DNA from: Verrucomicrobiota bacterium
GTDB taxonomy: Bacteria; Verrucomicrobiota; Verrucomicrobiia; Limisphaerales; UBA11358
Direction: 5' to 3'
NCBI GenBank assembly: GCA_050010675.1
Contig: JBEKKN010000004.1
Coordinates: 172-64,171, forward strand
Length of the DNA stretch: 64,000 nucleotides
Part shown: piece after piece, positions 1 through 64,000 of the stretch
Layout: every line of letters starts with the position of its first letter
How positions within the stretch are numbered: position 1 is the stretch's first letter
Program-made: the position numbers and the translations under genes
The notes under the pieces: model-generated
The model's database searches: none
Told to the model about the DNA's origin: nothing
The model's input: the letters and a program-made list of their open reading frames with translations, nothing else

Positions 1-345
1 AGCCGGTTTCGGCTGACCCATAACAACCGGATCGCCTGGTTCTGGCTCAAAGCGGCCGATTTCGCCCGCACCGGCGCCGAAAGTGACGACACGGAAGGAC
101 TCATTGACCACATCCGCGACATCGAGCCGGTGGTGGTCGCCTGTGTCTTTGAGGAAATTGAACCGGAAATGACGCGCATCAGTCTGCGCTCCAAAAGCGA
201 CCGGGTGAACGTGAGCGACATTGCCGCGCAATTCGGCGGCGGCGGCCATTCGGCGGCGGCCGGCGCCCGCATACCCGGCAAACCGCTTTCCGTCCAACGC
301 CGCGTCATCGCCGCCATCAAACGCGCGCTGAATTCCGCCAGGTGA
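1..345 (+). CDS. nrnA: DHH/DHHA1-family phosphoesterase (NrnA-like), C-terminal fragment; the 5' end lies outside the window
   Basis: Frame 1 is open from base 1 to the stop at 343-345. The C-terminus ...AAQFGGGGHSAAAGA... carries the GGGH signature of the DHHA1 domain. The gene sits directly upstream of truB/ribF. Confidence 0.7.
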   Translation, partial: SRFRLTHNNRIAWFWLKAADFARTGAESDDTEGLIDHIRDIEPVVVACVFEEIEPEMTRISLRSKSDRVNVSDIAAQFGGGGHSAAAGARIPGKPLSVQRRVIAAIKRALNSAR

Positions 346-1017
346 TTGCTCATGCAGATAAAGAAAGACCTTCTTTCTCACATGGAAGCAAACCATCCGG
401 ACTTTAAGTTCGCTTGGGCAAGTGAATCTGTTTTATACAATTTTTGCCGAGTTCATGACGATGGTTTGTATGATTCTGTTTTATTTGTAAAAGATAAATC
501 GAGAAACGTTTTATCTTTGGAAATTGCGGCAACTTACGATCCGTTTTGGAAAGGACAACTAACTCGCCCGATAGCAAAAGCCAGAGGGCTGGCCTTTATA
601 AAACATGGAAGAAATTCATTGAGAGCAGAACAAACTTGGTATGTTTATGGAAATTCAAAAGATCAATTGAGAGTTGCTTTGACTGAGATTTCCGATGATT
701 TACGACTCTACGCAATGGATTATTTTTTCCGTTCGGCGGAGGAGTTGCGTTCCAATCAATTGCTCCAGTATGGATTATCTTTGGTTCGTAACTGGAAACC
801 GTTTGAAGAAACTTTTCGAGCGAAATTGGAAGCAGATTGGCTAGGAGGTCGTCTTAAAGAAAATCCATTTTGGTCAACTTTTCAGGAAGTGGAACGTCTC
901 TTGTTGGAATTTGCAATAAATACCGGTCTTCCAACCGAGGACATTCGAGGATATACGATTGATTTGTTATGCAATTTCAGAAGGTCTGATTGGTCTTGGG
1001 CAAACAGCAGACTTTGA
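346..1017 (+). CDS. hypothetical protein encoded on an AT-rich insert
   Basis: A 223-codon ORF (TTG at 346, ATG at 352) fills the whole gap between nrnA and truB. Hand counts of sample 60-mers give about 30-35% GC against about 60% in the flanks. I recognise no motif. Confidence 0.5.
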   Translation: MLMQIKKDLLSHMEANHPDFKFAWASESVLYNFCRVHDDGLYDSVLFVKDKSRNVLSLEIAATYDPFWKGQLTRPIAKARGLAFIKHGRNSLRAEQTWYVYGNSKDQLRVALTEISDDLRLYAMDYFFRSAEELRSNQLLQYGLSLVRNWKPFEETFRAKLEADWLGGRLKENPFWSTFQEVERLLLEFAINTGLPTEDIRGYTIDLLCNFRRSDWSWANSRL

Positions 1018-1018
1018 T

Positions 1019-1732
1019 ATGCAAGATTTTTCCGCACTCGACGGCGCCATCCTCATTGACAAGCCCGCCGGCCCCACGTCACACGACGTGGTGGACGCCA
1101 TCCGCCGGCAGTTCGGCATCAAAAAGGTCGGCCATTGCGGCACGCTGGATCCCAACGCCACCGGCCTGCTCGTCATCGTGCTGGGCCGTGGCACCAAGCT
1201 CTCGGAAAAATTGATGGGCGACGACAAGGTCTACGAAGGCACGGTCAAATTCGGGGAGACGACGGACAGTTACGATGCGGATGGCGAAATCACGGAAACC
1301 AAACCCGTTCCGCCGCTGCCACTGGATCAATTGAACGAAGCGGCCGCCACGTTCATCGGCGACCTGATGCAAATCCCGCCCATGGTTTCCGCCATAAAAA
1401 AGCACGGCGTGCCGCTTTACAAACTGGCGCGCAAAGGCATTGAGATCGAACGCGAACCACGGCTGGTTCATATTTACAATTTTCGCTTCACCGATTATCA
1501 TGAGCCGCTGGGCCGCTTTCGTATTGCCTGTACCAAAGGCACTTATGTCCGAAGCATTGCAAATGAACTTGGCAAAATGGCCGGCTGCGGCGCGCACCTG
1601 GCCGCGCTCCGCCGCCTGGCATCCGGAAAGTTTGATGTGGCCGAAGCCATGCCGCTGGCCGAGGTTTTGAAATTGACGACGGCGGAATTGGAAAAAAGAG
1701 TGCTCCCTTTCCTGAAACTCGCGCAGTCATGA
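1019..1732 (+). CDS. truB: tRNA pseudouridine(55) synthase TruB
   Basis: ILIDKPAGPTSHDVV and the catalytic GHCGTLDPNATGLL motif are present. The ATG at 1019 (MQDFSALDGA...) is preferred over the longer ORF starting at 959. Confidence 0.9.
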   Translation: MQDFSALDGAILIDKPAGPTSHDVVDAIRRQFGIKKVGHCGTLDPNATGLLVIVLGRGTKLSEKLMGDDKVYEGTVKFGETTDSYDADGEITETKPVPPLPLDQLNEAAATFIGDLMQIPPMVSAIKKHGVPLYKLARKGIEIEREPRLVHIYNFRFTDYHEPLGRFRIACTKGTYVRSIANELGKMAGCGAHLAALRRLASGKFDVAEAMPLAEVLKLTTAELEKRVLPFLKLAQS

Positions 1733-2652
1733 AAATTATCCGCGCTGCAAATGAATTGTCGCCGGGCGGACGCCAGATTTGTCTGGCCATCGGTTTTTTT
1801 GACGGCGTGCATCTGGGGCACCAGCAAATCATCCGGCAAACCATTGCCGATGCGCGCCAGCATGATGCCCTCGCGCTGGTGCTCACTTTCGACCGGCATC
1901 CCAATACCATCGTCGCCCCGGACCGCGTGCCGCCACTGATTTATTCGCTGCCGCAAAAGCTGCGGGTGATCGAATCACTCGGTGTGGATACCCTGTTGCT
2001 GATCCATTTTGACGAGCCGTTCAGCCGGCAGACCGGCGAGGAATTTATCCGGAGCCTGACGCGGGAGATGGGAGCCATTCAAAGCCTTTGCGTCGGCGCG
2101 AATTTTGTCTTCGGCCGCCAGCGCAGCGGCAATGTTCCCTTGCTCGGAAAACTTGGCGGCGAAATTGGTTTTACCGTACACGGACTTGCCGCCGTCTCCC
2201 TGGATGGCCAGATCGTCAGCAGCACACGCATCCGCGAATTCATTCGCGCCGGTGACCTGGACTCCGTCAGTCAGATGATCGGGCGACCCTACGCGATCTC
2301 GGGTCGGGTGATTGAAGGTCAGCGTTTGGGTCAGCAGTTGGGCTTTCCCACCGCAAATCTGGAAGTAGCCGGTCTGGCACTTCCCCCAAATGGTGTCTAT
2401 GCCGGCCAGGCAAATGTCGACGGAAAGACCCATCGCGTTGCTTTAAACCTTGGTTCGCGGCCAACGGTTTCATCCGGATCACAAGCGACTCATGCAGAAG
2501 CACATTTGCTGAATTTTAACGGTAACCTTTATAACCGCGAATTAGAGGTTGAAATTGGTGATAAATTGCGTAATGAGAAAAAATTTGCATCTGCAGCTGA
2601 GTTACGAGAACAGATTGCCTTGGATATCGCGAAGGTAGCCTCTCAATCATGA
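1729..2652 (+). CDS. ribF: bifunctional riboflavin kinase / FMN adenylyltransferase
   Basis: GFFDGVHLGHQ matches the N-terminal FAD synthetase motif. The C-terminal riboflavin kinase region reads GFPTANL...GVYAG. There is a 4-nt overlap with truB. Confidence 0.9.
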   Translation: MKIIRAANELSPGGRQICLAIGFFDGVHLGHQQIIRQTIADARQHDALALVLTFDRHPNTIVAPDRVPPLIYSLPQKLRVIESLGVDTLLLIHFDEPFSRQTGEEFIRSLTREMGAIQSLCVGANFVFGRQRSGNVPLLGKLGGEIGFTVHGLAAVSLDGQIVSSTRIREFIRAGDLDSVSQMIGRPYAISGRVIEGQRLGQQLGFPTANLEVAGLALPPNGVYAGQANVDGKTHRVALNLGSRPTVSSGSQATHAEAHLLNFNGNLYNRELEVEIGDKLRNEKKFASAAELREQIALDIAKVASQS

Positions 2653-2996
2653 TAGTCATAAGCCGTTAATTTTCAATTATTTGAGTTTATAATGGCCTTT
2701 GAAATCGGCGCAAAACGTCGCTTATCCTGGGTTTCATTCTGACGAATACGATTCTGCTTGAATTTCCTGGAAAAGGGTTTAAGGTGGCGACGCGTCGGTC
2801 TTCTGGTGTTCGAGTTCTCCCGAAGTTCTATGGGCGAGTGAGAGTTGTGCCAAGACGACGCGAACTCGTGGGGTGAAAACTCTGTAAATTTAACTGAACC
2901 AAAACGGGTTAATGCAGGTCTGATAACTTATGCTGAATCGAAAAACAACGCCGCCGAACGGCGCGGGACGTAACCGCCGCCGGGATGTAAGACGAG

Positions 2997-4697
2997 GTGC
3001 CGGAGCAAAATCCACTCCGGAACGCCGCCGTTTTGTCATTGCCAGCAACGGTGGATCTGACCGAAACGGTCAAGACCTTGCTGCACCTGGCGCAGGAGCA
3101 CGGCTACATCACCTACGACGACATCAACGACGTGCTGCCGGACAATCTCAGTCCCGAAGACCTCGACGCGTTGCTCAGCAAACTGCGCAGCCTGGACATC
3201 GAAATCGTCATGGACCAGGCGGAGGCGGAACGCGCCAAGCAGCCCGAGCCCGCGCAACCCGAGGAACCACAGGACGAGGACTCGCGGCTGGAAATTCTCG
3301 ATGATCCGGTCCGGATGTACATGAACCAGATGGGCAAGGTGCCGCTGCTCACCCGCGAGCAGGAGGTTGAGATTTGCAAGCGCATCGAGGAGGCCGAAAT
3401 CGAAATGAAGCGGATCGTTTACAGCCTGGGTTTCGCCGCCAAGGAACACATTGCCATCGCGGAAAAACTTTTGTCCGAACCCCCGAAGGAACGCTTTGAT
3501 CGCGTGATTGTGGACAAGAAGATCGCCAATCGCGAAGGGCATCTGCGCGACCTGCGCCGGCTTATTAAAAAGGTTCGCACGCTCGACCAAAAGGTGGATG
3601 CAAAATATTTTGCCTGGCAGAAGGCCCTGCAAAAGGGCCGCAAGGAAAGACTGCAGCGGGAATTGAAGAAACTCGGCGTCAAATTGCAGGAAACCTTCCA
3701 GAAATTTTTCTACAAACAGAAGGTGGTCGAGGAAATGATTGTGGTGGCGGGCAACGTTCATGAAAAATTCCAGGCGAGCCTGCGGCATCTCCGGGACCTT
3801 GAGGGTTTGCGGACCACGGCCGAACGCCGGACCGCCATGGAGGCCGAACGCGCCAAAATCCAGACGCTCGAGCAGTTCGTCCGGATGCCGCGCGAGGAGT
3901 TTGCCAAGGCGTTCGGCGACTTGAAAAAAGCGGCCGACGCGGGGCTCAAGGCCAAAACGCACATGGCCGAGGCCAATTTGCGCCTCGTCGTTTCCGTCGC
4001 CAAAAAATACACCAACCGCGGCCAGTCGTTCCTGGATTTGATCCAGGAAGGCAACATCGGCTTGATGAAGGGCGTCGAAAAATTCGAGTATCGCCGCGGC
4101 TACAAATTTTCCACCTACGCCATCTGGTGGATCCGCCAGGCCATCACCCGCAGCATTGCCGACCAGGCCCGCACCATTCGCATCCCGGTGCACATGATCG
4201 AAATCATGAACAAGCTCTGGCGCGCGCAAAAGCAGCTCACGCAGGAGCTGGGCCGCGAACCCACGCCGGAGGAACTGGCCGACGAAATGCACATGCCTGT
4301 CGCGCGCATCCACGCGTTGCTCAAAATGGCGCAACAGCCGGTGTCGCTCCACGCGCCCGTCGGCGATGACGGCGATGTCAGCGTCGGCGATTTCATCGAG
4401 GACAAGACCGCGGAAAATCCGTCGGAAGTCACCAGCTACAGCCTGCTCCGCGAAAAGTTGAGCGACGTGCTGACGACACTGACCGAGCGGGAACGCAAGA
4501 TTCTCGAAATGCGTTTCGGCCTGCTCGACGGCTACGAACGCACCCTCGAGGAGATCGGCAAGATGTACAACGTCACGCGTGAACGCATCCGTCAGATCGA
4601 GGCCAAGGCACTGCGCAAGCTGCGTCACCCGACGCGCGTGCGCCACTTGCAAGGCTTCCTGGATTCGTCGGAACCGGAGATGAGCACGGCGGCGTAA
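2997..4697 (+). CDS. rpoD: RNA polymerase sigma-70 factor RpoD
   Basis: Regions 1.1 to 4 are recognisable: [84 protein letters not shown] and [30 protein letters not shown]. The exact start (GTG at 2997) is uncertain. Confidence 0.95.
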
Positions 4698-4699
4698 AT

Positions 4700-4782
4700 G
4701 ATTTACGATTTTGGATTTACGATTTCTCCCGCGCTTGAAGACCTGAAGGACGCGCGCCAATCGTATATCGCAAATCGTAAAT
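4700..4782. repeat. imperfect inverted repeat built from 7-nt 'words' (GATTTAC GATTTTG GATTTAC GATTT ... AATCGTA TATCGCA AATCGTA AAT)
   Basis: The left arm at 4701-4725 is roughly 80% complementary to the right arm at 4759-4782. It lies between the rpoD stop and the next start codon and may act as a terminator. Confidence 0.6.
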
Positions 4783-4785
4783 GTG

Positions 4786-5466
4786 ATGAAAGTCATTTAC
4801 TACGGTCATTCCTGCTTCTCGGTCACAGCTGGCGGCAAGCGCCTGCTGTTTGACCCCTTCATTTCCGGCAATCCCCTGGCAAAAGACATTGACGTGAAGT
4901 CGGTGCCGGCGGATTTCATCCTCGTCTCCCACGGACACGATGACCACATTGGCGACACGGTGGAAATTGCCAAACGCACCGGCGCGCTCGTCATCGCCAA
5001 TTTTGAAGTCGCCCTGTGGCTGGAAAAACAAGGGGCGCCCCGCGTTCATCCGCTGAACCACGGCGGCGGTCACCCCTTCGACTTCGGCCGCGCCAAATTC
5101 GTCAATGCCATTCACTCCAGCACCCTGCCCGATGGCACCAATGGCGGCAATGCCGGCGGCTTCGTGGTCGAGAGCACGGATGGGAATTTCTATTTCTCCG
5201 GTGATACCGCCCTGACGCTGGACATGAAGCTGATTGGCGAAGCCACGCCGCTGAAATTTGCCGCGCTGTGCATCGGCGACAACTTCACGATGGGACTGGA
5301 CGATGCCGTCAAGGCCGCCGACTTTGTCCGCAGCCGGGAAATCCTCGGTGTTCACTACGACACCTTTCCGCCGATCAAGATTGATCACGAACTCGCCGTG
5401 AAGAAATTTGCCGCTTCAGGAAAGACGCTGCACCTTCTGCAACCCGGCGAGACGCACGATTTCTAG
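4786..5466 (+). CDS. metal-dependent hydrolase, beta-lactamase fold (UPF0173-like)
   Basis: MKVIYYGHSCF..., ...ILVSHGHDDHIGD (an HxHxDH-type metal motif) and ...FSGDTAL... are present. Confidence 0.8.
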   Translation: MKVIYYGHSCFSVTAGGKRLLFDPFISGNPLAKDIDVKSVPADFILVSHGHDDHIGDTVEIAKRTGALVIANFEVALWLEKQGAPRVHPLNHGGGHPFDFGRAKFVNAIHSSTLPDGTNGGNAGGFVVESTDGNFYFSGDTALTLDMKLIGEATPLKFAALCIGDNFTMGLDDAVKAADFVRSREILGVHYDTFPPIKIDHELAVKKFAASGKTLHLLQPGETHDF

Positions 5467-6593
5467 TTGTTCGGATCCACGATGTGGATGTCAATGCCCG
5501 GCGCGTGGTGCATGAAAAATTCAAGGACGTTCGGACGCGTGAAATGCCACCAGTGCCGTTCCGTCGTGCCGAGCACAACCAGATTGACATCATTTTCGCG
5601 GCAATACTTCAGCAACGCTTGACAGACATCCTCGCTTTCCAGCACCGTGACGCTGCCGCCGAGTTCGGTGGCAAGCTGGACGTTCTGCATGAATTGCCGC
5701 TGTAAATCCGACGGAATCCGCATGGGATCCTCCTTTTTGCGCCGGACGTAAACCGCCATCCACTCGCGGTTCAAGCGCCCGGCCATTCGTGATGCCGCAC
5801 GTAACAACCTGGCCGTCGTCAACGGATTGGTGCTGATGAAGACGGCGATTTTCTCGCTGACCTTCGGCGGCGACTTTGTGCCGATGCGCGGGCGCTGGTC
5901 GAGCGCATTAGCGGTTTCGCGCAGAGCCAGTTCGCGCAGCTCGTTCAGGTTGTTTTCCGTGAAAAAATTCTCCAACGCGGCGGCGGCACGGTCTTTCGGA
6001 TAAATTTTTCCCAGCTTCAGCCGCTCGCGCAATTCTTCGGCGGTTAAATCCACGTTCACGACATGGTCGGCCTCCAGCACGAAACGATCGGGCACGCGCT
6101 CACGCACATCCACACCCGTAGCGCGTAGCACGGTGTCGTGCAGGCTTTCGAGATGCTGGATGTTCATCGCGGTGATAATGTTGATGCCGGCCAGCAGCAA
6201 ATCATGCACTTCGAGATAACGTTTGGGATGCTGCGACCCGGCGACGTTCGTGAACGGCAACTCGTCCACGACGCAGACAGTCGGGTAGCGCTTGAAAATG
6301 GCGTCCACGTCGAGAACTTCGACAGTATGGCCGTTGTGCTCGACTTTTTTACGCGGAATGATTTCCAGGCCTACCAGCAGTGCCTCGGTTTCCTTGCGTC
6401 CGTGCGTTTCCACCCAGCCGATGACCACGTCCACGCCCGCCTTTTTAAGGCGATGCGCCTCCTCGAGCATCGCGTAGGTTTTGCCGACACCCGCGGCGTG
6501 ACCGAGGTAAATTTTTAATTTCCCGAGCCGGCTTTTCTCGATCAGCCGGAGGAAATCCTCCGGCTTCAGCCTTTCAATGGCGGGCGGTTCCAC
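5463..6593 (-). CDS. kdpD: KdpD N-terminal sensor domain plus USP-like domain protein; no transmembrane, HisKA or ATPase region
   Basis: GKLKIYLGHAAGVGKTYAMLEEAHRLKKAGVDVVIGWVETHGRKET...VDELPFTN...NIITAMNIQHLESL matches the KdpD N-terminal domain. The C-terminal third is USP-like. The protein ends at 376 aa. Confidence 0.85.
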   Translation of the reverse strand: MEPPAIERLKPEDFLRLIEKSRLGKLKIYLGHAAGVGKTYAMLEEAHRLKKAGVDVVIGWVETHGRKETEALLVGLEIIPRKKVEHNGHTVEVLDVDAIFKRYPTVCVVDELPFTNVAGSQHPKRYLEVHDLLLAGINIITAMNIQHLESLHDTVLRATGVDVRERVPDRFVLEADHVVNVDLTAEELRERLKLGKIYPKDRAAAALENFFTENNLNELRELALRETANALDQRPRIGTKSPPKVSEKIAVFISTNPLTTARLLRAASRMAGRLNREWMAVYVRRKKEDPMRIPSDLQRQFMQNVQLATELGGSVTVLESEDVCQALLKYCRENDVNLVVLGTTERHWWHFTRPNVLEFFMHHAPGIDIHIVDPNN

Positions 6594-6657
6594 GTCGGAA
6601 AGAAACTATTTTTGCGGCAACTGGTCGAGCGCGAAGTTTGATTTGCGGCTGGGAATT

Positions 6658-6868
6658 CAACGCAAAGCGGCAAAGACGCAAAGTCCTGGCACGAATTTCA
6701 CGAATTCAAATGCGCTGAAGGCGCAATTCGACTCCTCATCCCGGCCATCTTGAATCGCTAACACCTCATCCGGCCTCCGGCCGCCTTCTCCCCATCCGAT
6801 GCGGAGAAGGCATTATTAATGTGCCACAATTACCCAGCGTAGCCGCTGCGCGTCAACGCTGGGGTAAT
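6658..6868. repeat. cluster of short 'word' repeats and GC hairpins in the kdpC-kdpD spacer
   Basis: Elements seen are AACGCAAAGCGGCAAAGACGCAAAG (6658-6683), CACGAATTTCACGAATTC (6690-6707), hairpin CCTTCTCC-N11-GGAGAAGG (6784-6810), and hairpin AATTACCCAGCGT-N14-ACGCTGGGGTAATT (6828-6868). Confidence 0.6.
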
Positions 6869-6952
6869 TTCCGCAGACCCGTCAGGGCATCGGGCAACCC
6901 GCTGCGCTACCTTCCCATTGCCAGCCGATCCACCTCCTCGGCGGAGTTCAGT

Positions 6953-7066
6953 TCACTTTGGCGGCCCGAGCCGCGTCAACGCCCACCAGAAGAGGAAAAC
7001 GATGACGACCGAGCCAATCAAAAAATAGGCCAGGACCAGCAGCATGTTAAGCAATGCGGCACCCAC
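6953..7066 (-). CDS. candidate 37-aa single-pass membrane peptide immediately downstream of kdpC
   Basis: This ORF is my own translation and is absent from the track because it is under 60 aa. GTG at 7066 gives MGAALLNMLLVLAYFLIGSVVIVFLFWWALTRLGPPK* (alternative ATG at 7045). It begins 13 nt after the kdpC stop on the same strand. Confidence 0.3.
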   Translation of the reverse strand: MGAALLNMLLVLAYFLIGSVVIVFLFWWALTRLGPPK

Positions 7067-7079
7067 AATTTTTTTACGT

Positions 7080-7670
7080 TTATTTGCCGGCCAGGCCGTC
7101 GAGCGCGAAGTTCAACGTCATCACGTTTACCCGCGGCTCCCCGAATACGCCGAGGTCGCGCGCGTCCGTGTTTTGCCCGACAAACTCGCGCACACGGTCC
7201 TCGGAAATCCCGCGCGCCTTCGCCACGCGCGGAATCTGTAATCCTGCGTTCGCTACGCTGATGTGCGGGTCGAGGCCGCTCGCGGACTCGGTCACGGCAT
7301 CCGCCGGGACCACGGCATTCGTCGCCAGACCGTTGTCGGAACGATAGGTGGCGATATTCTGCGTGATGTTGGCAACCAGATTGGACGAGGTCGGACCGAG
7401 ATTGCTGCCGCCGGAACTGGTCGGGTCATACCCATTCGACCCTGCCGCCGACGGACGCGGATGGAAATACTTCACCCCGGTGAAGTTTTGCGCCAGCAAC
7501 GTCGAGCCGCGCACGCCGGATTTGTCCACCAGCAAACTGCCGTTGGCCTGGTTGGGGAACAGTAATTGCGCCGCGCCAAAAACGATAAGCGGATACAGGC
7601 CGCACAAAATGACGGCGAAGAACAGTGTCGCCATGATTGAACGGCCAAATTCTGCGAAAATATTTTTCAT
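7080..7670 (-). CDS. kdpC: potassium-transporting ATPase subunit C
   Basis: MKNIFAEFGRSIMATLFFAVILCGLYPLIVFGAAQLLFPNQANGSLL... and ...SASGLDPHISVANA... are typical KdpC. The ATG at 7670 is preferred over the longer ORF extending to 7760. Confidence 0.9.
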   Translation of the reverse strand: MKNIFAEFGRSIMATLFFAVILCGLYPLIVFGAAQLLFPNQANGSLLVDKSGVRGSTLLAQNFTGVKYFHPRPSAAGSNGYDPTSSGGSNLGPTSSNLVANITQNIATYRSDNGLATNAVVPADAVTESASGLDPHISVANAGLQIPRVAKARGISEDRVREFVGQNTDARDLGVFGEPRVNVMTLNFALDGLAGK

Positions 7671-7687
7671 AAATTTTATGAATGGGT

Positions 7688-9703
7688 TTATGCCAGATGC
7701 AAACCGGCGAGGACGAGGTCGATGAGCTTGATACCGATGAACGGCAGGATAATGCCCCAAACGCCGTAGACGAGCAGGTTGATGCGCAGAATGGCCGCCG
7801 CCCCCAGCGGACGGAACTTCACACCGCGCAACGCCAGTGGAATGAGCGCAATAATGATCAACGCGTTGAAAATGACGGCGCTCAAAATCGCGCTGTCCGG
7901 GCTGTGCAGGCGCATGACGTTGAGCGGGGCGATGACGGGGAATGTCACCATGAGCATCGCCGGGATGATGGCAAAATATTTTGCCACATCGTTGGCGATG
8001 CTGAACGTGGTCAACGCGCCGCGCGTAATGAGCAGTTGTTTTCCGATTTCAATGATTTCGAGCAGCTTCGTCGGATTCGAATCCAGATCCACCATGTTCC
8101 CGGCTTCCTTGGCGGCTTGTGTGCCGGTGTTCATGGCCACACCCACATCGGCCTGCGCGAGCGCGGGCGCATCGTTCGTGCCGTCGCCAATCATCGCAAT
8201 CATCCGTCCACCCTGCTGTTCCTGGCGAATCAGGGCGAGTTTGTCCTCCGGTTTCGCCTCGGCGAGAAAATCATCCACGCCTGCCTCCTGCGCGATGGCG
8301 GCGGCAGTGAGCTTGTTGTCACCCGTAATCATCACGGTGCGGATGCCCATGGCGCGAAAGCGCTTGAAACGGTCAGCGAGGCCGCCCTTGATGATGTCCT
8401 TCAAATGAATCACCCCGAGGGCGCGTTCCCGGGTGGCCACCACCAGCGGCGTGCCACCGGAAAGGGAAATGGCCTCGACAATTTTTTCGAGTTCCGCCGG
8501 CAACATGCCGCCGACAAACTGGCGCACCGCGTTCGCCGAGCCTTTGCGAATCTGCTGGCCTTCGAAATTCACACCACTCATGCGCGTCTGCGCAGTGAAC
8601 GGCACGAATTGCGCGCCGGGCAAATCGTGAATCGTCCGCGCCCGGATGCCGAATTGTTTGGCCAGCACGACGACGCTGCGGCCTTCCGGTGTTTCATCGG
8701 CCAGCGACGCGAGTTGCGCCGCGTCGGCAAGTTCCTGCGTAGACACATCGGTCCCGGGCAGAAAGGCCGTGGCCTGGCGGTTGCCGAGCGTGATGGTGCC
8801 GGTTTTATCGAGCAACAACACATCCACGTCGCCCGCCGCTTCAACGGCGCGTCCACTCATGGCCAGAACATTGCGCTGCAGCAAACGATCCATGCCCGCG
8901 ATGCCGATGGCACTCAACAAACCGCCGATGGTCGTCGGAATCAGACAAACGAGCAGCGCAATAAGCACGGCGTTGGAAAAATTCACGCCGGAATAAATGC
9001 CAAACGGTTTCAAAGTGACGACCGCGAGCAGAAAGACGACGGTGAGCGCGGCGAGCAGAATCGTGAGCGCGATTTCGTTGGGCGTTTTCTGACGGCTCGC
9101 GCCTTCGACCAGTTGAATCATACGGTCCAGAAAACCTTCGCCGGGATTGGTCGTAATACGGATTTTGATTTCGTCCGAGAGTACACGCGTGCCGCCGGTG
9201 ACGGCGCTGCGGTCGCCGCCGGCTTCGCGGATGACGGGCGCGGATTCGCCGGTGATGGCCGATTCATCCACCGTCGCCGCGCCCAGAATCACTTCGCCGT
9301 CGGCCGGGACCATTTCGCCCGTGCGGACCATGATCAGGTCGCCTTTACGAAGCGATTCAGCGTCCACGGTTTCAGTGGTTCCATCATTGCGGAGTTTGTT
9401 TGCGCTGGTGCGTGTTCGCGTGGCGCGCAGCGCCTTGGCCTGCGCCTTGCCACGGCCCTCGGCGACGGCTTCGGCGAAATTTGCGAACAACACGGTGAAC
9501 CACAGCCAGATGGCAATTTGCGTGACGAACAAGGTCTGGCCCGGCGATCGAAAAATGTCCACGGTGCTGATGGCCGCGCCGACCATCGTGACGAACATGA
9601 CAGGATTTTTCACCATCAACCGCGGGTTCAGCTTTATAAACGCATCGCCAATGGCCGGAACGAGAATTTTCGTGTTTAAAATGGAAACGGATTTCGTTTG
9701 CAT
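7688..9703 (-). CDS. kdpB: potassium-transporting P-type ATPase subunit B
   Basis: The P-type ATPase motifs [19 protein letters not shown] and [19 protein letters not shown] are present. The gene lies between kdpA and kdpC. Confidence 0.95.
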
Positions 9704-9715
9704 GGAAAAAGCGGG

Positions 9716-11515
9716 TTAAAACAAGGTGCCTTTCAGCATCAGGAAATGTTCAACCATCGGGCCCAGCGCCAGCGCGGGCAAAAACGTCAGCGCCCCGACC
9801 AAAATGACCGTGCCGACCAGCAGCGCGACAAAGGTAAAGCCGGTCACCGGGAGTGTGCCGGCGCTGGCCGGAACGATTTTTTTCTTTGCCAGCGAACCGG
9901 CCAGCGCCAGCAACGGCAGAATCATGGCGAAACGACCCAGCAGCATGTCAATGCCGAGCGTGGTGTCATACCATGGGGTGTTGGCGTTGAGGCCGGCGAA
10001 GGCACTGCCGTTGTTGCCCGCACAGGAAGTGTAGGCGTAAAGCATCTCGCTCAAGCCATGCGGGCCGTTGTTGTTCAAACCGGCCCTGCCCCAATCGCTC
10101 ACCGACGCCCAGGCCGTGAAGCCCAGAATGATAAAGGCGAGAACAATGAACGCGAGGAGAACCATTTTCACATCGTAGGATTCGATTTTTTTACCAAGAT
10201 ATTCCGGCGTGCGCCCGACCATCAGCCCGGCGATGAATACGGTGATCACAATGAAAATCATCATGCCGTAAAGTCCCGCGCCGACGCCGCCGAAAATCAC
10301 CTCACCGGTCTGGATGTTGAACAGCGGCACCAGCCCGCCCAGCGGCGTAAAAGAATCGTGCATGGCATTGACCGCGCCGCACGAGGCATCGGTCGTCACC
10401 GTCGCGAAGAGCGCGGAATCCAGAATACCAAAGCGGACCTCCTTGCCTTCCATGTTGCCATCCGCAACCGCGACGCCGAGTTGTTGATGAATCGGGTTGC
10501 CTTTCGCCTCAGCCCACCAACACACCAGAACCCCGGCAAGAAACATCGCGAACATCGCCGACCACACGGCCCAGCCGTGCTTTTGATTTTTGGTTTCGCG
10601 TCCGAGGTGATAGGTCAGCGCGCTGCCGATGCAGAGCAGGGCAAGCATTTGCACAAAGTTCGAGAGCGGCGTGGGATTTTCAAATGGATGCGCCGCGTTG
10701 GCATTGGTGTAACCGCCGCCGTTGGTGCCGAGCATCTTGATGGCGACTTGCGAAGCCATCGGCCCCTGCACGATGGTCTGCGTGTCGAGTGTCTGGTTCA
10801 CCATGACCGGATTGCCCTTGGCGTCCACCACCAGTTTGCCATTCGCATCGGTTTTTTGGACGGAAACGGTTTGGGGTTCGATGAGTTTCGCCGTCGTGTA
10901 AGGCTTGAAATTTTGGATCATGCCCTGCGACACAAAGAACAGCGCCAGGACGAGGCAAACCGGCAGCAGCAGGTAATACATGATGCGCGTCACATCCACC
11001 CAGAAGTTGCCGATGGTCTGGGCCGTGTGCCGGGCGATGCCGCGCACGAGCGCCGCCGCGATGGCAATGCCGACGGCGGCGGAGAAAAAGTTGTGGATGG
11101 CCAGCGCGACCATCTGTGAGAGATACGACATCGTGGATTCACCGCCGTAACTCTGCCAGTTGGTGTTGGTGGTGAAACTGACGGCGGTGTTGAACGCGAG
11201 ATGCGGCGACAGCGCGTCGAACTTTTGCGGGTTCAGCGGCAGATATTGCTGCAAGCGCAGAATCGCGTAGGTGAACAGGCAGCTCACGAGACTGAACATC
11301 AGCATCGCAAAGGCGTATTGTTTCCAGCCGTGTTCCTTGGTGGAATCAACGCCGAGCACACGATAGGTGAGCTTTTCCAGCGGCCGAAAAACCGGATCGA
11401 GCCAGGTGCGGCCATGGGGGTCGAGCACGCGGTTGAGATACAAGCCGAGCGGCTTGGTGACGAGCAGGAGCGCGGCGATATAAATCGCCAGTTCAAGCCA
11501 TTGATGGGCGTTCAT
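9716..11515 (-). CDS. kdpA: potassium-transporting ATPase subunit A
   Basis: A 599-aa polytopic protein. ...FTTNTNWQSYGGE... and ...LGTNGGGY... are KdpA selectivity-filter-like motifs. It is the first large gene of the kdp operon. Confidence 0.95.
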   Translation of the reverse strand: MNAHQWLELAIYIAALLLVTKPLGLYLNRVLDPHGRTWLDPVFRPLEKLTYRVLGVDSTKEHGWKQYAFAMLMFSLVSCLFTYAILRLQQYLPLNPQKFDALSPHLAFNTAVSFTTNTNWQSYGGESTMSYLSQMVALAIHNFFSAAVGIAIAAALVRGIARHTAQTIGNFWVDVTRIMYYLLLPVCLVLALFFVSQGMIQNFKPYTTAKLIEPQTVSVQKTDANGKLVVDAKGNPVMVNQTLDTQTIVQGPMASQVAIKMLGTNGGGYTNANAAHPFENPTPLSNFVQMLALLCIGSALTYHLGRETKNQKHGWAVWSAMFAMFLAGVLVCWWAEAKGNPIHQQLGVAVADGNMEGKEVRFGILDSALFATVTTDASCGAVNAMHDSFTPLGGLVPLFNIQTGEVIFGGVGAGLYGMMIFIVITVFIAGLMVGRTPEYLGKKIESYDVKMVLLAFIVLAFIILGFTAWASVSDWGRAGLNNNGPHGLSEMLYAYTSCAGNNGSAFAGLNANTPWYDTTLGIDMLLGRFAMILPLLALAGSLAKKKIVPASAGTLPVTGFTFVALLVGTVILVGALTFLPALALGPMVEHFLMLKGTLF

Positions 11516-11524
11516 GGCGGTGGG

Positions 11525-11608
11525 TTAAAATTTTTCCGGTTTCAGCATGGCGACAATGAGATACACGCACAGCGCCACGCAAATGATTCCGAGAATGAGG
11601 TCTTCCAT
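11525..11608 (-). CDS. kdpF: KdpF-like 27-aa membrane peptide (copy 2, adjacent to kdpA)
   Basis: My own translation gives MEDLILGIICVALCVYLIVAMLKPEKF*. It is a single hydrophobic helix ending in the KdpF-like ...L.PEKF. It stops 9 nt upstream of the kdpA ATG. Confidence 0.65.
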   Translation of the reverse strand: MEDLILGIICVALCVYLIVAMLKPEKF

Positions 11609-11617
11609 AAAAGTTTG

Positions 11618-11701
11618 TCAGAGTTTTTCACAGCCGATGGCATACAGCAAAAAGGCCATGAAAACCCCAAAAGTTAATCCAATATAGATTGCGTCCAGCA
11701 T
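11618..11701 (-). CDS. second KdpF-like 27-aa membrane peptide (copy 1, promoter-proximal)
   Basis: My own translation gives MLDAIYIGLTFGVFMAFLLYAIGCEKL*. It has the same length and architecture as the downstream kdpF and lies 9 nt upstream of it. Confidence 0.45.
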   Translation of the reverse strand: MLDAIYIGLTFGVFMAFLLYAIGCEKL

Positions 11702-11815
11702 ATTTTATCCACGGCACGCGCAGGGTAATGAACCCAGCGCGTGTCGCATTGATTTTTCACGTTTGGGTGAACTTGACCACCGCGGACTTCGCGGCTCAGA
11801 GGCTCGCCCTTCCAA

Positions 11816-11967
11816 ATGCCTGCGAGATTAGCTGTCGGGCTTGGCCTTGAAAGTGGCCTTGAAACCGGTTGCCCGGCTTCGTTCGCCCCGTCCTCAATCA
11901 CTTTGAGGAGTTTGGGTCTCCCGCGTCCGGCTTCAGGAAGGAAGCCGGACTTCGGCTGCAACGGCAG
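11816..11967 (-). promoter_or_regulatory. candidate c-di-AMP riboswitch (ydaO/yuaA class) in the kdp leader
   Basis: Minus-strand RNA reads ...UCCGGCUUC-CUUCCU-GAAGCCGGA-CGCGGGAGACCCAAA-(hairpin UCCUCA..UGAGGA)-CGGGGCGAAC-(GAAGCCGG-GCAA-CCGGUUUC)-...GCCCGACAGCUAAUCUCGCAGGC. This parallels my recollection of the B. subtilis ydaO blocks GCGGGGGACCCA, GGGGUGAAUCC and CCCGUCAGCUAACCUCGUAAGCG. It is not verified with a covariance model. Confidence 0.6.
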
Positions 11968-12207
11968 AAGAAAATCATCTTTGTTCCGTTTTGTCAAACT
12001 TCCGACGAAAGCAGCCACGTAAGTAAATGATGCATAGCGGAATAAAAATGCAGTTGCGTTTTGCCCAATCTCCAGCGAAACCGTCCGCAAAGTCACGGCT
12101 TCGCGGAGCAGATCAATTGTTTTCAAAGCTCCGGGCACGCTGACTCCATGGCAAATTTGTTTTGCCAAAGAACACGCAACCGCGTCTAAATCTGAGCGCG
12201 CCATGCC

Positions 12208-13767
12208 ATGAGAGCTCGAATTAAAATCTTGTCCGCATTCATTTGGTTGATGTCGGCCATGCTGTTCGCGGCGGACACGACCTATGTGCCGACGACCCTC
12301 ACGCCACCGGCGCCGCCGCGCGAATTTCGCGGGGCCTGGCTGGCCACGGTCGCGAATGTCGATTGGCCCTCCCGACCCGGCCTCGGCGTCGCGGCGCAAA
12401 AAACCGAACTGATCGCGCTGCTCGATCGCGCCGTCCAATTGAAATTGAACGCCGTGATTTTCCAGGTCCGCCCCATGGCCGACGCCGTCTATGCCTCGCC
12501 CCTGGAACCATGGTCGGAATTCCTGACCGGCCGGATGGGCCGGTCACCGGAGCCATTTTACGATCCGCTCGCCTTTGCCATCACCGAAGCGCACCAGCGC
12601 GGTTTGGAACTGCACGCATGGTTCAATCCGTTTCGCGTGTCCCTCCCGCCAGCCCAGGCCCGGTCCCCGGCGGCACCGGCACATCTTTCCCGCACCCATC
12701 CGGAACTGGTCCGCCGTTACGGCAATCTGCTCTGGCTGGACCCCGGCGAACCTGCCGCGCGCGAACACGTTTTGAACGTGGTCCTGGACGTGGTGCGGCG
12801 ATACGACGTGGACGGCATTACGTTCGACGATTATTTTTATCCCTACCCGGACAAGGATGCGGAGGGACGCACCGTGGGTTTTCCTGACAACGCCAGCTGG
12901 CGGAAATATGGGGTTTCGAGCGGAATGAGCCGGGACGAGTGGCGGCGGGCAAACGTGAACCAATTCGTTCAGAACGTCAATCGTTCCATCAAGGCGATGA
13001 AACCCTGGGTGAAATTCGGCGTCAGCCCGTTCGGCATCTGGCGTCCGGGCTTCCCCAAACAGGTTCAAGGGCTCGACACTTACGCAAACCTGTATGCCGA
13101 TTCGCGCCTGTGGCTCGCCAGCGGCTGGCTCGATTATTTTTCGCCGCAACTGTACTGGGCGATTGATCAGCGGGAACAAAGTTTTCCCGCGCTGCTGCAA
13201 TGGTGGTCGGGGGAAGACGCCAAACATCGCCATTTCTGGCCCAGCTTATACGCCGCCAACGTCGGCATCAGGTGGAAGCCGGACGAAATCGCGCGCCAAA
13301 TTCAGTTGGTCCGCAAACAACCCGGCGCGGGTGGGGAAATTTTTTATCATCTCCGCAGCCTCGAGGAAAACCAGCCGCTCGCCGGGGTGATTCGCGCCCA
13401 ATTCCCGCAACCCGCGCTCGTCCCCGCGTCGCCGTGGCTGGATTCCATTCCCCCGGACCGGCCGAAACTCACCCTGGATGAAAGCCGAGCCGGCCTGCGA
13501 TTTGAATGGGCCACCACCGGCGGCAAACCGGCGTGGCTGTGGGTCCTGCAATTCCGGAGTCATGAGGTTTGGACGACGGAAATTCTGCCGGCGAACCAGA
13601 CTTCGCAGACGTTCTCCGATTCCCAGCCCGAAGTCATCGCGGTCAGCGCGGTGGATCGGGATGGGAACGAAAGCGAGCCGGTCGCGCTCAAGGGAATCAC
13701 TCCGCCTTCCGGGCACCCGGTTGGCCAGAGAGACGGTTTGAACTGGCGGAGAAATTTGAACCGCTGA
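12208..13767 (+). CDS. secreted glycoside-hydrolase-like protein, GHL10 / YddW (UPF0748) family
   Basis: There is a signal peptide (MRARIKILSAFIWLMSAMLFAADT). FRGAWLATVANVDWPS...LNAVIFQVRPMADAVYASPLEPWSEFLTG...ELHAWFNPF is typical of the family. Confidence 0.75.
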   Translation: MRARIKILSAFIWLMSAMLFAADTTYVPTTLTPPAPPREFRGAWLATVANVDWPSRPGLGVAAQKTELIALLDRAVQLKLNAVIFQVRPMADAVYASPLEPWSEFLTGRMGRSPEPFYDPLAFAITEAHQRGLELHAWFNPFRVSLPPAQARSPAAPAHLSRTHPELVRRYGNLLWLDPGEPAAREHVLNVVLDVVRRYDVDGITFDDYFYPYPDKDAEGRTVGFPDNASWRKYGVSSGMSRDEWRRANVNQFVQNVNRSIKAMKPWVKFGVSPFGIWRPGFPKQVQGLDTYANLYADSRLWLASGWLDYFSPQLYWAIDQREQSFPALLQWWSGEDAKHRHFWPSLYAANVGIRWKPDEIARQIQLVRKQPGAGGEIFYHLRSLEENQPLAGVIRAQFPQPALVPASPWLDSIPPDRPKLTLDESRAGLRFEWATTGGKPAWLWVLQFRSHEVWTTEILPANQTSQTFSDSQPEVIAVSAVDRDGNESEPVALKGITPPSGHPVGQRDGLNWRRNLNR

Positions 13768-13812
13768 AGGCGGACCGATCTGTCATCCGCAGTCCGATGG
13801 GAAAATGGTTTT

Positions 13813-14100
13813 GGAAGGGCTGTAAGCCGAATTCTGTCTGCACTCTTGCGAGCGGAGAGAATCATTTGTCTCAGCAGCCGTACCCGGAATCCGTTTCACT
13901 TTCGCGAAACCTGGAGCGGGCCGCTCCGGGATTCCCTATTTGGCCTTGCACCCGATGGGGTTTTCCGTGCCGCGTCGCTTGCGCTTCGCGCGGTGCGCTC
14001 TTACCGCACCTTTTCACCATACGCGGCATCGCGCCCTTTGGTGTTCGGACTTTCCTCCTCCGTCCCGCAAAGCGGGACGGAAGCGATTCTCCACCCTTCC
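13813..14100 (-). ncRNA. rnpB: RNase P RNA (bacterial type A-like), unusually short (about 288 nt)
   Basis: The reverse complement reads GGAAGGGUGG...CGGGACGGAGGAGGAAAGUCCGAACAC...GGUGCGGUAAGAGCGCACCGCG...GCAAGGCCAAAUAGGGAAUCCC...ACAGAAUUCGGCUUACAGCCCUUCC. The universally conserved P4, P13-like, J-region and ACAGAAnnCGGCUUA blocks are present, and P1 pairs GGAAGGG with CCCUUCC. Confidence 0.85.
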
Positions 14101-14149
14101 AAAACCAAGGTGATCCTAACCGGTTCCCGGGAAAATTTCAAGGCAGGAC

Positions 14150-14878
14150 TTATTCCGCCGCGGCCAGCTCCATATCCCGCGTGTAATACAAAATCCGGCC
14201 GCAATTGATGCAGCCGACAATTTCCGACTGCGCGCGGCAGGTGACGAGAATCTGGGCGGGCAATTTCATGTGGCAACCACCGCAAACACCGTGCTGCACG
14301 CCCACGACGACGTTATCGCCCTTGCTCTTGTACAGCCGCTCATAGCGGGTGCGCGCCGTTTCCTCCACCGCCGCCGCGAGTTCCGCGCGTCCGGTTTGCA
14401 GCTCGGCGAGTTCCTTGCTCAGATTGGCCTCGCGCTGGTCCAATTGCGTGACCTGGCTTTCCACCAGTTTTTTTGCCTCGTTGGCCTCCAGGGTCGCGCG
14501 GGTGACTTCCTTTTGCGCGGCCTCGCCCTGCTCCATCAAAACGATTTCCTCATCCTCGATTTTGACGATGGCTTCCTTGCAAAGCTCGATCTCGTGAGCC
14601 AGCGCGCGATACTCCTCGTTCTTGCGAGTCTGGAGCTGTTGATTGGCGTATCGCTCGATCTGCGTTTTTTTGGACTCGACGTCGAGTTCCAGCCGCTTGC
14701 GGTCGGACTCGATTTGTTTGACGTGAAGTTTGGCGGCGTCCAGTTGCGTCTGCGTCGTGGCGGCCTTGGTGCAGAGGGTATCGCGTTCCGGTCCGATGTG
14801 GCCCAACTCCTGTTCGACGCGGCGGATTTTCCGGTCGCGATCCTGTAGTATCAGAAGTTTCTCAATCACCTCAAACAT
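14150..14878 (-). CDS. coiled-coil protein with a C-terminal C4 zinc ribbon (COG1579-type)
   Basis: A long heptad-rich region is followed by ...CGGCHMKLPAQ...CINCGRILY. Confidence 0.75.
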   Translation of the reverse strand: MFEVIEKLLILQDRDRKIRRVEQELGHIGPERDTLCTKAATTQTQLDAAKLHVKQIESDRKRLELDVESKKTQIERYANQQLQTRKNEEYRALAHEIELCKEAIVKIEDEEIVLMEQGEAAQKEVTRATLEANEAKKLVESQVTQLDQREANLSKELAELQTGRAELAAAVEETARTRYERLYKSKGDNVVVGVQHGVCGGCHMKLPAQILVTCRAQSEIVGCINCGRILYYTRDMELAAAE

Positions 14879-14954
14879 TGAACTGCAAACAGTAGCCAGC
14901 GTTGGAGCTCAAGTCAATGCGGGGTAAAACGGGGTAGTGGTACAGTTTGAAACA

Positions 14955-15389
14955 TCAAATCTTGTAACCTTTAGCTCTGGCTTGTCTTACGAGCGAGGCA
15001 AAAGGGCGCTCACTGATAAATGATGCCCATTGACCATACTTGTAAAAAGGCTTGCCTCGTTTGGGTTTATCGATGTGCCAGTAAGGGAGCCAGATGGAGC
15101 GCAACCTTTCATCTATTGATTTAACGATGACTAGAAATGGATAAAATGAACGTTGGGACTTACCCTCCGGCCAAGAGTTGTCAAGACGTTTAGGCAAAAA
15201 TGCGGCCAAAACCTTGCATTTATGGGGATGTGTTCCAAGACCGAACCCGAACTCTAATTCAAGATGGCTTTTTGCTCCGCACTTGCAGTATCGCGCTTTT
15301 CCCCTCTGAATATCGTGTAAAGCGTCGAAGAGTCGAGCAACCCATTCTCGATGCCCACGTTTGCATACGTTGTATCTCTTGGTTGCCAT
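14955..15389 (-). CDS. hypothetical protein on an AT-rich islet
   Basis: A 144-codon ORF with about 44% GC in two hand-counted 60-mers. It has Cys/His pairs (CKRGH...CKCG...H) and no recognisable family. Confidence 0.45.
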   Translation of the reverse strand: MATKRYNVCKRGHREWVARLFDALHDIQRGKARYCKCGAKSHLELEFGFGLGTHPHKCKVLAAFLPKRLDNSWPEGKSQRSFYPFLVIVKSIDERLRSIWLPYWHIDKPKRGKPFYKYGQWASFISERPFASLVRQARAKGYKI

Positions 15390-15550
15390 GCTTTTATTCT
15401 ATCAAGTTCACAGTTTCCTCCAAACTCCAAAAACGATCACTGATATCTGCCTTGGTAGCTTTGGGCTTTGAACATCGGACCCGTTCTGTTCTGCTGCGAA
15501 ATTTTTCACCGGCAAATTCATTTTGCAGTTTCCGGTTTCGCCGTTAACCT

Positions 15551-16609
15551 GTGGCCATGCGTTTCATAGGCAACGTCATTGAAAAATTGCAGCGCCATCC
15601 CAAACGGGTGGTGTTTCCCGAGGGCGAGGAACCGCGCATCCTGCAGGCGGCCCGGCAGTTTTATGCGCTGCGACTGGGCGCTCCCATCGTGCTCGGTGAC
15701 GCGGCAAAAATAAAGGCCGTCGCGGAGGGGCTGAATATTCCGCTCGAGGGCATCCGGGTCATTAATCCACCGGTGAGCGAGGAACTGGACAATTTTGCCA
15801 ACCGCTTTTTCCGGTTGCGCCGGGAAAAGGGGGTCAAAGCGCCGGAGGCGCGCGAGGCCATGTTGCAGCCGAATTATTTCGGCACCATGATGCTGGCGAT
15901 GCACCAGGCCGACGGCCTGGTTTCCGGCGCTTCCCACATCACCAGCAGCCTGCTGCGGCCGCTGTTTCAAATCATCAAAGCCGCGCCCAGCATCACCACG
16001 GCATCGAGTTGCATGGTGATGGAAGTCGAGGACACCCGCGTCGGCGAGCAAGGGGTGCTGTTCATGGCCGATTGCGGAGTCATTCCCGATCCGACCGTGG
16101 ATCAACTGGCCGACATCGCGGTTTCCACCGCGCAGCTCGCGCGCCACATGGTCGGCGTGCGGCCGCGGGTGGCATTGCTGTCCTTTTCCACCAAAGGCAG
16201 TGCGGCCCATCCGTCCGTCGGCAAGGTGCAGGCGGCCACGGCCGTGGCCCGGCGCAAGGCCGAGCAATTGTTTCTGGAAGCCGATTTCGACGGCGAGTTG
16301 CAGGTGGACGCTGCGCTCGTTCCGGAAATCGCCGACCGCAAACTGCGCGACAGCAAGGTGGCCGGGCGGGCGAACGTGCTGATTTTCCCCGACCTCAATT
16401 CCGGCAACATCGCCAGCAAACTGGTCCGGCTGGTCGGCCACGCCAATGCCTACGGCCAGATTTTACTGGGCCTGAACCGGCCCGCCGCGGACGTTTCGCG
16501 CGGTTCGAGCGCGCACGACATCCTGGGCGTCGCCGCCATTGTCGGCGTCCAGGCAATTGATTACCCGAAACTTTATCCGGGCGCGGATGCGCATCTGCCC
16601 GGTGAATGA
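15551..16609 (+). CDS. pta: phosphate acetyltransferase, catalytic PTA_PTB domain only
   Basis: KRVVFPEGEEPRILQAA..., ...SGASHITSSLLRP..., ...FMADCGV... and ...IFPDLNSGNIASKL... are present. Confidence 0.85.
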   Translation: MAMRFIGNVIEKLQRHPKRVVFPEGEEPRILQAARQFYALRLGAPIVLGDAAKIKAVAEGLNIPLEGIRVINPPVSEELDNFANRFFRLRREKGVKAPEAREAMLQPNYFGTMMLAMHQADGLVSGASHITSSLLRPLFQIIKAAPSITTASSCMVMEVEDTRVGEQGVLFMADCGVIPDPTVDQLADIAVSTAQLARHMVGVRPRVALLSFSTKGSAAHPSVGKVQAATAVARRKAEQLFLEADFDGELQVDAALVPEIADRKLRDSKVAGRANVLIFPDLNSGNIASKLVRLVGHANAYGQILLGLNRPAADVSRGSSAHDILGVAAIVGVQAIDYPKLYPGADAHLPGE

Positions 16610-16614
16610 CTCAA

Positions 16615-16690
16615 TTCTTAATCTGGCGCTTAATCCCAATCACAATCACAAGGTAGATTAAGAGTGAGATTGCGATTAAGATTACGTTGA
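16615..16690. repeat. imperfect inverted 'word' repeat (CTTAATC...CTTAATCCCAATCACAATCAC / GAGTGAGATTGCGATTAAGATTAC)
   Basis: It lies in the 82-nt spacer between the two pta-related genes. The arms are partly complementary by eye. Confidence 0.5.
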
Positions 16691-16691
16691 A

Positions 16692-17786
16692 GTGAATACC
16701 GAAACTCCCCGCGTTTTCATCGCTGCCACCCGCCAGAACGACGGCAAAACCACCGTGTCGCTCGGTCTGATTGCCGCCTTGCAGGAACATTTCCCGCGCA
16801 TCGGTTATATCAAGCCCGTCGGCCAGCGCTTCGTCGAAATCGAGGAGCAGAAGATTGACGAGGACACCGTGCTCATGGACGCGGTGTACCCGATGAACTG
16901 CCCGCTCGTGGACATGAGCCCGATCGCCGTCGAACCGGATTTCACACGCAAATATCTCCAGGGCTCGAACAATGAGGCGCTCGTCAAACGGATTCAGAAG
17001 GCCTTTGACCGGGTCGCGTGGGAAAAGGATTTTGTCCTGTGCGAAGGTTCCGGGCACGCCGGCGTCGGTTCCGTGTTCGATTTGTCCAATGCGCAGGTGG
17101 CGAAAACCCTTGGCTGCAAGGTCATCATCGTCACCCAGGGTGGCATCGGCAAACCGATTGACGAGGTCGCGCTCAACCAAGCGTTGTTTGAAAAGGAAGG
17201 CGTCGAGATCATGGGCGTGATGCTCAACAAGGTGTTGCCGGAAAAGGTGGATTACGTCACGGATTTTGCGCGGCGCGGTTTGAAACGCAGAGGGCTGGAG
17301 CTGCTCGGCGTTCTGCCTTATGAACAAATCCTGGGCAATCCGTCCGTAGACCTGATCCGCGAGGAATTGCACGCCGAATTGCTGAACCAGCCGGCCACGC
17401 TGAACACCCTCGTGGACGACGTCATTGTCGGCGCCATGGGCGCGCACAACGCCATGCAATTTTTCAAGCGCGGGGTGCTGCTGATCACGCCCGGCGATCG
17501 CGAGGACATCCTGCTGGCGGCCGGTGCGGCCACGATGCCGGACAGCGAGGACAAAATGGCCGGGATCGTCCTGACCGGCGGTCTGCGGCCGAATGAAGCC
17601 ATTTTGAAAGCCCTGCAAACCCTGCCCATCCCGGTGTTGCTGGCCAAGGCGGAAAGTTATCAGGTCGCTTCCAAGGTCCACAATCTCACCGTCAAAACGC
17701 GGCCGAACGACGCCGAAAAAATTTCGGTCATTCGCAATCTGATTGCCCAAAACGTGAACGTCAAAAAAATCATCAACGCCTTGTAA
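16692..17786 (+). CDS. BioD-like P-loop plus DRTGG domain protein, equivalent to the N-terminal regulatory half of long-form Pta
   Basis: RVFIAATRQNDGKTTVSLGL is the P-loop-like region. The C-terminal LLITPGDREDILLAA...GIVLTGG is a DRTGG-type motif. GTG start. Confidence 0.7.
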   Translation: MNTETPRVFIAATRQNDGKTTVSLGLIAALQEHFPRIGYIKPVGQRFVEIEEQKIDEDTVLMDAVYPMNCPLVDMSPIAVEPDFTRKYLQGSNNEALVKRIQKAFDRVAWEKDFVLCEGSGHAGVGSVFDLSNAQVAKTLGCKVIIVTQGGIGKPIDEVALNQALFEKEGVEIMGVMLNKVLPEKVDYVTDFARRGLKRRGLELLGVLPYEQILGNPSVDLIREELHAELLNQPATLNTLVDDVIVGAMGAHNAMQFFKRGVLLITPGDREDILLAAGAATMPDSEDKMAGIVLTGGLRPNEAILKALQTLPIPVLLAKAESYQVASKVHNLTVKTRPNDAEKISVIRNLIAQNVNVKKIINAL

Positions 17787-17787
17787 A

Positions 17788-18900
17788 ATGCCGACGCCGT
17801 TGCCGCTCAATCCGGATTTGAAAAGTCTGCCGGTGTACCAGCCGGGTCGGCCGATTGAAGAAGTGGCGCGCGAACTCGGCCTGCCCGCCGCAGACATCAT
17901 CAAGCTGGCGTCGAATGAAAATCCGTTCGGCCCGTCGCCATTGGCGCTGGCCGCGATGCAAAAGGCGCTCGCGGGCGTGAATCTTTATCCCGACGGCAAC
18001 GCGTTTTACCTCAAACAAAAGCTCGCCGCCAAACTCGGTGTCGAACCGATGCATTTGATTCTTGGCAACGGCTCAAATGAAATCATCGAGTTCGCCGGAC
18101 ACGCGCTGCTCAGTGGCGATGGCGCCACGGCCACTCCGGACGTGGTGGTTTCGCAATATTGCTTCGCGGTTTATCCCATCGTCACCAAATTGTTCGGCGC
18201 GAACCTCATTACCGTGCCGGCGAAGAATCACGGCCATGACCTGGCCGCGATGCTCCACGCCATCACGCCGCACACGCGCATCGTGTTCGTGGCCAACCCC
18301 AACAACCCCACCGGCACGCTCGCGCCGCGCGAGGAAGTCATCCATTTTGTCAACGACGTGCCGGACGACGTGCTGCTGGTCATGGACGAGGCATACGTTG
18401 ATTTTCTGGACGATCCGCTGGATTTGGTCTCACTCGTCCGCCTAGGCACGCGGCCGAACCTGATTTTGATGCGGACGTTCTCGAAGATTCATGGGCTGGC
18501 CGGTTTGCGCATCGGGTACGGCATCGGCAATCCTGAATTCATTGCTGCGCTGGAAAAGATCCGGCAGCCGTTCAACATCAATCTGCTGGCGCAAACCGCT
18601 GCGCTCGCCGCGCTGGATGACGTCGAACACGTCCATAAAACCCGCGCGAACAATTTTGCCGGGCTGAAGTTCTTCGAACAGGCGTTCCGCAATCTGAAGC
18701 TCGAATACGTACCTTCGCACGCCAATTTCATTCTGGTCCGTGTCGGCGACGGCCAGCACGTGTTCGAAGCGCTGCAACGGCAGGGCGTGATTGTGCGTCC
18801 GATGGGCGGTTATCAATTGCCGGAATGGATCCGCATCTCCATCGGCACGCCGCCGGAAAACGAGCGTTGCCTGGCAACGTTGAAATCCGTCTTTAAATAA
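17788..18900 (+). CDS. hisC: histidinol-phosphate aminotransferase
   Basis: KLASNENPFGPSP, ANPNNPTG and MRTFSKIHGLAGLRIGY (PLP lysine) are present. Confidence 0.9.
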   Translation: MPTPLPLNPDLKSLPVYQPGRPIEEVARELGLPAADIIKLASNENPFGPSPLALAAMQKALAGVNLYPDGNAFYLKQKLAAKLGVEPMHLILGNGSNEIIEFAGHALLSGDGATATPDVVVSQYCFAVYPIVTKLFGANLITVPAKNHGHDLAAMLHAITPHTRIVFVANPNNPTGTLAPREEVIHFVNDVPDDVLLVMDEAYVDFLDDPLDLVSLVRLGTRPNLILMRTFSKIHGLAGLRIGYGIGNPEFIAALEKIRQPFNINLLAQTAALAALDDVEHVHKTRANNFAGLKFFEQAFRNLKLEYVPSHANFILVRVGDGQHVFEALQRQGVIVRPMGGYQLPEWIRISIGTPPENERCLATLKSVFK

Positions 18901-18933
18901 AAATCCGGCACGTTGCAAGGCACGGCATTTAAA

Positions 18934-19118
18934 GCCCCGTCAGGGGCGAAATCTTTGTAGAAAATATTCAGATAAATCTTTTAAGCTCCATCGGAGCGAC
19001 ATCTTCCACGGACGAATTATTTTCAAAACGAACCTGAATGATTCCTGGAATATGCCGCCCCGCTGGGGCTGGAATTCGTTTTGGTTGATTAGCTACAAAG
19101 ATGCCGCGCCTACGGCGC
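18934..19118. repeat. MITE-like element: imperfect terminal inverted repeats sharing CTACAAAGAT, enclosing four 5-bp GC hairpins
   Basis: The reverse complement of the left end is CTACAAAGATTTCGCCCCTGACGGGGC and the right end is CTACAAAGATGCCGCGCCTACGGCGC. Internal hairpins are GCTCC-ATC-GGAGC and GCCCC-GCT-GGGGC. It sits between the convergent genes hisC and lemA. Confidence 0.45.
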
Positions 19119-19182
19119 TATGCTCTCGGCTGGGAAAAACGGGTAGAACGCGTCACTCCGTGCCGCCCTACGAAATCTCCGA

Positions 19183-19761
19183 CTACGACGTCGCAAAATC
19201 CACGTTCGGCACGTCCCGGACCGACGGCGGCACGCTGAAAAAGTCGCCCTCCGATTTGAAACCGAACGTCTTCGCCACCAGATTGCCCGGGAAGATTTCA
19301 CATTTGTTACGGTAGTCGCGCACGTTGCCGTTGTAAAACCGGCGCGCGGCCTGAATCCGGTCCTCGGTGTTGACAAGTTCCGTCTGCAGCTTGAGAAAAT
19401 TCTGGTCGGCTTTGAGCTGCGGGTAATTTTCCACCACCACGAGCAGTTGTTTCAGCGAGTCTACGAGTTGGACTTCGTCGCGGGACTGGTCGGCCACCGT
19501 GCCGTTGTTGGCAGCGCAGCGGTTGCGCAGCTCGGTCACGCGCTCCAGTGTCTCGCGTTCGTGCGCGGCATAGCCCTTGACCACGGCCACGAGGTTCGGA
19601 ATGAGGTCGTAGCGGCGCTTCAATTCCACGTCCACGTCACTCCACGATTCGCGGATGTAATTGCGCAGGGCGACGAGCGCGTTGTATTGCGCCAGCACAT
19701 AAACGGCCGGCAACAAAATGACGGCCGCGCAAACAATGAGCGTGAGCAATTGTGGACTCAT
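19183..19761 (-). CDS. lemA: LemA family protein
   Basis: An N-terminal TM helix is followed by QYNALVALRN...VDVELKRRYDLIPNLV...NYPQLKADQNFLKLQTEL...ENRI...ARRFYN. Confidence 0.9.
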   Translation of the reverse strand: MSPQLLTLIVCAAVILLPAVYVLAQYNALVALRNYIRESWSDVDVELKRRYDLIPNLVAVVKGYAAHERETLERVTELRNRCAANNGTVADQSRDEVQLVDSLKQLLVVVENYPQLKADQNFLKLQTELVNTEDRIQAARRFYNGNVRDYRNKCEIFPGNLVAKTFGFKSEGDFFSVPPSVRDVPNVDFATS

Positions 19762-20447
19762 ACGTTTGTGAACAGATATTCCGGCAGGCGCGACCGGATT
19801 TCCACCTGCCGTTGCAAATTGGCGGCAATCTGTTCGACGGACAGGCGGGTGTTGAACGCCAGCGCCAGCACCTGATTTTCGATTTCGACGCTCAAGTCGC
19901 GGTTGGCCAGCAGGTATTCCATCATCTGCGCGTTGCAGACGTCGTAGGCAAATTTTTTGTCCGGTGACCGCACGCAGAAGGCCTTGGAAAATTCAGCCGA
20001 CTCGAACTTGATGTCCTGGTAGCCGAACGCCTCGGCGACCTTGGTGAGGAAATTTTCACGCCGGATGGTCAGGTCGGGGAAAACCGCGGGGAGCGTCAAA
20101 ATGAAAAAGGAAAGCCAGTGATGATGTGTCTGGCGTTCCCCTTTACCTTCGGTGTAGGTTTCATAGTGATAATCAAACGCCAGGACCTGGTTTTGTTGAT
20201 AGGTTCCGGAGAGGACGTTGCAGGCATAGCGGTTTTCGCCCTCGGCCAGTTCTTTGAGAAAGCCGTAGCGGTCGGCAAGTTCATGATCTTCCGCCGGACT
20301 AAAATCCAGGCTCAACCGTTGCGCCAGTTCAAACAGTCCCTCCTGCCGTTTACGCGCCTGAATAGCACCGTAAATGGCGCCAATCGCGGCCACGACGAGC
20401 ACGGCGACAATCACAAATGGCATGACGAATGGCATTTGGATTTGCAT
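19758..20447 (-). CDS. membrane protein co-transcribed with lemA (possibly DUF3137-like)
   Basis: It has an N-terminal TM helix and a 4-nt overlap with the lemA start. The family assignment is from memory of LemA neighbourhoods and is unverified. Confidence 0.6.
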   Translation of the reverse strand: MQIQMPFVMPFVIVAVLVVAAIGAIYGAIQARKRQEGLFELAQRLSLDFSPAEDHELADRYGFLKELAEGENRYACNVLSGTYQQNQVLAFDYHYETYTEGKGERQTHHHWLSFFILTLPAVFPDLTIRRENFLTKVAEAFGYQDIKFESAEFSKAFCVRSPDKKFAYDVCNAQMMEYLLANRDLSVEIENQVLALAFNTRLSVEQIAANLQRQVEIRSRLPEYLFTNV

Positions 20448-20617
20448 GCAACTCTTCTAAGCCAAAATCGCGGGCCGGGCCATTACAATTTCAACCCCTT
20501 TCTCCACCCCGGCGACCATCCGGCGGGTAAAACCCGTTTTGAGTTATAAATAATTGTTTGAATCCCGCCAAAAACCGAATACTTGTTTGGCGTTGCCGAT
20601 TTAATGATTAGCCAAAC

Positions 20618-21898
20618 GTGAAACCGAACGACCTGCGGGGCATCCTGCAATACATACCGCAATTTCGCGACAAGACGTTCATCCTTGCGATTGACGGCGC
20701 GATTGTCACCGACGAGAACTTTGCCACGCTGCTGCTGGACGTGGCGGTGTTGCGGTCGCTCAGCATCCGCGTCGTGCTCGTGCACGGCGCGTCGGCACAG
20801 ATCAAGGCGCTCGCCGAGGAACAAAATGTCCCGCCGTCCAATCTCGACGGCTCCGGCATCACGGACGCCGGCACACTCAAGCTCGCGCTCACCGCCGCCA
20901 ACCGGCTCACCCACGAAATTCTCGAAGGCCTTTCAGCCAATGACCTGCGCGCCGCCAGCACCAACGTCATCATCGCGCACCCGGTCGGCATCATCCAGGG
21001 CGTGGACCAATTGTTCACCGGCAAGGTCGAGCGCGTGGATGCCGCGCTGTTGCAAACGTTGCTGGCACAGGATGTCATCCCCGTCATTCCGCCGCTGGGG
21101 TTCGACGGCGACGGCAAGACGTATCGCGTGAATTCCGACGGGGTGGCCGTGGCCGTGGCCGAGGCGCTCAAGGCCATCAAACTTATTTTCATCACAACCC
21201 AGGACGGTTTGCGCTATAACAATCAACTTATCCGGCAGATGCTCGTGTCGGAGTTGCAAAATCTATTGCAACAAAACAGCCCGGGATTTGTTCCGGAAAT
21301 CCTATCCAAGGCGCAGCACGCCGCCCAGGCCTGCAAGTCCGGTGTCCCGCGCGTCCACATCATCAATGGTAAGGTGGACGAGGGGCTGCTGGCGGAGGTG
21401 TTTTCCAACGACGGCATCGGCACGCTCATTTACGCCAACGAATACCAGCAAATCCGGCCCGCCCGGAAAAAGGACGTGCGGGCGATCCAGTTGCTGACCA
21501 AGAAGGCGGTGGAAACGGATGAACTGGTGAAGCGCAGCAAGGCGGCCATCGAAAAAAATCTCGGCGACTATTACATCTTTGAAATTGATAAGAACCCGGT
21601 TGCATGCGTGGCGTTGCACGTTTATCCCGAACAGAAGAAAGGTGAACTGGCGTGCCTTTATGTGGACTCGTCGCACGAAAACCAGGGCATCGGGCGGAAG
21701 CTGATCCAGTTTGTCGAAAGCAAGGCGCGCGAAATGGGGTTGGGCGAACTCCTCACGCTCTCGACCCAGGCGTTCACCTATTTCCAATCGAAGGGCGGCT
21801 TCGGCGAGGGCACGCCCGAGGATTTACCGCCCGCCCGCCGGGAAAAATACGAGCAAAGCGGCAGAAATTCCAAGGTGCTGGTCAAGAAATTGAAATAA
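20618..21898 (+). CDS. argA: amino-acid N-acetyltransferase (N-acetylglutamate synthase), amino-acid-kinase plus GNAT domains
   Basis: The kinase-fold N-terminus reads FILAIDGA...VLVHGA...IPVIPPLGFDG...YRVNSD. The C-terminal GNAT region reads LYVDSSHENQGIGRKLI. GTG start. Confidence 0.85.
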   Translation: MKPNDLRGILQYIPQFRDKTFILAIDGAIVTDENFATLLLDVAVLRSLSIRVVLVHGASAQIKALAEEQNVPPSNLDGSGITDAGTLKLALTAANRLTHEILEGLSANDLRAASTNVIIAHPVGIIQGVDQLFTGKVERVDAALLQTLLAQDVIPVIPPLGFDGDGKTYRVNSDGVAVAVAEALKAIKLIFITTQDGLRYNNQLIRQMLVSELQNLLQQNSPGFVPEILSKAQHAAQACKSGVPRVHIINGKVDEGLLAEVFSNDGIGTLIYANEYQQIRPARKKDVRAIQLLTKKAVETDELVKRSKAAIEKNLGDYYIFEIDKNPVACVALHVYPEQKKGELACLYVDSSHENQGIGRKLIQFVESKAREMGLGELLTLSTQAFTYFQSKGGFGEGTPEDLPPARREKYEQSGRNSKVLVKKLK

Positions 21899-21904
21899 CC
21901 GACC

Positions 21905-22450
21905 GTGCCACAAAATCCTTCAGCTTTACTGGTGGATGGTCTTCGCGCCTGCCGCTGGCTTGGTGTTCCGACAACGCAGCAGGTTTTCCTCGTGAACGTC
22001 GTGGAACAATCCGTTTCAATTTTTGAAAAGTTTAGAGCGTCCTGGCATCTGGTCGGCAACGTGGCTTGTTCCACTTCGCGTTTCGGCATCGGCCAGACGG
22101 AAGGTTCGAATTGCACGCCGCTCGGTTTACACCGGATTGTGGAAAAAATCGGCGGCGGCTGGCCGGGCGGAACGGTCTTCAAAGGCCGCCAGCCGATTGG
22201 CTACACCTGGAAAGGACTGCCGGACGCCAAAATCACCACGCGCATCCTCTGGCTGGAAGGACTCGAACCCGGCTTCAATCGCGGCGGGAACGTGGATTCG
22301 CACGCGCGCTACATTTACATCCATGGCACCGCCGACCAGATGAGCATCGGCAAACCCGCTTCCTGCGGGTGCATTCATCTGGCCGACGCGGACTTGATTC
22401 CACTCTTTGACTTGCTGCCCAGTGGAACGCTGGTGTGGATTCAAGCGTAG
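21905..22450 (+). CDS. L,D-transpeptidase (YkuD) domain protein
   Basis: IYIHGTADQMSIGKPASCGCIHLADADL resembles the catalytic HG..(S/T)HGC(I/V)R motif. Confidence 0.7.
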   Translation: MPQNPSALLVDGLRACRWLGVPTTQQVFLVNVVEQSVSIFEKFRASWHLVGNVACSTSRFGIGQTEGSNCTPLGLHRIVEKIGGGWPGGTVFKGRQPIGYTWKGLPDAKITTRILWLEGLEPGFNRGGNVDSHARYIYIHGTADQMSIGKPASCGCIHLADADLIPLFDLLPSGTLVWIQA

Positions 22451-22540
22451 GCCAGGATGCCTCGTCAAGCGTCCGGAATCGAAAATTAACCACGGATACG
22501 CAACCCGTTTTTCCTTCCCGGTCTTGACTTAATCGGGTGA

Positions 22541-22939
22541 ATGGCTGATGGTTGCGGCGTGCTCGTCCGTTTCGGCAAGATTTTTGTGATTGTGGCGCTC
22601 ATCACGACCACCGGCGCGCATTGGGCCGCGCTGCAATCGGTGGCGTGGACGACGATGCTCGCGGACAATTTGCGCACGCACTCGCTTTCCGAATCCGTGT
22701 CCCGCACGTTTGACGGCAATTATCCCTGTCCGATCTGCCGGGCCATCGCCGCGGCCAAGCAGTCCGAAAAGAAGAGCGAATTCACGGCCCAAACGCAGAA
22801 GCTTGAATTTACACCGGCCCAGGAAAACTTCGTGCCGATTGCCCCGTCGCATTTTCAACTTTTGCCGGTCGCCAATGCCTTCGCGGAATCGCTCAGCCAA
22901 CCACCACGGACCCCTCCACCGCGCAGTTTCTTCGTCTAA
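22541..22939 (+). CDS. small membrane-anchored hypothetical protein with HW...LQ..AW and CPxC motifs
   Basis: One N-terminal TM helix (IFVIVALITTTGAHWAALQSVAWTTML) is followed by ...NYPCPICRAIAAAK... It is the first gene of the putative copper cluster. Confidence 0.55.
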   Translation: MADGCGVLVRFGKIFVIVALITTTGAHWAALQSVAWTTMLADNLRTHSLSESVSRTFDGNYPCPICRAIAAAKQSEKKSEFTAQTQKLEFTPAQENFVPIAPSHFQLLPVANAFAESLSQPPRTPPPRSFFV

Positions 22940-22953
22940 TTCGTTTTGATAAC

Positions 22954-22978
22954 GGGAGGGACGGCGTGTCGCCGTCCC
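22954..22978. repeat. GC-rich palindromic repeat unit GGGAGGGACGGCGTGTCGCCGTCCC (family 'GRDG'); possible terminator hairpin
   Basis: The 9-bp stem GGGACGGCG/CGCCGTCCC has loop TGT and lies 15 nt after the stop of 22541..22939. Related copies are at 30194, 30248, 33137, 33177, 63879 and 63907. Confidence 0.7.
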
Positions 22979-23078
22979 TGAATAAATGGGTTCGGCATCC
23001 TGCCGGCCCGCCTGATTGCTCCAAAAAATTAACTTTGAGATCCGCCATGCGGCGGGGTCTCACAACTTGGAATTTAAA

Positions 23079-24032
23079 ATGAAAAATAGAAAAAATATTT
23101 CTGCAGCAGTAAAAATGGGTGGTGGTTTGCTGGCCGGAATCCTCGCGCCGGGCGTGGTTCATGCCTGTGCGTGCGGTTGCGGCGTGTTTGACGTGGGCAC
23201 CAGTTCCATGTTTCCGGATGGCCAGGGTGGAATGGCCTTCCTTCAATACGATTACTCGGACCAGAACCGCAACTGGAGCGGCACTTCGGAGGCGCCCGCC
23301 GCGAACAACGGCGACAAGGAGATTGCCACGGACTTCATCACGGCCGGCCTCCAATATTTGTTCAACCCGAGCTGGGGGGTTCAGGTTGAAGTGCCTTATG
23401 ATTATCGCTCGTTCAAGACCACCAGCAACGCTCCGGGAAATCCGATTACGACGGTCAACTGGGGTGCTCTCGGCGACATCCGGCTCGAAGGGATTTACAC
23501 GGGATTTTTTGCGGACCAATCCGCCGGCGTCACGTTTGGTCTCAAGCTGCCGACCGGCGACTGGACCCACGAAAATTCCTTCGGTGACGTTGACCGCGAC
23601 AGCGAAATCGGGTCCGGCAGCACGGACCTGTTGCTGGGCGGTTTTCATCGCGGCAATATCACCCAAGATGAAAAATGGGACTGGTTCGCGCAGGGGGTGT
23701 TGGACGTGCCGGTGCTGACCCAGGCCGGATATCGACCGGGGGTCGAACTCGACACCGCAGCGGGAATCGATTACAAGGGATTTTCGTTCGGCCACGTACG
23801 GATTTCGCCGGTCGCGCAGGCAATCTTTTCCGAGCGCACGAGTGATAGCGGTTCCAACGCCAACCCGGACAACAGCGGCTATCAGCGGCTGATGCTGTCA
23901 CCGGGAATTGAATTCCACATTCATCCGGTGAAAATTTATACCGACGTGGAATTTCCCGTTTTTCAACATTACACCGGCAATCAACTCGCCGCGCCGGTGC
24001 TCTTTAAAGTCAGCATGAGTTTTATGTTTTGA
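23079..24032 (+). CDS. outer-membrane beta-barrel protein (MetA/phenol-degradation-like 'transporter' family) with an N-terminal CxCxC motif
   Basis: The signal peptide ends ...GVVHA, followed by CACGCGVFDVGTSSM. Alternating beta-strand patterns run to a C-terminal ...KVSMSFMF aromatic terminus. Confidence 0.6.
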   Translation: MKNRKNISAAVKMGGGLLAGILAPGVVHACACGCGVFDVGTSSMFPDGQGGMAFLQYDYSDQNRNWSGTSEAPAANNGDKEIATDFITAGLQYLFNPSWGVQVEVPYDYRSFKTTSNAPGNPITTVNWGALGDIRLEGIYTGFFADQSAGVTFGLKLPTGDWTHENSFGDVDRDSEIGSGSTDLLLGGFHRGNITQDEKWDWFAQGVLDVPVLTQAGYRPGVELDTAAGIDYKGFSFGHVRISPVAQAIFSERTSDSGSNANPDNSGYQRLMLSPGIEFHIHPVKIYTDVEFPVFQHYTGNQLAAPVLFKVSMSFMF

Positions 24033-24077
24033 TTCCCATCCCCACCCAAAAACAAAAACCAACAACCAAAAGGAACT

Positions 24078-24356
24078 ATGAAAAATATAAAATACCTCCT
24101 CGCCATTATTCTGGCGGTGGCCATCGTCGCGGTCTCACTCAGCAGCCGGGCGGATGAGCCAAAACCCAAACCGTATCCGCTCGACACCTGCCTCGTCTGC
24201 GACATGAAATTAGGAGGCTCAATGGGCGGCCCTTACGTGTTTGTCTATAAAGGGCAAGAAATCAAAGTCTGCAACAAATCTGAAGAGGCGGATTTCGATA
24301 AAAGCCCTGACAAATACATGAAAAAGCTGGCCGATGCCGAGGCCAAGCTGAAATAA
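24078..24356 (+). CDS. secreted YHS/TRASH-like small metal-binding protein
   Basis: A signal peptide is followed by DTCLVCDMKLGG...YVFVYKGQEIKVCNKSEEADFDKSPDKY. This resembles the C-x-x-C ... C ... F..nP..Y pattern of YHS domains. Confidence 0.55.
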   Translation: MKNIKYLLAIILAVAIVAVSLSSRADEPKPKPYPLDTCLVCDMKLGGSMGGPYVFVYKGQEIKVCNKSEEADFDKSPDKYMKKLADAEAKLK

Positions 24357-24364
24357 TAAACGGC

Positions 24365-25042
24365 ATGCCCGAGAAAGCCGGTTCCAAACCCTCCGATGGT
24401 GAGCGGCTGTTTTTCCAGGCCGCCATCATCCTGTCTTTGGTTTTTGGGACCGGCTTCTGGTTGTTGATGTATTCATTGAACAAACAGGAAGACCGGCCGG
24501 GAGCGCCAGTCGACGAAGGGCCGCCACTCGCCATGGCGCCGGATCATCCGCGTCAACTGGTCGATTTTTCCCTCACCAATCAGACCGGTCACGCCGTCAC
24601 CCGCGCGGACCTGAACGGTAAATATCTCGTGGTGAGTTTCCTGTTCACCAGCTGCTCGCTGACCTGTCCCATTGTGAGCAGTCAGATGGGTGAAATCCAG
24701 CAACTCACCACCAACCAACCGGACGTCCGGCTGATATCACTGACGGTGGACCCGGACGACGACACGGTGCCGGTGCTGGCGAAATACGGAGAATACTTCA
24801 CCGCCGACACCAACCGCTGGTGGTTGCTGACCGGCGACGACGCCGTGATTCACAATCTGATCGGCACCAGTTTTCTCGCGATGGACACCAATAGTGCTTT
24901 CGGCTACATGCCGGGCAATTTTGCACATATCGAGCGCATCGCCCTGGTGGATCCCCAGGGCCGCGTGCGGGACTATTTCGACGGCTTGAACAACGACACA
25001 CCGAAGGCCGTGGTCAACGAAATCCATCAACTAAGGAAATAA
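24365..25042 (+). CDS. SCO1/SenC family copper chaperone / thiol-disulfide oxidoreductase
   Basis: There is a TM anchor. YLVVSFLFTSCSLTCP provides the CxxxC motif. ...SLTVDPDDDT... and ...HIERIALVDPQGRV... are also present. Confidence 0.8.
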   Translation: MPEKAGSKPSDGERLFFQAAIILSLVFGTGFWLLMYSLNKQEDRPGAPVDEGPPLAMAPDHPRQLVDFSLTNQTGHAVTRADLNGKYLVVSFLFTSCSLTCPIVSSQMGEIQQLTTNQPDVRLISLTVDPDDDTVPVLAKYGEYFTADTNRWWLLTGDDAVIHNLIGTSFLAMDTNSAFGYMPGNFAHIERIALVDPQGRVRDYFDGLNNDTPKAVVNEIHQLRK

Positions 25043-25047
25043 ACCTT

Positions 25048-25950
25048 GTGAAATCAGCAGTCACAAAACCTTTGCGTCTTTTTTGGGCGGTTTTGCCGTT
25101 GATTGCCGCCATCACCAACCCTGCCAGCGCCACGCCCAACACCGACGACCGGACGGTTCAATCCTATCCCGCACACGGCGTTGTCGAACAAATCGCGCCC
25201 GACCGGAGCCAGGTCACCGTCCATCATCAGGCCATTCCCGGCTACATGATGGAAATGACGATGGCTTTTCCCGTCAAAGACAGCAACGAACTGAGCAACG
25301 TCTCGGCGGGTGACAAGATCACCTTCACACTGGTGGTGGGCCGGACCAATGCCTGGGTGGAAGATATTCATCGCGTCGGACACAATGACACCATCCCGGC
25401 CAACTCCATGCCCATGACCAGCGGCATGTTTTCCATGCTTAAGCTCGGGGACATGCTGCCGGACGGCGAACTGGTGACCGAAGACCAACATCATATCCAC
25501 TTCTCCGACCTCCGCGGAAAGGCGGTGGCGTTCACGTTCTTTTTCACGCGCTGTCCGTTGCCCAATTATTGCCCGCTGATGAACCGGAATTTTGACCAGG
25601 TGCGGACCCTGCTGCTCTCGGAGACCAATGCCCCGTCCAACTGGCAGCTGCTTTCCATTTCCTTTGACCCGGACTTCGACACGCCCCAGATTTTATCGGA
25701 CTATGCCGTTGAGTTTCGCGGCACCAATTCCGCCCATTGGCTCTTTGCCGACGCCACCACCAACACGCTGGCCGGCCTGGCTCCGCGCCTCGGGTTGATG
25801 GTCATGCGCCAGGGAGACAACCTGTCACATAACCTTCGAACCGTGGTGCTCGACCCGCAGGGCCGGATTTACCGTCAATTCAACGGCAACCAATGGACGG
25901 CCCAACAGCTGGCCGATGCGTTGCTCGAGGCAGCGCGGCAAAAGGACTGA
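25048..25950 (+). CDS. fusion of a CusF-like periplasmic copper-binding domain and an SCO1/SenC-like domain
   Basis: The N-terminal part VTVHHQAIPGYMMEMTMAFPVKD...GDKITFTLV is a CusF-type His/Met motif. The C-terminal part AVAFTFFFTRCPLPNYCPLM...LLSISFDPDFDTP... is SCO-like. GTG start. Confidence 0.75.
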   Translation: MKSAVTKPLRLFWAVLPLIAAITNPASATPNTDDRTVQSYPAHGVVEQIAPDRSQVTVHHQAIPGYMMEMTMAFPVKDSNELSNVSAGDKITFTLVVGRTNAWVEDIHRVGHNDTIPANSMPMTSGMFSMLKLGDMLPDGELVTEDQHHIHFSDLRGKAVAFTFFFTRCPLPNYCPLMNRNFDQVRTLLLSETNAPSNWQLLSISFDPDFDTPQILSDYAVEFRGTNSAHWLFADATTNTLAGLAPRLGLMVMRQGDNLSHNLRTVVLDPQGRIYRQFNGNQWTAQQLADALLEAARQKD

Positions 25951-26033
25951 TTGGTGGAAGGTTCGCCATTCGCCATGGCGATGATGGAATTTCCCATTTT
26001 TCACTTTGGCTTTTTTAGCGTATTATCCTGGCC

Positions 26034-27320
26034 GTGACCTTGACGGAACAAATGACGCGACTGGCCAAACAGGCCAAGGCCGCGTCGCGCGAACTCGCGA
26101 AACTGACCACGCGCGAGAAGAACGACTGTTTGCTCGCCATGGCCGACGCCCTTGAAAACAATTCCGACGCGCTCCAGGAAGCCAACGCCCGGGACATGGA
26201 CGCAGCGGCGGAAAATGGCCTGCCATCCGCCATGCTTGACCGGCTCAAGCTGAATGACCAACGCATCGCCGCCATGGCCAAAGGACTGCGTGACGTCGCG
26301 GCGCTGCCCGACCCGGTCGGGAGGATCCTGAACGAGCGCATCCGTCCGAATGGCTTGAAGCTGCAAAAAGTTTCCACGCCCATTGGGGTCGTGGTCATCA
26401 TTTATGAATCCCGCCCCAACGTGACGGCGGATGCCGCGAGCCTGTGTTTCAAATCCGGCAATGCCACGATTTTGCGCGGCGGCAAGGAAGCGATGCATTC
26501 CAACCAGCTCATCGCGAAAACGATGATTGAGGCGGGTAGAAAAACGCTTGCCACATTTCCCGCGCACGCCATTCAGGTCGTGCCCGTAGCCGACCGCGAG
26601 GCGATTCCGGTTTTGCTCTCCCTCACGCAATATGTTGATTTGTGCATGCCGCGCGGCGGCGAAGGGTTGATTCGCGCCGTGGCCGAATGCTCGAAGGTAC
26701 CGGTCATCAAACATTACAAGGGCGTCTGCCACGTTTATGTGGACGCCGACGCGGATTTGAAAATGGCGGAAGCCATCGCCCTGAACGCCAAGGTTCAGCG
26801 CCCCGCCGTCTGCAATGCCATGGAAACCCTGCTGGTGGACAAGGCGATCGCGGCACAGTTTTTGCCGGCCGTCGGCCAGCGACTCAGCGAAAAGCGGGTG
26901 GAATTGCGGGCCGATGCGGATGCCGAAGCCATTTTGAAGTGCTCCATGCACAACACCAAATCCGCCATCAAACGGGCAACGGAACAGGACTGGTTCACCG
27001 AGTATAACGACTACATTCTCAACGTCCGTGTCGTGGATGGTGTGCAGCAGGCGATTGATCACATCAATTACTACGGCTCGGCGCACTCGGACAGCATCGT
27101 CACGAAAAACGAGTTACATGCGCAACAATTCCTGAACGAAGTGGATTCGGCGACGGTTTATTGGAATGCCTCCACGCGGTTCACCGATGGCGGCGAGTTC
27201 GGCATGGGCGCGGAAATCGGCATCAGCACCGACAAAATCGGCGCGCGCGGCCCGATGGGTCTGGAGGAATTGACCAGTTACAAATGGATCGGCATCGGCG
27301 ACGGGCAGGTGCGCGTTTAA
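26034..27320 (+). CDS. proA: glutamate-5-semialdehyde dehydrogenase (gamma-glutamyl phosphate reductase)
   Basis: GVVVIIYESRPNVT, GNATILRGGKEA, RPAVCNAMETLLV and HINYYGSAHSDSIVT are present. Confidence 0.9.
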   Translation: MTLTEQMTRLAKQAKAASRELAKLTTREKNDCLLAMADALENNSDALQEANARDMDAAAENGLPSAMLDRLKLNDQRIAAMAKGLRDVAALPDPVGRILNERIRPNGLKLQKVSTPIGVVVIIYESRPNVTADAASLCFKSGNATILRGGKEAMHSNQLIAKTMIEAGRKTLATFPAHAIQVVPVADREAIPVLLSLTQYVDLCMPRGGEGLIRAVAECSKVPVIKHYKGVCHVYVDADADLKMAEAIALNAKVQRPAVCNAMETLLVDKAIAAQFLPAVGQRLSEKRVELRADADAEAILKCSMHNTKSAIKRATEQDWFTEYNDYILNVRVVDGVQQAIDHINYYGSAHSDSIVTKNELHAQQFLNEVDSATVYWNASTRFTDGGEFGMGAEIGISTDKIGARGPMGLEELTSYKWIGIGDGQVRV

Positions 27321-27384
27321 GCGGTGGATTTCTGGCATAAAAGCTGCACACTTGGTCGCACCGATGTAACCTGCCCATGCCCTA

Positions 27385-29673
27385 ATGAAACAGCCTTTTA
27401 ACGGCCGGCACACACTCCTTTGGTTGACGTTCTTAACCACGGTTTCGCTGGCCGTCCGCGCGGATCAGATTATTTACGACGATGCGCTTGAAAACGGCTG
27501 GCAAAACTGGGGTTGGACGCTGATCAATTACACCAATACGGCTCCCGTTCATTCCGGTTCAGATTCCATCGCTGTTACGATCACCAATGCTAACCAGGCC
27601 ATTTACATTGCCCACGGGGCCTTTGATTCCAGTTTGTATACGAACTTGACGTTCTGGATCAACGGCGGGCCCACCGGCGGACAGCAATTATCGGTGCAAG
27701 GTCACGCTGGCGGAAACTCACAAGCTTCGACGAACCTGCCGGCGTTGGCCGCAAATACCTGGCAGAAATTTGCAATTCCTCTGAGTACCCTAGGCGTTGC
27801 GAACCAGCCGAATATGGATGGCTTCTGGATCAAGGACCGGCTCGGCTCGGCGCAGCCGACGTTTTATTTGGACGACCTCTCGCTGGTTACCAATGCCATC
27901 ACGGCCGGTACCAACGCAACGGTGACCATCACGGTTGATGCGCTGGCCAACCGGCATTCAATCAGCCCTTTGATTTACGGGACGGCCTTCGCGACCTCGA
28001 ACCAGCTTTCGGATTTGAACTTCACCATGAACCGGTCCGGTGGCAATGCCGAGACGCGCTACAACTGGCAGCTCAACGCGCACAATCACGCCGCCGACTG
28101 GTATTTTGAAAGCATTGATGACGGAAACGCCACCCCCGCCGCCACGGCTGATGCATTTGTAGCCAACAGCAAAAACGGTGGGGCGCAACCGATGATCAGC
28201 ATCCCCATGATTGGCTGGATGCCCAGGCTGGGACCGGGTCGCAGCATCCTCTATAGCTATTCGGTGGCCAAGTACGGCCCGCAGATTTCGACCGATCCTT
28301 ATTTGCCCGATGCCGGCAACGGCAAGACCTCGCCTTCAGGTGCGTCGATCATGACCAACGATCCCACCGACGCCGATTTCCCGACCAACTCCGTTTTTCA
28401 GCAAGGTTACGTCCAGCACCTGATGAACCAGTGGGGTTCTGCCACCAACGGCGGCGTGCGCTTTTACATCATGGATAACGAGGAAAGCATCTGGTTTTCA
28501 ACGCACCAGGACGTTCATCCGGTCGGCCCGACGATGCAGGAAATCCGCAATGATTTCTTTGTTTATGCCAGCATGGTGAAGTCCAACGATCCCAACGCAC
28601 TGGTTTGCGGACCCGAGGAATGGGGCTGGAACGGTTACCTTTACAGCGGTTACGACCAGCAGAATCCAGGCTACACCGATCGCGCGGCCAACGGCGGAGC
28701 GGATTACATGCCGTGGTTGTTGAATCAGATTCACCAGCATGATGTGAGCACCGGCTATCGGTTGCTGGATTATTTCACGCTCCATTGTTATCCGCAGGAA
28801 GGTGCTGTCAGCGGCAATGATGCCTCTCCGTCAACCGAGCTGCTGCGCAACCAGTCCACGCGCGTACTTTGGGACAGCAACTACGTTGATCCCAGCTGGG
28901 TCAACAGTGTCATCATGCTGATTCCCCGCATGAAAAACTGGGTGGCCACCAATTATCCCGGCACGAAGATTGGTGTTACCGAATATAACTGGGGCGCGGA
29001 GACCAATATCAATGGCGCCATCGCCCAGGCCGACCTGCTCGGCATTTTCGGCCGGGAAGGACTTGATCTGGCGACCCGCTGGACCACGCCGGCAAATACG
29101 GCGCCCACCTACAATGCGATGAAGCTATACCGCAATTATGACGGCGATAAATCCACTTTCGGCGACACCAGCGTGCAAGCCACGGTGCCCAACCCGGACA
29201 ATCTTTCGGCCTTTGGCGCCGTGCGAACCAGCGATGGCGCGATGACGCTTATGGTCATCAACAAGGATCTCAACAACGCCACGCCCATCATGGTGAGCCT
29301 CGCCAATTTCAACGCCGCCGGTACCGCCCAACGCTGGCAGCTGACTTCCGCCAACACCATCAACCATCTCGCAAATATGACGCTCACGACCGGGACTCTC
29401 AGCGACCTGCTCCCGGCCCAAAGCATCACGCTGTACGTGTTGTCGGCGACGAACACCTTCAATCTGCAAATTGGCAGCAACCGTCCGTCCGGACAGTTGG
29501 GTTTCTGGCTCAACGGCCAGGCCGGACAATCTTACATCCTCCAATCGTCCACCGATCTGGCCCACTGGTCAGCCGTCAACACCAACCTGTTGGCGAGCAA
29601 TTCATTTGAATTTTTAATGCCCACGACCAATACCATGCAGATGTTTTATCGCGGCCTGTTGGACAGCCCGTGA
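27385..29673 (+). CDS. secreted glycoside hydrolase, probably GH44 family, with an N-terminal CBM-like domain and a C-terminal beta-sandwich domain
   Basis: There is a signal peptide. ...ISPLIYGTAF...NRSGGNAETRYNWQLNAHNHAADWYFE... and ...GVTEYNWGAE... resemble GH44 catalytic-domain blocks as I recall them. Confidence 0.6.
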   Translation: MKQPFNGRHTLLWLTFLTTVSLAVRADQIIYDDALENGWQNWGWTLINYTNTAPVHSGSDSIAVTITNANQAIYIAHGAFDSSLYTNLTFWINGGPTGGQQLSVQGHAGGNSQASTNLPALAANTWQKFAIPLSTLGVANQPNMDGFWIKDRLGSAQPTFYLDDLSLVTNAITAGTNATVTITVDALANRHSISPLIYGTAFATSNQLSDLNFTMNRSGGNAETRYNWQLNAHNHAADWYFESIDDGNATPAATADAFVANSKNGGAQPMISIPMIGWMPRLGPGRSILYSYSVAKYGPQISTDPYLPDAGNGKTSPSGASIMTNDPTDADFPTNSVFQQGYVQHLMNQWGSATNGGVRFYIMDNEESIWFSTHQDVHPVGPTMQEIRNDFFVYASMVKSNDPNALVCGPEEWGWNGYLYSGYDQQNPGYTDRAANGGADYMPWLLNQIHQHDVSTGYRLLDYFTLHCYPQEGAVSGNDASPSTELLRNQSTRVLWDSNYVDPSWVNSVIMLIPRMKNWVATNYPGTKIGVTEYNWGAETNINGAIAQADLLGIFGREGLDLATRWTTPANTAPTYNAMKLYRNYDGDKSTFGDTSVQATVPNPDNLSAFGAVRTSDGAMTLMVINKDLNNATPIMVSLANFNAAGTAQRWQLTSANTINHLANMTLTTGTLSDLLPAQSITLYVLSATNTFNLQIGSNRPSGQLGFWLNGQAGQSYILQSSTDLAHWSAVNTNLLASNSFEFLMPTTNTMQMFYRGLLDSP

Positions 29674-29701
29674 AGCCAAACCGGCCCGCGGGGCCGGGTC
29701 C

Positions 29702-31165
29702 GTGGTCTGGCTTCGTTCTTTTTTGACGCTGAACATTTTGGGGCTTACTGTCTTCGGCGTGGACGCTGTCTCTTCCAATGAAAAATCCCTGGCGGACGCC
29801 GCGCATTTTGTTCGTGGGCAAATTCCGGGTGGCGGCCTTTTTGCGGGACTGGACTGGCGGATTTCGCCGGAGCCGTTTCCGCTCGGGGAAAATCTGGCGC
29901 GGGAAATTGAATCGCTGGGCCGTGTGCTGTTGCAATTTTATCGCGCGGTCAACCTGCTCTACCGGCGCAGCGTGGAAGGCAGACAACCGGCGTGGATTGC
30001 CGAACTGCTGGACCAGGGCAAACCTGCCGGTTTGATTGAGCTTCAGCGTTCGCCCGCGTTCAAGAGCGAGGTGCCGCGCGTGATTCGGCCGGACATTTTG
30101 TTGACCGAATCCGGTTTTAGCATCACCGAACTCGATTCCGTGCCCGGGGGCATCGGCCTGACGGCGTGGTTGGGGCAGACGTATTCCAACCTTGGGAGGG
30201 ACGGCATGTCGCCGTCCCAAACTTCGGAAACACCAACAGACAAATTAGGGACAGCGACACGCCGTCCCTCCCAGGAATTAATCGGCACCGCGGACGGAAT
30301 GGTGCGCGGGTTTGAAAGCATCTTCGGCGACGCCAAACAGGTTCACATCATTGTGTCCGAGGAAGCCGCGACCTACCGGCCGGAAATGGAATGGATCTCG
30401 AAGGAAGTGCGAAGTGCGAAGTGCGAAGTGCGCAGCGCGGAATTCACAGATTTCGCCGAGGGCGATGCGGTTTACCGCTTCTTCGAGCTGTTCGACCTGG
30501 CCAACGTGCCGGATTCGAAAAGGATTTTTGGACTGGCGGCTGAAAAACGGATCCGGCTGACACCACCGCCGAAACCCCTGTTTGAGGAAAAGCTGCTGTT
30601 CGCGCTGTTGTGGAACCGGAATTTGCGCGACTTTTGGCGCGGAGAACTGGGCGAGAGCTTTCTGGCACGCCTGCAAAAAGTGATTCCTTACACGTGGGCG
30701 GTGGATCCGACCCCGCTGCCGCCGCACGCGGCGATACCCGAATTGAACCTCACCGACTGGCAGCAGCTCAAAACGCTGTCGCAACGCCAACGCGAATTGA
30801 TTTTGAAGGTGTCCGGTTTTTCCGAACACGCCTGGGGCGCACGCGGCGTTTATCTCGGCAGCGACCTGTCGCACGCGGACTGGAGCGCGGCGGTGGACCG
30901 GGCCCTCGCGAGCTTCCCGACCTCGCCCTTCGTCCTGCAACGCTATGAGAAACCGAAAACCGTCGAGGCACAGTGGTACGATTTCGAAAAGAACGCCGTC
31001 GTGCCGATGAAGGGGCGGGTCCGTTTGTGCCCGTATTATTTCGTTGCCGGTGAAGGGGATGCGGCGCGCCCGCAATTGGGCGGAGTGCTGGCAACCATTG
31101 TTCCCGCCGATAAAAAAATTGTTCACGGCATGAGCGACGCGATTCTTGCACCGTGCGCGGTCTAG
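29702..31165 (+). CDS. uncharacterised ATP-grasp-like protein carrying an in-frame palindromic insert and a heptamer repeat tract
   Basis: A continuous 487-codon ORF. ...RVIRPDILLTESGFSITELDSVPGG... and the C-terminal ...LILKVSGFSEHAWGARGVYLG...FVLQRY...GRVRLCPYYF...GGVLATIVP...HGMSDAILAPC have ATP-grasp-like logic. The family is not identified and the start is uncertain. Confidence 0.55.
   Translation: MVWLRSFLTLNILGLTVFGVDAVSSNEKSLADAAHFVRGQIPGGGLFAGLDWRISPEPFPLGENLAREIESLGRVLLQFYRAVNLLYRRSVEGRQPAWIAELLDQGKPAGLIELQRSPAFKSEVPRVIRPDILLTESGFSITELDSVPGGIGLTAWLGQTYSNLGRDGMSPSQTSETPTDKLGTATRRPSQELIGTADGMVRGFESIFGDAKQVHIIVSEEAATYRPEMEWISKEVRSAKCEVRSAEFTDFAEGDAVYRFFELFDLANVPDSKRIFGLAAEKRIRLTPPPKPLFEEKLLFALLWNRNLRDFWRGELGESFLARLQKVIPYTWAVDPTPLPPHAAIPELNLTDWQQLKTLSQRQRELILKVSGFSEHAWGARGVYLGSDLSHADWSAAVDRALASFPTSPFVLQRYEKPKTVEAQWYDFEKNAVVPMKGRVRLCPYYFVAGEGDAARPQLGGVLATIVPADKKIVHGMSDAILAPCAV
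30193..30273. repeat. 81-nt inverted pair of 'GRDG' palindromic units inside the CDS 29702..31165
   Basis: The left unit is TGGGAGGGACGGCATGTCGCCGTCCC (30193-30218). The right unit is GGGACAGCGACACGCCGTCCCTCCCA (30248-30273). They are reverse complements apart from 2 mismatches. The length is 27 codons exactly. Confidence 0.8.
30404..30438. repeat. tandem heptanucleotide repeat (GAAGTGC)x4 plus one degenerate unit GCAGCGC, inside a CDS
   Basis: Read directly from the sequence: 30404-30431 is four perfect GAAGTGC units. It is translated as EVRSAKCEVRSA. Confidence 0.9.
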
Positions 31166-31228
31166 CCGGCTCGCAGATTTTATTGACTGGCGCGCCGGCA
31201 CTTTTGGTTTTACTGTTGGGAAGGCCGC

Positions 31229-32104
31229 ATGCCCTCAAAAACCCAGCGTGGTGATGCGAAAACGACGACGCCGGTGCGTCGCCACGCGGCACTGCTTAAT
31301 CTGCTGGCGGACGAAAACGCGGAGGTTTATCAGGCGGTGCGCGGGCAAATTCTGGCCGAGGGCAGCGCCGCAAGTGAATGGCTGAAACCCCACACCTTGA
31401 GCAACGACCCGCTGTTGCGCCGGCGCGTCCAGGAAATCCTCCGGCACGTGGAGAGGCAGGCGGCCGACAATCGCTTTCTCAGCTTCTGCCTCAACCACGG
31501 CGAGGAATTTGACCTGGAACTGGCGGCATGGCTGCTGGCCCAAACGTACTTTCCCGAAATCAACGTGGAGGCGTACCAGGCGCTGCTCGACGGTTATGCG
31601 AATGCACTGCGTGAACGCACGGATCGTCACGGACGCGCGAATGCGGTGTTGGGAAAGATCAGCGACTACCTTTTCGGCGAGCTCGGCTTCAAGGGGAACG
31701 AACAAAATTATTACGAACCCGACAACAGCTACCTGAATCGCGTACTCGACCGGCGGACGGGCAATCCCATCACCCTTTGCTTGTTTTATATGCTGCTGGC
31801 GCGGCGGCTGCAGTTGCCGATTGTCGGCATCGGCCTGCCGGGCCATTTCATTTGCCGCCACCAATCCGCGTCCGGCGAGATCTACGTGGACGTCTTCAAC
31901 CGCGGACGCCTGCTGACCAAGGCCGATTGCGTGCATTACCTGGTGCGCGGCAATTACGACCTGCGCGAGGAATATCTCGCCCCGGTCAGCCCGCGCCGGA
32001 TTTTTTTGCGGATCTGCAGCAACCTGCACCAGATCTACCTTGAACTGGGCTTGAAGGACGACGCCACCCGCGTGCAACGTTACCTTGTGGCATTGGCGCG
32101 TTGA
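31229..32104 (+). CDS. transglutaminase-like/TPR protein (SirB1/YchA-like)
   Basis: ...YYEPDNSYLNRVLDRRTGNPITLCLFYMLLARRLQLPIVGIGLPGHFICRH... matches the transglutaminase-like core with its Cys and His. The C-terminal region is helical and TPR-like. Confidence 0.7.
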   Translation: MPSKTQRGDAKTTTPVRRHAALLNLLADENAEVYQAVRGQILAEGSAASEWLKPHTLSNDPLLRRRVQEILRHVERQAADNRFLSFCLNHGEEFDLELAAWLLAQTYFPEINVEAYQALLDGYANALRERTDRHGRANAVLGKISDYLFGELGFKGNEQNYYEPDNSYLNRVLDRRTGNPITLCLFYMLLARRLQLPIVGIGLPGHFICRHQSASGEIYVDVFNRGRLLTKADCVHYLVRGNYDLREEYLAPVSPRRIFLRICSNLHQIYLELGLKDDATRVQRYLVALAR

Positions 32105-32144
32105 CTTGCCAAACCGCCGCGCACCGCGTAAAGGTAATGTCGGC

Positions 32145-32219
32145 GCCAGTTTAGCTCAGTGGTAGAGCAACGGTTTTGTAAACCGTCGGTCGTCGGTTCA
32201 AATCCGACAACTGGCTCCA
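32145..32219 (+). tRNA. tRNA-Thr (anticodon UGU), CCA encoded
   Basis: A manual cloverleaf fits: acceptor GCCAGTT/AACTGGC, D stem GCTC/GAGC, anticodon stem ACGGT/ACCGT with loop TT-TGT-AA, and T stem GTCGG/CCGAC with loop TTCAAAT. Confidence 0.9.
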
Positions 32220-32285
32220 GTCTTCCTTGAGCTTGTCATTGCGCCGTTGGCCAAATTCGGAAACACTTCATTCGGAAGGAATTTC

Positions 32286-33647
32286 ATGCCCCGCAAAACG
32301 TCAATACGGCCAAATTCAGCGGCGTCGGTGATGATTCTCGGCGTCGGCTCGTTCGCGCACAGCCTCGGACGCACGCTGGCCGATGCCGGCATGACCGTCT
32401 CCACCTACCTCACCCGCAATTATGGACATTTCCCACCGTCACTCGTCGGACCGACCTTTTCGCGCGACGCATTTCCCAGCCCCATCCCGCTCATCAGGAA
32501 AAACGAAATCGACGTCGTCATTCCGCAATCCATCGACTGGGCGCTCGCGCCGTGGGCGAAGGATTTGATGAAATCCGGTGTCGGGATCTTCAGCCCCACG
32601 CGCGAGGCGATGCGCATCGAGCGGGAACGGGATTTCGCCCGTAAACTCTGCGCCGACTTCAAGATTCCGTTTCCGCAGGCTTACGTGGCCTCAAACCGGC
32701 TCGAAGCTGAAAAAATCCTGGCGGACCATCCGCAGCCGTTCGTCATCAAAAACCCGCTCTGCTCGCCCACCAGTCCGATTCACACGATTTTGTGCGAAAC
32801 CGTCGAGGACACGCGCGCCTGGCTGCGGCACGTCAATTATGCCGAAGGCGTCTTTTTACAGGAATACCTTGGGCGCGCCGAGGCCGGGCACATTGCACTA
32901 GTGAGTGGCGGGGAGATTTATTCCCTCGTCACCAATCAGGAATACAAATACGCCTTCAACGGCAATCAGGGCATTGTCGCCGGCGCGCCGCTCGGCGGCC
33001 TGGTCGAGCGCGATCCGGACGACCAATACGGCCTGGCGCGCGGGCTAATTCACCCGCTGTTGCCCTGGCTGCGCAAAGTTAAATACCACGGTCCGATCCA
33101 GGTAACGGCCGTTAAAACAGGGCGGGCTTCCCACCCGGGAGCGCCGGCGTCTCGCCGGCGTGTTGCCGAAAAACCGGCCGGCGGGACGCCGGCGCTCCCA
33201 GGGCAATGGCACGTCATCGAATACAACATCCGCATCGGCGTCACGTCCGGCCCGATGATTTTGCGGATGCTGAAAAATCCGGTGGAAACTGTTTTGCGAA
33301 CCACGCGAAATGAAAAACTTGACCCGCAATTCAAGCCCGGACTGAATTTCGGCTGCTCCCTGACCCTGGCCGGCTACGGCTATCCGTTCACGCAGGTCCG
33401 CAGCCCGCATCTGCCGCTGGAGGTGGACGGTCCGTTCGATTGCGATGTGTGGTGGAATGAAGTGGCCCGCGGCACGGATGGCAAACTGGTTTCCACGGGC
33501 CACCGCATTGCCGATGTGATTGCACTCGCGCCAATGCTGGACGCCGCCATTTCCAAAGCTTACGCGAACATCCGCAAAATCCGCGTCGTGGGCAGCTATT
33601 TCCGCACGGACATCGGCCAAAGCCTGTGGCCGCCGGGTACCGTTTAA
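32286..33647 (+). CDS. PurD-like ATP-grasp protein (function uncertain) with an in-frame palindromic insert
   Basis: The Rossmann-like N-terminus is VMILGVGSFAHSLG. The ATP-grasp core reads ...PFVIKNPLCSP...GVFLQEYL...HVIEYNIRIG.... It diverges from canonical PurD. The ATG at 32286 is preferred because the ORF start at 32247 is only 28 nt from the tRNA. Confidence 0.6.
   Translation: MPRKTSIRPNSAASVMILGVGSFAHSLGRTLADAGMTVSTYLTRNYGHFPPSLVGPTFSRDAFPSPIPLIRKNEIDVVIPQSIDWALAPWAKDLMKSGVGIFSPTREAMRIERERDFARKLCADFKIPFPQAYVASNRLEAEKILADHPQPFVIKNPLCSPTSPIHTILCETVEDTRAWLRHVNYAEGVFLQEYLGRAEAGHIALVSGGEIYSLVTNQEYKYAFNGNQGIVAGAPLGGLVERDPDDQYGLARGLIHPLLPWLRKVKYHGPIQVTAVKTGRASHPGAPASRRRVAEKPAGGTPALPGQWHVIEYNIRIGVTSGPMILRMLKNPVETVLRTTRNEKLDPQFKPGLNFGCSLTLAGYGYPFTQVRSPHLPLEVDGPFDCDVWWNEVARGTDGKLVSTGHRIADVIALAPMLDAAISKAYANIRKIRVVGSYFRTDIGQSLWPPGTV
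33137..33199. repeat. 63-nt inverted pair of 'GRDG'-family units inside the CDS 32286..33647
   Basis: The left unit is GGGAGCGCCGGCGTCTCGCCGGC (33137-33159) and the right unit is GCCGGCGGGACGCCGGCGCTCCC (33177-33199). They are reverse complements with 1 mismatch. The length is 21 codons exactly. Confidence 0.8.
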
Positions 33648-33652
33648 TTTTC

Positions 33653-33683
33653 AACCACGGATGGACACAGATGGACACGGATA
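33653..33683 (+). repeat. decamer 'word' repeat AACCACGGATGGACACAGATGGACACGGATA
   Basis: It lies directly after the stop of the PurD-like gene. Related copies are at 35056-35084 (+) and 35191-35224 (-), with a partial copy at about 22481-22500. Confidence 0.7.
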
Positions 33684-33865
33684 AGGAATAGATTAATGGA
33701 TTCGTGGATTGATGGATGGGGTGAGCAGAGGGCGTTCTGGATTTTCCAATAATCCCATCATCCAACAATCCGTTTTCTGAAAATCCGTGTCGATCGGTGG
33801 TTAACGAGCAGTTCGTTTTTCCGTGCCATTTGGCATGATTCGTGGTTAAACAGTCTCAACGTTTT

Positions 33866-35050
33866 ATGAATTTCGATTCGACTAGTTTTCCCTTGCGGCC
33901 GGCGTGGACCGAGATTGACCTCGGCCGGTTGCGAAACAACCTGCGGCTCATCCGCCGCGACCTGCCCAAGCACGTGCGGCTGCTCGCCGTCGTGAAGGAC
34001 GAAGCGTACGGCCATGGCGCCCTCGACGTGGCCCGCATCGCACTTGAAGAAGGCGCGTGGGGCTTCGGCCTCAGTACGCTGGAAGAGGCGATGGCCCTTC
34101 GCGATGCCGGAATCACCGAGCCGCTGCTGTTGCTGGGCGAACGGCAGGAAGCCGAACTCCCATGGTGCGTCGAGCATGACCTGACTGTCTGCGTCAACGA
34201 GCCACACGCCGTTCGCAAACTCGCACAGATCGCCGCCGCCCACGGCAAACGGGTGCCCGTGCACGTGAAGATTCACACCGGTATGAGCCGTTACGGCGTG
34301 CGCTGGGACGAAGCCCTGCCACTCATCGAACAGATTTGTTCCGAAAAATCGCTGCTGCTCGAGGGTGCCATGACGCACTTCGCACAATCGGACGAAACCG
34401 ACAAGACGTTTGCGAACCTCCAGTTTTCGCGCTACCGCGAGGTCTTGCGCGCGATGGAACAGCGGAAAATTCCTGTGAAACTGCGCCACACGTGCAACAG
34501 CGGCGGTTTTCTTGATTTGCCTCAGGCGCACCTCGACATGGTGCGGGTGGGCATTTTGCTGTACGGCGTTTTTCCTTCGTCGGTGTGCCGCCGGATTCCC
34601 GGCATTGAACCGGTGATGTCGGTCAAGGCGCGCATCGCGGCAATTCAAAAACTGAAACCCGGCGAGGTGGTCGGTTACGGCATGCGTTACACGGCCTCAT
34701 CGGAACGGCGTATCGCCATTCTGCCCATCGGTTACGGCGACGGTTTCCCGCGCGTGCGCAACCAGGGCGGCGCCCTCATCCGCGGCCAGCGGGCCCCGCT
34801 GATTGGTGGTATTGCCATGGACGCGTTGATGGTGGACATCACGGACATTCCCGAGGCGCAACTGTGGGACGAAGCCGTCATCATGGGCCGCCAGGGCAAT
34901 GAGGAAATCACCGTGCACGACATGGCCAAGCTGAAAAACTCGGTGAGCTACGATGTGCTGACCAACTGGCGGCTGCGCCTGCGGCGCCAATCGGTGAACG
35001 GCAAATCCGCGCCGGTAAAAATCGAAGTCGAAACCGCCGTTACAAAATAA
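33866..35050 (+). CDS. alr: alanine racemase
   Basis: AVVKDEAYGHG contains the PLP lysine. ...MSRYGV... and ...VGYGMRY... are present. The ATG at 33866 is preferred over the GTG at 33842. Confidence 0.9.
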   Translation: MNFDSTSFPLRPAWTEIDLGRLRNNLRLIRRDLPKHVRLLAVVKDEAYGHGALDVARIALEEGAWGFGLSTLEEAMALRDAGITEPLLLLGERQEAELPWCVEHDLTVCVNEPHAVRKLAQIAAAHGKRVPVHVKIHTGMSRYGVRWDEALPLIEQICSEKSLLLEGAMTHFAQSDETDKTFANLQFSRYREVLRAMEQRKIPVKLRHTCNSGGFLDLPQAHLDMVRVGILLYGVFPSSVCRRIPGIEPVMSVKARIAAIQKLKPGEVVGYGMRYTASSERRIAILPIGYGDGFPRVRNQGGALIRGQRAPLIGGIAMDALMVDITDIPEAQLWDEAVIMGRQGNEEITVHDMAKLKNSVSYDVLTNWRLRLRRQSVNGKSAPVKIEVETAVTK

Positions 35051-35055
35051 TTTTT

Positions 35056-35084
35056 ACCACGGATGAACACAGATAAACACGGAT
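35056..35084 (+). repeat. degenerate copy of the CCACGGATGGACAC decamer-word repeat
   Basis: The sequence is ACCACGGATGAACACAGATAAACACGGAT, immediately after the alr stop. Confidence 0.6.
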
Positions 35085-35190
35085 TCCAAATGCTGACGCA
35101 GGCAGGGCGCGTCAATCCATGCGCGCCGCTCGCTGCGGACGAACATCACCGCCCGGAAAACGGCGGGCAGAGGACCGCTTGCTTTGCCAA

Positions 35191-35224
35191 CATCCGTGTC
35201 CATCCGTGTCCATCCGTGGTTGAT
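35191..35224 (-). repeat. inverted copy of the decamer-word repeat (CATCCGTGTC x2, then CATCCGTGGTTGA)
   Basis: The reverse complement is TCAACCACGGATGGACACGGATGGACACGGATG. Together with 35056-35084 it forms an inverted pair about 105 nt apart. Confidence 0.7.
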
Positions 35225-35229
35225 CTGCG

Positions 35230-36033
35230 ATGAAACTTCTTTTTTCCGAACAAAATTCCGACTACGAGCATTACCAGTTTCCGTATGCCATCTGGGCCGT
35301 GCCGGAGGACGGGGAAATGCCGTCGGACATTTTTGACGCGGGCTTTTTGCCGTCGTCACGCAATCTCGACCGGTTTTATCTCTGCCGCCAGGTGCGGGTG
35401 AACCTGGCGAAGTTCCAGCCGTCGTCCGAGAACCGCCGCATTCTGCGCAAGGGCGGGGGCATCGAAGTGAAGCTCGTGCCGCGCGACAAATACGATTACA
35501 CGCCCGAACGCCGCCAGTTTTTCAAGACCTACGCCGACATCAAATTCGGCAAGGACGTGATGACCTTCGAACGGCTCGATGCGCTGTTCAGTTCGCCCAT
35601 CATCTCACACCTGCTCGTGTTCTCGGACGCGAAGACGGGCGGCGAAATTGGCGCGGCCACGCTCTATCTCGAGGGCAAGGCGCTGGCGTTTTATTACTAC
35701 GCGTTTTACGACCTGAATTATTACGCGCGCAACCTCGGCATGTTCATGATGACTTCGGCGGTGGCACTGTTCGCCGGGCACGGCGTGAAGCAGCTTTACC
35801 TCGGCACCTGCTATTCACAGACGGCACTGTACAAGACGCAGTTCGCCGGCGCGGAATTTTTCAACGGGTTCCGCTGGTCGGATGATTTGGACGAGCTGAA
35901 ATTCATCATCAAACGCGACAAAAAGGATTTGACCCAGCACCTGCTCGAAACGGACGAATACCGCGACGAATTTTACGACGGCAACCTCGGCAAGATCGCC
36001 GACGCCAGCGCCTTTCACATCAAAATCAAGTGA
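35230..36033 (+). CDS. arginyl-/aminoacyl-tRNA--protein transferase-like protein (ATE_C/Bpt-like GNAT fold)
   Basis: ...ALAFYYYAFYDLNYYARNLGMFMMTSAVALFAGHGVKQLYLGTCYSQTALYKTQFAGAEFF... resembles the Bpt/ATE C-terminal block. The assignment is from memory. Confidence 0.5.
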   Translation: MKLLFSEQNSDYEHYQFPYAIWAVPEDGEMPSDIFDAGFLPSSRNLDRFYLCRQVRVNLAKFQPSSENRRILRKGGGIEVKLVPRDKYDYTPERRQFFKTYADIKFGKDVMTFERLDALFSSPIISHLLVFSDAKTGGEIGAATLYLEGKALAFYYYAFYDLNYYARNLGMFMMTSAVALFAGHGVKQLYLGTCYSQTALYKTQFAGAEFFNGFRWSDDLDELKFIIKRDKKDLTQHLLETDEYRDEFYDGNLGKIADASAFHIKIK

Positions 36034-36062
36034 GAATGTTCCGGGATTGGGAAAATCGCCGG

Positions 36063-36515
36063 TTACGGCTTGGATGAAGACCTCTGGTTTGATCTGTTAT
36101 TACCGGATTTTGATTTCGGCTGGCCGGATTTTCGGGAAGTTGGTGAGAGGTGCTTCAACAACTCTTCCACTTTTGAAATCAATTCCTCCGGCAGATATGG
36201 CTTGGTGAGAAAAACGTTGATGCCGGCCTCAAATCCCGCCACCCGGGTAAAGTAGCTGTCCATGCCCGTCAGCATGATCACCGGAATGGAAGCGGTGGCA
36301 GGATTTTCCCGCAAGGTCCTGCAAATATCGAGCCCGTTCAACCGGGGCAGCATTAAATCCAGCACGATCAAATCCGGCAACACCGTGCGGGTTTTGGTGA
36401 GGGCGTCAACTCCGTTGGAGGCGGTACCGATGGCAAAGCCGGCGTTGATCAGGTTCCCACGAATGGCTTCAAGTTGATCCGGATCATCTTCGACGACCAA
36501 TATTTTTCTAAGCAT
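36063..36515 (-). CDS. single-domain response regulator (CheY-like receiver)
   Basis: KILVVEDDPDQ..., ...DLIVLDLMLPRLNG... and ...PVIMLTG...KP... match a receiver domain. The ATG at 36515 is preferred. The ORF continues upstream to 36671, which would add 52 hydrophobic residues. Confidence 0.8.
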   Translation of the reverse strand: MLRKILVVEDDPDQLEAIRGNLINAGFAIGTASNGVDALTKTRTVLPDLIVLDLMLPRLNGLDICRTLRENPATASIPVIMLTGMDSYFTRVAGFEAGINVFLTKPYLPEELISKVEELLKHLSPTSRKSGQPKSKSGNNRSNQRSSSKP

Positions 36516-36734
36516 AAGGATGGGTTTGATCCATACGCAAACAGGCAACAGCACCCCGGTACGAATAAAACACTCCCCGGCAATGAGCACGAACGATGCC
36601 GCTCCACAACGTTCAATTCCCTGATAAAGCAGCAAAAGTACACCGCCAAACCCGAAAACAAGCACACCCAATTTTGCAATGGCGACCTCAAAAAAAAGGA
36701 CGCTGGCGTGGCGCGGACAGGAGAAGAGAGTGAA

Positions 36735-37916
36735 TCAAAATGTCGCGGGCAAATCCAAGGGCGTTTCCGAAGCGGGCGGCGGTTCCAGCGTCAGCGGCCG
36801 GTCGTGGTCCAGGGAGTTTTCGCAGACCCGGAAGAAATCGGTGGTCGTCGCCACGCGGCGGATGTCGTGCAGGAAGTTTCCCTCCACGCCTTCGCCGATG
36901 AAGTTCATGAATTTCTTCATTCGCTGCACCTGGGCCGACTCCAGCAGGCCGGGCCTTCGCCGCGCCGAAGTGTTACCAGTCAGAAGTTGATTTCCTGCTG
37001 TGGTCAAATCGGGCGGGAACTTTGGAACACCGGCTTCGGCCACGCCGGCGGGCGTGATTTCACTGTCCCAAAGCTCGCGCATGTAAGCCAGCACGTCACG
37101 TCCGGTCGGCAACCTGATTGGTTCGCTGCGCAGTTCGGCACGAATCTGGTCGAACAACCACGGGTTGCGGATGGCACCGCGTCCAATCATCAACCCGCGC
37201 ACGCCGGTTTCCGCGAGCAGTTGTTTCGCCTGCGCTGCGCCGCGGACGTTACCGTTGGCGAGCACCGGACATTTCAATTCACGCGCCGCCAACGCGATCA
37301 GGTCGTAGCGCACACCGGGACGATACATTTGCTTCACCGTGCGCGCATGAATGGTCAGCAAATCGATGGGATGTTTTGCGAACAACGGCAGCAAGGCGTC
37401 AAACTCGGCAGGCGATTCAAAACCGATGCGGGTTTTGACCGTGAACGGAATGGTCACCGCGTGGCGCAGCGCGCCGAGGATGGCATCAATACGTTCCGGC
37501 TCACGCAACAAACCTCCGCCCGCGCATTTGCGATAAACGACAGGCGCGGGGCAGCCGAGATTCAACTCAATCGCCGCAACGGGATATTTTTGCAATTCTT
37601 TCACCGTGCGGACGAGCGCAGGAACATCGTTGCCAATCATCTGCGCGATGACGGGCCGGCCGGTGGGATTTTCCGTGATGGACTGGAGAATCCATTTATC
37701 CAGGCGTGAATCGCCGTGAACGCGGAAGTATTCCGTCCAGTACGCATCCGGCCCGCCGTAATGCGCGACGACGCGCATGAAGCTGAGCGTGGTCACGTCC
37801 TGCATCGGCGCCAGCGCGAGCAGAGGTGCCGGATCGCGAAGCAGGTTCAAAAAGGTTTCGGATGGCGTCACGCAGGTCGGGAGTCTGCCGGACGAAGGCA
37901 ATGAGGCAAGCGGCAA
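36735..37916 (-). CDS. tRNA-dihydrouridine synthase family protein with a C-terminal extension
   Basis: LAPMQDVT..., ...IELNLGCPAPVV...GGGLL..., ...VKTRIG... and ...LTIHARTV... are Dus-family blocks. Confidence 0.8.
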   Translation of the reverse strand: MPLASLPSSGRLPTCVTPSETFLNLLRDPAPLLALAPMQDVTTLSFMRVVAHYGGPDAYWTEYFRVHGDSRLDKWILQSITENPTGRPVIAQMIGNDVPALVRTVKELQKYPVAAIELNLGCPAPVVYRKCAGGGLLREPERIDAILGALRHAVTIPFTVKTRIGFESPAEFDALLPLFAKHPIDLLTIHARTVKQMYRPGVRYDLIALAARELKCPVLANGNVRGAAQAKQLLAETGVRGLMIGRGAIRNPWLFDQIRAELRSEPIRLPTGRDVLAYMRELWDSEITPAGVAEAGVPKFPPDLTTAGNQLLTGNTSARRRPGLLESAQVQRMKKFMNFIGEGVEGNFLHDIRRVATTTDFFRVCENSLDHDRPLTLEPPPASETPLDLPATF

Positions 37917-37960
37917 TGTTCAGTTGAACTTGCCGGCGGCATCGGCTATGGTGTGACTCT

Positions 37961-39337
37961 ATGACTTTGACGGAAAAAATCCTCGCCCGGGCGGCCGGCA
38001 AACCGCGCGTGCAGGCCGGCGACAACATCTGGGTGAACGCCGACGTGCTCATGACGCACGACGTTTGCGGGCCGGGCACCATCGGCGTGTTCAAACGCGA
38101 GTTCGGCAAGGACGCGAAGGTTTGGGACAAACGCCGGATTGTCATCATCCCCGACCACTATATTTTCACCGCCGATTCCAAATCGAACCGCAACGTGGAC
38201 ATCCTGCGCGATTTCGTGAAGGAGCAGGACATCGCGTATTTCTACGACGTGATTGATGACCCGAACGGCCACTGGCATTTCGACATGAGCAAGGGCCATC
38301 TCAAGCGGCAATACGGATCGCAGTACGCGGGTGTCTGCCACACGGCGTTGCCGCAAAAGGGGCACACCCGGCCCGGTGAGATTTTGTTCGGCACGGACTC
38401 GCATACCTGCATGGCGGGCGCGTTCAATCAGTTCGCCACCGGCATCGGCAATACGGACGCCGGTTTCGTCATGGGCACGGGCAAATTGCTCATCAAGGTT
38501 CCGGAAACGATGCATTTCCGGCTCGAAGGCAAGTTGCAGCCGGGCGTGATGGCCAAGGACGTGATCCTCCATTGTATCGGCGAAATCGGTTTTGACGGCG
38601 CGACGTATCGGGCGATGCAATTCGATGGCTCGGGCACCGCGTCCCTTTCGATTGACGACCGCATGACCATCGCGAACATGGCCATCGAGGCCGGCGGCAA
38701 GAACGGCATTTTTGAATTTGATTCGCGCACGCAGGAATACGTGGACGCGCGCGTGAAATTGAACGGCACCAAATCCACGTACGAACCGGTCGCGCGCGAC
38801 CAGGACCAGAAATTCGTTTATGAGCTGGTCGTGAATCTCGACCAGCTCGAACCGACGGTGGCGTGTCATCCCGATCCGGGCCAGCGCAAAAAGGCGAAGG
38901 AGATGGGGCACATCAAACTGGACCGCGCCTATGTCGGTTCCTGCACCGGCGGCAAGACGAGCGATTTTGTGGAGTTCGCGCGGGTATTGCGCGGCAAGCA
39001 TGTGGCCATTGACACGTTCGGCGTGCCGGCGACACCGGAGATTGTGCGCGATTTGCAGACGACGTATTGGGGCAAGCAGACCGTCTGGGACATTCTCGTG
39101 GGCGCCGGAGTGCAGATGACGGAGAACGCCGGATGCGCCGCGTGTCTCGGCGGGCCGGTGGACACGTTTGGCCGCATCAACAAGCCCGGCATCAACTGCA
39201 TCAGTGCAACGAACCGGAATTTTCCCGGCCGCATGGGCGACAAGGAATCGAAAGTGTTTCTGGCATCACCGATGACCGTGGCGGCGAGTGCGATTGCCGG
39301 CAAGATTGTGGATCCGCGCGAGTATCTGGGGAATTAG
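37961..39337 (+). CDS. leuC: aconitase-family dehydratase large subunit (3-isopropylmalate / homoaconitate dehydratase type)
   Basis: MTLTEKILARAAG..., ...VLMTHDVCGPG, ...GTDSHTCMAG, ...YVGSCTGGK and ...SATNRNFPGRMG are present, giving the three Fe-S cluster Cys contexts. No small-subunit gene is adjacent. Confidence 0.8.
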   Translation: MTLTEKILARAAGKPRVQAGDNIWVNADVLMTHDVCGPGTIGVFKREFGKDAKVWDKRRIVIIPDHYIFTADSKSNRNVDILRDFVKEQDIAYFYDVIDDPNGHWHFDMSKGHLKRQYGSQYAGVCHTALPQKGHTRPGEILFGTDSHTCMAGAFNQFATGIGNTDAGFVMGTGKLLIKVPETMHFRLEGKLQPGVMAKDVILHCIGEIGFDGATYRAMQFDGSGTASLSIDDRMTIANMAIEAGGKNGIFEFDSRTQEYVDARVKLNGTKSTYEPVARDQDQKFVYELVVNLDQLEPTVACHPDPGQRKKAKEMGHIKLDRAYVGSCTGGKTSDFVEFARVLRGKHVAIDTFGVPATPEIVRDLQTTYWGKQTVWDILVGAGVQMTENAGCAACLGGPVDTFGRINKPGINCISATNRNFPGRMGDKESKVFLASPMTVAASAIAGKIVDPREYLGN

Positions 39338-39355
39338 TGGTGGTGACTCCGCGTT

Positions 39356-40156
39356 TTACTGCCGGTTGAAGCCATCCAGCTCGGAAATAAAAGCGCCGGG
39401 CCCGCCTCCGCGATACCCCACCTGCCGGCCCAGCTCGTTGCCCGCGCTGTTTACCAGCACGAACGTCGGATAGCCGTCAACATTGTATTTCTTCGCGAGC
39501 GCCTGGTTGGCTTCCTTGAGCGCGTCATCCTGAGGTTTGCTACGTGGAAAATCCACCAGCACCAACTCCAGTTTGTTCCGGGCATAGGTGGCGAACTGGT
39601 CCGTGTCCAGCACTTCCTGGTCAAATCGGATGCACCACGGACACCAATCGGAACCCGTAAAGTGAAGCAATACCGTTTTATTATCGGCCCTGGCCTGCGC
39701 CAGGGTCTGGTTAAAATCGGTGCTCCAGGTCAAATCCGACGCATGGACGACGGCCGGTGGTCGGGTGCGGGTTTCGTCGGGCGGCCCGGTCGCGGCGGGA
39801 CCATAAATATCGGCCGGTTGATAATCCGTCGCGCGATAGGCGACGTTGGCCATGGCCTGTTTTTGTTCCAGTGTACTGGCGATGGCCGGGTTATAAAGGA
39901 AATGTTTTTGCAGGTCGGGACTGAGATTCTTCAACTTCGCGTTGGCCATGCCTTTCCCGCTGTTGTAGGTGAAATACACGTCGGTGGCGGACACGCTGAG
40001 CACGGTGACATTGCTGTAAATATCGGTGCCGGCTCGTAGCACCGGCAGTTGTTCGTCCGCCCGGACCGAGACCGCACCGAGCAAGCCGAGCGCGATAATC
40101 GTCGTTAAACGCAGGGTCATTCCGGCCTTTACAGCAACCTGTTTGCCAAGATTCAT
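39356..40156 (-). CDS. secreted thioredoxin-fold protein (WCPWC active site) with an N-terminal domain of unknown function
   Basis: The signal peptide is LTTIIALGLLGAVSVRA. ...VLLHFTGSDWCPWCIRFDQEVL... is present. It is the last gene in the same orientation as the cytochrome genes, after a 45-nt gap. Confidence 0.7.
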   Translation of the reverse strand: MNLGKQVAVKAGMTLRLTTIIALGLLGAVSVRADEQLPVLRAGTDIYSNVTVLSVSATDVYFTYNSGKGMANAKLKNLSPDLQKHFLYNPAIASTLEQKQAMANVAYRATDYQPADIYGPAATGPPDETRTRPPAVVHASDLTWSTDFNQTLAQARADNKTVLLHFTGSDWCPWCIRFDQEVLDTDQFATYARNKLELVLVDFPRSKPQDDALKEANQALAKKYNVDGYPTFVLVNSAGNELGRQVGYRGGGPGAFISELDGFNRQ

Positions 40157-40201
40157 GCGCGGAAAGCGCCTGCAAACGGGCAACCGCGCATCAATTGAAC
40201 G

Positions 40202-41962
40202 TCATTCCGTCTTATCGGCGGGTTCGGTTGAAGCTGATGGCGGCCGCGGTTGTTCCAGCGGATGCTCGTGTTTTTGCCATTCCGCGTAGACGCGGCCATC
40301 CCAACAGGCCGGGTTCAAGGGATAGACATCCGGATCAAAAATCACGTGATAGAAGTGCCAGACGACAATGGCCAGGCACGCCAGCAAGGCTTCGTAGTAG
40401 TGAATCGTCAATGCCACGTCCACGATCCAGCGCGGCAGGAAGGCCGTCACGTGCATCTTGAACCAGATCATCAAACCGGTGACGCCCATGATGAGGGTGC
40501 CCCACACCACGGCCCAGTATTCCAGCTTCTCCGCATAGCCAAACCGGCCGATTTTCGGTTTCTCCCGGCTCCCGCCGGTGAGATAACGCACGGCACACCA
40601 CATATCGGCGAGGTCTTTTTTGACCGGGAACAAATCCTTCACCAGGCGCCGGCCGTCCGGAGTCAGCAGCAGATAAATCAGATGATAAACGCCCACGAGC
40701 AACAGCACGATGCCGGCCAGACGATGCGTCCAGCGGCGGAACGACTCGTTCGCTCCGAGAAGTCTGGCCAGCCACGAATCCGGAAATTTCAGGGCGAAGC
40801 CGGTGAGGGCCAAAATGCTGAAACTGGACGCGAGCACGACGTGCTGCCAGCGTTGCGAAAGGCTCATACGCAAAACCGTCCGCGCGCCGGCGTGATATCG
40901 CGCAGCCGTTTTCCTCAAAAACAGCAGCGCGTTGTGAATGAACATCGCGCCCACGACAACAAAGATCAGCGTCAGATAAACCTGTCGCACCCACCCGTTG
41001 ATTTTTTCCGACAGGTCCCGTTGCCCGGACGTGGCGGCGGGGTCCACGTGGATTTTGCCGCTCACAAACATCCGGTTCGCACCGGGGTGACACTGACCGC
41101 AGGTGGCGATGAGGTGGTTCGTGTTGATCGTGGAGTCCGGATCAGAGGAAGGCAGAACTTTGTGGTAACCGTGGCAACTGGCGCAATCGGCGACCACGGT
41201 GGAACCGTAATGCGCGGCCAGGCCATGATAGCTTTCGCCGTACGTCTTCACCCGATCCGCCGGGAGATTGTATCGAGAATCCAAGGTCACCGAAGCATGG
41301 CACCGGCTGCACACGTCGGAAATCTTCAATGCCGAACCACCTTTCAACGCCTCAATTTTATGCTCGGCATGACAATCGGTGCAGGTCGGCGCATCACGAT
41401 TGCCTGCCGCCACTGCCTTGCCATGAACGCTTTTCACCCAGTCCGCAGCCTCCTGAACGTGACATTGTCCGCAGGTTTCCGCCTGCCGTGAAAAATACAG
41501 TGGCGAAACGGATGAATCGGGCGGAAGAATATCGTGCGAATCGTGGCAATCCAGGCAGGTGGCGGCGGTTTCATCGCCGGCCTTGACCCCCAAACCGTGA
41601 ACGCTGGCGCCGTAACTGGCGGTTTGCCGGGGATGGCAAATGGCGCAGTTGACCGGCGTCACGGGCCGGTTGTCGTCCGGATGCGTCGCCGTGATGTCGG
41701 TGTGGCAACTGACGCAGGTGTTCGTTCGATGGACCGACGCGGCGAGCCGGGTCTGGTCCACGAACAGCGACAGCGGCCGGCCGGCCGCGTTGGTGGTGGT
41801 CAGGGTGTTGTCGGCGTGACAAACCAGACAATCATCATTCGCCATCACCGGTGCGGCCGCGGCTCCGGCGGCGAGGACCAGCCAGAACCCGGTCAAAGCC
41901 ATTATCAGCATTCGTTGGCCATTGCCCATATTATCAATATCAGACGGTGTGACCCTTGCCAC
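40202..41962 (-). CDS. nine-haem c-type cytochrome fused to a 4-helix b-type cytochrome (HydC/FdnI-like): CbcL-like
   Basis: There are 9 CxxCH motifs: CLVCH, CVSCH, CAICH, CLDCH, CGQCH, CTDCH, CSRCH, CASCH and CGQCH. The C-terminal part has TM helices with conserved His (RWQHVVL.., WTHRLAGIVLLLVGVYHLIY.., ..LTIHYYEALL..WHFYHVIF). Confidence 0.85.
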   Translation of the reverse strand: MARVTPSDIDNMGNGQRMLIMALTGFWLVLAAGAAAAPVMANDDCLVCHADNTLTTTNAAGRPLSLFVDQTRLAASVHRTNTCVSCHTDITATHPDDNRPVTPVNCAICHPRQTASYGASVHGLGVKAGDETAATCLDCHDSHDILPPDSSVSPLYFSRQAETCGQCHVQEAADWVKSVHGKAVAAGNRDAPTCTDCHAEHKIEALKGGSALKISDVCSRCHASVTLDSRYNLPADRVKTYGESYHGLAAHYGSTVVADCASCHGYHKVLPSSDPDSTINTNHLIATCGQCHPGANRMFVSGKIHVDPAATSGQRDLSEKINGWVRQVYLTLIFVVVGAMFIHNALLFLRKTAARYHAGARTVLRMSLSQRWQHVVLASSFSILALTGFALKFPDSWLARLLGANESFRRWTHRLAGIVLLLVGVYHLIYLLLTPDGRRLVKDLFPVKKDLADMWCAVRYLTGGSREKPKIGRFGYAEKLEYWAVVWGTLIMGVTGLMIWFKMHVTAFLPRWIVDVALTIHYYEALLACLAIVVWHFYHVIFDPDVYPLNPACWDGRVYAEWQKHEHPLEQPRPPSASTEPADKTE

Positions 41963-42026
41963 TTTACGCGGCTTGCCATTTGTTGCGCCTTTTTTGACGA
42001 TGCCGGCAGCGGAGTTTCCGGCCGCC

Positions 42027-44249
42027 TCAATGCGTCAGGCGCGTGGCCATGGCGTAGATGATCAGAATCAGCAGGAAGAGGCCGAGGCCGAAGAAAAAGT
42101 AGCCGAAGGATCGCGCGATGTTCTTCCAACGCTCCCATTCGTCCTTGACGCGGTGCTCGTCCAGTTTGCCTTCCGCCACCAACCGGTCGTACCAGCGCTT
42201 GCGCTCGTGCAGCATCTCGGCCTTGGAGACGCGGCCGGAGAAGATGACCGTGTCCATTGGAAATTTCTCGATGCGGAAATGCGTGTTGAAGAAATGAATC
42301 GAGAAAATGAAGCCCGCCGCCAGCAACGCTTCGTCCGAGTGGAGGATCAGGGCCACATTGATGATCCAGCCCGGCAGGAACCGCGTGAAAAACTCGGGGA
42401 ACCACATGATCAAGCCGGAGGCGCCAATGATGGCCACACCCCAGAACACGGCGAAGTAATCGAATTTCTCCCAATACGTCCAGCGGTCGAACTCGGGTTT
42501 GGGGCCCCGGCCGAAGAACCACTTATTGTGCGCCACCAAATCGCGCCAGTCCTGAAACGTGGGCACCATGGAATCGGGGCCGAACAGGGCTTTCCAGAGC
42601 CGGCTGAATTGGAACCGGCCGCTGGCCGGGTCGCGCAATGATTTCCGTCCCTGCCAGGCCTTGCCCGCCAGCGCCGTAAGATGCAGGCCAAAATAGAAAA
42701 AGGTGACGATGGCACCGAGCCGATGCAAGGTCCGGGCAGTTTCCGGGCCACCGAGGACGTGGAAAATAACTTTGGCCCAGTCCGTGTAGTAAAACTTGAG
42801 CGGCATGCCGGTAATCACCAGCAGCAGGAAACTGGTCACGACCAAGAAATGCAGGAAGCGCTCAAACGGCGAGAAGCGTGTGAACCATTCACCGTCCACC
42901 TGGGTTTGAATCTTGGCTTCGCGGAATTTCCTGGTGTCGTGCAGATAGAGGTAGATCGCGCGCACCAGCCAACCGAGGGTGTGCAGGCCAAAGAAGGCGA
43001 ACGTGCCGATGAGCAAACCGGTCATGCCCAGAAAAACCGCGTGGAGCAACGGGTAATTTTTCCCGTCCAGCGGGTTGGCATGGGGTTGGTATTCGGTGAA
43101 TTTGATGGTGGCGCCGGGATGACATTGCCGGCAGGTGGCCAGGATGTTGGTGGGCGACAGGTGCGACCGCGGGTCAGACGGTGGCTGCACGTCATGATAA
43201 CCGTGGCAGTCGTAACAGGCCGCCACCATCGGCGCCACGTTGGGCCGGCCCAACGCCACCGCCTTGCCGTGGTAGGTGTCCCGGTAATGGGCCAGCCGAT
43301 CGGCGTGACACCGGCCGCAACGTTCGTCGCTGACGGCTTTGAAATTATTACCCTCCGGGTTCACGATGTCATGCGCGGTGTGACAATCCGTGCAGACCGG
43401 CCCGCGCGGGTCGCCTTTGGCCAGTAATTGTCCGTGGATGCTCTGGTCGTAAATTTTTTCGACGCCGACGTGACATTTGCCGCAGGTTTTGGCGACGTTG
43501 GCGTGGTTGATCGGTGAATCGCGGTCCACCGCGCGCTTGATGTCATGCACGCCGTGGCAATCGTCACACGACGGCGCGACAATCAGACCCATTTTGAGCA
43601 GCGCGCGGCCGTGGATACTTTCCATGTATTGCGCGGCCGCCTCCGGATGATTGATTTCATATTCCTTGGTCAGTCCCGGATTACTGTGGCATTTCGCGCA
43701 GGTGAAGGGCTGGTTCAATTTGAACACCGGCGAGGTTGGGTCATTGACCGGCAGAATGTCGTGCGAGCCGTGGCAATCCCAGCAATTGGCCGCCCCCGAC
43801 GCGCCGAGCAGATGGCTCACGCCGTGAATGCTCGTGGCGTAATCCGCAGCCTCCTTCGCATGGCAAGTGTTGCAATGGGGAGGTCCCAGCGGGTCGTGGA
43901 CGAGGTCCTTGATGCCCGTGTGGCAATCCACGCAGGCGAGGTGCGCGTGAACCGATTTTTGAAAGGCATTGGTCGGAAAAACCAGCGATTCGGTTTTACC
44001 GTTGACCACGCGCGTGGTGTTGGGATCGAGATGGCAGGCCAGACAATCACTGTTGGCAAACTTTTCCGGCGCGTTGGTGGAGACCGTCCCCTGGGCACAC
44101 GCGACGGCACCCGCAAATAAAAACCAAACCGGCAGACAAACCCATGCCGTCACGGCGGTCCGGAACCGGCTCATGATGGCGCCGGGGCGGGCAACCGGCT
44201 TTAAGTGATAGTGGTTGAGTGTCATGGCCGTTGTTTCATTTGCCGCCAT
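42027..44249 (-). CDS. eleven-haem c-type cytochrome fused to a b-type cytochrome membrane domain: CbcL-like paralogue
   Basis: There are 11 CxxCH motifs: CLACH, CVDCH, CNTCH, CWDCH, CAKCH, CDDCH, CGKCH, CTDCH, CGRCH, CYDCH and CRQCH. The C-terminal helices carry His (FLHFLVV, TLHRLGA..GLHLT, ILHSDEALL..SIHFFNTHF), and there is an extra terminal TM helix. Confidence 0.85.
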   Translation of the reverse strand: MAANETTAMTLNHYHLKPVARPGAIMSRFRTAVTAWVCLPVWFLFAGAVACAQGTVSTNAPEKFANSDCLACHLDPNTTRVVNGKTESLVFPTNAFQKSVHAHLACVDCHTGIKDLVHDPLGPPHCNTCHAKEAADYATSIHGVSHLLGASGAANCWDCHGSHDILPVNDPTSPVFKLNQPFTCAKCHSNPGLTKEYEINHPEAAAQYMESIHGRALLKMGLIVAPSCDDCHGVHDIKRAVDRDSPINHANVAKTCGKCHVGVEKIYDQSIHGQLLAKGDPRGPVCTDCHTAHDIVNPEGNNFKAVSDERCGRCHADRLAHYRDTYHGKAVALGRPNVAPMVAACYDCHGYHDVQPPSDPRSHLSPTNILATCRQCHPGATIKFTEYQPHANPLDGKNYPLLHAVFLGMTGLLIGTFAFFGLHTLGWLVRAIYLYLHDTRKFREAKIQTQVDGEWFTRFSPFERFLHFLVVTSFLLLVITGMPLKFYYTDWAKVIFHVLGGPETARTLHRLGAIVTFFYFGLHLTALAGKAWQGRKSLRDPASGRFQFSRLWKALFGPDSMVPTFQDWRDLVAHNKWFFGRGPKPEFDRWTYWEKFDYFAVFWGVAIIGASGLIMWFPEFFTRFLPGWIINVALILHSDEALLAAGFIFSIHFFNTHFRIEKFPMDTVIFSGRVSKAEMLHERKRWYDRLVAEGKLDEHRVKDEWERWKNIARSFGYFFFGLGLFLLILIIYAMATRLTH

Positions 44250-44341
44250 CGGGTATTTCCATGCCGCTCCGGTCGAAACACCATTCGTTCGCGGGCTACA
44301 TCCATCTGCCGCGTGGCGTAAACCGCGTTATTCCGATGGCG

Positions 44342-44671
44342 TTATTTCTTAAAAGTCCGCAGGTAGGCCACCAGACCTTTAATTTCGTCGTCCGATAAAT
44401 TTTGGGCCGGCCTCATCACGGTCTTGCCGTCTTTATCCTTGAACCCTTCCTTGATGGCCTTGAAGGCGGCATCATCCGTCAGCGCGGCCTGAACCGCCGC
44501 ATCGCTGTAGTCCTTGGCGCCCAGTTTCCGGCCCATATTGGTCTGGCCCGTGCCATCCGCGCCGTGGCAGCGGGTGCACGAAGTGCCCCAGGTTTCCTTG
44601 GGTTCAGCGGCTGAAACCGCCAGCGTGGCGGCGAAACCGATGATGCTGGCGAGCAGAATTGTTTTATTCAT
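44342..44671 (-). CDS. periplasmic monohaem class I cytochrome c
   Basis: There is a signal peptide, one CTRCH motif, and a distal Met context ...GKTVMRPAQ.... Confidence 0.8.
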   Translation of the reverse strand: MNKTILLASIIGFAATLAVSAAEPKETWGTSCTRCHGADGTGQTNMGRKLGAKDYSDAAVQAALTDDAAFKAIKEGFKDKDGKTVMRPAQNLSDDEIKGLVAYLRTFKK

Positions 44672-44940
44672 CGTCGTGGCTCCATTTTATTGGTTTGTTG
44701 GGGCGCGACCGTTCGCACCCATTTCAAAGAATAACGTCGGTGAAGCGGCTGGAATCGACTACCCGTGTTTTGGCCAACGCCGCGCATTTCTTGCGTCGCG
44801 AATAGCAATATATCTTATATGAAATAAATAAAGAATCAGGCTAAATACTGAAAGAGAGCGCCAGACGAAACCCCGCACCGCCTGATGGCCGCATTGTGCA
44901 GGTGAATAGTTACCCTCGGGAGCAGCCGGCCGGTTTCCGC

Positions 44941-46242
44941 TTATTTCGGCAGGTTTGCGCCGGGCAGATAGATGGCGAAGGTGGTGCCTTGACCGGGCTG
45001 GGTATGGACGTGCAAGGCGCCATTGCCTTCCTTGATCAGGCGCTGAACGATGCTAAGACCAAGCCCCGTGCCCTGACGCGGCCCTTTGGTGGTGAAGTAA
45101 GGTTGGAAGATTTTCGGCAGCAATTCCGGCGGGATTCCCGGGCCGTCATCACGCACCCATAATTTGACCATGGGCGGGGTGTTGTCCGCGCATTCAACAT
45201 TGAGCAGCCGGTCGTTCGGCGTGTCCTTGAACTTGGAAAGATCCAGCGGCGCCCGCAGCATTTCGCCGCCGACCTCCACACGATGCTTCTGAGGCACGCA
45301 TTGAAAGGCATTCACCGCCAGGTTGAGCAGAATCTGGATCAGGTCGGTGCCGTTGACCTTGATGCTCATGTCCTCCGCCAGCGGCGTGATGCTGAATTCG
45401 TTGTCCTGCACGCTGGGATGCACACGCATGAGTTGCTCGAGGTCCTTGAGCAGTTGGTTGACACTGACCCGCGGAGCATGTTCATCCGACTGGCGGCGTA
45501 GAAACCCGAGGTAGCGCCGGGAAATTTCTATGCAATTGCCCACCTGCCGCGAGATGATGCGCAGGCGGTCCTTGATGAATTCCGAATCCTCTGCTTCCAG
45601 GTGCGCCGTCCGGCCGAGCCGCTGGTTAAGGACCTGCACAAAACCGGAAATGACCGTCAAGGGACCGTTGATGTCATGAATAATGCTGGCATAAATATCG
45701 CCGCGTGTCTTGGCGATCTGCTCTTCGATGCGCTGGTTTTGCAATTCGGTCAGCAACTCCTGGACCTTGTCCGCGCTGCTGTGAATCTCGCCTTCGAGGA
45801 TCCGGCGTTGCATGGCCTGCGAGACGGCGGTGCGAATGGTCGCGATGTCGAACGGCTTGTTGATGTAGTCGCACGCGCGCAGGCGCAATGCCTGCCGGAT
45901 GGTGTCCGTGGTCTCAAAGGCGGTGATCATGATCGCCTCGATTTCCGGGTTCACAAATTTAAGGCGTTCCAAGGCTTCGATGCCCGACATGCCGGCCATG
46001 CGGATGTCCATCACCGCCACGTCCACCGGGTGTTTTTGCGCCAGCTCAATCGCCGTTGGGCCGTCCTCGGCCATCAACAAATCGTAGTCATCCTTGAAAA
46101 TGACCCGCAACGACTGACGCGGCCCGTCCTCGTCGTCCACTATCAACAACAGACCGCGACGCTTCGTGGGCGTCGGTTCGGTGACTTCGGCGATGGCCGT
46201 GTCCGCCTCTGCCAATGGATCAGCGGTCGAGATCATATTCAA
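44941..46242 (-). CDS. hybrid signalling protein: N-terminal receiver domain plus HisKA/HATPase histidine kinase
   Basis: The receiver region reads LLLIVDDEDGPRQ...DVAVMDIRMAGMSG...ITAF. The H-box is SIIHDINGPLTVISGF. The ATPase G-boxes are RDDGPGIP...GTGLGLSIV. Confidence 0.85.
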   Translation of the reverse strand: MNMISTADPLAEADTAIAEVTEPTPTKRRGLLLIVDDEDGPRQSLRVIFKDDYDLLMAEDGPTAIELAQKHPVDVAVMDIRMAGMSGIEALERLKFVNPEIEAIMITAFETTDTIRQALRLRACDYINKPFDIATIRTAVSQAMQRRILEGEIHSSADKVQELLTELQNQRIEEQIAKTRGDIYASIIHDINGPLTVISGFVQVLNQRLGRTAHLEAEDSEFIKDRLRIISRQVGNCIEISRRYLGFLRRQSDEHAPRVSVNQLLKDLEQLMRVHPSVQDNEFSITPLAEDMSIKVNGTDLIQILLNLAVNAFQCVPQKHRVEVGGEMLRAPLDLSKFKDTPNDRLLNVECADNTPPMVKLWVRDDGPGIPPELLPKIFQPYFTTKGPRQGTGLGLSIVQRLIKEGNGALHVHTQPGQGTTFAIYLPGANLPK

Positions 46243-46334
46243 AATTTAGTTGCCCGGTTCAATTCCCTGAACACGTCTAATAACGTCATTTATACCGCAA
46301 TCGCTCCCACCCTCAAGCGCAAAACGTGCCAGAT

Positions 46335-46865
46335 TTACAGGTGCGCCAGCAACAGCGCGAGCGCCTGCCGCACCGTAACTTGCTTGAATCGCGCGCGTTG
46401 ATACGCATTCAATTTGCGTTCAACCGTCGTTCCGAACGAACCGGCCAACGCGATGAAAACCGTTCCGACCGGCTTTTGCTTTGTCCCCCCGGCCGGCCCG
46501 GCGATGCCGGTGATCCCCAGCGCGAAATCTGCGCCGAACTTTTTCCGGGCGCCCTCGGCCATTTCACGCGCGACGGCGTCGCTCACCGCGCCGTGCACCG
46601 CAAGGGTTTTGGCCCGGACGCCCAGAAACTTCCGCTTCACGGCATTGCTGTAGGCGACCACGCCCCCCAGGAATACCGCCGATGCGCCCGGCACATTCGT
46701 GAGCCGATGCGCCACGCACCCGCCGGTGCACGATTCCGCCAAGGCGAGTGTTTGTTTTCGCTTCGCGAGCCGCCGGAGAACCACTGATGCCAGTGCGAGG
46801 CCCATCCCGACCTTGAGCTTCCTTCCGGCAAAGGCTCCAGGCACGACCGGGCGGCGGCGTTTCAT
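46335..46865 (-). CDS. pncC: CinA C-terminal domain protein (nicotinamide-nucleotide amidohydrolase PncC-like)
   Basis: ...[11 protein letters not shown]..., ...[10 protein letters not shown]..., ...[26 protein letters not shown]... are present. The start is at 46865 (ATGA overlap with the upstream gene) or 46805. Confidence 0.75.
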
Positions 46866-47674
46866 GGCAAAAAGCGCGGCTGGCCATTTCGAATCTCGGC
46901 GGTGAAGGTTCCGGCAATGCAGCTTTTTGCTTCGTCCGGCAGACTAAGATAAATCTTCCCTGGCAGTTTATTGCTGGCCAGCGGCCCAAATTCCAGTTTC
47001 ATCGCGTAGCCGTTGGTGAACGTTTCCATGATCCGCATATCACCTTCCCGCCAAAACAGGGATACGCCCGGCACGAGACCGGCGTCATTCGTCAACACCT
47101 CAAAACTTTTCCCCGCCCAACCCCCGGTCGCATTGGTGACAACCAGGATGTTGACCGCGGCGTCCACATCCCGGCCCGGGCTGGACCGCAACATCAGCAG
47201 ACCGTTTTGAAACACCGCGCGCCGGCAGACAAAATCCCGGCCATGAATTTTGCCGGCGGCAGTCCGGTCCGGAAAGACCGTGTTCGTCAAATCCAGGGTC
47301 CAAAGGGGATTGACGGCAGAGGAAACCGCATTGGTTGCGCCGAAATCCGACGACGCCGGATGCGACGCAATGATTCTTTCCCGGAGGAACAACGCGGTCG
47401 CCGCGGCACATGCCAGAATCAATGCGAAGATGAGCACCGCGGATTTTCGCTGATGCACCACGGGCGGCGGGGCCGCTGAAGCGGGCGACGGCGGGAGGAG
47501 GATGGGCTTGATGAATTGCGTCGCCGACAACTGATATTTTGAACCATCCGCCGGCGCCTTGGGCACGATGATGATCTGGAAACAGGTCGGGCATTCCACC
47601 TGCGCGCCGCTCGCACTTGAATCCACCGCCATGCGTTGGCCGCAAACCGGGCAGGCAAATTTGAACTCGCTCAT
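46862..47674 (-). CDS. membrane-anchored hypothetical protein with an N-terminal zinc ribbon
   Basis: [18 protein letters not shown]...[13 protein letters not shown] is followed by one TM helix ([19 protein letters not shown]) and a roughly 150-aa extracytoplasmic domain. The ATG at 47674 is preferred over the GTG at 47695. Confidence 0.55.
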
Positions 47675-47816
47675 GGCCTGGGAGAAACATTTCACATCCG
47701 CGCCGGGGCGGCAATCAGCATTTTAAGTGATTTTAATCCGTCTTTGGGATTGAATTTTACCGCCGCATCTCAAAATCTGTGTTCATCCGCGTCCAGCGCG
47801 CGGTTGGTCAAAGCGC

Positions 47817-49217
47817 ATGAAAAAAATCTCTCCCGTCTCCCGCAGTGGACGCTTCGCCCGCGGCCCCGGCGCGGACGTCGCGCAATTCACCGAATCCATC
47901 TCGTTCGACCGGCGGCTCTGGCGGCATGATCTTCTGGGTTCGCTGGTCCACGCCGAGATGCTCCACAAAATCGGCGTGCTGGCGCGCGCCGAACGCAATG
48001 CCATCGTGCATGGCCTCAAAACCATCGCCCGGGAAATTGAAGCCGGAAAATTCCGCTGGAAGCCCGAACTCGAGGACGTGCACATGAACCTCGAGGCCGA
48101 ACTCACGCGGCGCGTGCCCGCCGGCGCAAAGCTGCACACCGCCCGTTCACGCAACGACCAGGTCGCCCTCGACCTGCGCCTCTGGCTGCGGGACGAAATC
48201 GTTCTGCTGCTCGCTGACATCGTTCACCTGCAGCGCGCGCTCGTCAGCCTCGGTGAAAAAAATGCCGACGTGCTGATTCCCGGCTACACCCACCTGCAGC
48301 GGGCGCAACCGGTCTATCTCGCGCACCATCTGCTGGCCTATGTTGAAATGCTGGAACGTGATTGCGAACGGTTCTGGGATGGTTATTCGCGCGTGAACGT
48401 CTGCCCGCTTGGCAGCGGCGCGATCGCCGGCTCCACGCTGCCCTTGGATCGGGTGTTCGTCGCCAGACTGCTTGGCTTTGTGAATGCCAGCGGCCAACCG
48501 CAACTCACGCAGAATTCCATGGACGCGGTGAGCGACCGGGATTTTGCCGTCGAATTTTGCGCCACCGCCGCGCTGCTGGCCGTGCATCTGTCGCGGCTCG
48601 CGGAGGACTTGATTCTTTGGACGAGCGCCGAATTTAATTTCATCAAGATTGCCGACGCCTACACCACCGGCTCCTCCCTGATGCCGCAAAAGAAAAATCC
48701 CGACATCGCGGAACTGGCGCGGGGCAAGACCGGCCGGGTCATCGGCAACCTCGTCGCGCTGCTTACGGTGTTGAAGGGGCTGCCGATGACCTATAACCGC
48801 GATTTGCAGGAAGACAAGGAACGGCTGTTCGACACCGCCGACACCGTGCGCGCCACCACGCAACTCATGGCCGCCATGCTGCGCAATACCAAAGTCAACC
48901 ATGCCGCGTGCGCCGCGGCCGCGGGCGATCCGGCCTTGCTGGCGACTGACCTGGCCGATTATCTCGTAAAAAAAGGAATGCCCTTCCGGCAGGCGCACCA
49001 TGTCGTCGGCGCGGTCGTGGCCCTGGCGGAAGAAACCGGCAAACCGCTGAACCGGCTTTCGTTTGCGGACCTGCAATCCGTGGACGAAGCCTTTGGCCGC
49101 GACGCACTGGGCGTGTTCAATTTGCAACGCGCGATGTCAAAACGAAACCTGACCGGCGCCCCGGGAACCAAGGAAGTGGCGAAGCAACTGGCCCGGTGGC
49201 GGGCACAGCTGTCTTGA
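47817..49217 (+). CDS. argH: argininosuccinate lyase
   Basis: ...HTARSRNDQV..., ...GYTHLQRAQP... and ...GSSLMPQKKNPD... (fumarate-lyase signature) are present. Confidence 0.95.
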   Translation: MKKISPVSRSGRFARGPGADVAQFTESISFDRRLWRHDLLGSLVHAEMLHKIGVLARAERNAIVHGLKTIAREIEAGKFRWKPELEDVHMNLEAELTRRVPAGAKLHTARSRNDQVALDLRLWLRDEIVLLLADIVHLQRALVSLGEKNADVLIPGYTHLQRAQPVYLAHHLLAYVEMLERDCERFWDGYSRVNVCPLGSGAIAGSTLPLDRVFVARLLGFVNASGQPQLTQNSMDAVSDRDFAVEFCATAALLAVHLSRLAEDLILWTSAEFNFIKIADAYTTGSSLMPQKKNPDIAELARGKTGRVIGNLVALLTVLKGLPMTYNRDLQEDKERLFDTADTVRATTQLMAAMLRNTKVNHAACAAAAGDPALLATDLADYLVKKGMPFRQAHHVVGAVVALAEETGKPLNRLSFADLQSVDEAFGRDALGVFNLQRAMSKRNLTGAPGTKEVAKQLARWRAQLS

Positions 49218-49221
49218 TTCC

Positions 49222-50247
49222 GTGAACGCGGCACTCAACGAATTGCTGAAGCGAACGTCGCGCTCGTTTTATCTGACCTTGCGCGTGCTGCCGGCGCCCG
49301 TGCGCCGGCAAATCGGCCTGGCCTATCTGCTCGCGCGCACCACCGACACCATTGCCGATACCGAAATTGTCCCGCAGACGCAACGGCTCGACGCGCTGCA
49401 CAAGCTGCGTGTACGCATCGTGGGCAGATCCACCGCACCGCTGAATTTTGGGGAACTTGCGAAACAACAAGCTTCGCCAGCCGAGCGTCTCCTGTTGGAA
49501 AAGGTCGAGGACAGCCTCGCGCTGCTGCCAAAACTTTCGCCCGCCGACCTGCAACGGGTCCGCGGTGTGCTTGAAATCATCATCGGTGGCCAGGAACTGG
49601 ATTTGGAGCGGTTTGCCGGCGCTTCCGCCGATAACATCATCGCGCTCAAATCCAGCATCGAACTCGACGACTACACCTATCGTGTCGCCGGCTGCGTCGG
49701 TGAATTCTGGACCCAGCTGTGCCGCGCGCATCTGTTTCCGTTTGCGGAACTGGAGGACGCGCAACTGTTCGGCGACAGCATTCGTTTCGGCAAGGGCCTG
49801 CAGCTGGTCAACATCCTGCGCGATTTGCCGGCGGATTTGCACAAGGGCCGTTGTTATTTGCCGTCCCTGGAATTGGATCAGGTCGGACTGTTACCGTCGA
49901 TTTTGTTGTCGCCGGTCAACGAATCCCGATTCCGCCCGATCTACCACCATTACCTCGATGTGGCGGAATCGCATTTGAAAGCCGGCTGGGTCTATACGAA
50001 TGCACTGCCGCGCGGGCAGATGCGTGTACGACTGGCCTGCGCGTGGCCGATTTTAATCGGCGCCCGGACGATTAAACGGTTGCGCGCCGCCAACGTGCTG
50101 GAACTGCGACAAGGCGTCAAAATTTCCCGGGGCCGGGTTTATGGAATCATGCTGCATTCGGTGCTGGCTTATCCGCTGCCCAGCGTTTGGCGAAAGCTGT
50201 TTGTCATGAGCCGGAATGCTATTGCATCCGGCGAAAAATTGAGGTAA
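49222..50247 (+). CDS. squalene/phytoene synthase family protein (squalene-synthase-like)
   Basis: ...TSRSFYLTLRVLP..., LLARTTDTIAD (DxxxD), ...DDYTYRVAGCVG... and ...GLQLVNILRDLPADLHKGRCYLP... are present. GTG start. Confidence 0.7.
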   Translation: MNAALNELLKRTSRSFYLTLRVLPAPVRRQIGLAYLLARTTDTIADTEIVPQTQRLDALHKLRVRIVGRSTAPLNFGELAKQQASPAERLLLEKVEDSLALLPKLSPADLQRVRGVLEIIIGGQELDLERFAGASADNIIALKSSIELDDYTYRVAGCVGEFWTQLCRAHLFPFAELEDAQLFGDSIRFGKGLQLVNILRDLPADLHKGRCYLPSLELDQVGLLPSILLSPVNESRFRPIYHHYLDVAESHLKAGWVYTNALPRGQMRVRLACAWPILIGARTIKRLRAANVLELRQGVKISRGRVYGIMLHSVLAYPLPSVWRKLFVMSRNAIASGEKLR

Positions 50248-50256
50248 GGAAAAGCC

Positions 50257-51126
50257 ATGCGAATTTCCAAGTTTTACCCCGTGGTTTGCGCGGTGGCCGT
50301 TTGTACAAGTATCGCAGTTGTACGCGCCGACGACAATCCTGCCCAGGCGGCTGCTCGCGCAGCGATGGAGGAACAGATGCGCGTGATGGACACACAGCCG
50401 GCGAGCTCAAATACGCAATCGGCTGCCCCCGCAGCGCCGGTCCAACCGGCTCAACCCGCCGCCGGCGCCACGCCTTCGACTCCACCACCAGCGGAAAATC
50501 CGCAGGCACCGGCAAGCGCACCATCGCCGGCTCCCGCAGCGCCGGTCCAGCCGGCTCCACTTGCCGCAGCCCCACCCGCGGCAACGCCTGCACCGGCGAC
50601 ACCTTCGCAACCCGTTCAGCCCGTTGCCGCACCGACCGTGTCTGCGGCACCGCCGCCGGCAGTGGTGGTTACTGCCTCCGGCTCAACCGTGCAGGAACCG
50701 ACCAATCCGCCGCCGGCAGCGACCCTGCCCGTGCCGGCTCCACCCACAACGACTGCCGCGCCGACGACTTCAAGTTCGGGGAATGGTTTTTTTGTTCCGG
50801 TGCCACCACCCTCAGGCAGTAGTATCACACCGGGCGCAGCACCGGAGGAGAGCCTGCCGTCATCAACCACCACTGCACCCGCTGCCACTCAAACTCCAGC
50901 GCCCGCCGTCGTCCAGTCCGTTCCCACGGAACCATCGCAAAACAACAACAGCACGGCCATTCCGGCGAGTCGATTAGGATTACCACCAATCGTGGCGCCG
51001 CCGCTCCCGATTACCACCACGCAACAGGCGCAACTTCAGGCCTTGCTTGAAAAATACGAAAACAACGCCATCTCGGCGGAGGATTATCAAAACGAGCGCG
51101 CAAAAATTCTGGCCGAACCCCATTAA
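50257..51126 (+). CDS. secreted Pro/Ala-rich low-complexity protein with a SHOCT-like C-terminus
   Basis: There is a signal peptide. A roughly 200-aa P/A/T/Q-rich region contains repeated AAPVQPA units. The C-terminus is ...AISAEDYQNERAKILAEPH. Confidence 0.55.
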   Translation: MRISKFYPVVCAVAVCTSIAVVRADDNPAQAAARAAMEEQMRVMDTQPASSNTQSAAPAAPVQPAQPAAGATPSTPPPAENPQAPASAPSPAPAAPVQPAPLAAAPPAATPAPATPSQPVQPVAAPTVSAAPPPAVVVTASGSTVQEPTNPPPAATLPVPAPPTTTAAPTTSSSGNGFFVPVPPPSGSSITPGAAPEESLPSSTTTAPAATQTPAPAVVQSVPTEPSQNNNSTAIPASRLGLPPIVAPPLPITTTQQAQLQALLEKYENNAISAEDYQNERAKILAEPH

Positions 51127-51143
51127 GAGCCGTCCCATTTCCC

Positions 51144-51176
51144 GCCCGCCGGCTCTCGTCGGCGGGCTTTTGCTTT
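51144..51176 (+). terminator. candidate intrinsic terminator
   Basis: The 8-bp stem GCCCGCCG/CGGCGGGC has an 8-nt loop and is followed by TTTTGCTTT. It begins 18 nt after the stop at 51126. Confidence 0.55.
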
Positions 51177-51215
51177 GCCACTCGGAGCCGCCAACTTTAA
51201 GCTGGGCACGCCGTC

Positions 51216-52514
51216 ATGCATGATTTTCGTTATATCGGCAAAAAATTGTACTGCGAAGGTGTCGCCGTGGAAGCACTGGCGCGCCGATTCGGCACGCCGC
51301 TCTACGTCTATTCGCAGCACACGTTGTCGGACCATTTTCAAAAGCTCGACCGTGCCATGTCGCCGGTGGAGCATCTCGTTTGCTTTTCGGTCAAATCCAA
51401 TTCCAACCTGTCCGTCCTGCGCACCCTCACCAACCTGGGCAGTGGTTTCGACATCGTGAGCGGGGGCGAGCTGCGGCGGGTCATGGCGGCGGGCGGCGAC
51501 CCGCGCCGGTGCGTTTTCGCGGGCGTGGGAAAAACGGAGGACGAAATTGAATTTGCGCTACGGCAGAACGTTTATTCGTTCAACGCCGAGAGCGAAGCGG
51601 AATTGCAGCGCATCCAAAGGGTGGCCGCGCGGCTGAAAAAAATTGCGCCGGTCGCCGTGCGCGTGAATCCGAACGTAGCGGCGCGCACACACGCCAAGAT
51701 CACCACCGGCACCTACGAGAACAAATTCGGCATCGCGTTCGAGCAAATCGAGGGCGTATACGCCCGGGCGGCCCGTTTGAAAAACCTGCGTCTGCGCGGA
51801 TTGCAGATGCATATTGGCTCGCAACTGACCAGCGTGGCGCCGTTTGAACAGGCCGTGCGCAAGGTCCGACCGCTGGTGCGGCGGCTTGCGGATCAATATG
51901 GCCTGGAATTCCTGAGCATCGGCGGCGGACTGGGCATTGTTTATGAGCCCGCGCTGGCGAGCGGTTCGCCCGGATGGTGGAAGTCGTCCGCGGCGAAAAA
52001 TATTTTGACGCCGGCGACTTACGCCCGGCGTTTGCTGCCATGGTTGCGACCGCTTGGCTTGAAAATTTTGCTGGAGCCGGGCCGGTTCATTTCCGGCAAC
52101 GCGGGCATCCTGGTCACGCGGGTCGAATACGTGAAACGCACCGGCCGGAAGAATTTTGTAATCGTGGACGCCGCGATGAACGATTTGATCCGCCCGGCGT
52201 TCTACGACGCCTACCACGAAATCGTGCCGGTTACGCACCCGGCCGGCACGCCCATCAAATCGGATGTCGTCGGCCCGATTTGCGAGTCGGGTGATTACTT
52301 TTGCAAGGACCGCCCGCTGGCCCGGGTCGGCGAAGGGGATTATCTGGCGTTATTGAGCGCCGGCGCCTATGGCTTTGTGATGGCGTCAAATTACAATACC
52401 CGCCCGCTGGCGGCCGAGGTGCTGGTGAGCGGCCGCCGCGCCGCCATGGCCCGCAAACGCCAGCCGGTCAAAGAAATTTGGTCGGGCGAGAAAGTTGTGG
52501 CATGGTTGAGGTAG
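51216..52514 (+). CDS. lysA: diaminopimelate decarboxylase
   Basis: ...GTPLYVYS..., ...CFSVKSNSN... (PLP Lys), ...EPGRFISGNAG... and ...VGPICESGD... are present. Confidence 0.95.
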   Translation: MHDFRYIGKKLYCEGVAVEALARRFGTPLYVYSQHTLSDHFQKLDRAMSPVEHLVCFSVKSNSNLSVLRTLTNLGSGFDIVSGGELRRVMAAGGDPRRCVFAGVGKTEDEIEFALRQNVYSFNAESEAELQRIQRVAARLKKIAPVAVRVNPNVAARTHAKITTGTYENKFGIAFEQIEGVYARAARLKNLRLRGLQMHIGSQLTSVAPFEQAVRKVRPLVRRLADQYGLEFLSIGGGLGIVYEPALASGSPGWWKSSAAKNILTPATYARRLLPWLRPLGLKILLEPGRFISGNAGILVTRVEYVKRTGRKNFVIVDAAMNDLIRPAFYDAYHEIVPVTHPAGTPIKSDVVGPICESGDYFCKDRPLARVGEGDYLALLSAGAYGFVMASNYNTRPLAAEVLVSGRRAAMARKRQPVKEIWSGEKVVAWLR

Positions 52515-52518
52515 CATT

Positions 52519-53706
52519 GTGAATACGGAATATTCCATCGCCGCGCATTGGCCGGACGGTTTTGATGAGACCGGGCTCCGCCAGTGGGCGGAACATCTGC
52601 GCGCCCAGCTTCTGGCGCCGCAGGTCTCGCTGGGCCTGGTTTTCATGTCGCCAAAATTTTTCCCGCACGCCCGGCAGACGCTGGAAATTCTGCGCGTTCA
52701 TGCCCGGATCCCCTTGCTGGTGGGCTGTTCCAGCACCGGGTTGATCGCCGGGGCAAACGAAATCGAAGGCGCGTCCGGTTTTGTGCTTGCCCTGTTTTCC
52801 CTGCCGGGAGCGGAATTGAAAGGATTTCGTTTCACCCAGCAACAGGTGGAAGAGGCCCATGACGCGACCTACTGGCGTTTGGAAACCGGCGTCGAACCCA
52901 AGGGCACCAATGGCTGGCTGGTGTTTATTGATCCGTTCCATCTCGACGCGGAAAGCTGGCTCCGTTCCTGGAACCAGACCTATGCGCCGCTGCCCGCGCT
53001 CGGCGGGCTGGCCAGCGGTGTTTTTTCCGACCAGACCACGCAGGTCTATTTGAACGGCGACGTGTTTGAAGATGGCGGCGTGGCCATTTCCGTAGGCGGC
53101 GACGTGAAGCTGGCGAGCGTCATCTCCCAGGGTTGTACGCCCATCGGCGAAACCTGGACGCTCACGCGCGTCGAACATAATTTGATCCGTCAAATCGCCA
53201 ATCGCCCCGCCTATGCCGTGCTCGCGGAGACGTTTCAAAAACTTCCTCCCGCCGAACAGCAAAAGGCCCGCGGCAATCTGTTCATCGGCCTCGTGGTCAA
53301 CGAATACCTCGAGGATTTTCATCGGGGCGATTTTCTCGTGCGCAACCTCATTGGGGGCGACCCGAACTCCGGCGTGTTATCCGTCGGCGCCATGCCCCGG
53401 GCGGGGCAGACCATGCAGTTCCAGCGGCGGGACGCGGCGGCGGCGACGGAGGACATGAATGAACTCCTGGCCCGCGCCAGGAACCAGCTCGCCGGCACCG
53501 TCATTTATGGCGGCTGCCTCTGTTCCTGCAACGGTCGCGGCCAGAACCTTTTTGGCCGGCCGAATCATGACGCCGAGATGGTGCAACAACGGCTCGGCCC
53601 GCTCGGCCTTACCGGATTTTTTTGCAATGGCGAAATCGGCCCGGTCGGTGAAAAAAATTTCCTCCACGGTTACACCGCCTCGCTCGCCCTGTTTGTGAAA
53701 AAGTAA
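52519..53706 (+). CDS. FIST N/C domain sensory protein
   Basis: The C-terminal ...LTGFFCNGEIGPVGEKNFLHGYTASLALF matches the FIST_C ending. The N-terminal ...LLVGCSSTGLIAG... is FIST_N-like. GTG start. Confidence 0.75.
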   Translation: MNTEYSIAAHWPDGFDETGLRQWAEHLRAQLLAPQVSLGLVFMSPKFFPHARQTLEILRVHARIPLLVGCSSTGLIAGANEIEGASGFVLALFSLPGAELKGFRFTQQQVEEAHDATYWRLETGVEPKGTNGWLVFIDPFHLDAESWLRSWNQTYAPLPALGGLASGVFSDQTTQVYLNGDVFEDGGVAISVGGDVKLASVISQGCTPIGETWTLTRVEHNLIRQIANRPAYAVLAETFQKLPPAEQQKARGNLFIGLVVNEYLEDFHRGDFLVRNLIGGDPNSGVLSVGAMPRAGQTMQFQRRDAAAATEDMNELLARARNQLAGTVIYGGCLCSCNGRGQNLFGRPNHDAEMVQQRLGPLGLTGFFCNGEIGPVGEKNFLHGYTASLALFVKK

Positions 53707-53744
53707 TCATAATTCGCGATTGCCTTTCAGCCCGCCGACCCGTC

Positions 53745-54212
53745 ATGCTCGCGGGAGAAATGGTTTCACCGGAAGAACAACCGACCGAATCGAATGCTGC
53801 CGCGCCACCGCGAAGTCCGGGTGGCGGACGGCGGCGGGGCCACCGCGGCGGGCGCGGGCGCGGGCGCGGGCCACGCCCCTCCGCGCAAACCGTGCCCAGG
53901 GATCAGCCCGCTGGCGCCTCCGCTCAAGAAATGGCTGGCCCCGGGCCGCAACCCCCGGCCGCGGTTTCGGCGGGAAAGGATGTTTCCGCCATCAGCCGGG
54001 CGGCTGACGAAGTACGGCAAATTGTCGAATCACTCGAACAGGCCTTGGAACAAATGGAAGAAGTGCTGGAACTGGTCGAGCTGGCGGAACGCCAGAAATC
54101 CGGCGACGAGCGCGAAATTGACTCGCTGCGCCGGGCATTGCAAAGGATTCAGCCGCCGCGCGGCCACAAGGAGCCACCGCACGAACCCGGCAGCGAACCC
54201 GGCGGCGATTAG
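53745..54212 (+). CDS. hypothetical protein: RGG/Arg-Gly-rich N-terminus plus acidic coiled-coil C-terminus
   Basis: GGGRRRGHRGGRGRGRGPRP is followed by ...IVESLEQALEQMEEVLELVELAERQK... The region has a strong GC bias, so the coding call is tentative. Confidence 0.4.
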   Translation: MLAGEMVSPEEQPTESNAAAPPRSPGGGRRRGHRGGRGRGRGPRPSAQTVPRDQPAGASAQEMAGPGPQPPAAVSAGKDVSAISRAADEVRQIVESLEQALEQMEEVLELVELAERQKSGDEREIDSLRRALQRIQPPRGHKEPPHEPGSEPGGD

Positions 54213-54484
54213 AACCCTTCCACGACCCGCGTCAGGCGATGATTGACGTAGAGAACGTTGCGGGAGCCGAACAATGGTTTGCGCCGCTTCTCGATCCGCA
54301 CCGGCCACCGTTCAGCGTCGCCGACCATGAAGTCGAAAACTTCGTGAATCGGCTCGTTTAAAAGGCGGGTGGCCCGGCGAACCGGCTTGTCGTCCACGCG
54401 GATGAGCAGGGTGCCGCAAAGCTGGTTGAAATTAAATTCCACATGGTGTTTTTCCAAATCGCCTACCTCAAAAGAGAACTTCAT
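54209..54484 (-). CDS. hypothetical 91-aa protein
   Basis: An ORF with balanced composition, convergent with the previous gene. No motif is recognised. Confidence 0.45.
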   Translation of the reverse strand: MKFSFEVGDLEKHHVEFNFNQLCGTLLIRVDDKPVRRATRLLNEPIHEVFDFMVGDAERWPVRIEKRRKPLFGSRNVLYVNHRLTRVVEGF

Positions 54485-54657
54485 AGATATACGTCTTGTG
54501 ACACTGGTTCCCTTGCAAATTCCATGCCGTCCCGGAAAAAGATGTGGGATTCGCTTTCACCGAAAATTTGTGGGTAAAACGAAGAGCCGGGTTCCCCTGA
54601 CACAGGCATGGCCCGGAAAACTGTCCCAAAATAATTCAACCGCAATCCATTCCGTGG

Positions 54658-56727
54658 TCAACGCAGCAGCCGGCGCAGTTCCTCCGGCTGGTCTGTTGGC
54701 GGCTGACACGCAACGCCGGTGCAAAGATAGGCCACCGCGCCGCTTTTGGCGGGCAAAGTCCGCGCGAATTCCCCGACGGCGCCCCGGTTCCCCAGAACAA
54801 CCTTTTTCGGCTGATAGACCGAATGCGCGGCGCGCAGCAATTCACGGGTTCCGGCATCCGCCGGATCGCCGGCAATCACGACCTGCCGTGGCTCCTCCAA
54901 CCAAAAATCCACCGCTTGTAACAGGAACGGCATGGCTTGCGGGAAATTCTGCAAGCGGTGCGCGAATAATCGCAATGTCGCTTCCGCCGGCCGCCGCAAA
55001 TCATCGCGGCCGGTGATGGCGGCGAGCTTCAACAAGGCCAGCGTGGCGACGGAATTGCCGGACGGCTCAGCGCCGTCGTAATCGTCCTTCACGCGCAGAA
55101 TCAAATCCTTGGCCTCGGCGGCACCCTGCCAGAAACCGCCATCGGCCGCGTCGTAAAATTTTAAAATCATCGCTTCGGCGAGCGCGACGGCAAAATCAAG
55201 CGGCCTCGGATCCAGCGTGGCTTCATAAAGGTCAACCACCCCGGCCAGCATGAACGCGTAGCCTTCGAGCAATTGCACGTGATCGTGCGCGCCGTCGCGC
55301 CAGCGATGAAACAACGTCCGGTTTTTTTCGTCCCACAATTTTTCCTGGAGAAACGCCAGATTTTTCTCCGCCGCCGCCCGATATTTCGTTTCGCCGAGCA
55401 CGACATAGGCGTGGGCCATGGCGCCCAGCATCAAACCGTTCCAGGAAGCGAGGATTTTATCATCGAGATGCGGGCGGATGCGCCGGCGGCGCACCGCCCG
55501 CATCTTTGCTTGGGCGGAAACGAACCGGGGTTTTTCAGCGTCAGTCAGATTGGCATCCACCAGGCTCAGCACATTTTGGCCCGGCAACGGGCGCGGATGG
55601 CTGTGGTCAACGAAATTTCCATTTTCAGTGATGCCAAAAACGCGGACCACCACATTGAGTTCCTCGGCGGTCAACAGCGCGGAGAGTTCATCTTTCGACC
55701 AGCAGTAAAATTTTCCCTCATGGCCTTCGCTGTCGGCGTCCTCGGCGGAGTAGAAGCCGCCATCGGGATGGGTCAGGTCCCGCAAAACGTAGTCGAGAAT
55801 GTCGCGCGCACCGTCGGCGAATGGGGTTTCGGGTCGGGCCTCGGGCGTCTGGGCTGTGGAAACCAGATGCGCGTCGAGATAGAGCTGCGCGAGTTGGGCG
55901 TTGTCATAAAGCATCTTTTCGAAATGCGGCACCAGCCATTCGGCATCCACCGCATAACGGGCGAACCCGCCGCCCAGTTGATCGTGAATGCCGCCGGCCG
56001 CCATGCGCTCGCACGTGTACAAAACCATCCGCGCGGCCTCGTCGTCGCCAAAGCGGCTGGCGCAACGCAGCAACAGCAGCGGAACACTGGGTTGCGGAAA
56101 CTTCGGGGCACCGCCGAACCCGCCGTGACGCGGGTCGTAGGCCGACTTGAAAACGGTTGCGGCGTGGCGCAATGCGTCCGCCGTCAGCAGGAGATTTGAC
56201 GGCGCCGAGCCGGCCGTCGCCGCCGCCAACCGCGCTTGAATTTCGTTGGCCGAGCTCGTGAGTTCATCCCGGTGTTCCTGCCAAAGCCCGGCGATTTGGT
56301 GAAGCAATTGCAAAAACCCCGGCCGACCCTGACGATGGTCCGGCGGGAAATAGGTGCCGCCGAAGAACGGTTTCAATTCCGGCGTCAGAAAGAGGTTGAG
56401 CGGCCAGCCGCCGCCGCCGGTCGTGGCCTGGACAAAGGTCATGTAAATTTTATCCACGTCCGGACGTTCCTCGCGGTCCACCTTGATATTGACGAAACGA
56501 TCGTTGAGAAAGCCGGCAATCTTTTCGCTCTCGAACGACTCGCGTTCCATGACATGGCACCAATGGCAGGTGGAGTAGCCGATGCTCAGAAAAATCGGCT
56601 TGTTTTCCGCGCGCGCCCGGGCAAAGGCCTCGTCGCCCCAGGCGAACCAGTCCACCGGGTTGCGGGCGTGCTGGAGCAGATAGGGCGATTTCTCGCGGAC
56701 CAGACGGTTGGTGCGCTCGACGACCAT
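54658..56727 (-). CDS. thioredoxin-domain (DUF255) plus (alpha/alpha)6-barrel protein, YyaL/SPATA20-like
   Basis: [52 protein letters not shown] is the hallmark N-terminus of this family. Confidence 0.85.
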
Positions 56728-56822
56728 TCACCGAAAGATAGGGTGCGCGGGAGAAGGCGCAAAATGAAAAGCGAAGCCAATTTTGCGTCGTCAGCAAGGC
56801 GCGGCTGCACTAGATTGACGAC

Positions 56823-57563
56823 ATGTTATCCGCCAAACCCTGGCGTTGGGAAATGGTCATCTGGTTTTGCGCGGCGCAACTGGTCAGTCTGTGCCTGGGA
56901 TTGACGATCATCGGGCTGCTGCAAAAGGCCGGGGTCGCCGCGTTTCAAACGCCGACGGGTTCCGGCGCGATCGTGCTCGGTACACTGGCTTTCCAGGGCA
57001 TGACGTGGGTGTTGATTTTTATTTTTTTGCGGCTGCATCACACCCACTGGCGTGATGCCTTTGGCTGGCACCGGTCGGAATTCAACCGCACCTGGTTTCC
57101 AACCGTAACGGTGGTGATTGTTTTTCTGCCGCCGGTGGTGTTGTTGTTACAATCCGTGTCCATGCTTGTGCTCACCAAAATGGGCTGGCCACCCGAGCAG
57201 GAGACCGCCGTGACGGTGCTGACCGGCGCTAAAACCTGGTGGCTGCGCGCTTATCTGGGCGTGTTCACGGTGGTGATCGCGCCGGTGGCCGAGGAATTTT
57301 TTTTTCGCGGCATGTTGTATCCGTTCGTCAAGCAGCTCGGCCGGCCGCGTCTGGCATGGTTCGGCGTCAGCTTTCTGTTCGCCCTGATTCACTGGGATGC
57401 GGCGGCATTCGTAGCGTTGTTCCTGCTGGCGCTCGTGTTGACATGGCTTTACGAAAAGACCGACAATTTGCTCGTGCCCATCGTGGCGCATGCATTCTTC
57501 AATGCGGTAAATCTCATCCTGCTCTGCTTATTTCATAATGAATTTAAACCGGGCCCATCGTGA
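56823..57563 (+). CDS. CPBP family intramembrane glutamic endopeptidase
   Basis: It is polytopic, with PVAEEFFFRG (EExxxR motif) and ...HAFFNAVN.... Confidence 0.8.
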   Translation: MLSAKPWRWEMVIWFCAAQLVSLCLGLTIIGLLQKAGVAAFQTPTGSGAIVLGTLAFQGMTWVLIFIFLRLHHTHWRDAFGWHRSEFNRTWFPTVTVVIVFLPPVVLLLQSVSMLVLTKMGWPPEQETAVTVLTGAKTWWLRAYLGVFTVVIAPVAEEFFFRGMLYPFVKQLGRPRLAWFGVSFLFALIHWDAAAFVALFLLALVLTWLYEKTDNLLVPIVAHAFFNAVNLILLCLFHNEFKPGPS

Positions 57564-58492
57564 ACGAGTTTGAACTCATCGCCAGACTGACGAAAGCGCT
57601 GCCCGCCAACCAAACCGTGGTGATCGGTGCGGGCGACGATTGCGCCGTGTTGGATTTCGGCCTGCCGGACAAGCTGTTCCTGTTCAAAACCGACGCGGTC
57701 GTGGAAGGCGTCCATTTCGACGACGTCACGCCACCGGAAAAAATCGGGCGCAAGGCGCTCGCGCGCTGCCTGAGTGACATTGCGGCCATGGCCGGCACGC
57801 CGGCCGCCGCGGTGGTCACCATCGGACTGCCGGAACATTTCAAACCGGCAGCCATTGAAAAAGTTTACGGCGGCATGAATGGCCTCGCCAAAAAACACGG
57901 CGTGGCCATTGTTGGCGGCGAAACGACGGCGAACCCGGAATGCCTTTTTATTTCGGTGGCCCTGGTGGGAACCGTCGGCCGGGGCAAACAAATCCTCCGT
58001 TCGACCGCCCGGGCCGGCGACGCCATCTTTGTAACCGGTGAACTGGGCGGTTCTGCTGCCGGCAAGCATCTTGATTTCGAACCGCGTCTGGCCGAAGCGC
58101 GCTGGCTGGCGGAGAATTTTCCCGTCCACGCGATGATTGACCTGAGCGACGGACTGGCCGGCGATTTGCGGCATATTTTGGATGCCAGCGGCGTTGGTGC
58201 AGAGCTTTCAAAACCGGCGATTCCCATCAGCCGGGCGGCAAAGGACAGCGCGCGCGGAAATCCCTTCACAACAACCGCGTTGACCGCCGCGCTCAGCGAC
58301 GGCGAAGATTTTGAATTGTTGTTCACGGTGGCGGCCGGTGCCGCAGAGAAATTGCTGGATGCCTGGAAGAAACAATTTCCCAAACTGCGCCTGAGCTGTA
58401 TCGGCAAAATCAATCCGGGCACCGGCGTTACCCTTCGCGACAAGGACGGCGTGCAACCGCTGACGGCTCATGGCTACGTTCATTTCGCATAG
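57560..58492 (+). CDS. thiL: thiamine-monophosphate kinase
   Basis: MNEFELIARL...GDDCAVL...KTDAVVEGVHF...LSDIAAMAG...VGGETT...SDGL are present. Confidence 0.9.
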   Translation: MNEFELIARLTKALPANQTVVIGAGDDCAVLDFGLPDKLFLFKTDAVVEGVHFDDVTPPEKIGRKALARCLSDIAAMAGTPAAAVVTIGLPEHFKPAAIEKVYGGMNGLAKKHGVAIVGGETTANPECLFISVALVGTVGRGKQILRSTARAGDAIFVTGELGGSAAGKHLDFEPRLAEARWLAENFPVHAMIDLSDGLAGDLRHILDASGVGAELSKPAIPISRAAKDSARGNPFTTTALTAALSDGEDFELLFTVAAGAAEKLLDAWKKQFPKLRLSCIGKINPGTGVTLRDKDGVQPLTAHGYVHFA

Positions 58493-58913
58493 TCCGGCAG
58501 AGACCCAATCGCTCGGCGAATCCTGGGGGCGCGCCGCGGAACGCGGATGGGTGATGGCGTTATCGGGCGATTTGGGCGCGGGCAAGACAGAGCTGGTAAA
58601 AGGCATCGCGCGCGGACTGGGCGCCACGGCGCGCGTCCATTCGCCGACGTTCACGCTGGTGAACGAATACGGTGGCGGGCGGTTGCGCTTGTTTCATCTG
58701 GACCTGTACCGGCTTGAGCTGCCCGGACAATTCGTGGCGGCGGGGCTCGAAGAATTTTTGCAACCCGACGGCATAACGGTGATTGAATGGGCGGAAAGAC
58801 TGTCGAAGACCGAAGGTCGAAAGCCGGACACGGGTAAAAACTGGCTGCGGGTGAATTTTGAGATCATCGGCGGGACGGAACGAAAAATAGTTTATGACGA
58901 TTCTGGCGCTTGA
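58470..58913 (+). CDS. tsaE: tRNA threonylcarbamoyladenosine biosynthesis ATPase TsaE
   Basis: LSGDLGAGKTELVKGIARGLG..VHSPTFTLVNEY...HLDLYRL are present. Confidence 0.85.
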   Translation: MATFISHSPAETQSLGESWGRAAERGWVMALSGDLGAGKTELVKGIARGLGATARVHSPTFTLVNEYGGGRLRLFHLDLYRLELPGQFVAAGLEEFLQPDGITVIEWAERLSKTEGRKPDTGKNWLRVNFEIIGGTERKIVYDDSGA

Positions 58914-59556
58914 ATTTTCCTCGGCTCAACGCAGCGTGGCCGTCGTGCGCCCCGGCCAGCCGCACATTTCCGTGGAAGCCGTTGAAACCGGTGCGGGTGG
59001 AACGAACGCGTTTCGCCTGGTTGAAAAAGTCCTGGCCGGCGCAAAAGTCGAGCGTGAACAAATCGAGGGGCTGGCCGTCGGATTGGGCCCCGGTTCCTAC
59101 ACGGGCGTTCGCGTGGCAATTTCGATCGCGCAGGGCTGGCAACTGGCGCGCCGGGTGAAATTGCTGGGCATCGGCAGCAGTAAATGTCTGGCGGCACAGG
59201 CCCAGGCGGAAAAAATATTTGGCCGGGTAAACGTGGTGATCGATGCGCAGCGAAATGAATTGTATCTGGCAGCGTATGACATTTCGTCGGAGGGATGGGC
59301 GGAAATTGAGCCGCTGCGAATCGTGCCGCTGGCCGAACTCCAATCCCGCGCCAACGCCGGTGGAATCTGGGCCGGTCCAGAAGTCACCCGGTGGCTGCCG
59401 GATGGGAAAATCCTTTTTCCGTCGGCCGCAACCATGGGGCGGCTCGCCGCCGGACAAAATGACTTCGTGAGCGGTAACGACCTGGCACCGATTTACCTAC
59501 GGGAGACCAATTTCGTCAAAGCGCCCCCAGGTCGTGCAGACCTTGAAATGAGCTAA
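58894..59556 (+). CDS. tsaB: tRNA threonylcarbamoyladenosine biosynthesis protein TsaB
   Basis: ILALEFSSAQRSVAV...GLGPGSYTGVRVAISIAQG are present. It overlaps the end of tsaE. Confidence 0.85.
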   Translation: MTILALEFSSAQRSVAVVRPGQPHISVEAVETGAGGTNAFRLVEKVLAGAKVEREQIEGLAVGLGPGSYTGVRVAISIAQGWQLARRVKLLGIGSSKCLAAQAQAEKIFGRVNVVIDAQRNELYLAAYDISSEGWAEIEPLRIVPLAELQSRANAGGIWAGPEVTRWLPDGKILFPSAATMGRLAAGQNDFVSGNDLAPIYLRETNFVKAPPGRADLEMS

Positions 59557-59691
59557 ACGGGACCGTTTGGCGTCCCACCGAAGCAGCTCCGTGGTTTGCA
59601 GATCTTGTCATGTTTTCGGACAACTTTAACAAGGAGTCAGAACCAACTCATTGATGGCACGATAGATACGTATAATCGAATAGCCGAATAG

Positions 59692-59707
59692 TGGTATAAC
59701 GCTTGCT
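59692..59707 (+). promoter_or_regulatory. candidate sigma-54 promoter (TGGTATAACGCTTGCT; GG and TTGC at canonical -24/-12 spacing)
   Basis: The sequence matches TGGCACG-N4-TTGC at the GG and TTGC positions with exact spacing. It lies about 60 nt upstream of the first prepilin gene ATG (59767). Confidence 0.35.
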
Positions 59708-59766
59708 GTATTTTCACTGACAACAGGCAATTGGCCTCATTCCAAAAATTAAGCGTTAATCGATTT

Positions 59767-60231
59767 ATGGTGACGAGCAATAAGAAGACCGCCCGGTCGA
59801 AGGCAGGCGCGGCATTTACCCTGGTGGAAGTGACGATGGCCCTCGGCATATTGGTATTGGCGATGTCGGGAATGATTTACGGCTACACACAAACCAACTA
59901 TCAGGCGGAATGGAGTTCGATGTCGCTGGCCGTTCAGGCGTTGACCGTTCAATCCATCGAACAGGCCCGGGCTGCAAAATGGGATATTTATTCGACCGCG
60001 TCGGGATCAAATCCCGATGAACTTCCACCGGGAACAACCAATATCATCTATACCAACGCGGTTCTGATTCCCTCCAGCGGCCAAACCATGAGTGTCACCA
60101 ATATACTGAAAATCACCACCATCACGACGATTCCTGCGGTCCGCCAGATACGTTCGGACTGTGCGTGGTATTTTCCACGCACCGGAATATGGTTCACCAA
60201 CACCGTAATCACTTATCGCGGGGGAAACTAA
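59767..60231 (+). CDS. prepilin-type N-terminal cleavage/methylation domain protein (pseudopilin)
   Basis: ...KAGAAFTLVEVTMALGILVLAMSG matches the class III signal peptide and hydrophobic helix. Confidence 0.7.
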   Translation: MVTSNKKTARSKAGAAFTLVEVTMALGILVLAMSGMIYGYTQTNYQAEWSSMSLAVQALTVQSIEQARAAKWDIYSTASGSNPDELPPGTTNIIYTNAVLIPSSGQTMSVTNILKITTITTIPAVRQIRSDCAWYFPRTGIWFTNTVITYRGGN

Positions 60232-60833
60232 TGAAACTACTGTCAAACAGCTGGTCACGGAAAGCATCGGTCTGGGCCATGAACCTCCGGGCTTTCACCC
60301 TGGTGGAGTTGATGATCACCATGGCTATTTTTATGATGCTGGTGCTGGCGATGGTCGGGGTGCAAATTTTCGGTTTCAAAATAAACTCGCTTACGACCAG
60401 CAAGTTGATCTCCACCGCCTATAGCCTCAAGGCCCTGGATCAGATTCAAAGCCAGGTCCGCGGCGCAAGCTCGGCAGTGGTCGGAACCGGAACCAGTCTG
60501 GCGTCGTTCACCGCCACCAGCACCACCGGTCCGGCGCTGATGATCTTTTCTCCCACCGGCGGAAGCAACCTTCTGTATCTCTCCACCAATACGGGCGGCC
60601 TCTATGAGATTTTCAGCGCTAACAACCAGCAAATGACCGTGGCCTCCAATCTCACCAATCAGGTGTTGTTCCAGACGGTGGATTGCCATGGCAACAATAT
60701 TTCATCCAGCGGCCTTGAGCATTACGCCATCCGGATGACCCTGCAATTTTATAAAGTGGACTATCAGGTTCCCACTAATGTTTCCTCGTACTACACCTTC
60801 CAGACGGAGATGACTCCCCGCAGCCAGGACTAA
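60231..60833 (+). CDS. prepilin-type N-terminal cleavage/methylation domain protein (pseudopilin)
   Basis: ...LRAFTLVELMITMAIFMMLVLAMVG is present. The start is at 60231 (TAATG overlap) or 60279 (MNLRAFTLVEL). Confidence 0.7.
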   Translation: MKLLSNSWSRKASVWAMNLRAFTLVELMITMAIFMMLVLAMVGVQIFGFKINSLTTSKLISTAYSLKALDQIQSQVRGASSAVVGTGTSLASFTATSTTGPALMIFSPTGGSNLLYLSTNTGGLYEIFSANNQQMTVASNLTNQVLFQTVDCHGNNISSSGLEHYAIRMTLQFYKVDYQVPTNVSSYYTFQTEMTPRSQD

Positions 60834-60867
60834 AGCCACACCATTTAACCAAATCCCGGAGACCGCC

Positions 60868-62763
60868 ATGAAAATTGCACGTAACATTTACCAACCATGC
60901 GTCCGAGGCTATGCCTTGTTGATGACCATGATCTTCATCAGTGTTGCGCTATTGTTGCTGGTCAGTGTGATGAACTGGACCAACAGCAGCGCCCGGCAGA
61001 CGGAACGGAATAATTTGTTCGGTTTGGGCACGGGCGCCGCCGAAGCCGCGACCGAAAGCGTTATCGCCCAAATGACGTTTGATTTTTTTAACCAGAATTT
61101 CGCGAACGGGAGCAATTATTACACGACCAACAGCATCAACCTGCTTCCGGTAACAACGGGTTGGCCGGTTCAATTCACCTTCACCAATCCTTCGAACAGC
61201 AGCCCGGTCTATGTGAGCGTCAACCCCATTAACTGGACCACGAACTGGGGATCCCTGTTTGCCGCCAATTATACGGGAATGCACGCCGATATCGCCAATT
61301 GTACCGTGATTTCCACCGCCACCGCCCTCAATCAACCGTATACCAACGTTTCAGCGACAGTCCAGCAAACGTTTGAATTGGCCGCCATTCCCATCTTCCA
61401 ATATGCCATTTTTTATGACCTGAACATGGAGATTGATCCCGGCGCCTCCATGACCGTCACCGGCCCGGTCTACTCCAATGGCGGTATTTGGTCCGGGTCA
61501 ACCGTTTTGACATTCAATTCCCCGGTCAGCGCGGCGGGAAACATCTATAACACCAATTCGGATCCTTTTGCATCGAGTTACACCGGCAGCGGTCCCTCCC
61601 AATATCTTACAGCCTCGAACATCAGCCAGGACACCTTGGCCTTGCCCATCGGCCAGACGAATGACCCCACAGCCATCCGGGCGCTGCTGAACCTGCCCCC
61701 CGCCGGCACAGCTCCGTATTCGAGCACCGGCCAGTTGTATTTTATCAACCAAACCGACTTGATCGTTTCCAATTCACCTGGGGGCACCCTTTCCGCCTAT
61801 CTTCAGGATTCGAATAATGTCACGCCACTCCAGTACATCACTCCCGACGTGACGCAATCCATCACCAACCTGACTTATAGTTACGCCACCAATGTCTCCC
61901 ATCCGGTCACGACAAATTGGAACGCTGGTCACACTAAAATAACCGGTTATACCACCAATACGTTCACCTCTATAACCACCAACACCACGGCCACCATTTC
62001 GGTGACCAACTTTTACTCTTTTGCAACCAACATCTCGTTTTACGATTATCGCGAGGGAAAAACCGTGGCCGCCGTCCAGCTGAATGTGGGGGCATTGACC
62101 AATTGGCTGGTCAGCCCGAATGGCAGCACGCTAAACAGTCAGGTGTACACTGACACCGGACATTATATTGATTCCGTCTATGTCTATAATAATGCCCCAT
62201 CCAGCAGCTCCAGTCTTCCCGCCGTACGCATGGCCAATGGCTCCGTCCTTCCGGATCAAGGGCTGACCGTGGTCACACCCGATCCACTCTATGTGTTGGG
62301 TAATTACAATGCCAACGGCTCGTCGCTGGGCACCACCAACACGTCCAACACCCAGCCGGCCGCCCTGTTCGGCGATTCCATTACCGCCCTTTCCACCAGC
62401 TGGAGCGACAACTGGAACTCGAGCACTGCCTTGAGTTCGCGCAATCCTGGCGCCACCACCATCAACGCCGCGGCATTTGAAGGCATCGTCCCAACCGTTG
62501 GCGCCAATTACAGCGGCGGTGTAGAAAATTTCATTCGTCTGCTGGAAAACTGGAGCAGTTCCACGGCTCTGACCTATAACGGGTCCATTGTTGTCATGTT
62601 TCCCAGCCAATACGCCACGAATAGATGGCAGCAAACCGGCGTTTATTACAATGCGCCCAAGCGTAATTGGGCCTTTGACCTTAATTTCCAAAGTAATAAC
62701 GGACTGCCACCGCTCACCCCCAGAGTCACCAAGATATTCCGTCAAACGTGGAGCGTATATTGA
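60868..62763 (+). CDS. large pilus/pseudopilus-associated protein with a PilX-like N-terminal anchor
   Basis: The N-terminal hydrophobic segment is RGYALLMTMIFISVALLLLVSVMNW. The body is Thr/Asn/Ser-rich. It is the third gene of the pseudopilin operon. Confidence 0.5.
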   Translation: MKIARNIYQPCVRGYALLMTMIFISVALLLLVSVMNWTNSSARQTERNNLFGLGTGAAEAATESVIAQMTFDFFNQNFANGSNYYTTNSINLLPVTTGWPVQFTFTNPSNSSPVYVSVNPINWTTNWGSLFAANYTGMHADIANCTVISTATALNQPYTNVSATVQQTFELAAIPIFQYAIFYDLNMEIDPGASMTVTGPVYSNGGIWSGSTVLTFNSPVSAAGNIYNTNSDPFASSYTGSGPSQYLTASNISQDTLALPIGQTNDPTAIRALLNLPPAGTAPYSSTGQLYFINQTDLIVSNSPGGTLSAYLQDSNNVTPLQYITPDVTQSITNLTYSYATNVSHPVTTNWNAGHTKITGYTTNTFTSITTNTTATISVTNFYSFATNISFYDYREGKTVAAVQLNVGALTNWLVSPNGSTLNSQVYTDTGHYIDSVYVYNNAPSSSSSLPAVRMANGSVLPDQGLTVVTPDPLYVLGNYNANGSSLGTTNTSNTQPAALFGDSITALSTSWSDNWNSSTALSSRNPGATTINAAAFEGIVPTVGANYSGGVENFIRLLENWSSSTALTYNGSIVVMFPSQYATNRWQQTGVYYNAPKRNWAFDLNFQSNNGLPPLTPRVTKIFRQTWSVY

Positions 62764-62826
62764 CCCGGATTGCGGGAAAACGAAAACGTTCTTCCGCCGG
62801 AACTTTCGCGCGGGTATGCTGCGAAC

Positions 62827-63873
62827 GTGAAAGCCGCCATCCTTCACGGTCGGGAACACCTTCAAATCGAGGACATCGCTCCCCCATCGCTGAAAACCGG
62901 TGAAGTCCGTGTCCGCATCGAGGCGGCGCTCACCTGCGGCACCGACCTGAAGGTTTACAAACGCGGTTATCACGCCAAAATGATTGTGCCGCCCGCCGCG
63001 TTTGGGCATGAACTGGCTGGTGTCATTTGCGAAGTTCAAAGCCCAAAACCCAGGTCCCCGGGCTGGGACTGGAAAATCGGCGATCGCGTCGTAGCAGCCA
63101 ATTCCGCGCCTTGTGGCGGTTGTTTTCACTGCTGTGAAGGCCAGGAAAATCTCTGCGAACAGTTGTTGTTCCTGAACGGCACCTACGCCGAATCCATCGT
63201 CATCCCGGCACGGCTCGTCCAGCAGAACCTGTTGCGGCTCAAACCGGAAACCGGTTTCCGCGACGCCGCCCTCGTTGAACCGGTGGCTTGCGTCGTCCAG
63301 GGGGTGAATGACACGAAACTGCGCGCCGGGCAAAATGTGCTGGTCATCGGCGCCGGGCCCATTGGCTTGATGTTTGTCGCGCTCTCAAAAAATCTTGGCT
63401 GCCACGTCACCATGGCCGGGCGGCGCGCGGCGCGATTGGCAGCCGCACAACGGCTGGGCGCGGAGCGGGTCATTGACATTGGCGACGGCCACGCATTGGC
63501 CGCCAAAATCCGGGGTGCGGCCCCGACGCGTTTCGATGCCGTGATTGAAGCGGTCGGCAAACCGGAAACGTGGGAGGCCGCTGGGCAACTCGTGCGCAAG
63601 GGCGGCACGGTGAATTTTTTCGGCGGCTGCCCGGCCGGCTCCAAAGTGTCATTCCACACGGAATTGATTCATTATTCCAATCTCACCCTCCTGGCGAGTT
63701 TTCATCACACGCCGCGGACCATCCGGCGCGCCCTGGAATTGATCGAAGCCGGCGTGGTCCGCGCGCGGGATTTTGTGGACGGCGAATGCCCGTTGAGCCA
63801 ATTGCCGGAACTGTTCAAGACCATGGCAGCAGGCAATCACGCCATCAAGACCTTGATCCGGGTGCACGAATAA
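62827..63873 (+). CDS. zinc-dependent medium-chain alcohol/polyol dehydrogenase family
   Basis: ...LTCGTDLKVYKRGYH... and ...GHELAGV... (catalytic Zn) are present. ...CGGCFHCCEGQENLC... is the structural Zn motif and ...VLVIGAGPIG... the Rossmann motif. The GTG at 62827 is preferred; the ORF opens at 62770. Confidence 0.85.
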   Translation: MKAAILHGREHLQIEDIAPPSLKTGEVRVRIEAALTCGTDLKVYKRGYHAKMIVPPAAFGHELAGVICEVQSPKPRSPGWDWKIGDRVVAANSAPCGGCFHCCEGQENLCEQLLFLNGTYAESIVIPARLVQQNLLRLKPETGFRDAALVEPVACVVQGVNDTKLRAGQNVLVIGAGPIGLMFVALSKNLGCHVTMAGRRAARLAAAQRLGAERVIDIGDGHALAAKIRGAAPTRFDAVIEAVGKPETWEAAGQLVRKGGTVNFFGGCPAGSKVSFHTELIHYSNLTLLASFHHTPRTIRRALELIEAGVVRARDFVDGECPLSQLPELFKTMAAGNHAIKTLIRVHE

Positions 63874-63878
63874 ATCGT

Positions 63879-63929
63879 GAGGGAAGGCCTGTCGCCGCCC
63901 CGAAACGGGCCGCTGACACGCGACGCTCC
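63879..63929. repeat. degenerate inverted pair of the 'GRDG' palindromic family
   Basis: The left unit GAGGGAAGGCCTGTCGCCGCCCC (63879-63901) matches the family core at about 19 of 22 positions. The right unit GGGCCGCTGACACGCGACGCTCC (63907-63929) is a weaker inverted copy. It lies between two convergent genes. Confidence 0.5.
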
Positions 63930-63933
63930 GGCA

Positions 63934-64000
63934 TTATTTTATAAAATCCTCCAAAACCTGGTGCAGCTTTTTCAGGTCCGGCAGGTTCACGTACATCATG
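63934..64000 (-). CDS. 3' end of an unidentified gene running into the window edge
   Basis: The minus-strand frame reads ...MMYVNLPDLKKLHQVLEDFIK* with the stop at 63934-63936. Only 21 codons are visible. Confidence 0.25.
   Translation of the reverse strand, partial: MMYVNLPDLKKLHQVLEDFIK

Follow-up and report, generated by a model that had tools for sequence, protein, structure and literature searches.

We have found that an 81-nt block (30193..30273) lying inside a predicted ATP-grasp ligase gene is a REPIN, that is, a head-to-head doublet of two REP hairpins with a spacer between them, and we put at roughly 85% the probability that this element inserted in frame, is translated as an extra loop of the protein and has been inherited vertically under constraint. 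Coordinates throughout are those of the window, by which we mean the whole 64-kb stretch of DNA that was analysed. REPINs are non-autonomous elements that are moved in trans by RAYTs (REP-associated tyrosine transposases, which are HUH/Y1 enzymes) acting on single-stranded DNA hairpins. We envisage that a copy landed in a loop-coding position of the ligase gene in an ancestor of a group of uncultured Limisphaerales, and that the host gene stayed intact because the REP core holds no stop codon in any of its six frames and the net length is a multiple of three. The element would now be read as an additional loop of ~25 residues between helix 151-164 and helix 199-206, held under constraint since its arrival, while in other lineages different REPIN families, or heptamer arrays, may have taken over the same junction. 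The features to which we refer are as follows.

29702..31165, plus strand: host gene, predicted glutathione-synthetase-like circularly permuted ATP-grasp ligase, 487-aa ORF
30193..30273, plus strand: REPIN, head-to-head doublet of two REP hairpins and spacer, recognised from the palindrome, folding, and presence or absence in orthologues
30194..30218, plus strand: left REP unit GGGAGGGACGGCATGTCGCCGTCCC, 1 mismatch to the family consensus, stem 30198-30205 / 30211-30218, loop ATGTC
30219..30247, plus strand: locus-specific spacer of 29 nt, encoding ...QTSETPTDKL...
30248..30272, minus strand: right REP unit, inverted, minus-strand reading GGGAGGGACGGCGTGTCGCTGTCCC, 1 mismatch to the consensus
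22954..22978, plus strand: intergenic singlet REP, perfect consensus, 15 nt past the stop of ORF 22541..22939
63877..63930, plus strand: degenerate REP (4/25 mismatches) with decayed partner, directly past the stop of ORF 62770..63873
33134..33202, plus strand: second in-frame REPIN, of a different REP family, unit GGGAGCGCCGGCGTC[TC]CGCCGGC, inside the PurD-like ATP-grasp ORF 32247..33647

The element, its family and a RAYT-like transposase

An earlier note on this DNA had described two 26-nt units, and both are present, TGGGAGGGACGGCATGTCGCCGTCCC at 30193-30218 and GGGACAGCGACACGCCGTCCCTCCCA at 30248-30273, with a gap of 29 nt (30219-30247); the reverse complement of the second matches the first at all but 2 of 26 positions, in keeping with the note's description of near-perfect reverse complements. 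In terms of the family to which it belongs, the block is an inverted doublet of the 25-nt REP hairpin GGGAGGGACGGCGTGTCGCCGTCCC, and its 29-nt spacer opens with the AAACTT tail that is usual for this family. An inverted-repeat search delimited arms of 32 nt with 88% complementarity, which make this the strongest inverted repeat of the entire window, and each arm also forms an 8-bp hairpin of its own (GGGACGGC/GCCGTCCC). The 97-nt region folds with -28 kcal/mol as single-stranded DNA (z = -7.8) and with -53.6 kcal/mol as RNA (z = -9.7), and in each case none of 200 shuffles was as good. No target-site duplication flanking the block was seen on reading the sequence. Rfam searches with the hairpins returned no ribozyme or intron, and the miRNA-precursor models scored below threshold only; we reject a miRNA-precursor identity, these being generic hairpin matches.

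The REP unit is not confined to this gene. A search of the window with the unit pattern gave 5 matches where 0.00 were expected, and the further copies that the note had listed are both there: the one at 22954-22978 is perfect (pattern match 22958-22978), and the degenerate one, placed by the note near 63879-63929, lies at 63877..63930 (pattern match 63881-63901). The intergenic site orthologous to the former holds a full doublet in the relative L003 and a singlet in L032. The exact 25-nt pattern occurs in at least 120 metagenome contigs, which contain at least 216 units at up to 5 mismatches; among the units listed there are 62 head-to-head doublets (mostly 56-72 nt), 86 singlets and 3 same-orientation pairs. 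The consensus reads [TC][TC]GGGAGGGACGGCGTGTCGCCGTCCC followed by an AAATTT-like tail, and the 25-nt unit has an 8-bp stem and a 5-nt loop. Three of the eight stem pairs show two-sided changes with few non-pairs among the units listed, namely pair 7-21 (A-T 155, T-A 29), pair 10-18 (G-C 155, C-G 40) and pair 9-19 (G-C 184, A-T 9), which is compensatory covariation. Direct repeats of 3-6 nt at offsets 0-4 occur at the 62 doublets with chance frequency; target-site duplications are not expected for IS200/IS605-type Y1 enzymes. Around the units we found no common target motif beyond the Y-Y / R-R positions that adjoin them.

We have obtained evidence that ties this family to a transposase. In contigs L087, L093, L120, L196 and L134, inverted consensus units enclose an ORF of 158 aa (in L087 the REP occupies 1687-1711, the ATG lies at 1724, the stop at 2198-2200 and the inverted REP at 2205-2229), and a RAYT-like gene adjoins a REP unit in 9 contigs. 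The ORF has no match in Pfam; it matches the NCBIfam model NF047646, 'REP-associated tyrosine transposase', with E = 3e-21 and a score of 75.7 bits, just below the curated cutoff of 80. Used as a profile, it has E. coli TnpArep (4ER8, E = 9e-9) as its sole match in the PDB, and the HxH and Y..NPV motifs of the two align. The REP family is associated with a RAYT in related contigs, and it is to these metagenome contigs that the link belongs and not to the source genome, because no RAYT gene was found in the window (by tblastn) or in 80 related genome loci. From these sequence relationships we infer that the REPIN was mobilised by a RAYT.

A census of the unit, run on a metagenome sample, agrees with the earlier note's view of a REP-type element that invades coding sequence: the REP is dispersed and has a cognate RAYT, and about one fifth of the evaluable copies (~30 of 136, among the matches listed) lie in frame within recognisable genes, a share that reflects a crude classification of a sample from many species. 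No open frame runs across a further 74 of the 136, so that the majority of copies would be extragenic. A codon log-odds classifier of our own recovered 14 intragenic cases, which is a lower bound because it missed PrmC, OGG and FolC though these are confirmed by Pfam; the others were assigned by eye and with Pfam. We judged preservation of the frame from intact downstream domains and not from doublet length, and a test of whether doublet extents are multiples of three was dropped because the boundaries between element and target are ambiguous. In all of the ~30 intragenic copies among the matches listed the frame is kept and stop-free. At least 17 other Pfam-confirmed gene families hold in-frame copies of the REP family: LeuRS, HisRS, MetH, PrmC, Mur-ligase/FolC-like, HrpB, OGG, RsmB, ABC-F, CstA, DUF255, lactate permease, GDE, 6-phosphogluconolactonase-like, EgtD-like, DNA methylase and GH20.

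The host gene and its predicted extra loop

The source of the window is an uncultured soil or peat Verrucomicrobium (Limisphaerales). Translation of the host gene probably starts some 20-30 codons beyond the nominal GTG, and a terminator-like hairpin (29688-29716) overlaps that nominal start. Homologues of the protein number in the thousands in Verrucomicrobia/Limisphaerales MAGs. With or without the insert it matches no family in Pfam or NCBIfam, and a sequence-profile search of the PDB returned no match, so that its family identity is drawn from comparison of folds only. The AlphaFold (AF2) model that we used was built from 83 diverse homologues and is a single compact fold (pLDDT 91.7, pTM 0.90), in which confidence is low at the insert (residues ~165-192, pLDDT 62-77) and at residues 1-25 (<50); a shallow alignment of 23 close orthologues gave a pLDDT of 39.8 and was unusable. 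The best Foldseek matches in the PDB are the glutathione synthetases 8fbz, 2hgs and 5oes and the GspS-like 3n6x. The eukaryotic-type glutathione synthetases match with E = 2e-13 and TM 0.62-0.66, and TM scores for glutathione synthetases and glutathionylspermidine-synthase-like structures taken together are 0.6-0.66. The note's label of 'ATP-grasp-like' is thus upheld by the fold of a high-confidence model, and the structure predicted for the product is of the eukaryotic-type glutathione-synthetase-like, circularly permuted ATP-grasp kind. We reject the reading of 29702..31165 as two genes with a spacer between them, since insert-free homologues cover both halves as single proteins of 420-470 aa and since, beyond residues 1-25, pLDDT in the one compact model drops only at the insert.

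The block is in frame within this ORF, where it is translated as part of ...NLGRDGMSPSQTSETPTDKLGTATRRPSQE..., and the REPIN itself reads (L)GRDGMSPSQTSETPTDKLGTATRRPS(Q), with DGMSPSQTSETPTDK and LGTATR as predicted tryptic peptides. The note had given its size as exactly 27 codons; the 81 nt and the kept frame stand, but the 81 nt are not aligned with codons (30193 falls at the third position of a Leu codon), and relative to homologues that lack the insert the net gain is 25 codons (75 nt) and not 27. Both 81 and 75 are divisible by three. Distant orthologues have no homologous peptide here, and the block is missing from homologues down to ~37% identity: 73 full-length homologues of 34-65% identity almost always have a short loop with the motif TYxxLG-xx-V[IL]GG, and 11 of the 63 Limisphaerales orthologues that were parsed at the DNA level have a minimal 21-residue form without insert. 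The possibility that the longer loop is ancestral is therefore rejected, and on comparison of the sequences the block is an insertion relative to the ancestral gene.

The window and the relatives L001 and L002 have a gap-free orthologous copy of the REPIN with the same locus-specific spacer (the spacer of the window copy is 93% identical to that of L001 and 79% to that of L002), which points to a single old insertion event. Among 46 orthologues the mean pairwise identity is 80.5% for the insert peptide and 85% for the rest of the protein, and identity at third codon positions is 81.5% in the insert as against 67-69% in the flanks. The residues encoded by the spacer are kept among these orthologues and, though unpaired, are as conserved as those of the stems. 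Such conservation indicates that the insert peptide is under constraint. We infer solely from the preserved frame and this conservation that the insert is translated, in which case the enzyme would tolerate or use an extra loop of ~25 residues. The two arms of the window REPIN differ between species in ways that are uncompensated, and because of this the copy may no longer be mobile.

Inserts at the same site in relatives, and competing readings

At the same codon position other orthologues have other REPIN families, heptamer arrays or no insert. There are at least six unrelated near-perfect palindromes there, as well as inverted heptamer arrays; in many orthologues the heptamer array is single and not inverted, and its folding energy is unremarkable. 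The window also has a heptamer array at 30404-30432. Three different REPINs occur at identical junctions (...TAT[TG]CCAAC, insert, TTAATCGGC...) in genomes that are only 6-10% diverged. The elements of type D at this site carry GTAG. We considered and rejected the idea that the type C insert is the window element reversed, since its DNA shows a different unit (GGAGGGCGGAGTTCCACGACGCCC), and also the idea that types A and D have retained a common spacer, since an AAACTTC tail is usual for type A copies in other genes.

The second in-frame REPIN of the window (33134..33202), which belongs to the gene cluster of the ligase, is its second-best inverted repeat and adds 26 codons relative to L003, which has no insert at this PurD-like site; L001 has another insert and the close relative L201 a different one. 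Its unit is likewise dispersed, with 18 matches in 10 sources.

How the same junction came to hold different inserts may be explained in more than one way. Tentatively, the inserts could be old alleles that have been shuffled between lineages by short-tract homologous recombination, so that the window copy was inherited or imported and the hotspot is apparent only; this would refine the REPIN reading and does not conflict with it. In the protein tree the insert types do not group as clades, alleles of type A, and likewise those of type D, keep the same junctions in genomes of ~70% to >90% protein identity, and residues just upstream of the site co-vary with insert type. Moreover, the overall divergence of L201 from the window is 6.3%, but the 60 nt that immediately precede the site contain 9 mismatches. 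Nevertheless, the NJ tree is not robustly resolved, the raised divergence of the flank is modest and one-sided, and one codon position would still have to have received at least six original insertions independently. We regard it as unlikely that the loop-coding position is instead a reusable landing pad, at which REPIN families and heptamer arrays are swapped at one junction and the encoded peptides then come under purifying selection; the neighbouring PurD-like gene and PrmC would be further cases. Were this so, one would expect precise excision and re-insertion of the RAYT type within coding sequence, or homing there that is targeted to hairpins, and REPIN-RAYT would be a cassette mechanism that diversifies protein surface loops and not merely tolerated junk.

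It seems improbable that what is selected is the nucleic-acid hairpin, through ribosome or polymerase pausing, mRNA stability or operon-internal attenuation, with the peptide a by-product. Unrelated palindromes at one site would fit such selection, because any strong hairpin would suffice, and this is how the six or more palindromes and the inverted heptamer arrays could be read, as could the three REPINs at identical junctions in close relatives, the similar picture in the PurD-like gene and the great stability of the window hairpin. Yet the 11 orthologues of minimal form and nearly all distant homologues have no insert, and the non-inverted arrays of many others fold unremarkably. Conservation is as high in the unpaired residues of the spacer as in the stems, substitutions follow codon position, the differences between arms are uncompensated, and the REP family is found in many unrelated genes and in intergenic DNA.

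We consider it very improbable that ribosomes bypass the block, or that it is cut out of the mRNA, so that the mature enzyme lacks the loop. An RNA hairpin of -54 kcal/mol within an ORF would be an obstacle to ribosomes, but all of the ~30 intragenic copies among the matches listed, in at least 17 families, are in frame and stop-free, and keeping the frame would be unnecessary if the segment were skipped. Change in the insert is third-position-biased and its amino acids are conserved, the window block has neither a stop codon nor matched take-off and landing codons, and Rfam recognises no ribozyme or intron. The suggestion that the block is a MITE of an insertion sequence with a DDE transposase, and not a REPIN, can be dismissed: its two arms might be taken for the terminal inverted repeats of an 81-bp element, and in-frame insertion is known for MITEs (PMC3733652), but direct repeats at the 62 doublets are at chance level with no target-site duplication, each arm is a self-pairing hairpin with covarying stem pairs, singlets are common, and the sole transposase found bracketed by units is a Y1/HUH RAYT.

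Relation to known systems

The 5' tetranucleotide of the window family is [TC][TC]GG ([TC][TC]GG-GAGG before the stem), unlike the GTAG or GTGG of most RAYT-associated REPs. GTAG defines the GTAG super-family and not every RAYT-associated REP. In REPIN-RAYT systems, REP doublets are hairpins moved by REP-associated tyrosine transposases (Bertels & Rainey 2011, PMC3116915; Nunvar et al. 2013, PMC3686654), and the window family is like them in being a 25-nt imperfect palindrome whose inverted doublets, with a spacer, form a long hairpin, in having singlets that resemble decayed doublets, in compensatory change within stems, in a RAYT bracketed by inverted REPs with no target-site duplication, and in long vertical persistence at orthologous sites. 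Its G-rich 5' part also resembles the Pseudomonas GI REP GTGGGAGGGGGCTTGC (PMC3116915). It differs in its host, an uncultured lineage of Limisphaerales, and above all in location: only 14 of 1,067 REP 16-mers (1.3%) overlap genes in P. fluorescens SBW25 (PMC3116915), as compared with ~30 of 136 evaluable copies of the window family among the matches listed.

Intragenic REPs tagged with GTAG or CGTC have been described before (Di Nocera, De Gregorio & Rocco 2013, PMC3733652), with the highest counts in Opitutus terrae, also of the Verrucomicrobia, and in Rickettsia conorii. They include singlets and dimers lying wholly within ORFs of known proteins, the dimers encoding 20-30 amino acids; the genes that have taken up such REPs include ones for tRNA synthetases, helicases and repair, two inserts are present in certain genes, and recB of two Xanthomonas species has different REPs at about the same site (PMC3733652). 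The window family shares with these REPs its presence inside ORFs, tRNA synthetases among its targets, and a site used by different REPs; because intragenic REPs were already described, both there and as the RPEs of Rickettsia, the window REPIN joins a known phenomenon. It is unlike them in having no GTAG or CGTC tag with its typical stem and in belonging to another verrucomicrobial order. REPs of the CGTC kind are recognised by a terminal unpaired CGTC (TGTC/CCTC), an 8-9-bp stem that opens with complementary A-T pairs and a CCA-like tail (PMC3733652), whereas the window family has no terminal CGTC, its stem opens with G-C and its tail is the A/T-rich AAATTT. What goes beyond that account (PMC3733652) is that genomes with 6-10% divergence have three REPIN families at identical junctions, and that the encoded peptide is conserved.

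The earlier note had called the insertion RPE-like. Rickettsia RPEs are palindromic repeats that lie in frame in still-functional genes and add a peptide to the product (Ogata et al. 2000, as cited in PMC3733652), and as an analogy of behaviour, in-frame insertion, the term holds; the element is nonetheless of the REPIN/RAYT type and not a Rickettsia RPE. The CGTC super-family, which has no known dedicated transposase, includes RPE-4 and RPE-6 (PMC3733652). The window element is GC-rich, has a cognate RAYT and resides in free-living Verrucomicrobia, in contrast to the AT-rich obligate intracellular alphaproteobacterium that hosts RPEs, and membership among the RPEs is implausible because of this host lineage, only the in-frame behaviour being shared. 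Bacterial MITEs such as Correia/NEMIS, ERIC and Nezha also occur in or near genes (PMC3733652, PMC10969869). The window REPIN is like them short, non-autonomous and hairpin-forming, and MITEs can be co-transcribed with genes and occasionally lie in frame, but they have the terminal inverted repeats and target-site duplications of DDE-type insertion sequences, whereas in the window family we see no such duplications and find a Y1 transposase.

In-frame palindromic repeats are among the few documented routes from selfish DNA to new segments of bacterial proteins. The classic case in Rickettsia has no known transposase, whereas here an intragenic element is tied to a cognate RAYT, in a lineage (peat and soil Limisphaerales) that is free-living and environmentally abundant and in which many essential genes are affected, including those for aminoacyl-tRNA synthetases, MetH and PrmC. 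With filled, empty and replaced natural alleles at one site and a conserved loop, two questions become directly testable, namely how REPINs choose their targets and whether the added loops are neutral or co-opted. We also note a practical aspect, in that such inserts inflate variation in protein length, break profile matches and mimic errors of MAG assembly or annotation.

An in-frame palindromic block in a glutathione-synthetase-like gene

The earlier note described a palindromic pair lying in frame in an ATP-grasp-like ORF, and the window sequence, a repeat search, unit matches and the ORF reading all confirm it. The block lies within ORF 29702..31165, with the predicted reading ...NLGRDGMSPSQTSETPTDKLGTATRRPSQE..., and the REP unit pattern has five matches in the window against 0.00 expected.

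30193-30218, left unit, TGGGAGGGACGGCATGTCGCCGTCCC, read from the window sequence
30248-30273, right unit, GGGACAGCGACACGCCGTCCCTCCCA, 29 nt from the left unit, read from the window sequence
22954-22978, perfect singlet REP, 15 nt past an ORF stop
63877-63901, degenerate REP copy, directly past another ORF stop

With arms of 32 nt that are 88% complementary (repeat search), 30193-30273 is the top-ranked inverted repeat of the whole 64 kb in a full-window scan, and each arm forms a hairpin on its own (8-bp stem, 5-nt loop). Folding of the block region gives z-scores of -7.8 (ssDNA) and -9.7 (RNA), and in neither form did any of 200 shuffles fold as well.

Homologues of the host ORF number in the thousands, the close ones being from Verrucomicrobia/Limisphaerales MAGs, and an exhaustive HMMER search with the host protein returned 1,234 cluster representatives, with many matches split in two stretches exactly at the insert. 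A conserved peptide at this position in distant orthologues would have spoken against an insertion; 73 aligned full-length representatives (34-65% identity) nearly always show just a short loop there, ...TYxxLG-xx-V[IL]GGxxGM..., and the insertion reading stands. At the DNA level, parsing of 63 orthologues out of 80 GTDB species genomes gave a minimal 21-residue inter-anchor form in 11, relative to which the 46-residue stretch of the window is longer by 25 codons. The possibility that 29702..31165 is really two genes is not borne out, as homologues are full-length and an AlphaFold model of the host protein (alignment of 83 diverse homologues) is confident, with pLDDT 91.7 and pTM 0.90. Confidence is low solely at residues 1-25 and at the insert, which sits between helices 151-164 and 199-206 (mean pLDDT 77, 62 and 72 over its 10-residue blocks). 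Sequence searches of Pfam, NCBIfam and PDB with the host protein gave no match. Foldseek against PDB matched the model to eukaryotic-type glutathione synthetases (E = 2e-13, TM 0.62-0.66) and also to glutathionylspermidine-synthase-like proteins, all members of the circularly permuted ATP-grasp group; the description as ATP-grasp-like was therefore right. Because residues 1-25 have pLDDT <50 and homologues align only from about residue 25-34, the real start of the gene is probably downstream of the nominal GTG at 29702. We note that a terminator-like hairpin with a T-run (29688-29716) follows the GH44 gene and overlaps this nominal start.

The alignment of the window with the orthologous loci L001 and L002 has no gaps in the element, and all three have a locus-specific spacer in common, which points to a single old insertion, vertically inherited. 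Among these three, DNA identity is 88-90% in the element versus 80-87% in the flanking gene. Third-codon-position identity is 81.5% in the insert versus 67-69% in the flanks, a difference that, with 27 sites, is suggestive but not significant. Across 46 insert-bearing orthologues the insert averages 80.5% pairwise identity, against 85% in the remainder of the protein, and the unpaired residues encoded by the spacer are likewise conserved; judged from these alignments, the insert is therefore not evolving neutrally. Compensation of arm differences was not seen across species among the orthologous copies compared, and this speaks against selection acting on the long hairpin as such.

The REP family and its probable transposase

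A metagenome scan with GGGAGGGAYGGCRTGTCGCCGTCCC matched at least 120 contigs; allowing 5 mismatches, at least 216 units were counted in the matched contigs listed. Among the matches listed are 62 head-to-head doublets, most of them 56-72 nt long, and 86 singlets, with only 3 pairs in the same orientation; direct repeats beside these doublets are at chance level only. The unit has the consensus [TC][TC]GGGAGGGACGGCGTGTCGCCGTCCC followed by an A/T-rich tail, and three of its eight stem pairs change on both sides with pairing kept (A-T/T-A 155/29, G-C/C-G 155/40, G-C/A-T 184/9).

In five contigs a 158-aa ORF is flanked by two inverted consensus units, as in metagenome contig L087 (REP 1687-1711; ATG 1724; stop 2198-2200; inverted REP 2205-2229). 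By tblastn this ORF is present in 10 contigs, adjoining a unit in 9 of them, and absent from the window and from the 80 genome loci. It matches NCBIfam NF047646, 'REP-associated tyrosine transposase' (RAYT), with E = 3e-21 at 75.7 bits, below the cutoff of 80, and the only match of a profile of its ten copies is E. coli TnpArep (PDB 4ER8, E = 9e-9), in an alignment where the HxH and Y-x-x-NPV motifs coincide. The element had been called RPE-like, which holds for its behaviour; its anatomy and the enzyme associated with it make it a REPIN of a RAYT system. It shares its anatomy with known REPIN-RAYT systems (PMC3116915, PMC3686654), whereas its 5' tetranucleotide is YYGG rather than GTAG. In contig L188 (7450-7567), compared with contigs L196 and L120, the flanks are as at RAYT loci (...AAGTTTTTCATTCAATT and TGGGAGGG...) with REP units only and no RAYT gene; L188 possibly represents an allele of the REPtron locus that lacks the RAYT.

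In-frame copies and a contested insertion site

The earlier note had proposed a census of intergenic and intragenic copies, which was run on the metagenome contigs. Of 154 elements classed among the matches listed, 18 were too near contig ends and were set aside, no open frame spans ±50 codons around 74, and one does so around 62; inspection and Pfam confirmed about 30 in-frame copies in at least 17 families. The hosts are LeuRS, HisRS, MetH (inside its activation domain), PrmC, a Mur-ligase/FolC-like protein, HrpB, OGG, RsmB, an ABC-F ATPase, CstA, a DUF255 thioredoxin-like protein, lactate permease, a glycogen-debranching enzyme, a 6-phosphogluconolactonase-like protein, an EgtD-like methyltransferase, a DNA methylase and a GH20 protein. 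Read directly from the consensus, the REP core is free of stop codons in all six frames (GRDGVSPS, WEGRRVAVP, GGTACRRP, GTATRRPS, DGDTPSLP and GRRHAVPP, by frame and orientation). In six contigs the 6-phosphogluconolactonase-like gene has an in-frame singlet inside its Glucosamine_iso domain (..KI-GDGDTPSLP-ANVHFFWADERC..; L134 2958-2982, also L151, L087, L093, L141 and L083), and a RAYT adjoins the gene in most of them. PrmC orthologues on contigs L145, L152 and L160 carry a type A REPIN (the window's family) at one site and, at a second, a type-D-like insert, a type-C-like insert and nothing, respectively; the DUF255 protein has an extra type-C-like insert in contig L190 that is absent in L118. 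More than one REP family has therefore invaded each of these genes.

At the codon position of the window's insert, other orthologues carry unrelated near-perfect palindromes:

Type D, GTAG-tagged REPIN
Type C, GGAGGGCGG...
Type G, GTGCTGCCGGCA...
Further occupants, including inverted or single heptamer arrays

The site is empty in some orthologues, deletion derivatives of type A are found, and the insert types are intermixed on the protein tree. L201 (6.3% divergent over 7.4 kb) and L202 (9.6% over 6.2 kb), the closest two of the relatives retrieved, keep the window's gene order and have type D and type C, respectively, at exactly the junctions of the window's type A (...TAT[TG]CCAAC, insert, TTAATCGGC...); divergence in L201 is modestly raised just upstream. 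We regard this site re-use as the most interesting lead. It may reflect a scarcity of permissive loops, insertion targeted by hairpins, precise excision followed by re-insertion, or old alleles that have recombined.

REPs wholly inside ORFs have already been described by Di Nocera et al. (PMC3733652), with top counts in Opitutus terrae (Verrucomicrobia) and R. conorii, and the window thus adds a new family and a new lineage to a known phenomenon. In that report intragenic REP dimers encode 20-30 residues, in targets including tRNA synthetases and helicases, recB of two Xanthomonas species carries different REPs at about the same site, and RPE-4 and RPE-6 are CGTC REPs without a dedicated transposase; REP class switches at orthologous RAYT loci are also known (Nunvar et al., PMC3686654). 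Apparently new compared with these reports are a direct tie between an in-frame family and a RAYT, an encoded loop that is conserved, near relatives that have three families at identical junctions, and a high share of intragenic copies, against 14 of 1,067 REPs in P. fluorescens SBW25 (PMC3116915).

Neighbouring genes and heptamer arrays

33134-33202, REPIN of another family, in frame inside the PurD-like ATP-grasp ORF 32247..33647; second-best inverted repeat of the window
30404-30432, perfect heptamer array (GAAGTGC)x4.1, in frame in the host gene, predicted VRSAKCEVRSA
4701-4782, inverted heptamer arrays (GATTTAC)n ... (AATCGTA)n forming a hairpin, directly after an rpoD-like ORF stop (4697) and before ORF 4783..5466
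24046-24071, CCAAAAA-type heptamer run with 3.9 copies, followed closely by an ATG at about 24079

The PurD-like gene lies two genes downstream of the host gene. Its REPIN, whose unit is dispersed (18 matches in 10 sources), adds 26 codons relative to orthologous locus L003, which has no insert at this site; L201 and L001 have different ones. A tRNA gene at 32145-32216 (Rfam RF00005, 75.8 bits), between the Transglut_core2 gene and the PurD-like ORF, makes the nominal TTG start at 32247 questionable; as predicted by the gene caller, the L201 orthologue has 432 aa, versus 466 aa in the window. The order across 27385-33647 (GH44 glycosidase, glutathione-synthetase-like ligase, Transglut_core2 protein, tRNA, PurD-like ATP-grasp) is kept in L201 and L202. 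That ATP-grasp ligases here accompany a transglutaminase-like protein hints at a peptide or amide-bond-forming pathway.

Most orthologues have at the 30404-30432 site a perfect 27-36-nt array of a different unit (TTCAAAA, TTCAGAA, TTCGGAG, TTCAACA and others), and that of L021 reaches 58 nt (+3 units or +7 aa), which suggests concerted evolution by slippage, or possibly phase variation. An inverted-heptamer hairpin of the kind seen at 4701-4782 fills the host-gene insertion site in four orthologous loci (L004, L015, L020 and L027).

Follow-up and report, generated by a model that had tools for sequence, protein, structure and literature searches.

A probable RAYT-associated REP doublet translated in a repeatedly occupied turn of a PurD-like ATP-grasp protein

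A 63-nt palindrome lies in frame within the gene for a PurD-like ATP-grasp protein in a 64-kb stretch of DNA from a Verrucomicrobiota bacterium (the whole stretch analyzed here, referred to below as the window). We think it likely that the palindrome is a repetitive extragenic palindromic (REP) doublet of the REPIN type, associated with RAYT transposases, that sits in a β-hairpin turn, is translated as a tolerated surface loop and occupies a site filled repeatedly within one clade. The kind of insertion is already known. The point that merits follow-up is the recurrent occupation of a single turn by many REP types; in the literature on REPs and REPINs, we found no description of many REP types at one codon boundary across species.

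Results

Anatomy of the palindrome and extent of the insert

The palindrome is built from two 23-nt units of the type that we designate F, a left unit GGGAGCGCCGGCGTCTCGCCGGC at 33137–33159 on the plus strand and its reverse complement at 33177–33199, which is inverted (minus strand) and differs from the left unit by one mismatch. Between them lies a 17-nt spacer, GTGTTGCCGAAAAACCG (33160–33176, plus strand), which forms the loop of a long hairpin. The original prediction had described exactly such arms, one mismatch and 17 nt apart, and their positions were confirmed; shuffles of the window gave an expectation of 0.00 for arm matches of this kind. Each arm is also self-complementary, with a small inner hairpin, CGCCGGCG-tct-CGCCGGCG, behind a TGGGAG head (GGGAG within the left unit as delimited here), which gives the element two possible folds, a single long hairpin or a pair of short ones. 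The 89-nt stretch 33117–33205 folds with −40.6 kcal/mol as DNA (z −5.7) and with −71.4 kcal/mol as RNA (z −6.9), and in neither case does any shuffle fold as well. The window element is 80% G+C. Across type-F copies, the head reads (C/G)TGGGAG and not the canonical GTAG, and the spacer in the window has GCCGAAAACCGG in common with the reverse complement of the 26-nt spacer that recurs in the type-F family. Rfam returned no family for the element, with just generic long-hairpin matches far below gathering scores.

Alignment with 120 homologues and with 80 orthologous loci placed the full segment gained over empty orthologues at 33117–33200 (plus strand). Among the 120 closest homologues (80–95% identity), empty orthologues read K-R-G-G-Q-W and many are 427 residues long (..QVTAVK-RG-GQWHVIEYN..). 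In the window, residues 278–305 (TGRASHPGAPASRRRVAEKPAGGTPALP) replace the two residues R-G. The insert had been predicted to be 63 nt, or 21 codons; that figure holds for the palindrome, which makes up the larger part of the segment, but the segment itself spans 84 nt and adds a net 26 codons, and the palindrome is not codon-aligned, its first base being the third of codon 284 and its last the second of codon 305. A peptide from the insert-bearing enzyme is GAPASRRRVAEKPAGGTPALPGQWHVIEYNIR.

Outside the palindrome, at 33117–33136 (plus strand), lie 20 nt, ACAGGGCGGGCTTCCCACCC, that match the left arm of a second repeat type, B, in decayed form (consensus GTAGGACAGGCTTCCAGCCTG). An intermediate form of this remnant, GTAGGACGGGCTTCCCACCT, is found in orthologous locus L001 (JBEKTH01), and in locus L007 the B doublet is intact and has this derived G as well. 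The type-F doublet comes directly after the decayed left type-B unit in L001 as well as in the window, with the join in a shared CCTG. Read from its sequence, the insert is thus composite, a type-B unit remnant followed by a type-F doublet, which makes the locus a small intragenic REP cluster. On the minus strand, the right arm with the spacer, and likewise the type-B remnant, resemble intrinsic terminators. An assembly artefact was rejected, as independently assembled sequences share the insert (P0001, comprising 23 member sequences, and L001). An intein, an intron and a CRISPR were also rejected, the element being too short and lacking their features.

The host gene and the structural context of the insert

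The surrounding open reading frame (32286–33647, plus strand, 453 aa) had been predicted to be PurD-like, and Pfam, PDB profile and Foldseek searches agree. It matches Pfam GARS_C (6.6e-10) and GARS_A (1.2e-5), a PDB profile search with the host family recovered the PurD structures 2xcl (2.7e-22), 2ip4 and 1gso, and Foldseek comparison of an AlphaFold2 model with GAR synthetases gave TM-scores of 0.70–0.82. On TIGR00877, the PurD equivalog model, the protein scores 100 bits, below the cut-off of 288; together with the GAR-synthetase fold, this identifies the gene as a PurD-like paralogue.

The usable AlphaFold2 model was obtained with a diverse alignment of 50 more distant homologues (mean pLDDT 88.1, pTM 0.87), an alignment of 48 homologues at 80–95% identity having given a pLDDT of 45. 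Strands 269–278 and 307–314 are confidently modeled, and residues 279–306 between them are coil, with pLDDT below 50 at 281–289 and 291–302. The insert accordingly occupies the turn between strand ..PIQVTAVK and strand QWHVIEYNIRIG, from Lys277 to Gly306, a position that aligns in PurD with the turn in ..GLMLT-xxG-PKVLEFNxRFGDPE... A structure prediction had been proposed as a check on whether the segment is a disordered surface loop that leaves the ATP-grasp core intact, and in the model the segment is coil of low confidence and the GAR-synthetase fold is intact. Host-gene dN/dS values of 0.06–0.12 in insert-bearing lineages indicate that the gene is under purifying selection there. Given the coil on an intact fold and the constraint on the host gene, the insert is probably a tolerated, disordered, low-complexity surface loop of 28 residues. 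Its survival would be explained by a length that is a multiple of three, the absence of an in-frame stop and the location of the turn outside the catalytic core.

The same turn in 81 orthologues

One genome per species was scanned, which yielded 80 orthologous loci, almost all of them in peat and soil MAGs labeled Verrucomicrobiota or Limisphaerales; with the window, the set comprises 81 sequences. A 4-residue turn is present in 47 of the 81 and extra DNA in the other 34. The short turn is also found in all 50 relatives at 55–73% identity and in true PurDs, in line with the short loop predicted by analogy with PurD. The segment is thus restricted to a single clade rather than being a feature of the protein family.

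In nearly every case, the extra DNA forms a strong hairpin (−35 to −72 kcal/mol), and these hairpin elements fall into at least seven sequence types. Type A starts with GTGGCGGCGACGCC.. and encodes VAATPRRR..ATGASQP; type B starts with GTAGGACAGGCTTCCAGCCTGTCTCC.. and encodes VGQASSLSPS..ETGATPVLR; types C and D start with GTGGCACAGGCGTCCCG.. and GGTGGGGCGAGCGTCCTCGCGAGCCGGC.., respectively; type E starts with GGTAGGGACGCG.. and encodes GRDALPRVRADRQVSPT; type F is that of the window; and type G starts with AACAGAAGCAAACGAAG.. and encodes TEANEENKESSLSSLSS. Types A, B, C, F and G begin directly 3′ of the Lys277 codon, and types D and E two to four codons further on. In L030, a type-G element is nested in the loop of a type-B element. 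Comparison of occupied with empty junctions revealed no target-site duplication; instead, 3–6 nt of the target are replaced. The empty target at the turn reads AAR|CGCGGCGGCCAATGG. Short forms in L038, L072 and L018 resemble deletion remnants, and the residues VASG/VARG in L076 and L080 are possibly remnants of the same sort.

Dispersal of the arm and its link to a RAYT

When metagenomes were scanned for the arm pattern GGGAGCGCYGGCGTYYCGCCGGC, the 23-nt arm was recovered in at least 120 unrelated contigs, so that the element family is well represented away from the host gene. Among the matches listed, 33 are inverted doublets (spacers of 13–122 nt) and 94 are single units, the flanks are conserved (cCTGGGAG...CTCCCAGg), the 26-nt spacer recurs and no contig represents the orthologous gene. 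The GC content of these listed contigs ranges from 0.48 to 0.72, which implies that several organisms carry the arm. Type-F arm copies also lie between genes in the verrucomicrobial loci L015, L025, L031 and L042. More generally, types B, D, E and F recur at other, mostly intergenic places in the 80 loci, and for types A, C and G no copy was found outside the turn in the 2 Mb sampled. A census of 1.36 Mb counted about 60 strong palindromes of many families, nearly all intergenic; those inside long open reading frames were almost all at the turn of the PurD-like gene.

Within the window itself, the exact type-F family is represented by one copy and a sister sub-family by three units. The original prediction had assigned the repeats at 22954 and 30194 to the same family as the palindrome on the basis of a common core. 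The common core stands: a looser version of it, GGGAGSGMCGGCGTSTCGCCG, matches at 22954, 30194 and 30252 (minus strand) with at most one mismatch (0.03 expected), and these copies have the GGGAG head and the GGCGT.TCGCC centre in common with the palindrome. The stems, however, differ in a mutually compensating manner (GGACGGC/GCCGTCC versus CGCCGGC/GCCGGCG), and the copies are for that reason better placed in a sister sub-family than in type F. One of them is a single unit, GGGAGGGACGGCGTGTCGCCGTCCC (22954–22979, plus strand), located 15 nt after the stop of ORF 22541–22939; the others form a doublet with arms GGGAGGGACGGC.TGTCGCCGTCCC (30193–30273, plus strand), in frame in the neighbouring ORF 29702–31165, with orthologous copies in L002, L020 and L050. 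The suggestion that both in-frame events had struck ATP-grasp-like genes could not be confirmed for ORF 29702–31165, in which no ATP-grasp signature was detectable.

The link to a transposase comes from the metagenome contig L147. Its ORF 992–1615 (minus strand) is a RAYT by NCBIfam NF047646 (86.6 bits, cut-off 80) and Pfam Y1_Tnp (37.3 bits), and doublets of the window's arm lie to either side of it, at 869–973 and 1645–1746. A RAYT and its REPs are defined by just such a layout. The nearest relatives of this RAYT are labeled Thermoanaerobaculia/Acidobacteriota and not Verrucomicrobiota. Three other contigs contain weaker RAYT-like ORFs flanked by other hairpin repeats. A regular-expression search and an HMM built from 110 RAYT homologues found no RAYT gene in either the window or the 80 orthologous loci, a result that says little either way because about 17 kb per genome was covered.

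Two other origins of the palindrome can be weighed against this distribution. The element could be a classical MITE, derived by deletion from a DDE-type insertion sequence and mobilized via its terminal inverted repeats in a cut-and-paste manner. Shortness, inverted-repeat ends and dispersal would all suit a MITE, and in-frame insertions of bacterial MITEs are known (reviewed in PMC10969869). The junctions, with replaced rather than duplicated target bases, do not suit it; the arms are themselves self-complementary REP-like hairpins that also occur alone, as the lone arms among the matches listed demonstrate; and the sole transposase flanked by the arm among those matches is a RAYT and not a DDE enzyme. 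We consider a MITE very unlikely. Alternatively, the palindrome could have arisen in situ, by template switching or hairpin-primed repair in the G+C-rich turn (target CGCGGCGGC), and never have been mobile. The resemblance of the empty target GCGGCGGC to the left end of type A, GTGGCGGC, and the restriction of types A, C and G to the turn in our sample would fit such an origin. An identical arm at so many unrelated loci, including both flanks of a RAYT, does not fit, nor do the copies of types B, D and E elsewhere; for type F, an in-situ origin is largely refuted, and as a general account it has hardly any probability left. A RAYT-associated REP doublet remains the likely origin.

Turnover and rates of change at the site

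When element type was mapped on the gene tree, 31 parsimony changes were needed, compared to 30–33 for shuffled tips, which amounts to almost no phylogenetic signal; the tree is nearly star-like, and independent insertions could not be counted on it. The occupied or empty state behaves differently from shuffled tips, requiring 11 changes versus 25.9 within ±45 nt and 19 versus 25.8 within ±372 nt, so the signal is stronger nearer the site. Flanking haplotypes reflect this association, with synonymous differences included: most alleles with HGPI and caa/acg carry an element, and most with NGPL and cag/acc lack one. Such haplotype-linked occupancy points to within-gene recombination combined with fast turnover of elements in the occupied allele.

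Pairs that are close by four-fold distance may differ in the state of the site, as in L001 and L007 (type F and intact type B, 0.11), L009 and L025 (type A and empty, 0.13) and L013 and L031 (type A and empty, 0.19). Pairs with the same type can be further apart, namely 0.31 for the window and L001 (both F) and 0.27 for L009 and L013 (both A). An independent insertion that preserved the frame had been proposed for the window; the insertion of a dispersed repeat with the frame kept is borne out, but it was probably not one simple hit, given a site so variously occupied across species. Locus L201 illustrates the difficulty. It carries type F without the B remnant in a haplotype usually seen with empty sites, which might reflect a separate entry; an 18-nt deletion from a window-like allele would be equally possible because its spacer, also 17 nt, is related to that of the window (10/17 identical).

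Change in the elements themselves is 5–8 times slower than at four-fold degenerate sites in the gene that carries them, with differences of 6% versus 31% for the window and L001, 4% versus 41% for L009 and L055 and 5% versus 35% for L004 and L005. Between the window and L001, the F palindrome has 1/63 differences, compared to 4/20 in the B remnant and 4/24 in the upstream flank. Such slowness could stem from a constrained hairpin, from repeated copying of a master sequence or from ectopic conversion, and these data do not tell the three apart.

Slow change is also what would be expected if the insert had been taken over by the host, with an mRNA or DNA hairpin (acting in translational pausing, mRNA stability or an antisense block) or a flexible peptide loop providing a function that keeps the site occupied. 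The disparity between element and four-fold sites, the near-identity of the F palindrome beside a diverged B remnant and flank, the retention of elements at the site in 34 of the 81 species and the terminator-like features on the minus strand all speak for a host function. Set against them, the other 47 species and all more distant relatives do without an insert, the occupying sequences are of unrelated types that encode different peptides, and the peptide, which is of low complexity, is predicted to be disordered. Strong conservation is, moreover, general to REPIN populations (PMC3116915) and could equally arise here from recent copying from, or conversion against, master copies. We regard a host function as improbable, and a mobile REP doublet tolerated in a loop remains our preferred reading.

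A more specific proposal is that the Lys277|Arg278 codon boundary acts as a landing pad or as a nucleation site for REP clusters, at which at least seven REP families have integrated, nested in and overwritten one another across dozens of species while being kept near a genomic master by targeted re-insertion or ectopic conversion. This proposal would account for the 5–8-fold slower change of the elements relative to synonymous sites. We put it forward tentatively and regard it as rather less probable than its negation.

Discussion

The palindrome would, in the reading that we favour, be a doublet of two inverted 23-nt units, each a G+C-rich hairpin behind a (GT/CT)GGGAG head, from a non-autonomous family linked to RAYT transposases, which are IS200/IS605-like and act on single-strand DNA. 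Mobilization would have been by a RAYT in the source genome, and the doublet would have reached the turn through RAYT-type single-strand transposition or else by recombining with another copy. Once resident, a hairpin may draw further REP insertion or ectopic conversion, which we take to be the most likely cause of repeated occupation. Just those copies that are free of stops and have a length that is a multiple of three would persist in the turn. In a Limisphaerales-like clade of Verrucomicrobiota, the outcome would be a turn occupied again and again by at least seven types, nested or mutually replaced.

At this locus, selfish palindromic DNA has become part of the protein sequence of a conserved enzyme, and empty alleles, a confidently modeled structure and a link to a transposase are all at hand. 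One turn with REP doublets, nesting, remnants and possible footprints in a set of 81 species provides exact junctions for study, and these junctions serve three questions: how REPINs choose targets, how they replace one another and how new sequence enters protein loops. Were the landing-pad proposal true, the occupied and empty alleles of the site would form a natural series that could reveal RAYT/REPIN target rules. There is also a warning for annotation, in that low-complexity segments of the GAPASRRR or AGETPALP type in proteins of soil Verrucomicrobiota are translated repeats and not domains.

The closest known systems are REPINs and BIME-like REP dimers. REP dimers that lie inside genes and encode 20–30 aa have been reported, most numerously in the verrucomicrobium Opitutus terrae, and GTGG variants of the head have been described for REPs besides GTAG (Di Nocera et al. 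2013, PMC3733652). REPINs were defined as extragenic, and the group I REP of Pseudomonas fluorescens SBW25 begins with GTGGGAG (Bertels & Rainey 2011, PMC3116915). The window element resembles these systems in its two inverted units of about 23 nt, imperfect palindromes behind a conserved head, in the variable spacer of its tail-to-tail dimers and in the ability of the doublet to form a long hairpin in single-stranded DNA or RNA; the L201 copy begins with GTGGGAG, like the SBW25 group I REP. As in REPIN systems, single units and doublets are dispersed, here across metagenome contigs, and in one of these, L147, a RAYT is flanked by the same units. The window copy differs in being intragenic, in frame in a conserved gene, in a head that is not the canonical GTAG and in belonging to a set of many REP types found at one codon boundary across species.

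A second parallel is provided by the palindromic repeats of Rickettsia, RPE-1 and its relatives, which are selfish elements reportedly found in frame in genes for functional proteins and translated there as additional surface segments (Ogata et al. 2000; Claverie & Ogata 2003). The likeness lies in the in-frame insertion at a surface position of a gene for a functional protein, with the fold intact (here by AlphaFold2), and the prior description both of intragenic REP dimers and of RPEs is the reason that we regard the present kind of event as already known. RPEs are about 100–150 bp long, A+T-rich and Rickettsia-specific, and their sites are mostly single, old insertions without turnover. We know of no link between RPE-1 and RAYTs. 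The window element is, by contrast, shorter and G+C-rich and occupies a site with turnover; membership in an RPE family is not expected for an element of such G+C content in the Verrucomicrobiota.

A third comparison is with insertion sequences such as IS1397/ISKpn1 and ISPpu9, which are said to insert into resident REPs (Tobes & Pareja 2006). There, full insertion sequences enter extragenic REPs, whereas here small doublets appear to replace one another in a coding loop, with targeting that is at most suggested by their arrangement. What the systems would have in common is a resident palindrome that serves as a target for further mobile DNA, and such a target would explain the nesting of type G in type B, the type-F doublet beside a type-B remnant and the succession of types at the turn.

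A second in-frame doublet

A second in-frame REP doublet is also hosted by a hypervariable spot, at positions 30193–30273 of the window within ORF 29702–31165. The orthologous positions of ten loci from related genomes (L002, L003, L004, L010, L014, L017, L020, L033, L050 and L072) were compared with this site. Different repeat-like peptides, including SKSEIRNPKSEI, CGMRNAECGMAGTQNQSEIRNPKSEI and GRDGMSPSQ..TATRRPSQ, occupy it among the orthologues, and L020 carries a duplicated form. The original prediction had described ORF 29702–31165 as 'ATP-grasp-like'; as the ORF has no sequence match in Pfam or PDB, this label stands unverified.

Terminator-like features and an interrupted orthologue

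Within the PurD-like gene (ORF 32286–33647), the intrinsic-terminator pattern fits two minus-strand features. The first (33177–33193) consists of the right arm of the type-F doublet followed by CGGTTTTTCG, and the second (33120–33136) consists of the type-B remnant followed by TGTTTTAACG. On the sense strand, the hairpins at the insert are not followed by a T-run. As judged by sequence pattern, the two minus-strand features could halt antisense transcripts. In the orthologue at L040, the type-G insert (L040:8157–8303) contains an in-frame TAG (..GSSLS*LSSVKK..); this copy may be a pseudogene, or the codon may be read through or stem from a sequencing error.

A RAYT gene flanked by doublets

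On contig Ga0075434_100002816 (L147:869–1746), a RAYT gene lies between doublets, one on each side, that have the same 23-nt arm as in the window. The closest protein relatives of this RAYT are labelled Thermoanaerobaculia/Acidobacteriota, and other-phylum labels are also found on several orthologous loci of the verrucomicrobial PurD-like gene. Two explanations are available: spread of the REP/RAYT system across phyla, or unreliable MAG labels.

Other repeats, structured RNAs and gene neighborhood

A further intergenic repeat class, composed of short CACGGAT/CACAGAT-type units (..CCACGGATGGACACAGATGGACACGGATAAGG..), was observed just downstream of the PurD-like gene (33650–33720), and related loci (L058:2379–2475 and L075:12522–12603) carry it again in palindromic form. 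An A+T-rich inverted repeat at 4701–4782 (ATTTACGATTTTGGATTTACGATT / AATCGTATATCGCAAATCGTAAAT; 24-nt arms, 88% complementarity) resembles TTTACGATT-type palindromes of the related loci L013 and L055. At Rfam gathering thresholds, a class A RNase P RNA (13807–14102, 146 bits) and a c-di-AMP riboswitch (11802–11967, 56 bits) were called, both on the minus strand.

Directly upstream of the PurD-like gene and on the same strand is a tRNA-Thr (TGT) gene (32145–32219). The surrounding neighborhood is conserved between 31229–36033 of the window and L201:32–6401, a locus that also carries type F, and comprises genes for a transglutaminase-like protein, the PurD-like ligase, alanine racemase and a GNAT/ATE_C-like protein. 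This conserved neighborhood suggests that the PurD-like paralogue functions in amino-acid or peptide ligation rather than in purine synthesis.

Follow-up and report, generated by a model that had tools for sequence, protein, structure and literature searches.

Paired CbcL-type multihaem cytochrome c/dihaem cytochrome b fusions in a Verrucomicrobiota genome belong to an already catalogued family

Organization of the cytochrome locus

The locus lies within a 64-kb window, which is the whole stretch of DNA that was analysed (64,000 nucleotides). Its source organism is a Verrucomicrobium of soil or peat. The initial annotation had read the lineage from the DNA alone as PVC/Verrucomicrobia-like, and our homologue searches agree. 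Four consecutive minus-strand genes encode a monohaem cytochrome c (44342..44671, 109 aa), an 11-haem c/dihaem b fusion (type B; 42027..44249, 740 aa), a 9-haem c/dihaem b fusion (type A; 40202..41962, 586 aa as listed), and a secreted thioredoxin-fold protein (39356..40183), while a hybrid REC-HisKA-HATPase kinase is encoded upstream on the same strand (44941..46242). All five ORFs were confirmed at these positions, as were the 11, 9, and 1 CxxCH motifs of the three cytochromes, the WCPWC motif of the thioredoxin, and the 269-nt gap below the kinase gene. Judging from orthologue lengths, the 9-haem fusion likely starts at ATG 41929 (575 aa), the thioredoxin at ATG 40120 (254 aa), and the kinase at ATG 46236 (431 aa). 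No further multihaem ORF of ≥90 aa was seen in the window, and ImcH, CbcBA, and extracellular cytochromes are absent from it. The initial annotation had noted no porin-cytochrome or terminal reductase next to the genes, and nothing similar to either turned up across the 64 kb, part of whose ORFs were scanned with the family library. Two SCO1/SenC genes lie within the window and hint at haem-copper oxidases.

The first gene of the cluster encodes a secreted class-I cytochrome c, as indicated by its Pfam matches to Cytochrom_C (44.8 bits) and Cytochrome_CBB3 (40 bits). Its single CxxCH motif is CTRCH (aa 32-36) and Met86 is likely the sixth haem ligand; C32, C35, H36, and M86 are unchanged in all 25 of its co-located homologues. 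The nearest solved relative is the Kuenenia c-552 Ks_3358 (5mxy, E 3.6e-9), and the neighbour cluster of this cytochrome is present in 22 of 84 loci. At the other end of the gene set, the thioredoxin has the active site DWCPWC and is DsbH-like according to Pfam (Thioredoxin_2 and Thioredoxin_7) and NCBIfam (NF043050 DsbH, 126.9 bits, under the cut-off of 190), with 2ju5_A as its nearest solved relative (E 7e-25). It was found only in the nearest loci (L001-L003, L005, and L022), sitting at the opposite end of the cluster in L002, and none of the 67 loci outside the syntenic clade has a WCPWC thioredoxin within 3 kb. The kinase is a soluble protein with REC (86.8 bits) and HATPase_c (73.2 bits) Pfam domains and neither a TM helix nor a sensor domain. 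Its gene is co-oriented with the cytochrome c gene and adjoins the cluster in 8/9 syntenic-clade loci, but lies within 3 kb of it in only 1/67 others. Thus, the thioredoxin and the kinase, both of which had initially been grouped with the fusions, are clade-specific additions rather than conserved components. No ORF of ≥80 aa is listed for the 269-nt intergenic region between the kinase and cytochrome c genes (44672..44940, minus strand). Since scans of this region found no consensus sigma-70 promoter, terminator enrichment, or Rfam match, we can only infer its presumed role as the promoter/regulatory region of the cytochrome operon.

Architecture and paralogy of the two fusions

In the 740-aa protein, a signal or anchor helix (aa 31-56) leads into the periplasmic c-domain. 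Beyond the haem domain lie six hydrophobic helices: the linker TM helix, the four of an FdnI-like bundle, and one extra TM helix at the C-terminus (aa 710-740). Its 11 CxxCH motifs extend from the first Cys at aa 69 to the last His at aa 377 (43119..44045, minus strand) with a spacing of 37,20,30,28,44,28,30,25,34,28, and the FdnI/HydC-like dihaem b domain occupies aa ~458-660 (42270..42878, minus strand). In the 586-aa protein, a signal peptide is followed by a c-domain with nine CxxCH motifs (aa 45-292; 41087..41830, minus strand). A single TM helix (aa 317-355) links this to the dihaem b domain (aa 361-569; 40256..40882, minus strand), whose four helices form an FdnI-like bundle; the protein has five hydrophobic helices beyond the haem domain and lacks a sixth TM helix. 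The entire 740-aa membrane domain aligns to that of the 586-aa protein, and the 740-aa c-domain carries a two-haem insertion (CAKCH and CDDCH) relative to its 9-haem paralogue. Each of the CxxCH motifs is invariant in 60 homologues, while the number expected by chance from amino-acid frequencies is far below one per protein. In the 586-aa c-domain, eight additional His are also invariant in 60 sequences (H78, H122, H143, H180, H201, H246, H267, and H305) and are candidate distal haem ligands; the c-domain haems of both proteins are probably bis-His ligated. A solved soluble cytochrome c (28pb_A) matches aa 43-199 of this protein (E 1e-10).

Several lines of evidence bear upon the membrane domains. 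Pfam Ni_hydr_CYTB (PF01292, cut-off 30.1) scores 55.4 bits on the 586-aa protein and 27.3 bits, just under the cut-off, on the 740-aa protein, while TIGR01583 scores 66.7 and 42.5 bits, respectively. In a phmmer alignment with E. coli FdnI (1kqf_C, E 4.7e-11), H374, H413, H521, and H536 of the 586-aa protein pair with FdnI H18, H57, H155, and H169, and these four His, plus H427, are invariant in 60 sequences. The same FdnI ligand columns are invariably filled in the 740-aa protein by H467, H509, H637, and H652 (alignment A1 plus the 586-aa paralogue), which are its putative b-haem ligands. The invariance of these four columns in 60 homologues agrees with the earlier observation that the His residues are placed as in dihaem b-type cytochromes. 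An AlphaFold model of the 586-aa protein, haem-free and of moderate confidence (pLDDT 71.5), comprises the linker helix and four long helices, and its only significant solved match in Foldseek was FdnI 1kqf_C (TM-score 0.69, probability 1.0), with hydrogenase-1 cytochrome b as the next. From the family matches, the FdnI alignment, and the fold match, both proteins can be assigned to the CbcL type originally proposed, in which a multihaem c-domain is joined to a HydC/FdnI-like dihaem b.

We found at least 7,359 homologues of the 586-aa protein and at least 7,972 of the 740-aa protein; the best 120 of the latter share 74-97% identity with it, and the best 120 matches of the two fusions together span 67-99%. 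Relatives of the fusions form ~1,040 clusters at 50% identity (E<=1e-30) and occur in at least 589 species-representative genomes. With thousands of full-length homologues, the c/b fusion is genuine and not an artefact, a concern that the initial annotation had itself raised. Its description of a duplicated module, which suggests a recent tandem copy, was not borne out however, as the two proteins share 32% identity, differ in haem and TM numbers, and fall into separate, widely conserved subfamilies. By sequence, they are ancient paralogues. The 11-haem and 9-haem genes nevertheless remain neighbours across Verrucomicrobiota, even when their order or orientation shifts.

Relatives, known systems, and gene neighbourhoods

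The pair belongs to the large CbcL/MtrH/MtoC family, which is already catalogued in Verrucomicrobiota. Zhong & Shi 2018 (PMC6295460) listed homologues in 15 phyla, including four in Verrucomicrobia, and therefore the earlier claim that such modules are not described in PVC/Verrucomicrobia fails. Among them, Oter_2603 of Opitutus terrae PB90-1 resembles the 740-aa protein in its 11 haems, near-identical haem spacing, and six TM positions. Oter_2603, PAW67162, and OQB93798 are 11-haem proteins of the same phylum that were classed as CbcL/MtrH/MtoC homologues, and positions in the verrucomicrobial 11-haem homologues are offset from those of the 740-aa protein by a constant 12-13 residues. That study lists the three proteins, leaving function, partner, and 9-haem pairing undiscussed. 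Overall, the genes are real and conserved, yet of an already catalogued family, and the finding is fairly ordinary.

Geobacter sulfurreducens CbcL (GSU0274) is likewise a periplasmic multihaem c fused to a HydC/FdnI-like dihaem b. Its function has been tested, whereas the present pair is known from genes and is likened to it by spacing and architecture. CbcL has nine CxxCH motifs, as does the 586-aa protein, against 11 in the 740-aa protein. CbcL and the 586-aa protein are close in their last two haem spacings (43, 28 vs 42, 28), but the first six are 23,25,23,24,29,28 and 38,23,30,28,30,24, respectively. CbcL and the 740-aa protein both have six TM segments, whereas the 586-aa protein lacks the C-terminal sixth. 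Bis-His ligation is likely common to CbcL and the 586-aa protein; all nine haems of the CbcL domain are bis-His, its apparent potential is -194 mV, and PpcA accepts its electrons (PMC9129911). In addition, CbcL is a single gene that does not adjoin imcH, whereas our locus contains paired paralogues. No CbcL-pattern protein was found among the 150 best representative matches, so the similarity to CbcL in sequence is remote. MtoC and MtrH of Dechloromonas, Gallionella, and Rhodoferax are fusions of the same build (nine haems, six TM helices), but have a different haem spacing (40,25,51,31,31,25,30,28), and their genes sit within mtrAB/mtoAB porin-cytochrome clusters that are lacking here. E. coli FdnI (PDB 1KQF chain C) has the same four-helix dihaem b fold with the four ligand His, but is a stand-alone 217-aa subunit fed by FdnGH, whereas the present proteins carry a multihaem c fused via a linker TM and score under the FdnI family cut-offs. 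Geobacter CbcBA (Cbc5) and ImcH are other menaquinol:periplasmic cytochrome oxidoreductases, CbcBA being a split version composed of the 7-haem CbcA and the dihaem b CbcB (bioRxiv 10.1101/2023.05.03.539133).

Gene context was counted in 3 kb around the fusion in 67 non-syntenic loci. Of these, 24 had an ImcH homologue, 19 a second fusion, 20 another cytochrome of ≥4 haems, and 14 a monohaem c; NrfC/NrfD-like subunits occurred within 6 kb in seven. The co-located ImcH homologues have the haem spacing of GSU3259, save for a first site of CX3CH. ImcH-like, Cbc4-like, and MtrC-domain cytochromes were the recurrent annotated neighbours of orthologues, and we recognised no nitrite reductase, hydroxylamine reductase, or catalytic subunit of formate dehydrogenase in any recurrent neighbour cluster. 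Orthologues were not found next to identifiable nitrite, hydroxylamine, or formate enzymes, the first two of which the initial annotation had named as a possible known pathway. Many relatives have the 9-haem type alone, or a cluster with ImcH, MtrC-domain cytochromes, and large unannotated secreted proteins that are paired with 10-haem cytochromes. In two Opitutaceae-type loci (L079 and L080), the fusion alongside is divergently oriented and carries 13 haems. The source clade has lost ImcH from this cluster.

Proposed function and alternative readings

By analogy to FdnI and Geobacter CbcL, we consider it reasonably probable that the pair are menaquinol-to-periplasm electron exporters of the CbcL/MtrH/MtoC family. 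Sequence and model give each large protein a signal peptide or anchor, then a periplasmic chain of either 9 or 11 c haems, a linker helix that leads back to the cytoplasm, and a four-helix FdnI/HydC-type bundle with two b haems, one by each membrane face. Menaquinol would be oxidized at a site by the cytoplasm-side b haem, with electrons crossing the membrane via the two b haems to the c-haem wire and exiting to periplasmic carriers; the first candidate to consider is the monohaem cytochrome c encoded alongside. Since its protons would go to the cytoplasmic side, quinol oxidation would draw on the membrane potential instead of adding to it, which would fit low-potential acceptors; N-side quinol oxidation of this type has been proposed for CbcL and CbcBA (bioRxiv 10.1101/2023.05.03.539133). 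Probably each paralogue has its own partners or potential range, or the two form one joint complex. The window does not encode the final acceptor. From the gene context of relatives, acceptors outside the cell or in the periplasm are suggested, for example humic quinones or Fe(III), and the extracellular end point is drawn from relatives only, as the window is without ImcH, a porin-cytochrome, or an extracellular cytochrome. Cultured Limisphaera respire Fe(III), have MK-7 as their sole menaquinone, and encode inner-membrane multihaem cytochromes (PMC13608581). Against the exporter reading, the partner cytochrome c is of the His/Met class I, and the SCO1/SenC genes hint at haem-copper oxidases. 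His/Met class I cytochromes are usually high-potential and commoner in aerobic chains.

Electrons could also flow in reverse, the fusions being quinone reductases as proposed for MtoC in Fe(II) oxidisers, although we regard this as unlikely. Reduced humics or Fe(II) would pass electrons via the monohaem c and the haem wire to menaquinone at the cytoplasmic side, and this would generate membrane potential, as formate dehydrogenase-N does. The FdnI fold, which was matched here (1kqf_C), works toward quinone reduction in Fdn-N, and the conserved first gene of the cluster encodes a monohaem cytochrome c, as is MtoD. Against this, the potential of a His/Met cytochrome c normally lies well above that of menaquinone, and electrons would have to move uphill to reach the quinone. 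mtoC does cluster with mtoD in Fe(II) oxidisers, and CbcL/MtrH/MtoC homologues occur in Fe(III) reducers and Fe(II) oxidisers alike, with no feature that parts quinol oxidases from quinone reductases, but the co-located ImcH homologues are known only from Fe(III) reducers (PMC6295460), and cultured Limisphaera are Fe(III)-reducing heterotrophs (PMC13608581). In an untargeted look at the loci examined, no Cyc2 or MtoAB homologue was noticed beside the genes.

It is likewise improbable that both fusions and the His/Met c form a heteromeric quinol:cytochrome c oxidoreductase, a housekeeping stand-in for complex III, unrelated to extracellular electron transfer, that would feed haem-copper oxidases or other periplasmic reductases. 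Such a complex would be consistent with the adjacency of the 11-haem and 9-haem genes across Verrucomicrobiota despite changes in order and orientation, the high conservation of both proteins (67-99% identity in the best 120 matches), and the invariant Met86, which points to a class-I carrier typical of oxidase donors. The source-clade cluster also sits amid housekeeping genes, with extracellular-transfer genes absent nearby and SCO1/SenC copper chaperones in the window, but the housekeeping synteny of close relatives tells little of function. Moreover, bis-His multihaem domains in this family have midpoints of about -200 mV in titrations (PMC9129911), which would be an odd route to a high-potential carrier, alternative complex III already exists in Limisphaerales, and many relatives have the 9-haem type alone, or clusters with ImcH, MtrC-domain cytochromes, and secreted proteins plus 10-haem cytochromes. 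Lastly, the notion that the fusions are membrane anchors ('gamma subunits') of formate dehydrogenase or hydrogenase, which follows JGI names like 'formate dehydrogenase gamma subunit' and the top NCBIfam and PDB match to FdnI, is effectively refuted by gene context, as no gene similar to a catalytic subunit of either enzyme flanks the cluster in the window and none was recognised among the recurrent neighbours of the related loci. The scores of 66.7 and 42.5 bits also lie far under the FdnI equivalog cut-off of 115.85, and the FdnH-type partner is replaced by the fused multihaem domain.

Of the accessory genes of the source clade, the thioredoxin could plausibly keep periplasmic thiols, such as those of apocytochrome CxxCH motifs, reduced, and the kinase could plausibly regulate the operon.

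Architecture and family membership of the tandem fusion cytochromes

The initial annotation had described five minus-strand ORFs around a tandem pair of multihaem c/dihaem b fusions, all of which were found with their coordinates unchanged: a monohaem cytochrome c gene (44342-44671), the genes for a 740-aa fusion (42027-44249) and a 586-aa fusion (40202-41962), a thioredoxin-fold gene (39356-40183), and a receiver-kinase gene (44941-46242) whose end lies 269 nt upstream of the cytochrome c gene. Judging from the lengths of orthologues, three of these genes probably begin a little further downstream, at ATG 41929 in the 586-aa fusion gene, ATG 40120 in the thioredoxin-fold gene, and ATG 46236 in the kinase gene. 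The haem counts were equally reproducible, with 11 CxxCH motifs in the 740-aa protein (aa 69-377), nine in the 586-aa protein (aa 45-292), a single one in the 109-aa cytochrome, and no CxxCK or longer-spaced motif variants in any of the three. In an alignment of 60 homologues spanning both paralogue families, every CxxCH motif was invariant, as were eight further histidines of the c domain, and Pfam recognized cytochrome c3/c7/paired-CxxCH signatures in both fusions. Past the haem-rich part, hydropathy indicates six helices in the 740-aa protein, and in the 586-aa protein hydropathy and an AlphaFold model give five. When the 64-kb window was scanned greedily for ORFs in six frames, no further multihaem protein appeared, nor anything recognizable as a porin-cytochrome or terminal reductase, in agreement with the earlier statement that neither is adjacent.

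A survey of the CbcL/MtrH/MtoC inner-membrane fusion cytochromes lists 138 homologues from 15 phyla, including four in Verrucomicrobia, each with 3-23 haem motifs and conserved b-haem histidines; most have six TM helices and a few have five or four, with a reduced count in four members (Zhong & Shi 2018, PMC6295460). Both of our fusions display these features, as their 11 and 9 haem sites fall within the published range, a fused HydC/FdnI-like b domain with conserved b-haem histidines is present on each polypeptide, and the TM counts of six (740-aa protein) and five (586-aa protein) reproduce the published variation (PMC6295460). The survey also includes Oter_2603 of Opitutus terrae PB90-1, a 729-aa protein with haem spacings of 37,21,30,28,44,28,30,25,34,28 (PMC6295460, Table S2), which was found by BLAST from the family templates GSU0274, Daro_1404, and Rfer_4073 (PMC6295460). 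The 740-aa protein has spacings of 37,20,30,28,44,28,30,25,34,28; past the signal region it has six hydrophobic segments, placed at the same offset as the TM segments of Oter_2603. Therefore, the 11-haem type had already been catalogued in a cultured verrucomicrobium, and the suggestion that such modules are new to the phylum has to be withdrawn, as the family was already published from Verrucomicrobia (PMC6295460). Tandem pairing of the fusions receives no mention in that survey (PMC6295460). Membership of both proteins in the CbcL/MtrH/MtoC family is well supported by their architecture together with the Oter_2603 match.

The relationship to CbcL itself is more distant in detail. Geobacter CbcL (GSU0274, 619 aa) has haem spacings of 23,25,23,24,29,28,43,28, whereas those of the 586-aa protein are 38,23,30,28,30,24,42,28; the two share the last two, membrane-proximal spacings (42,28 versus 43,28) but differ in the N-terminal half, and the sixth TM helix of CbcL is absent from the 586-aa protein. 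No protein with the CbcL pattern of haem spacing was present among the 150 best representatives. Homology of the fusions to CbcL itself is indicated indirectly, for the 740-aa protein by the geometry of Oter_2603 and for the 586-aa protein by its 32% identity to the 740-aa protein and by the shared membrane-proximal spacings. A recently deposited 278-aa structure titled 'Cytochrome c' (28pb_A) matched aa 43-199 of the 586-aa protein (41366-41836, E 1e-10), with which it shares the N-terminal haem-module pattern. It was rejected as the periplasmic domain of a CbcL, since a search with its 139-aa aligned fragment yields no more than three relatives, soluble c3-type proteins with ≤63% identity that lack a b domain and are labelled Nitrospirota or Desulfuromonadaceae; we judged it to be an unrelated, rare soluble protein, which could be used as a template in modelling the c-domain fold.

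An assembly or frameshift artefact is ruled out, because the fusion recurs at full length in thousands of proteins and in no fewer than 589 species genomes. Each fusion has more than 7,000 database homologues, a lower bound; the best 120 show 67-99% identity, extend over the full length, and match Pfam signatures for the c as well as the b part. When 1.84 billion representatives of clusters formed at 50% identity were searched exhaustively, 1,040 clusters passed E≤1e-30 and 6,224 passed E≤1e-3; most of the best 150 representatives are 450-1,005 aa long. When one genome per species was scanned, at least 589 species-representative genomes contained a relative. The best 80 of these are all metagenome-assembled and span Verrucomicrobiota (Limisphaerales, Akkermansiaceae, and Opitutaceae), several classes of Acidobacteriota, Ignavibacteria, Bacteroidota, Binatia, and Eisenbacteria. 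Haem-spacing analysis separated the fusions into type A (9 haems; Verrucomicrobiota and Holophagaceae, including the 586-aa protein), type A' (11 haems; Acidobacteriota), type A'' (13 haems; Ignavibacteria), and type B (11 haems; Verrucomicrobiota, including the 740-aa protein), all four of which are built from recurring two-haem units.

The dihaem b domain

With Pfam model PF01292 (Ni_hydr_CYTB, cut-off 30.1), the 586-aa protein scored 55.4 bits and the 740-aa protein 27.3 bits, narrowly missing the threshold; the two proteins are 32% identical by BLAST (E 2e-77), with the b domain homologous over its whole length. A phmmer search of PDB sequences aligned aa 361-569 of the 586-aa protein with the E. 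coli formate dehydrogenase-N gamma subunit FdnI (1kqf_C, E 4.7e-11), with H374, H413, H521, and H536 in the columns of FdnI H18, H57, H155, and H169, which we take to be its haem ligands. The BLAST pair and a ten-sequence alignment put H467, H509, H637, and H652 of the 740-aa protein in the same ligand columns, and the four candidate b-haem histidines are invariant in the 60-sequence alignment. The proposed dihaem-b placement of histidines is therefore intact in both proteins, and a loss of the ligands is excluded because the four residues are invariant across both paralogue families. In an AlphaFold2 model of the 586-aa protein (pLDDT 71.5), a long linker helix (317-355) is followed by four long helices that carry the ligand histidines. 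FdnI was the only significant PDB match to this model in Foldseek (E 9.5e-5, TM-score 0.69 on the target, probability 1.0), followed by hydrogenase-1 cytochrome b as the next-best match. The PDB holds no solved CbcL-type fusion, and the multihaem domain of the model had no Foldseek match there, as expected for a haem-free model of a cytochrome domain low in secondary structure. The finding is real, and its domain order, haem sites, and FdnI-type bundle had been read correctly; the arrangement is consistent with a periplasmic c domain, a linker helix, and a bundle that begins in the cytoplasm. A fifth membrane histidine, H427 of the 586-aa protein (codon 40682-40684), is located on the second bundle helix in the cytoplasmic half, is invariant in 60 of 60 sequences from both paralogue families, and has no counterpart in FdnI. 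It may form part of a quinone site.

Accessory genes and gene context in relatives

The 109-aa cytochrome belongs to class I (PF00034, 44.8 bits versus a 21.3 cut-off), and its closest solved relative is Kuenenia c-552. Its C32, C35, H36, and M86 are invariant in 25/25 co-located homologues, and the invariance of Met86 argues for a predicted His/Met ligation. The thioredoxin-fold protein has a signal sequence and a WCPWC motif and is closest to the DsbH-type structure 2ju5_A (E 7e-25); it reaches only 126.9 bits against DsbH model NF043050 (cut-off 190), so it is no equivalog. The kinase is soluble and has the domain order REC-HisKA-HATPase. In the 269-nt gap, neither promoter nor terminator consensus matches exceeded shuffled expectation, and Rfam matched no RNA element in 39000-46600; these outcomes carry little information on operon structure.

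Elsewhere in the window, a 689-aa DUF255 thioredoxin-like protein (54658-56727, minus strand; Thioredox_DsbH 259 bits) is a second member of that thioredoxin-like family, and its single CxxCH is probably due to chance. Two adjacent SCO1/SenC copper-chaperone genes are located at 24365-25950, and the second includes a fused CusF-like copper-binding domain. The pair suggests that haem-copper oxidases are assembled in the host, which would then be facultatively aerobic at the least. Judged by eye from their translations, the minus-strand genes at 7080-11515 resemble a kdpCBA potassium-transport operon, and a plus-strand gene run at 59731-62763 appears to encode proteins with pseudopilin-like N-termini.

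We called and clustered ORFs in 84 fetched loci of relatives, with the 67 outside the syntenic clade counted separately. Close relatives (~70-97% identity) keep the order kinase, cytochrome c, 11-haem fusion, 9-haem fusion, thioredoxin; one of the loci (L002) has the thioredoxin gene shifted to the opposite end of the cluster. The housekeeping neighbours argH, cinA, leuC, and dus are kept as well, and synteny alone is therefore a weak guide to function. Within 3 kb of a full-length fusion in the 67 loci, we found a 7-haem NapC/NirT-type membrane cytochrome in 24, another cytochrome with ≥4 haems in 20, a second fusion in 19, and a monohaem cytochrome c in 14, while NrfC- or NrfD-like subunits occur within 6 kb in 7/67. 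A similar kinase was near the fusion in only 1/67 loci and the WCPWC thioredoxin in 0/67, and the two genes are therefore rejected as conserved parts of the module outside the immediate clade. The 11- and 9-haem genes remain neighbours even when divergent (Akkermansiaceae and Opitutaceae) or swapped in order, a persistent adjacency that speaks for the paralogues being functionally linked.

The 7-haem neighbours have spacings of (25), 49, 106-115, 108-117, 20-22, and 31-43, with CX3CH as the first site. As these resemble the spacings of the Geobacter inner-membrane cytochrome ImcH (24, 49, 106, 117, 20, 38), we treat the neighbours as putative ImcH homologues. Six verrucomicrobial loci unite a Cbc4/CbcSTU-like set (4-haem cytochrome, FeS protein, and NrfD) with a cytochrome c, ImcH, and both the 11- and 9-haem fusions, and hemA and MtrC-domain cytochromes are often next in loci of the Cbc4-like/ImcH/fusion kind. 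One cluster thus holds several Geobacter-type inner-membrane quinol oxidoreductase modules in such Verrucomicrobiota MAGs. The six loci are L009, L021, L027, L028, L031, and L069 (e.g. L027:75-11740), and their FeS protein is NrfC-like. By sequence resemblance, hemA lies directly downstream of the 9-haem gene in L009, L017, L021, L023, L028, L029, and L035, and HemN-like and Crp/Fnr-like genes recur close by in other loci; as far as these resemblances go, the cluster is tied to haem synthesis and probably to anaerobic regulation. Several acidobacterial loci contain a ~780-aa secreted protein without a Pfam match, a 10-haem cytochrome, Rieske/cytochrome b genes, and a 9-haem c7-type protein. 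These loci, which also carry the fusion and ImcH, are L047, L053, L054, L055, L063, and L081 (e.g. L053:252-13398), and their 10-haem cytochrome lacks a b domain. The ~780-aa protein is possibly an outer-membrane barrel, and the gene sets look like a complete envelope-spanning electron conduit.

Candidate roles in respiration

By analogy with FdnI and the Geobacter systems, menaquinol would be oxidised close to the cytoplasm-side b haem, and the electrons would then cross the membrane and follow the c-haem wire to periplasmic carriers, a quinol oxidation step that would consume rather than build membrane potential. The same mechanism has been proposed for CbcL and CbcBA (bioRxiv 10.1101/2023.05.03.539133), and CbcL carries nine bis-His haems at ~-194 mV and donates electrons to PpcA (PMC9129911). 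Fe(III) respiration was first shown in 2026 for cultured Limisphaera, which has MK-7 as its sole quinone, encodes inner-membrane multihaem cytochromes, and was reported to have 'two inner membrane MHCs' (PMC13608581). For the fusions, a putative menaquinol oxidation or quinone reduction tied to periplasmic or extracellular electron transfer is addressed by the gene context of relatives, namely ImcH, Cbc4-like, and MtrC-domain cytochromes.

The fusions may instead act in a complex-III-like manner and feed oxidases, a role favoured by the His/Met partner cytochrome and by the SCO1/SenC genes in the window, or they may run in reverse in a role like that of MtoC. Annotation as formate dehydrogenase is rejected: FdnI models are the best NCBIfam matches of both fusions, yet the scores are far under the cut-offs (66.7 and 42.5 bits for the 586-aa and 740-aa proteins versus 115.85 for TIGR01583, and 52.9 and 21 bits versus 339 for the FdnI equivalog NF007558), the cluster is flanked in the window by housekeeping and regulatory genes, and no FdnG/FdnH-type subunits were recognized among the recurrent neighbour clusters of related loci. 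Embedding in a nitrite or hydroxylamine operon, which the initial annotation had named as an outcome that would make the module ordinary, is likewise dismissed, as no such catalytic genes were recognized among the recurrent neighbours in the 84 loci.

Returning to quinol-linked periplasmic or extracellular electron transfer, a bolder and rather doubtful idea is that the His/Met cytochrome c and the 11- and 9-haem fusions form one heteromeric respiratory complex, either the entry point of a porin-cytochrome system or a new quinol:cytochrome c oxidoreductase. If so, this complex would be widespread in soil and peat Verrucomicrobiota, with relatives in Acidobacteriota. As an entry point, it would supply the missing inner-membrane start of the uncharacterised porin-cytochrome systems of these phyla and make them important respirers of humic substances and Fe(III); as an oxidoreductase, it would be a third kind beside bc1 and alternative complex III. 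The occurrence of ImcH, Cbc4-like, and two CbcL-like modules per locus would then amount to a compact Geobacter-type toolkit in a non-Desulfuromonadia lineage (some Limisphaerales).

The fusions are members of a known, very large family, and since the family, its presence in the phylum, and its variable haem number were already published, the gain is incremental: a subfamily pair, a partner cytochrome, and a gene-context map rather than a new kind of system. Modestly new are the defined, conserved 11-haem/9-haem paralogue pair with its His/Met cytochrome c, the loss of ImcH from the cluster in the window's clade, and the clade-specific addition of the thioredoxin and kinase genes. Soils, peat, and humic lakes harbour Verrucomicrobiota (Limisphaerales/Pedosphaerales) and Acidobacteriota as some of their most abundant bacteria, and to our knowledge little is known of the anaerobic respiration of Limisphaerales/Pedosphaerales and Acidobacteriota. 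In bog Verrucomicrobia, porin-cytochrome clusters were reported without an identified inner-membrane component (PMC5615132). With ImcH and Cbc4-like genes clustered beside it in relatives, the conserved CbcL-type pair is a plausible candidate for this missing link and could mark such metabolism in metagenomes. Among the loci of relatives, three (L011, L014, and L016) come from MAGs titled 'Bifidobacteriaceae' or 'Bifidobacterium' and have Verrucomicrobia-type cytochrome loci with a fusion 63-65% identical to that of the window; the three bins have probably been given incorrect taxonomic names.
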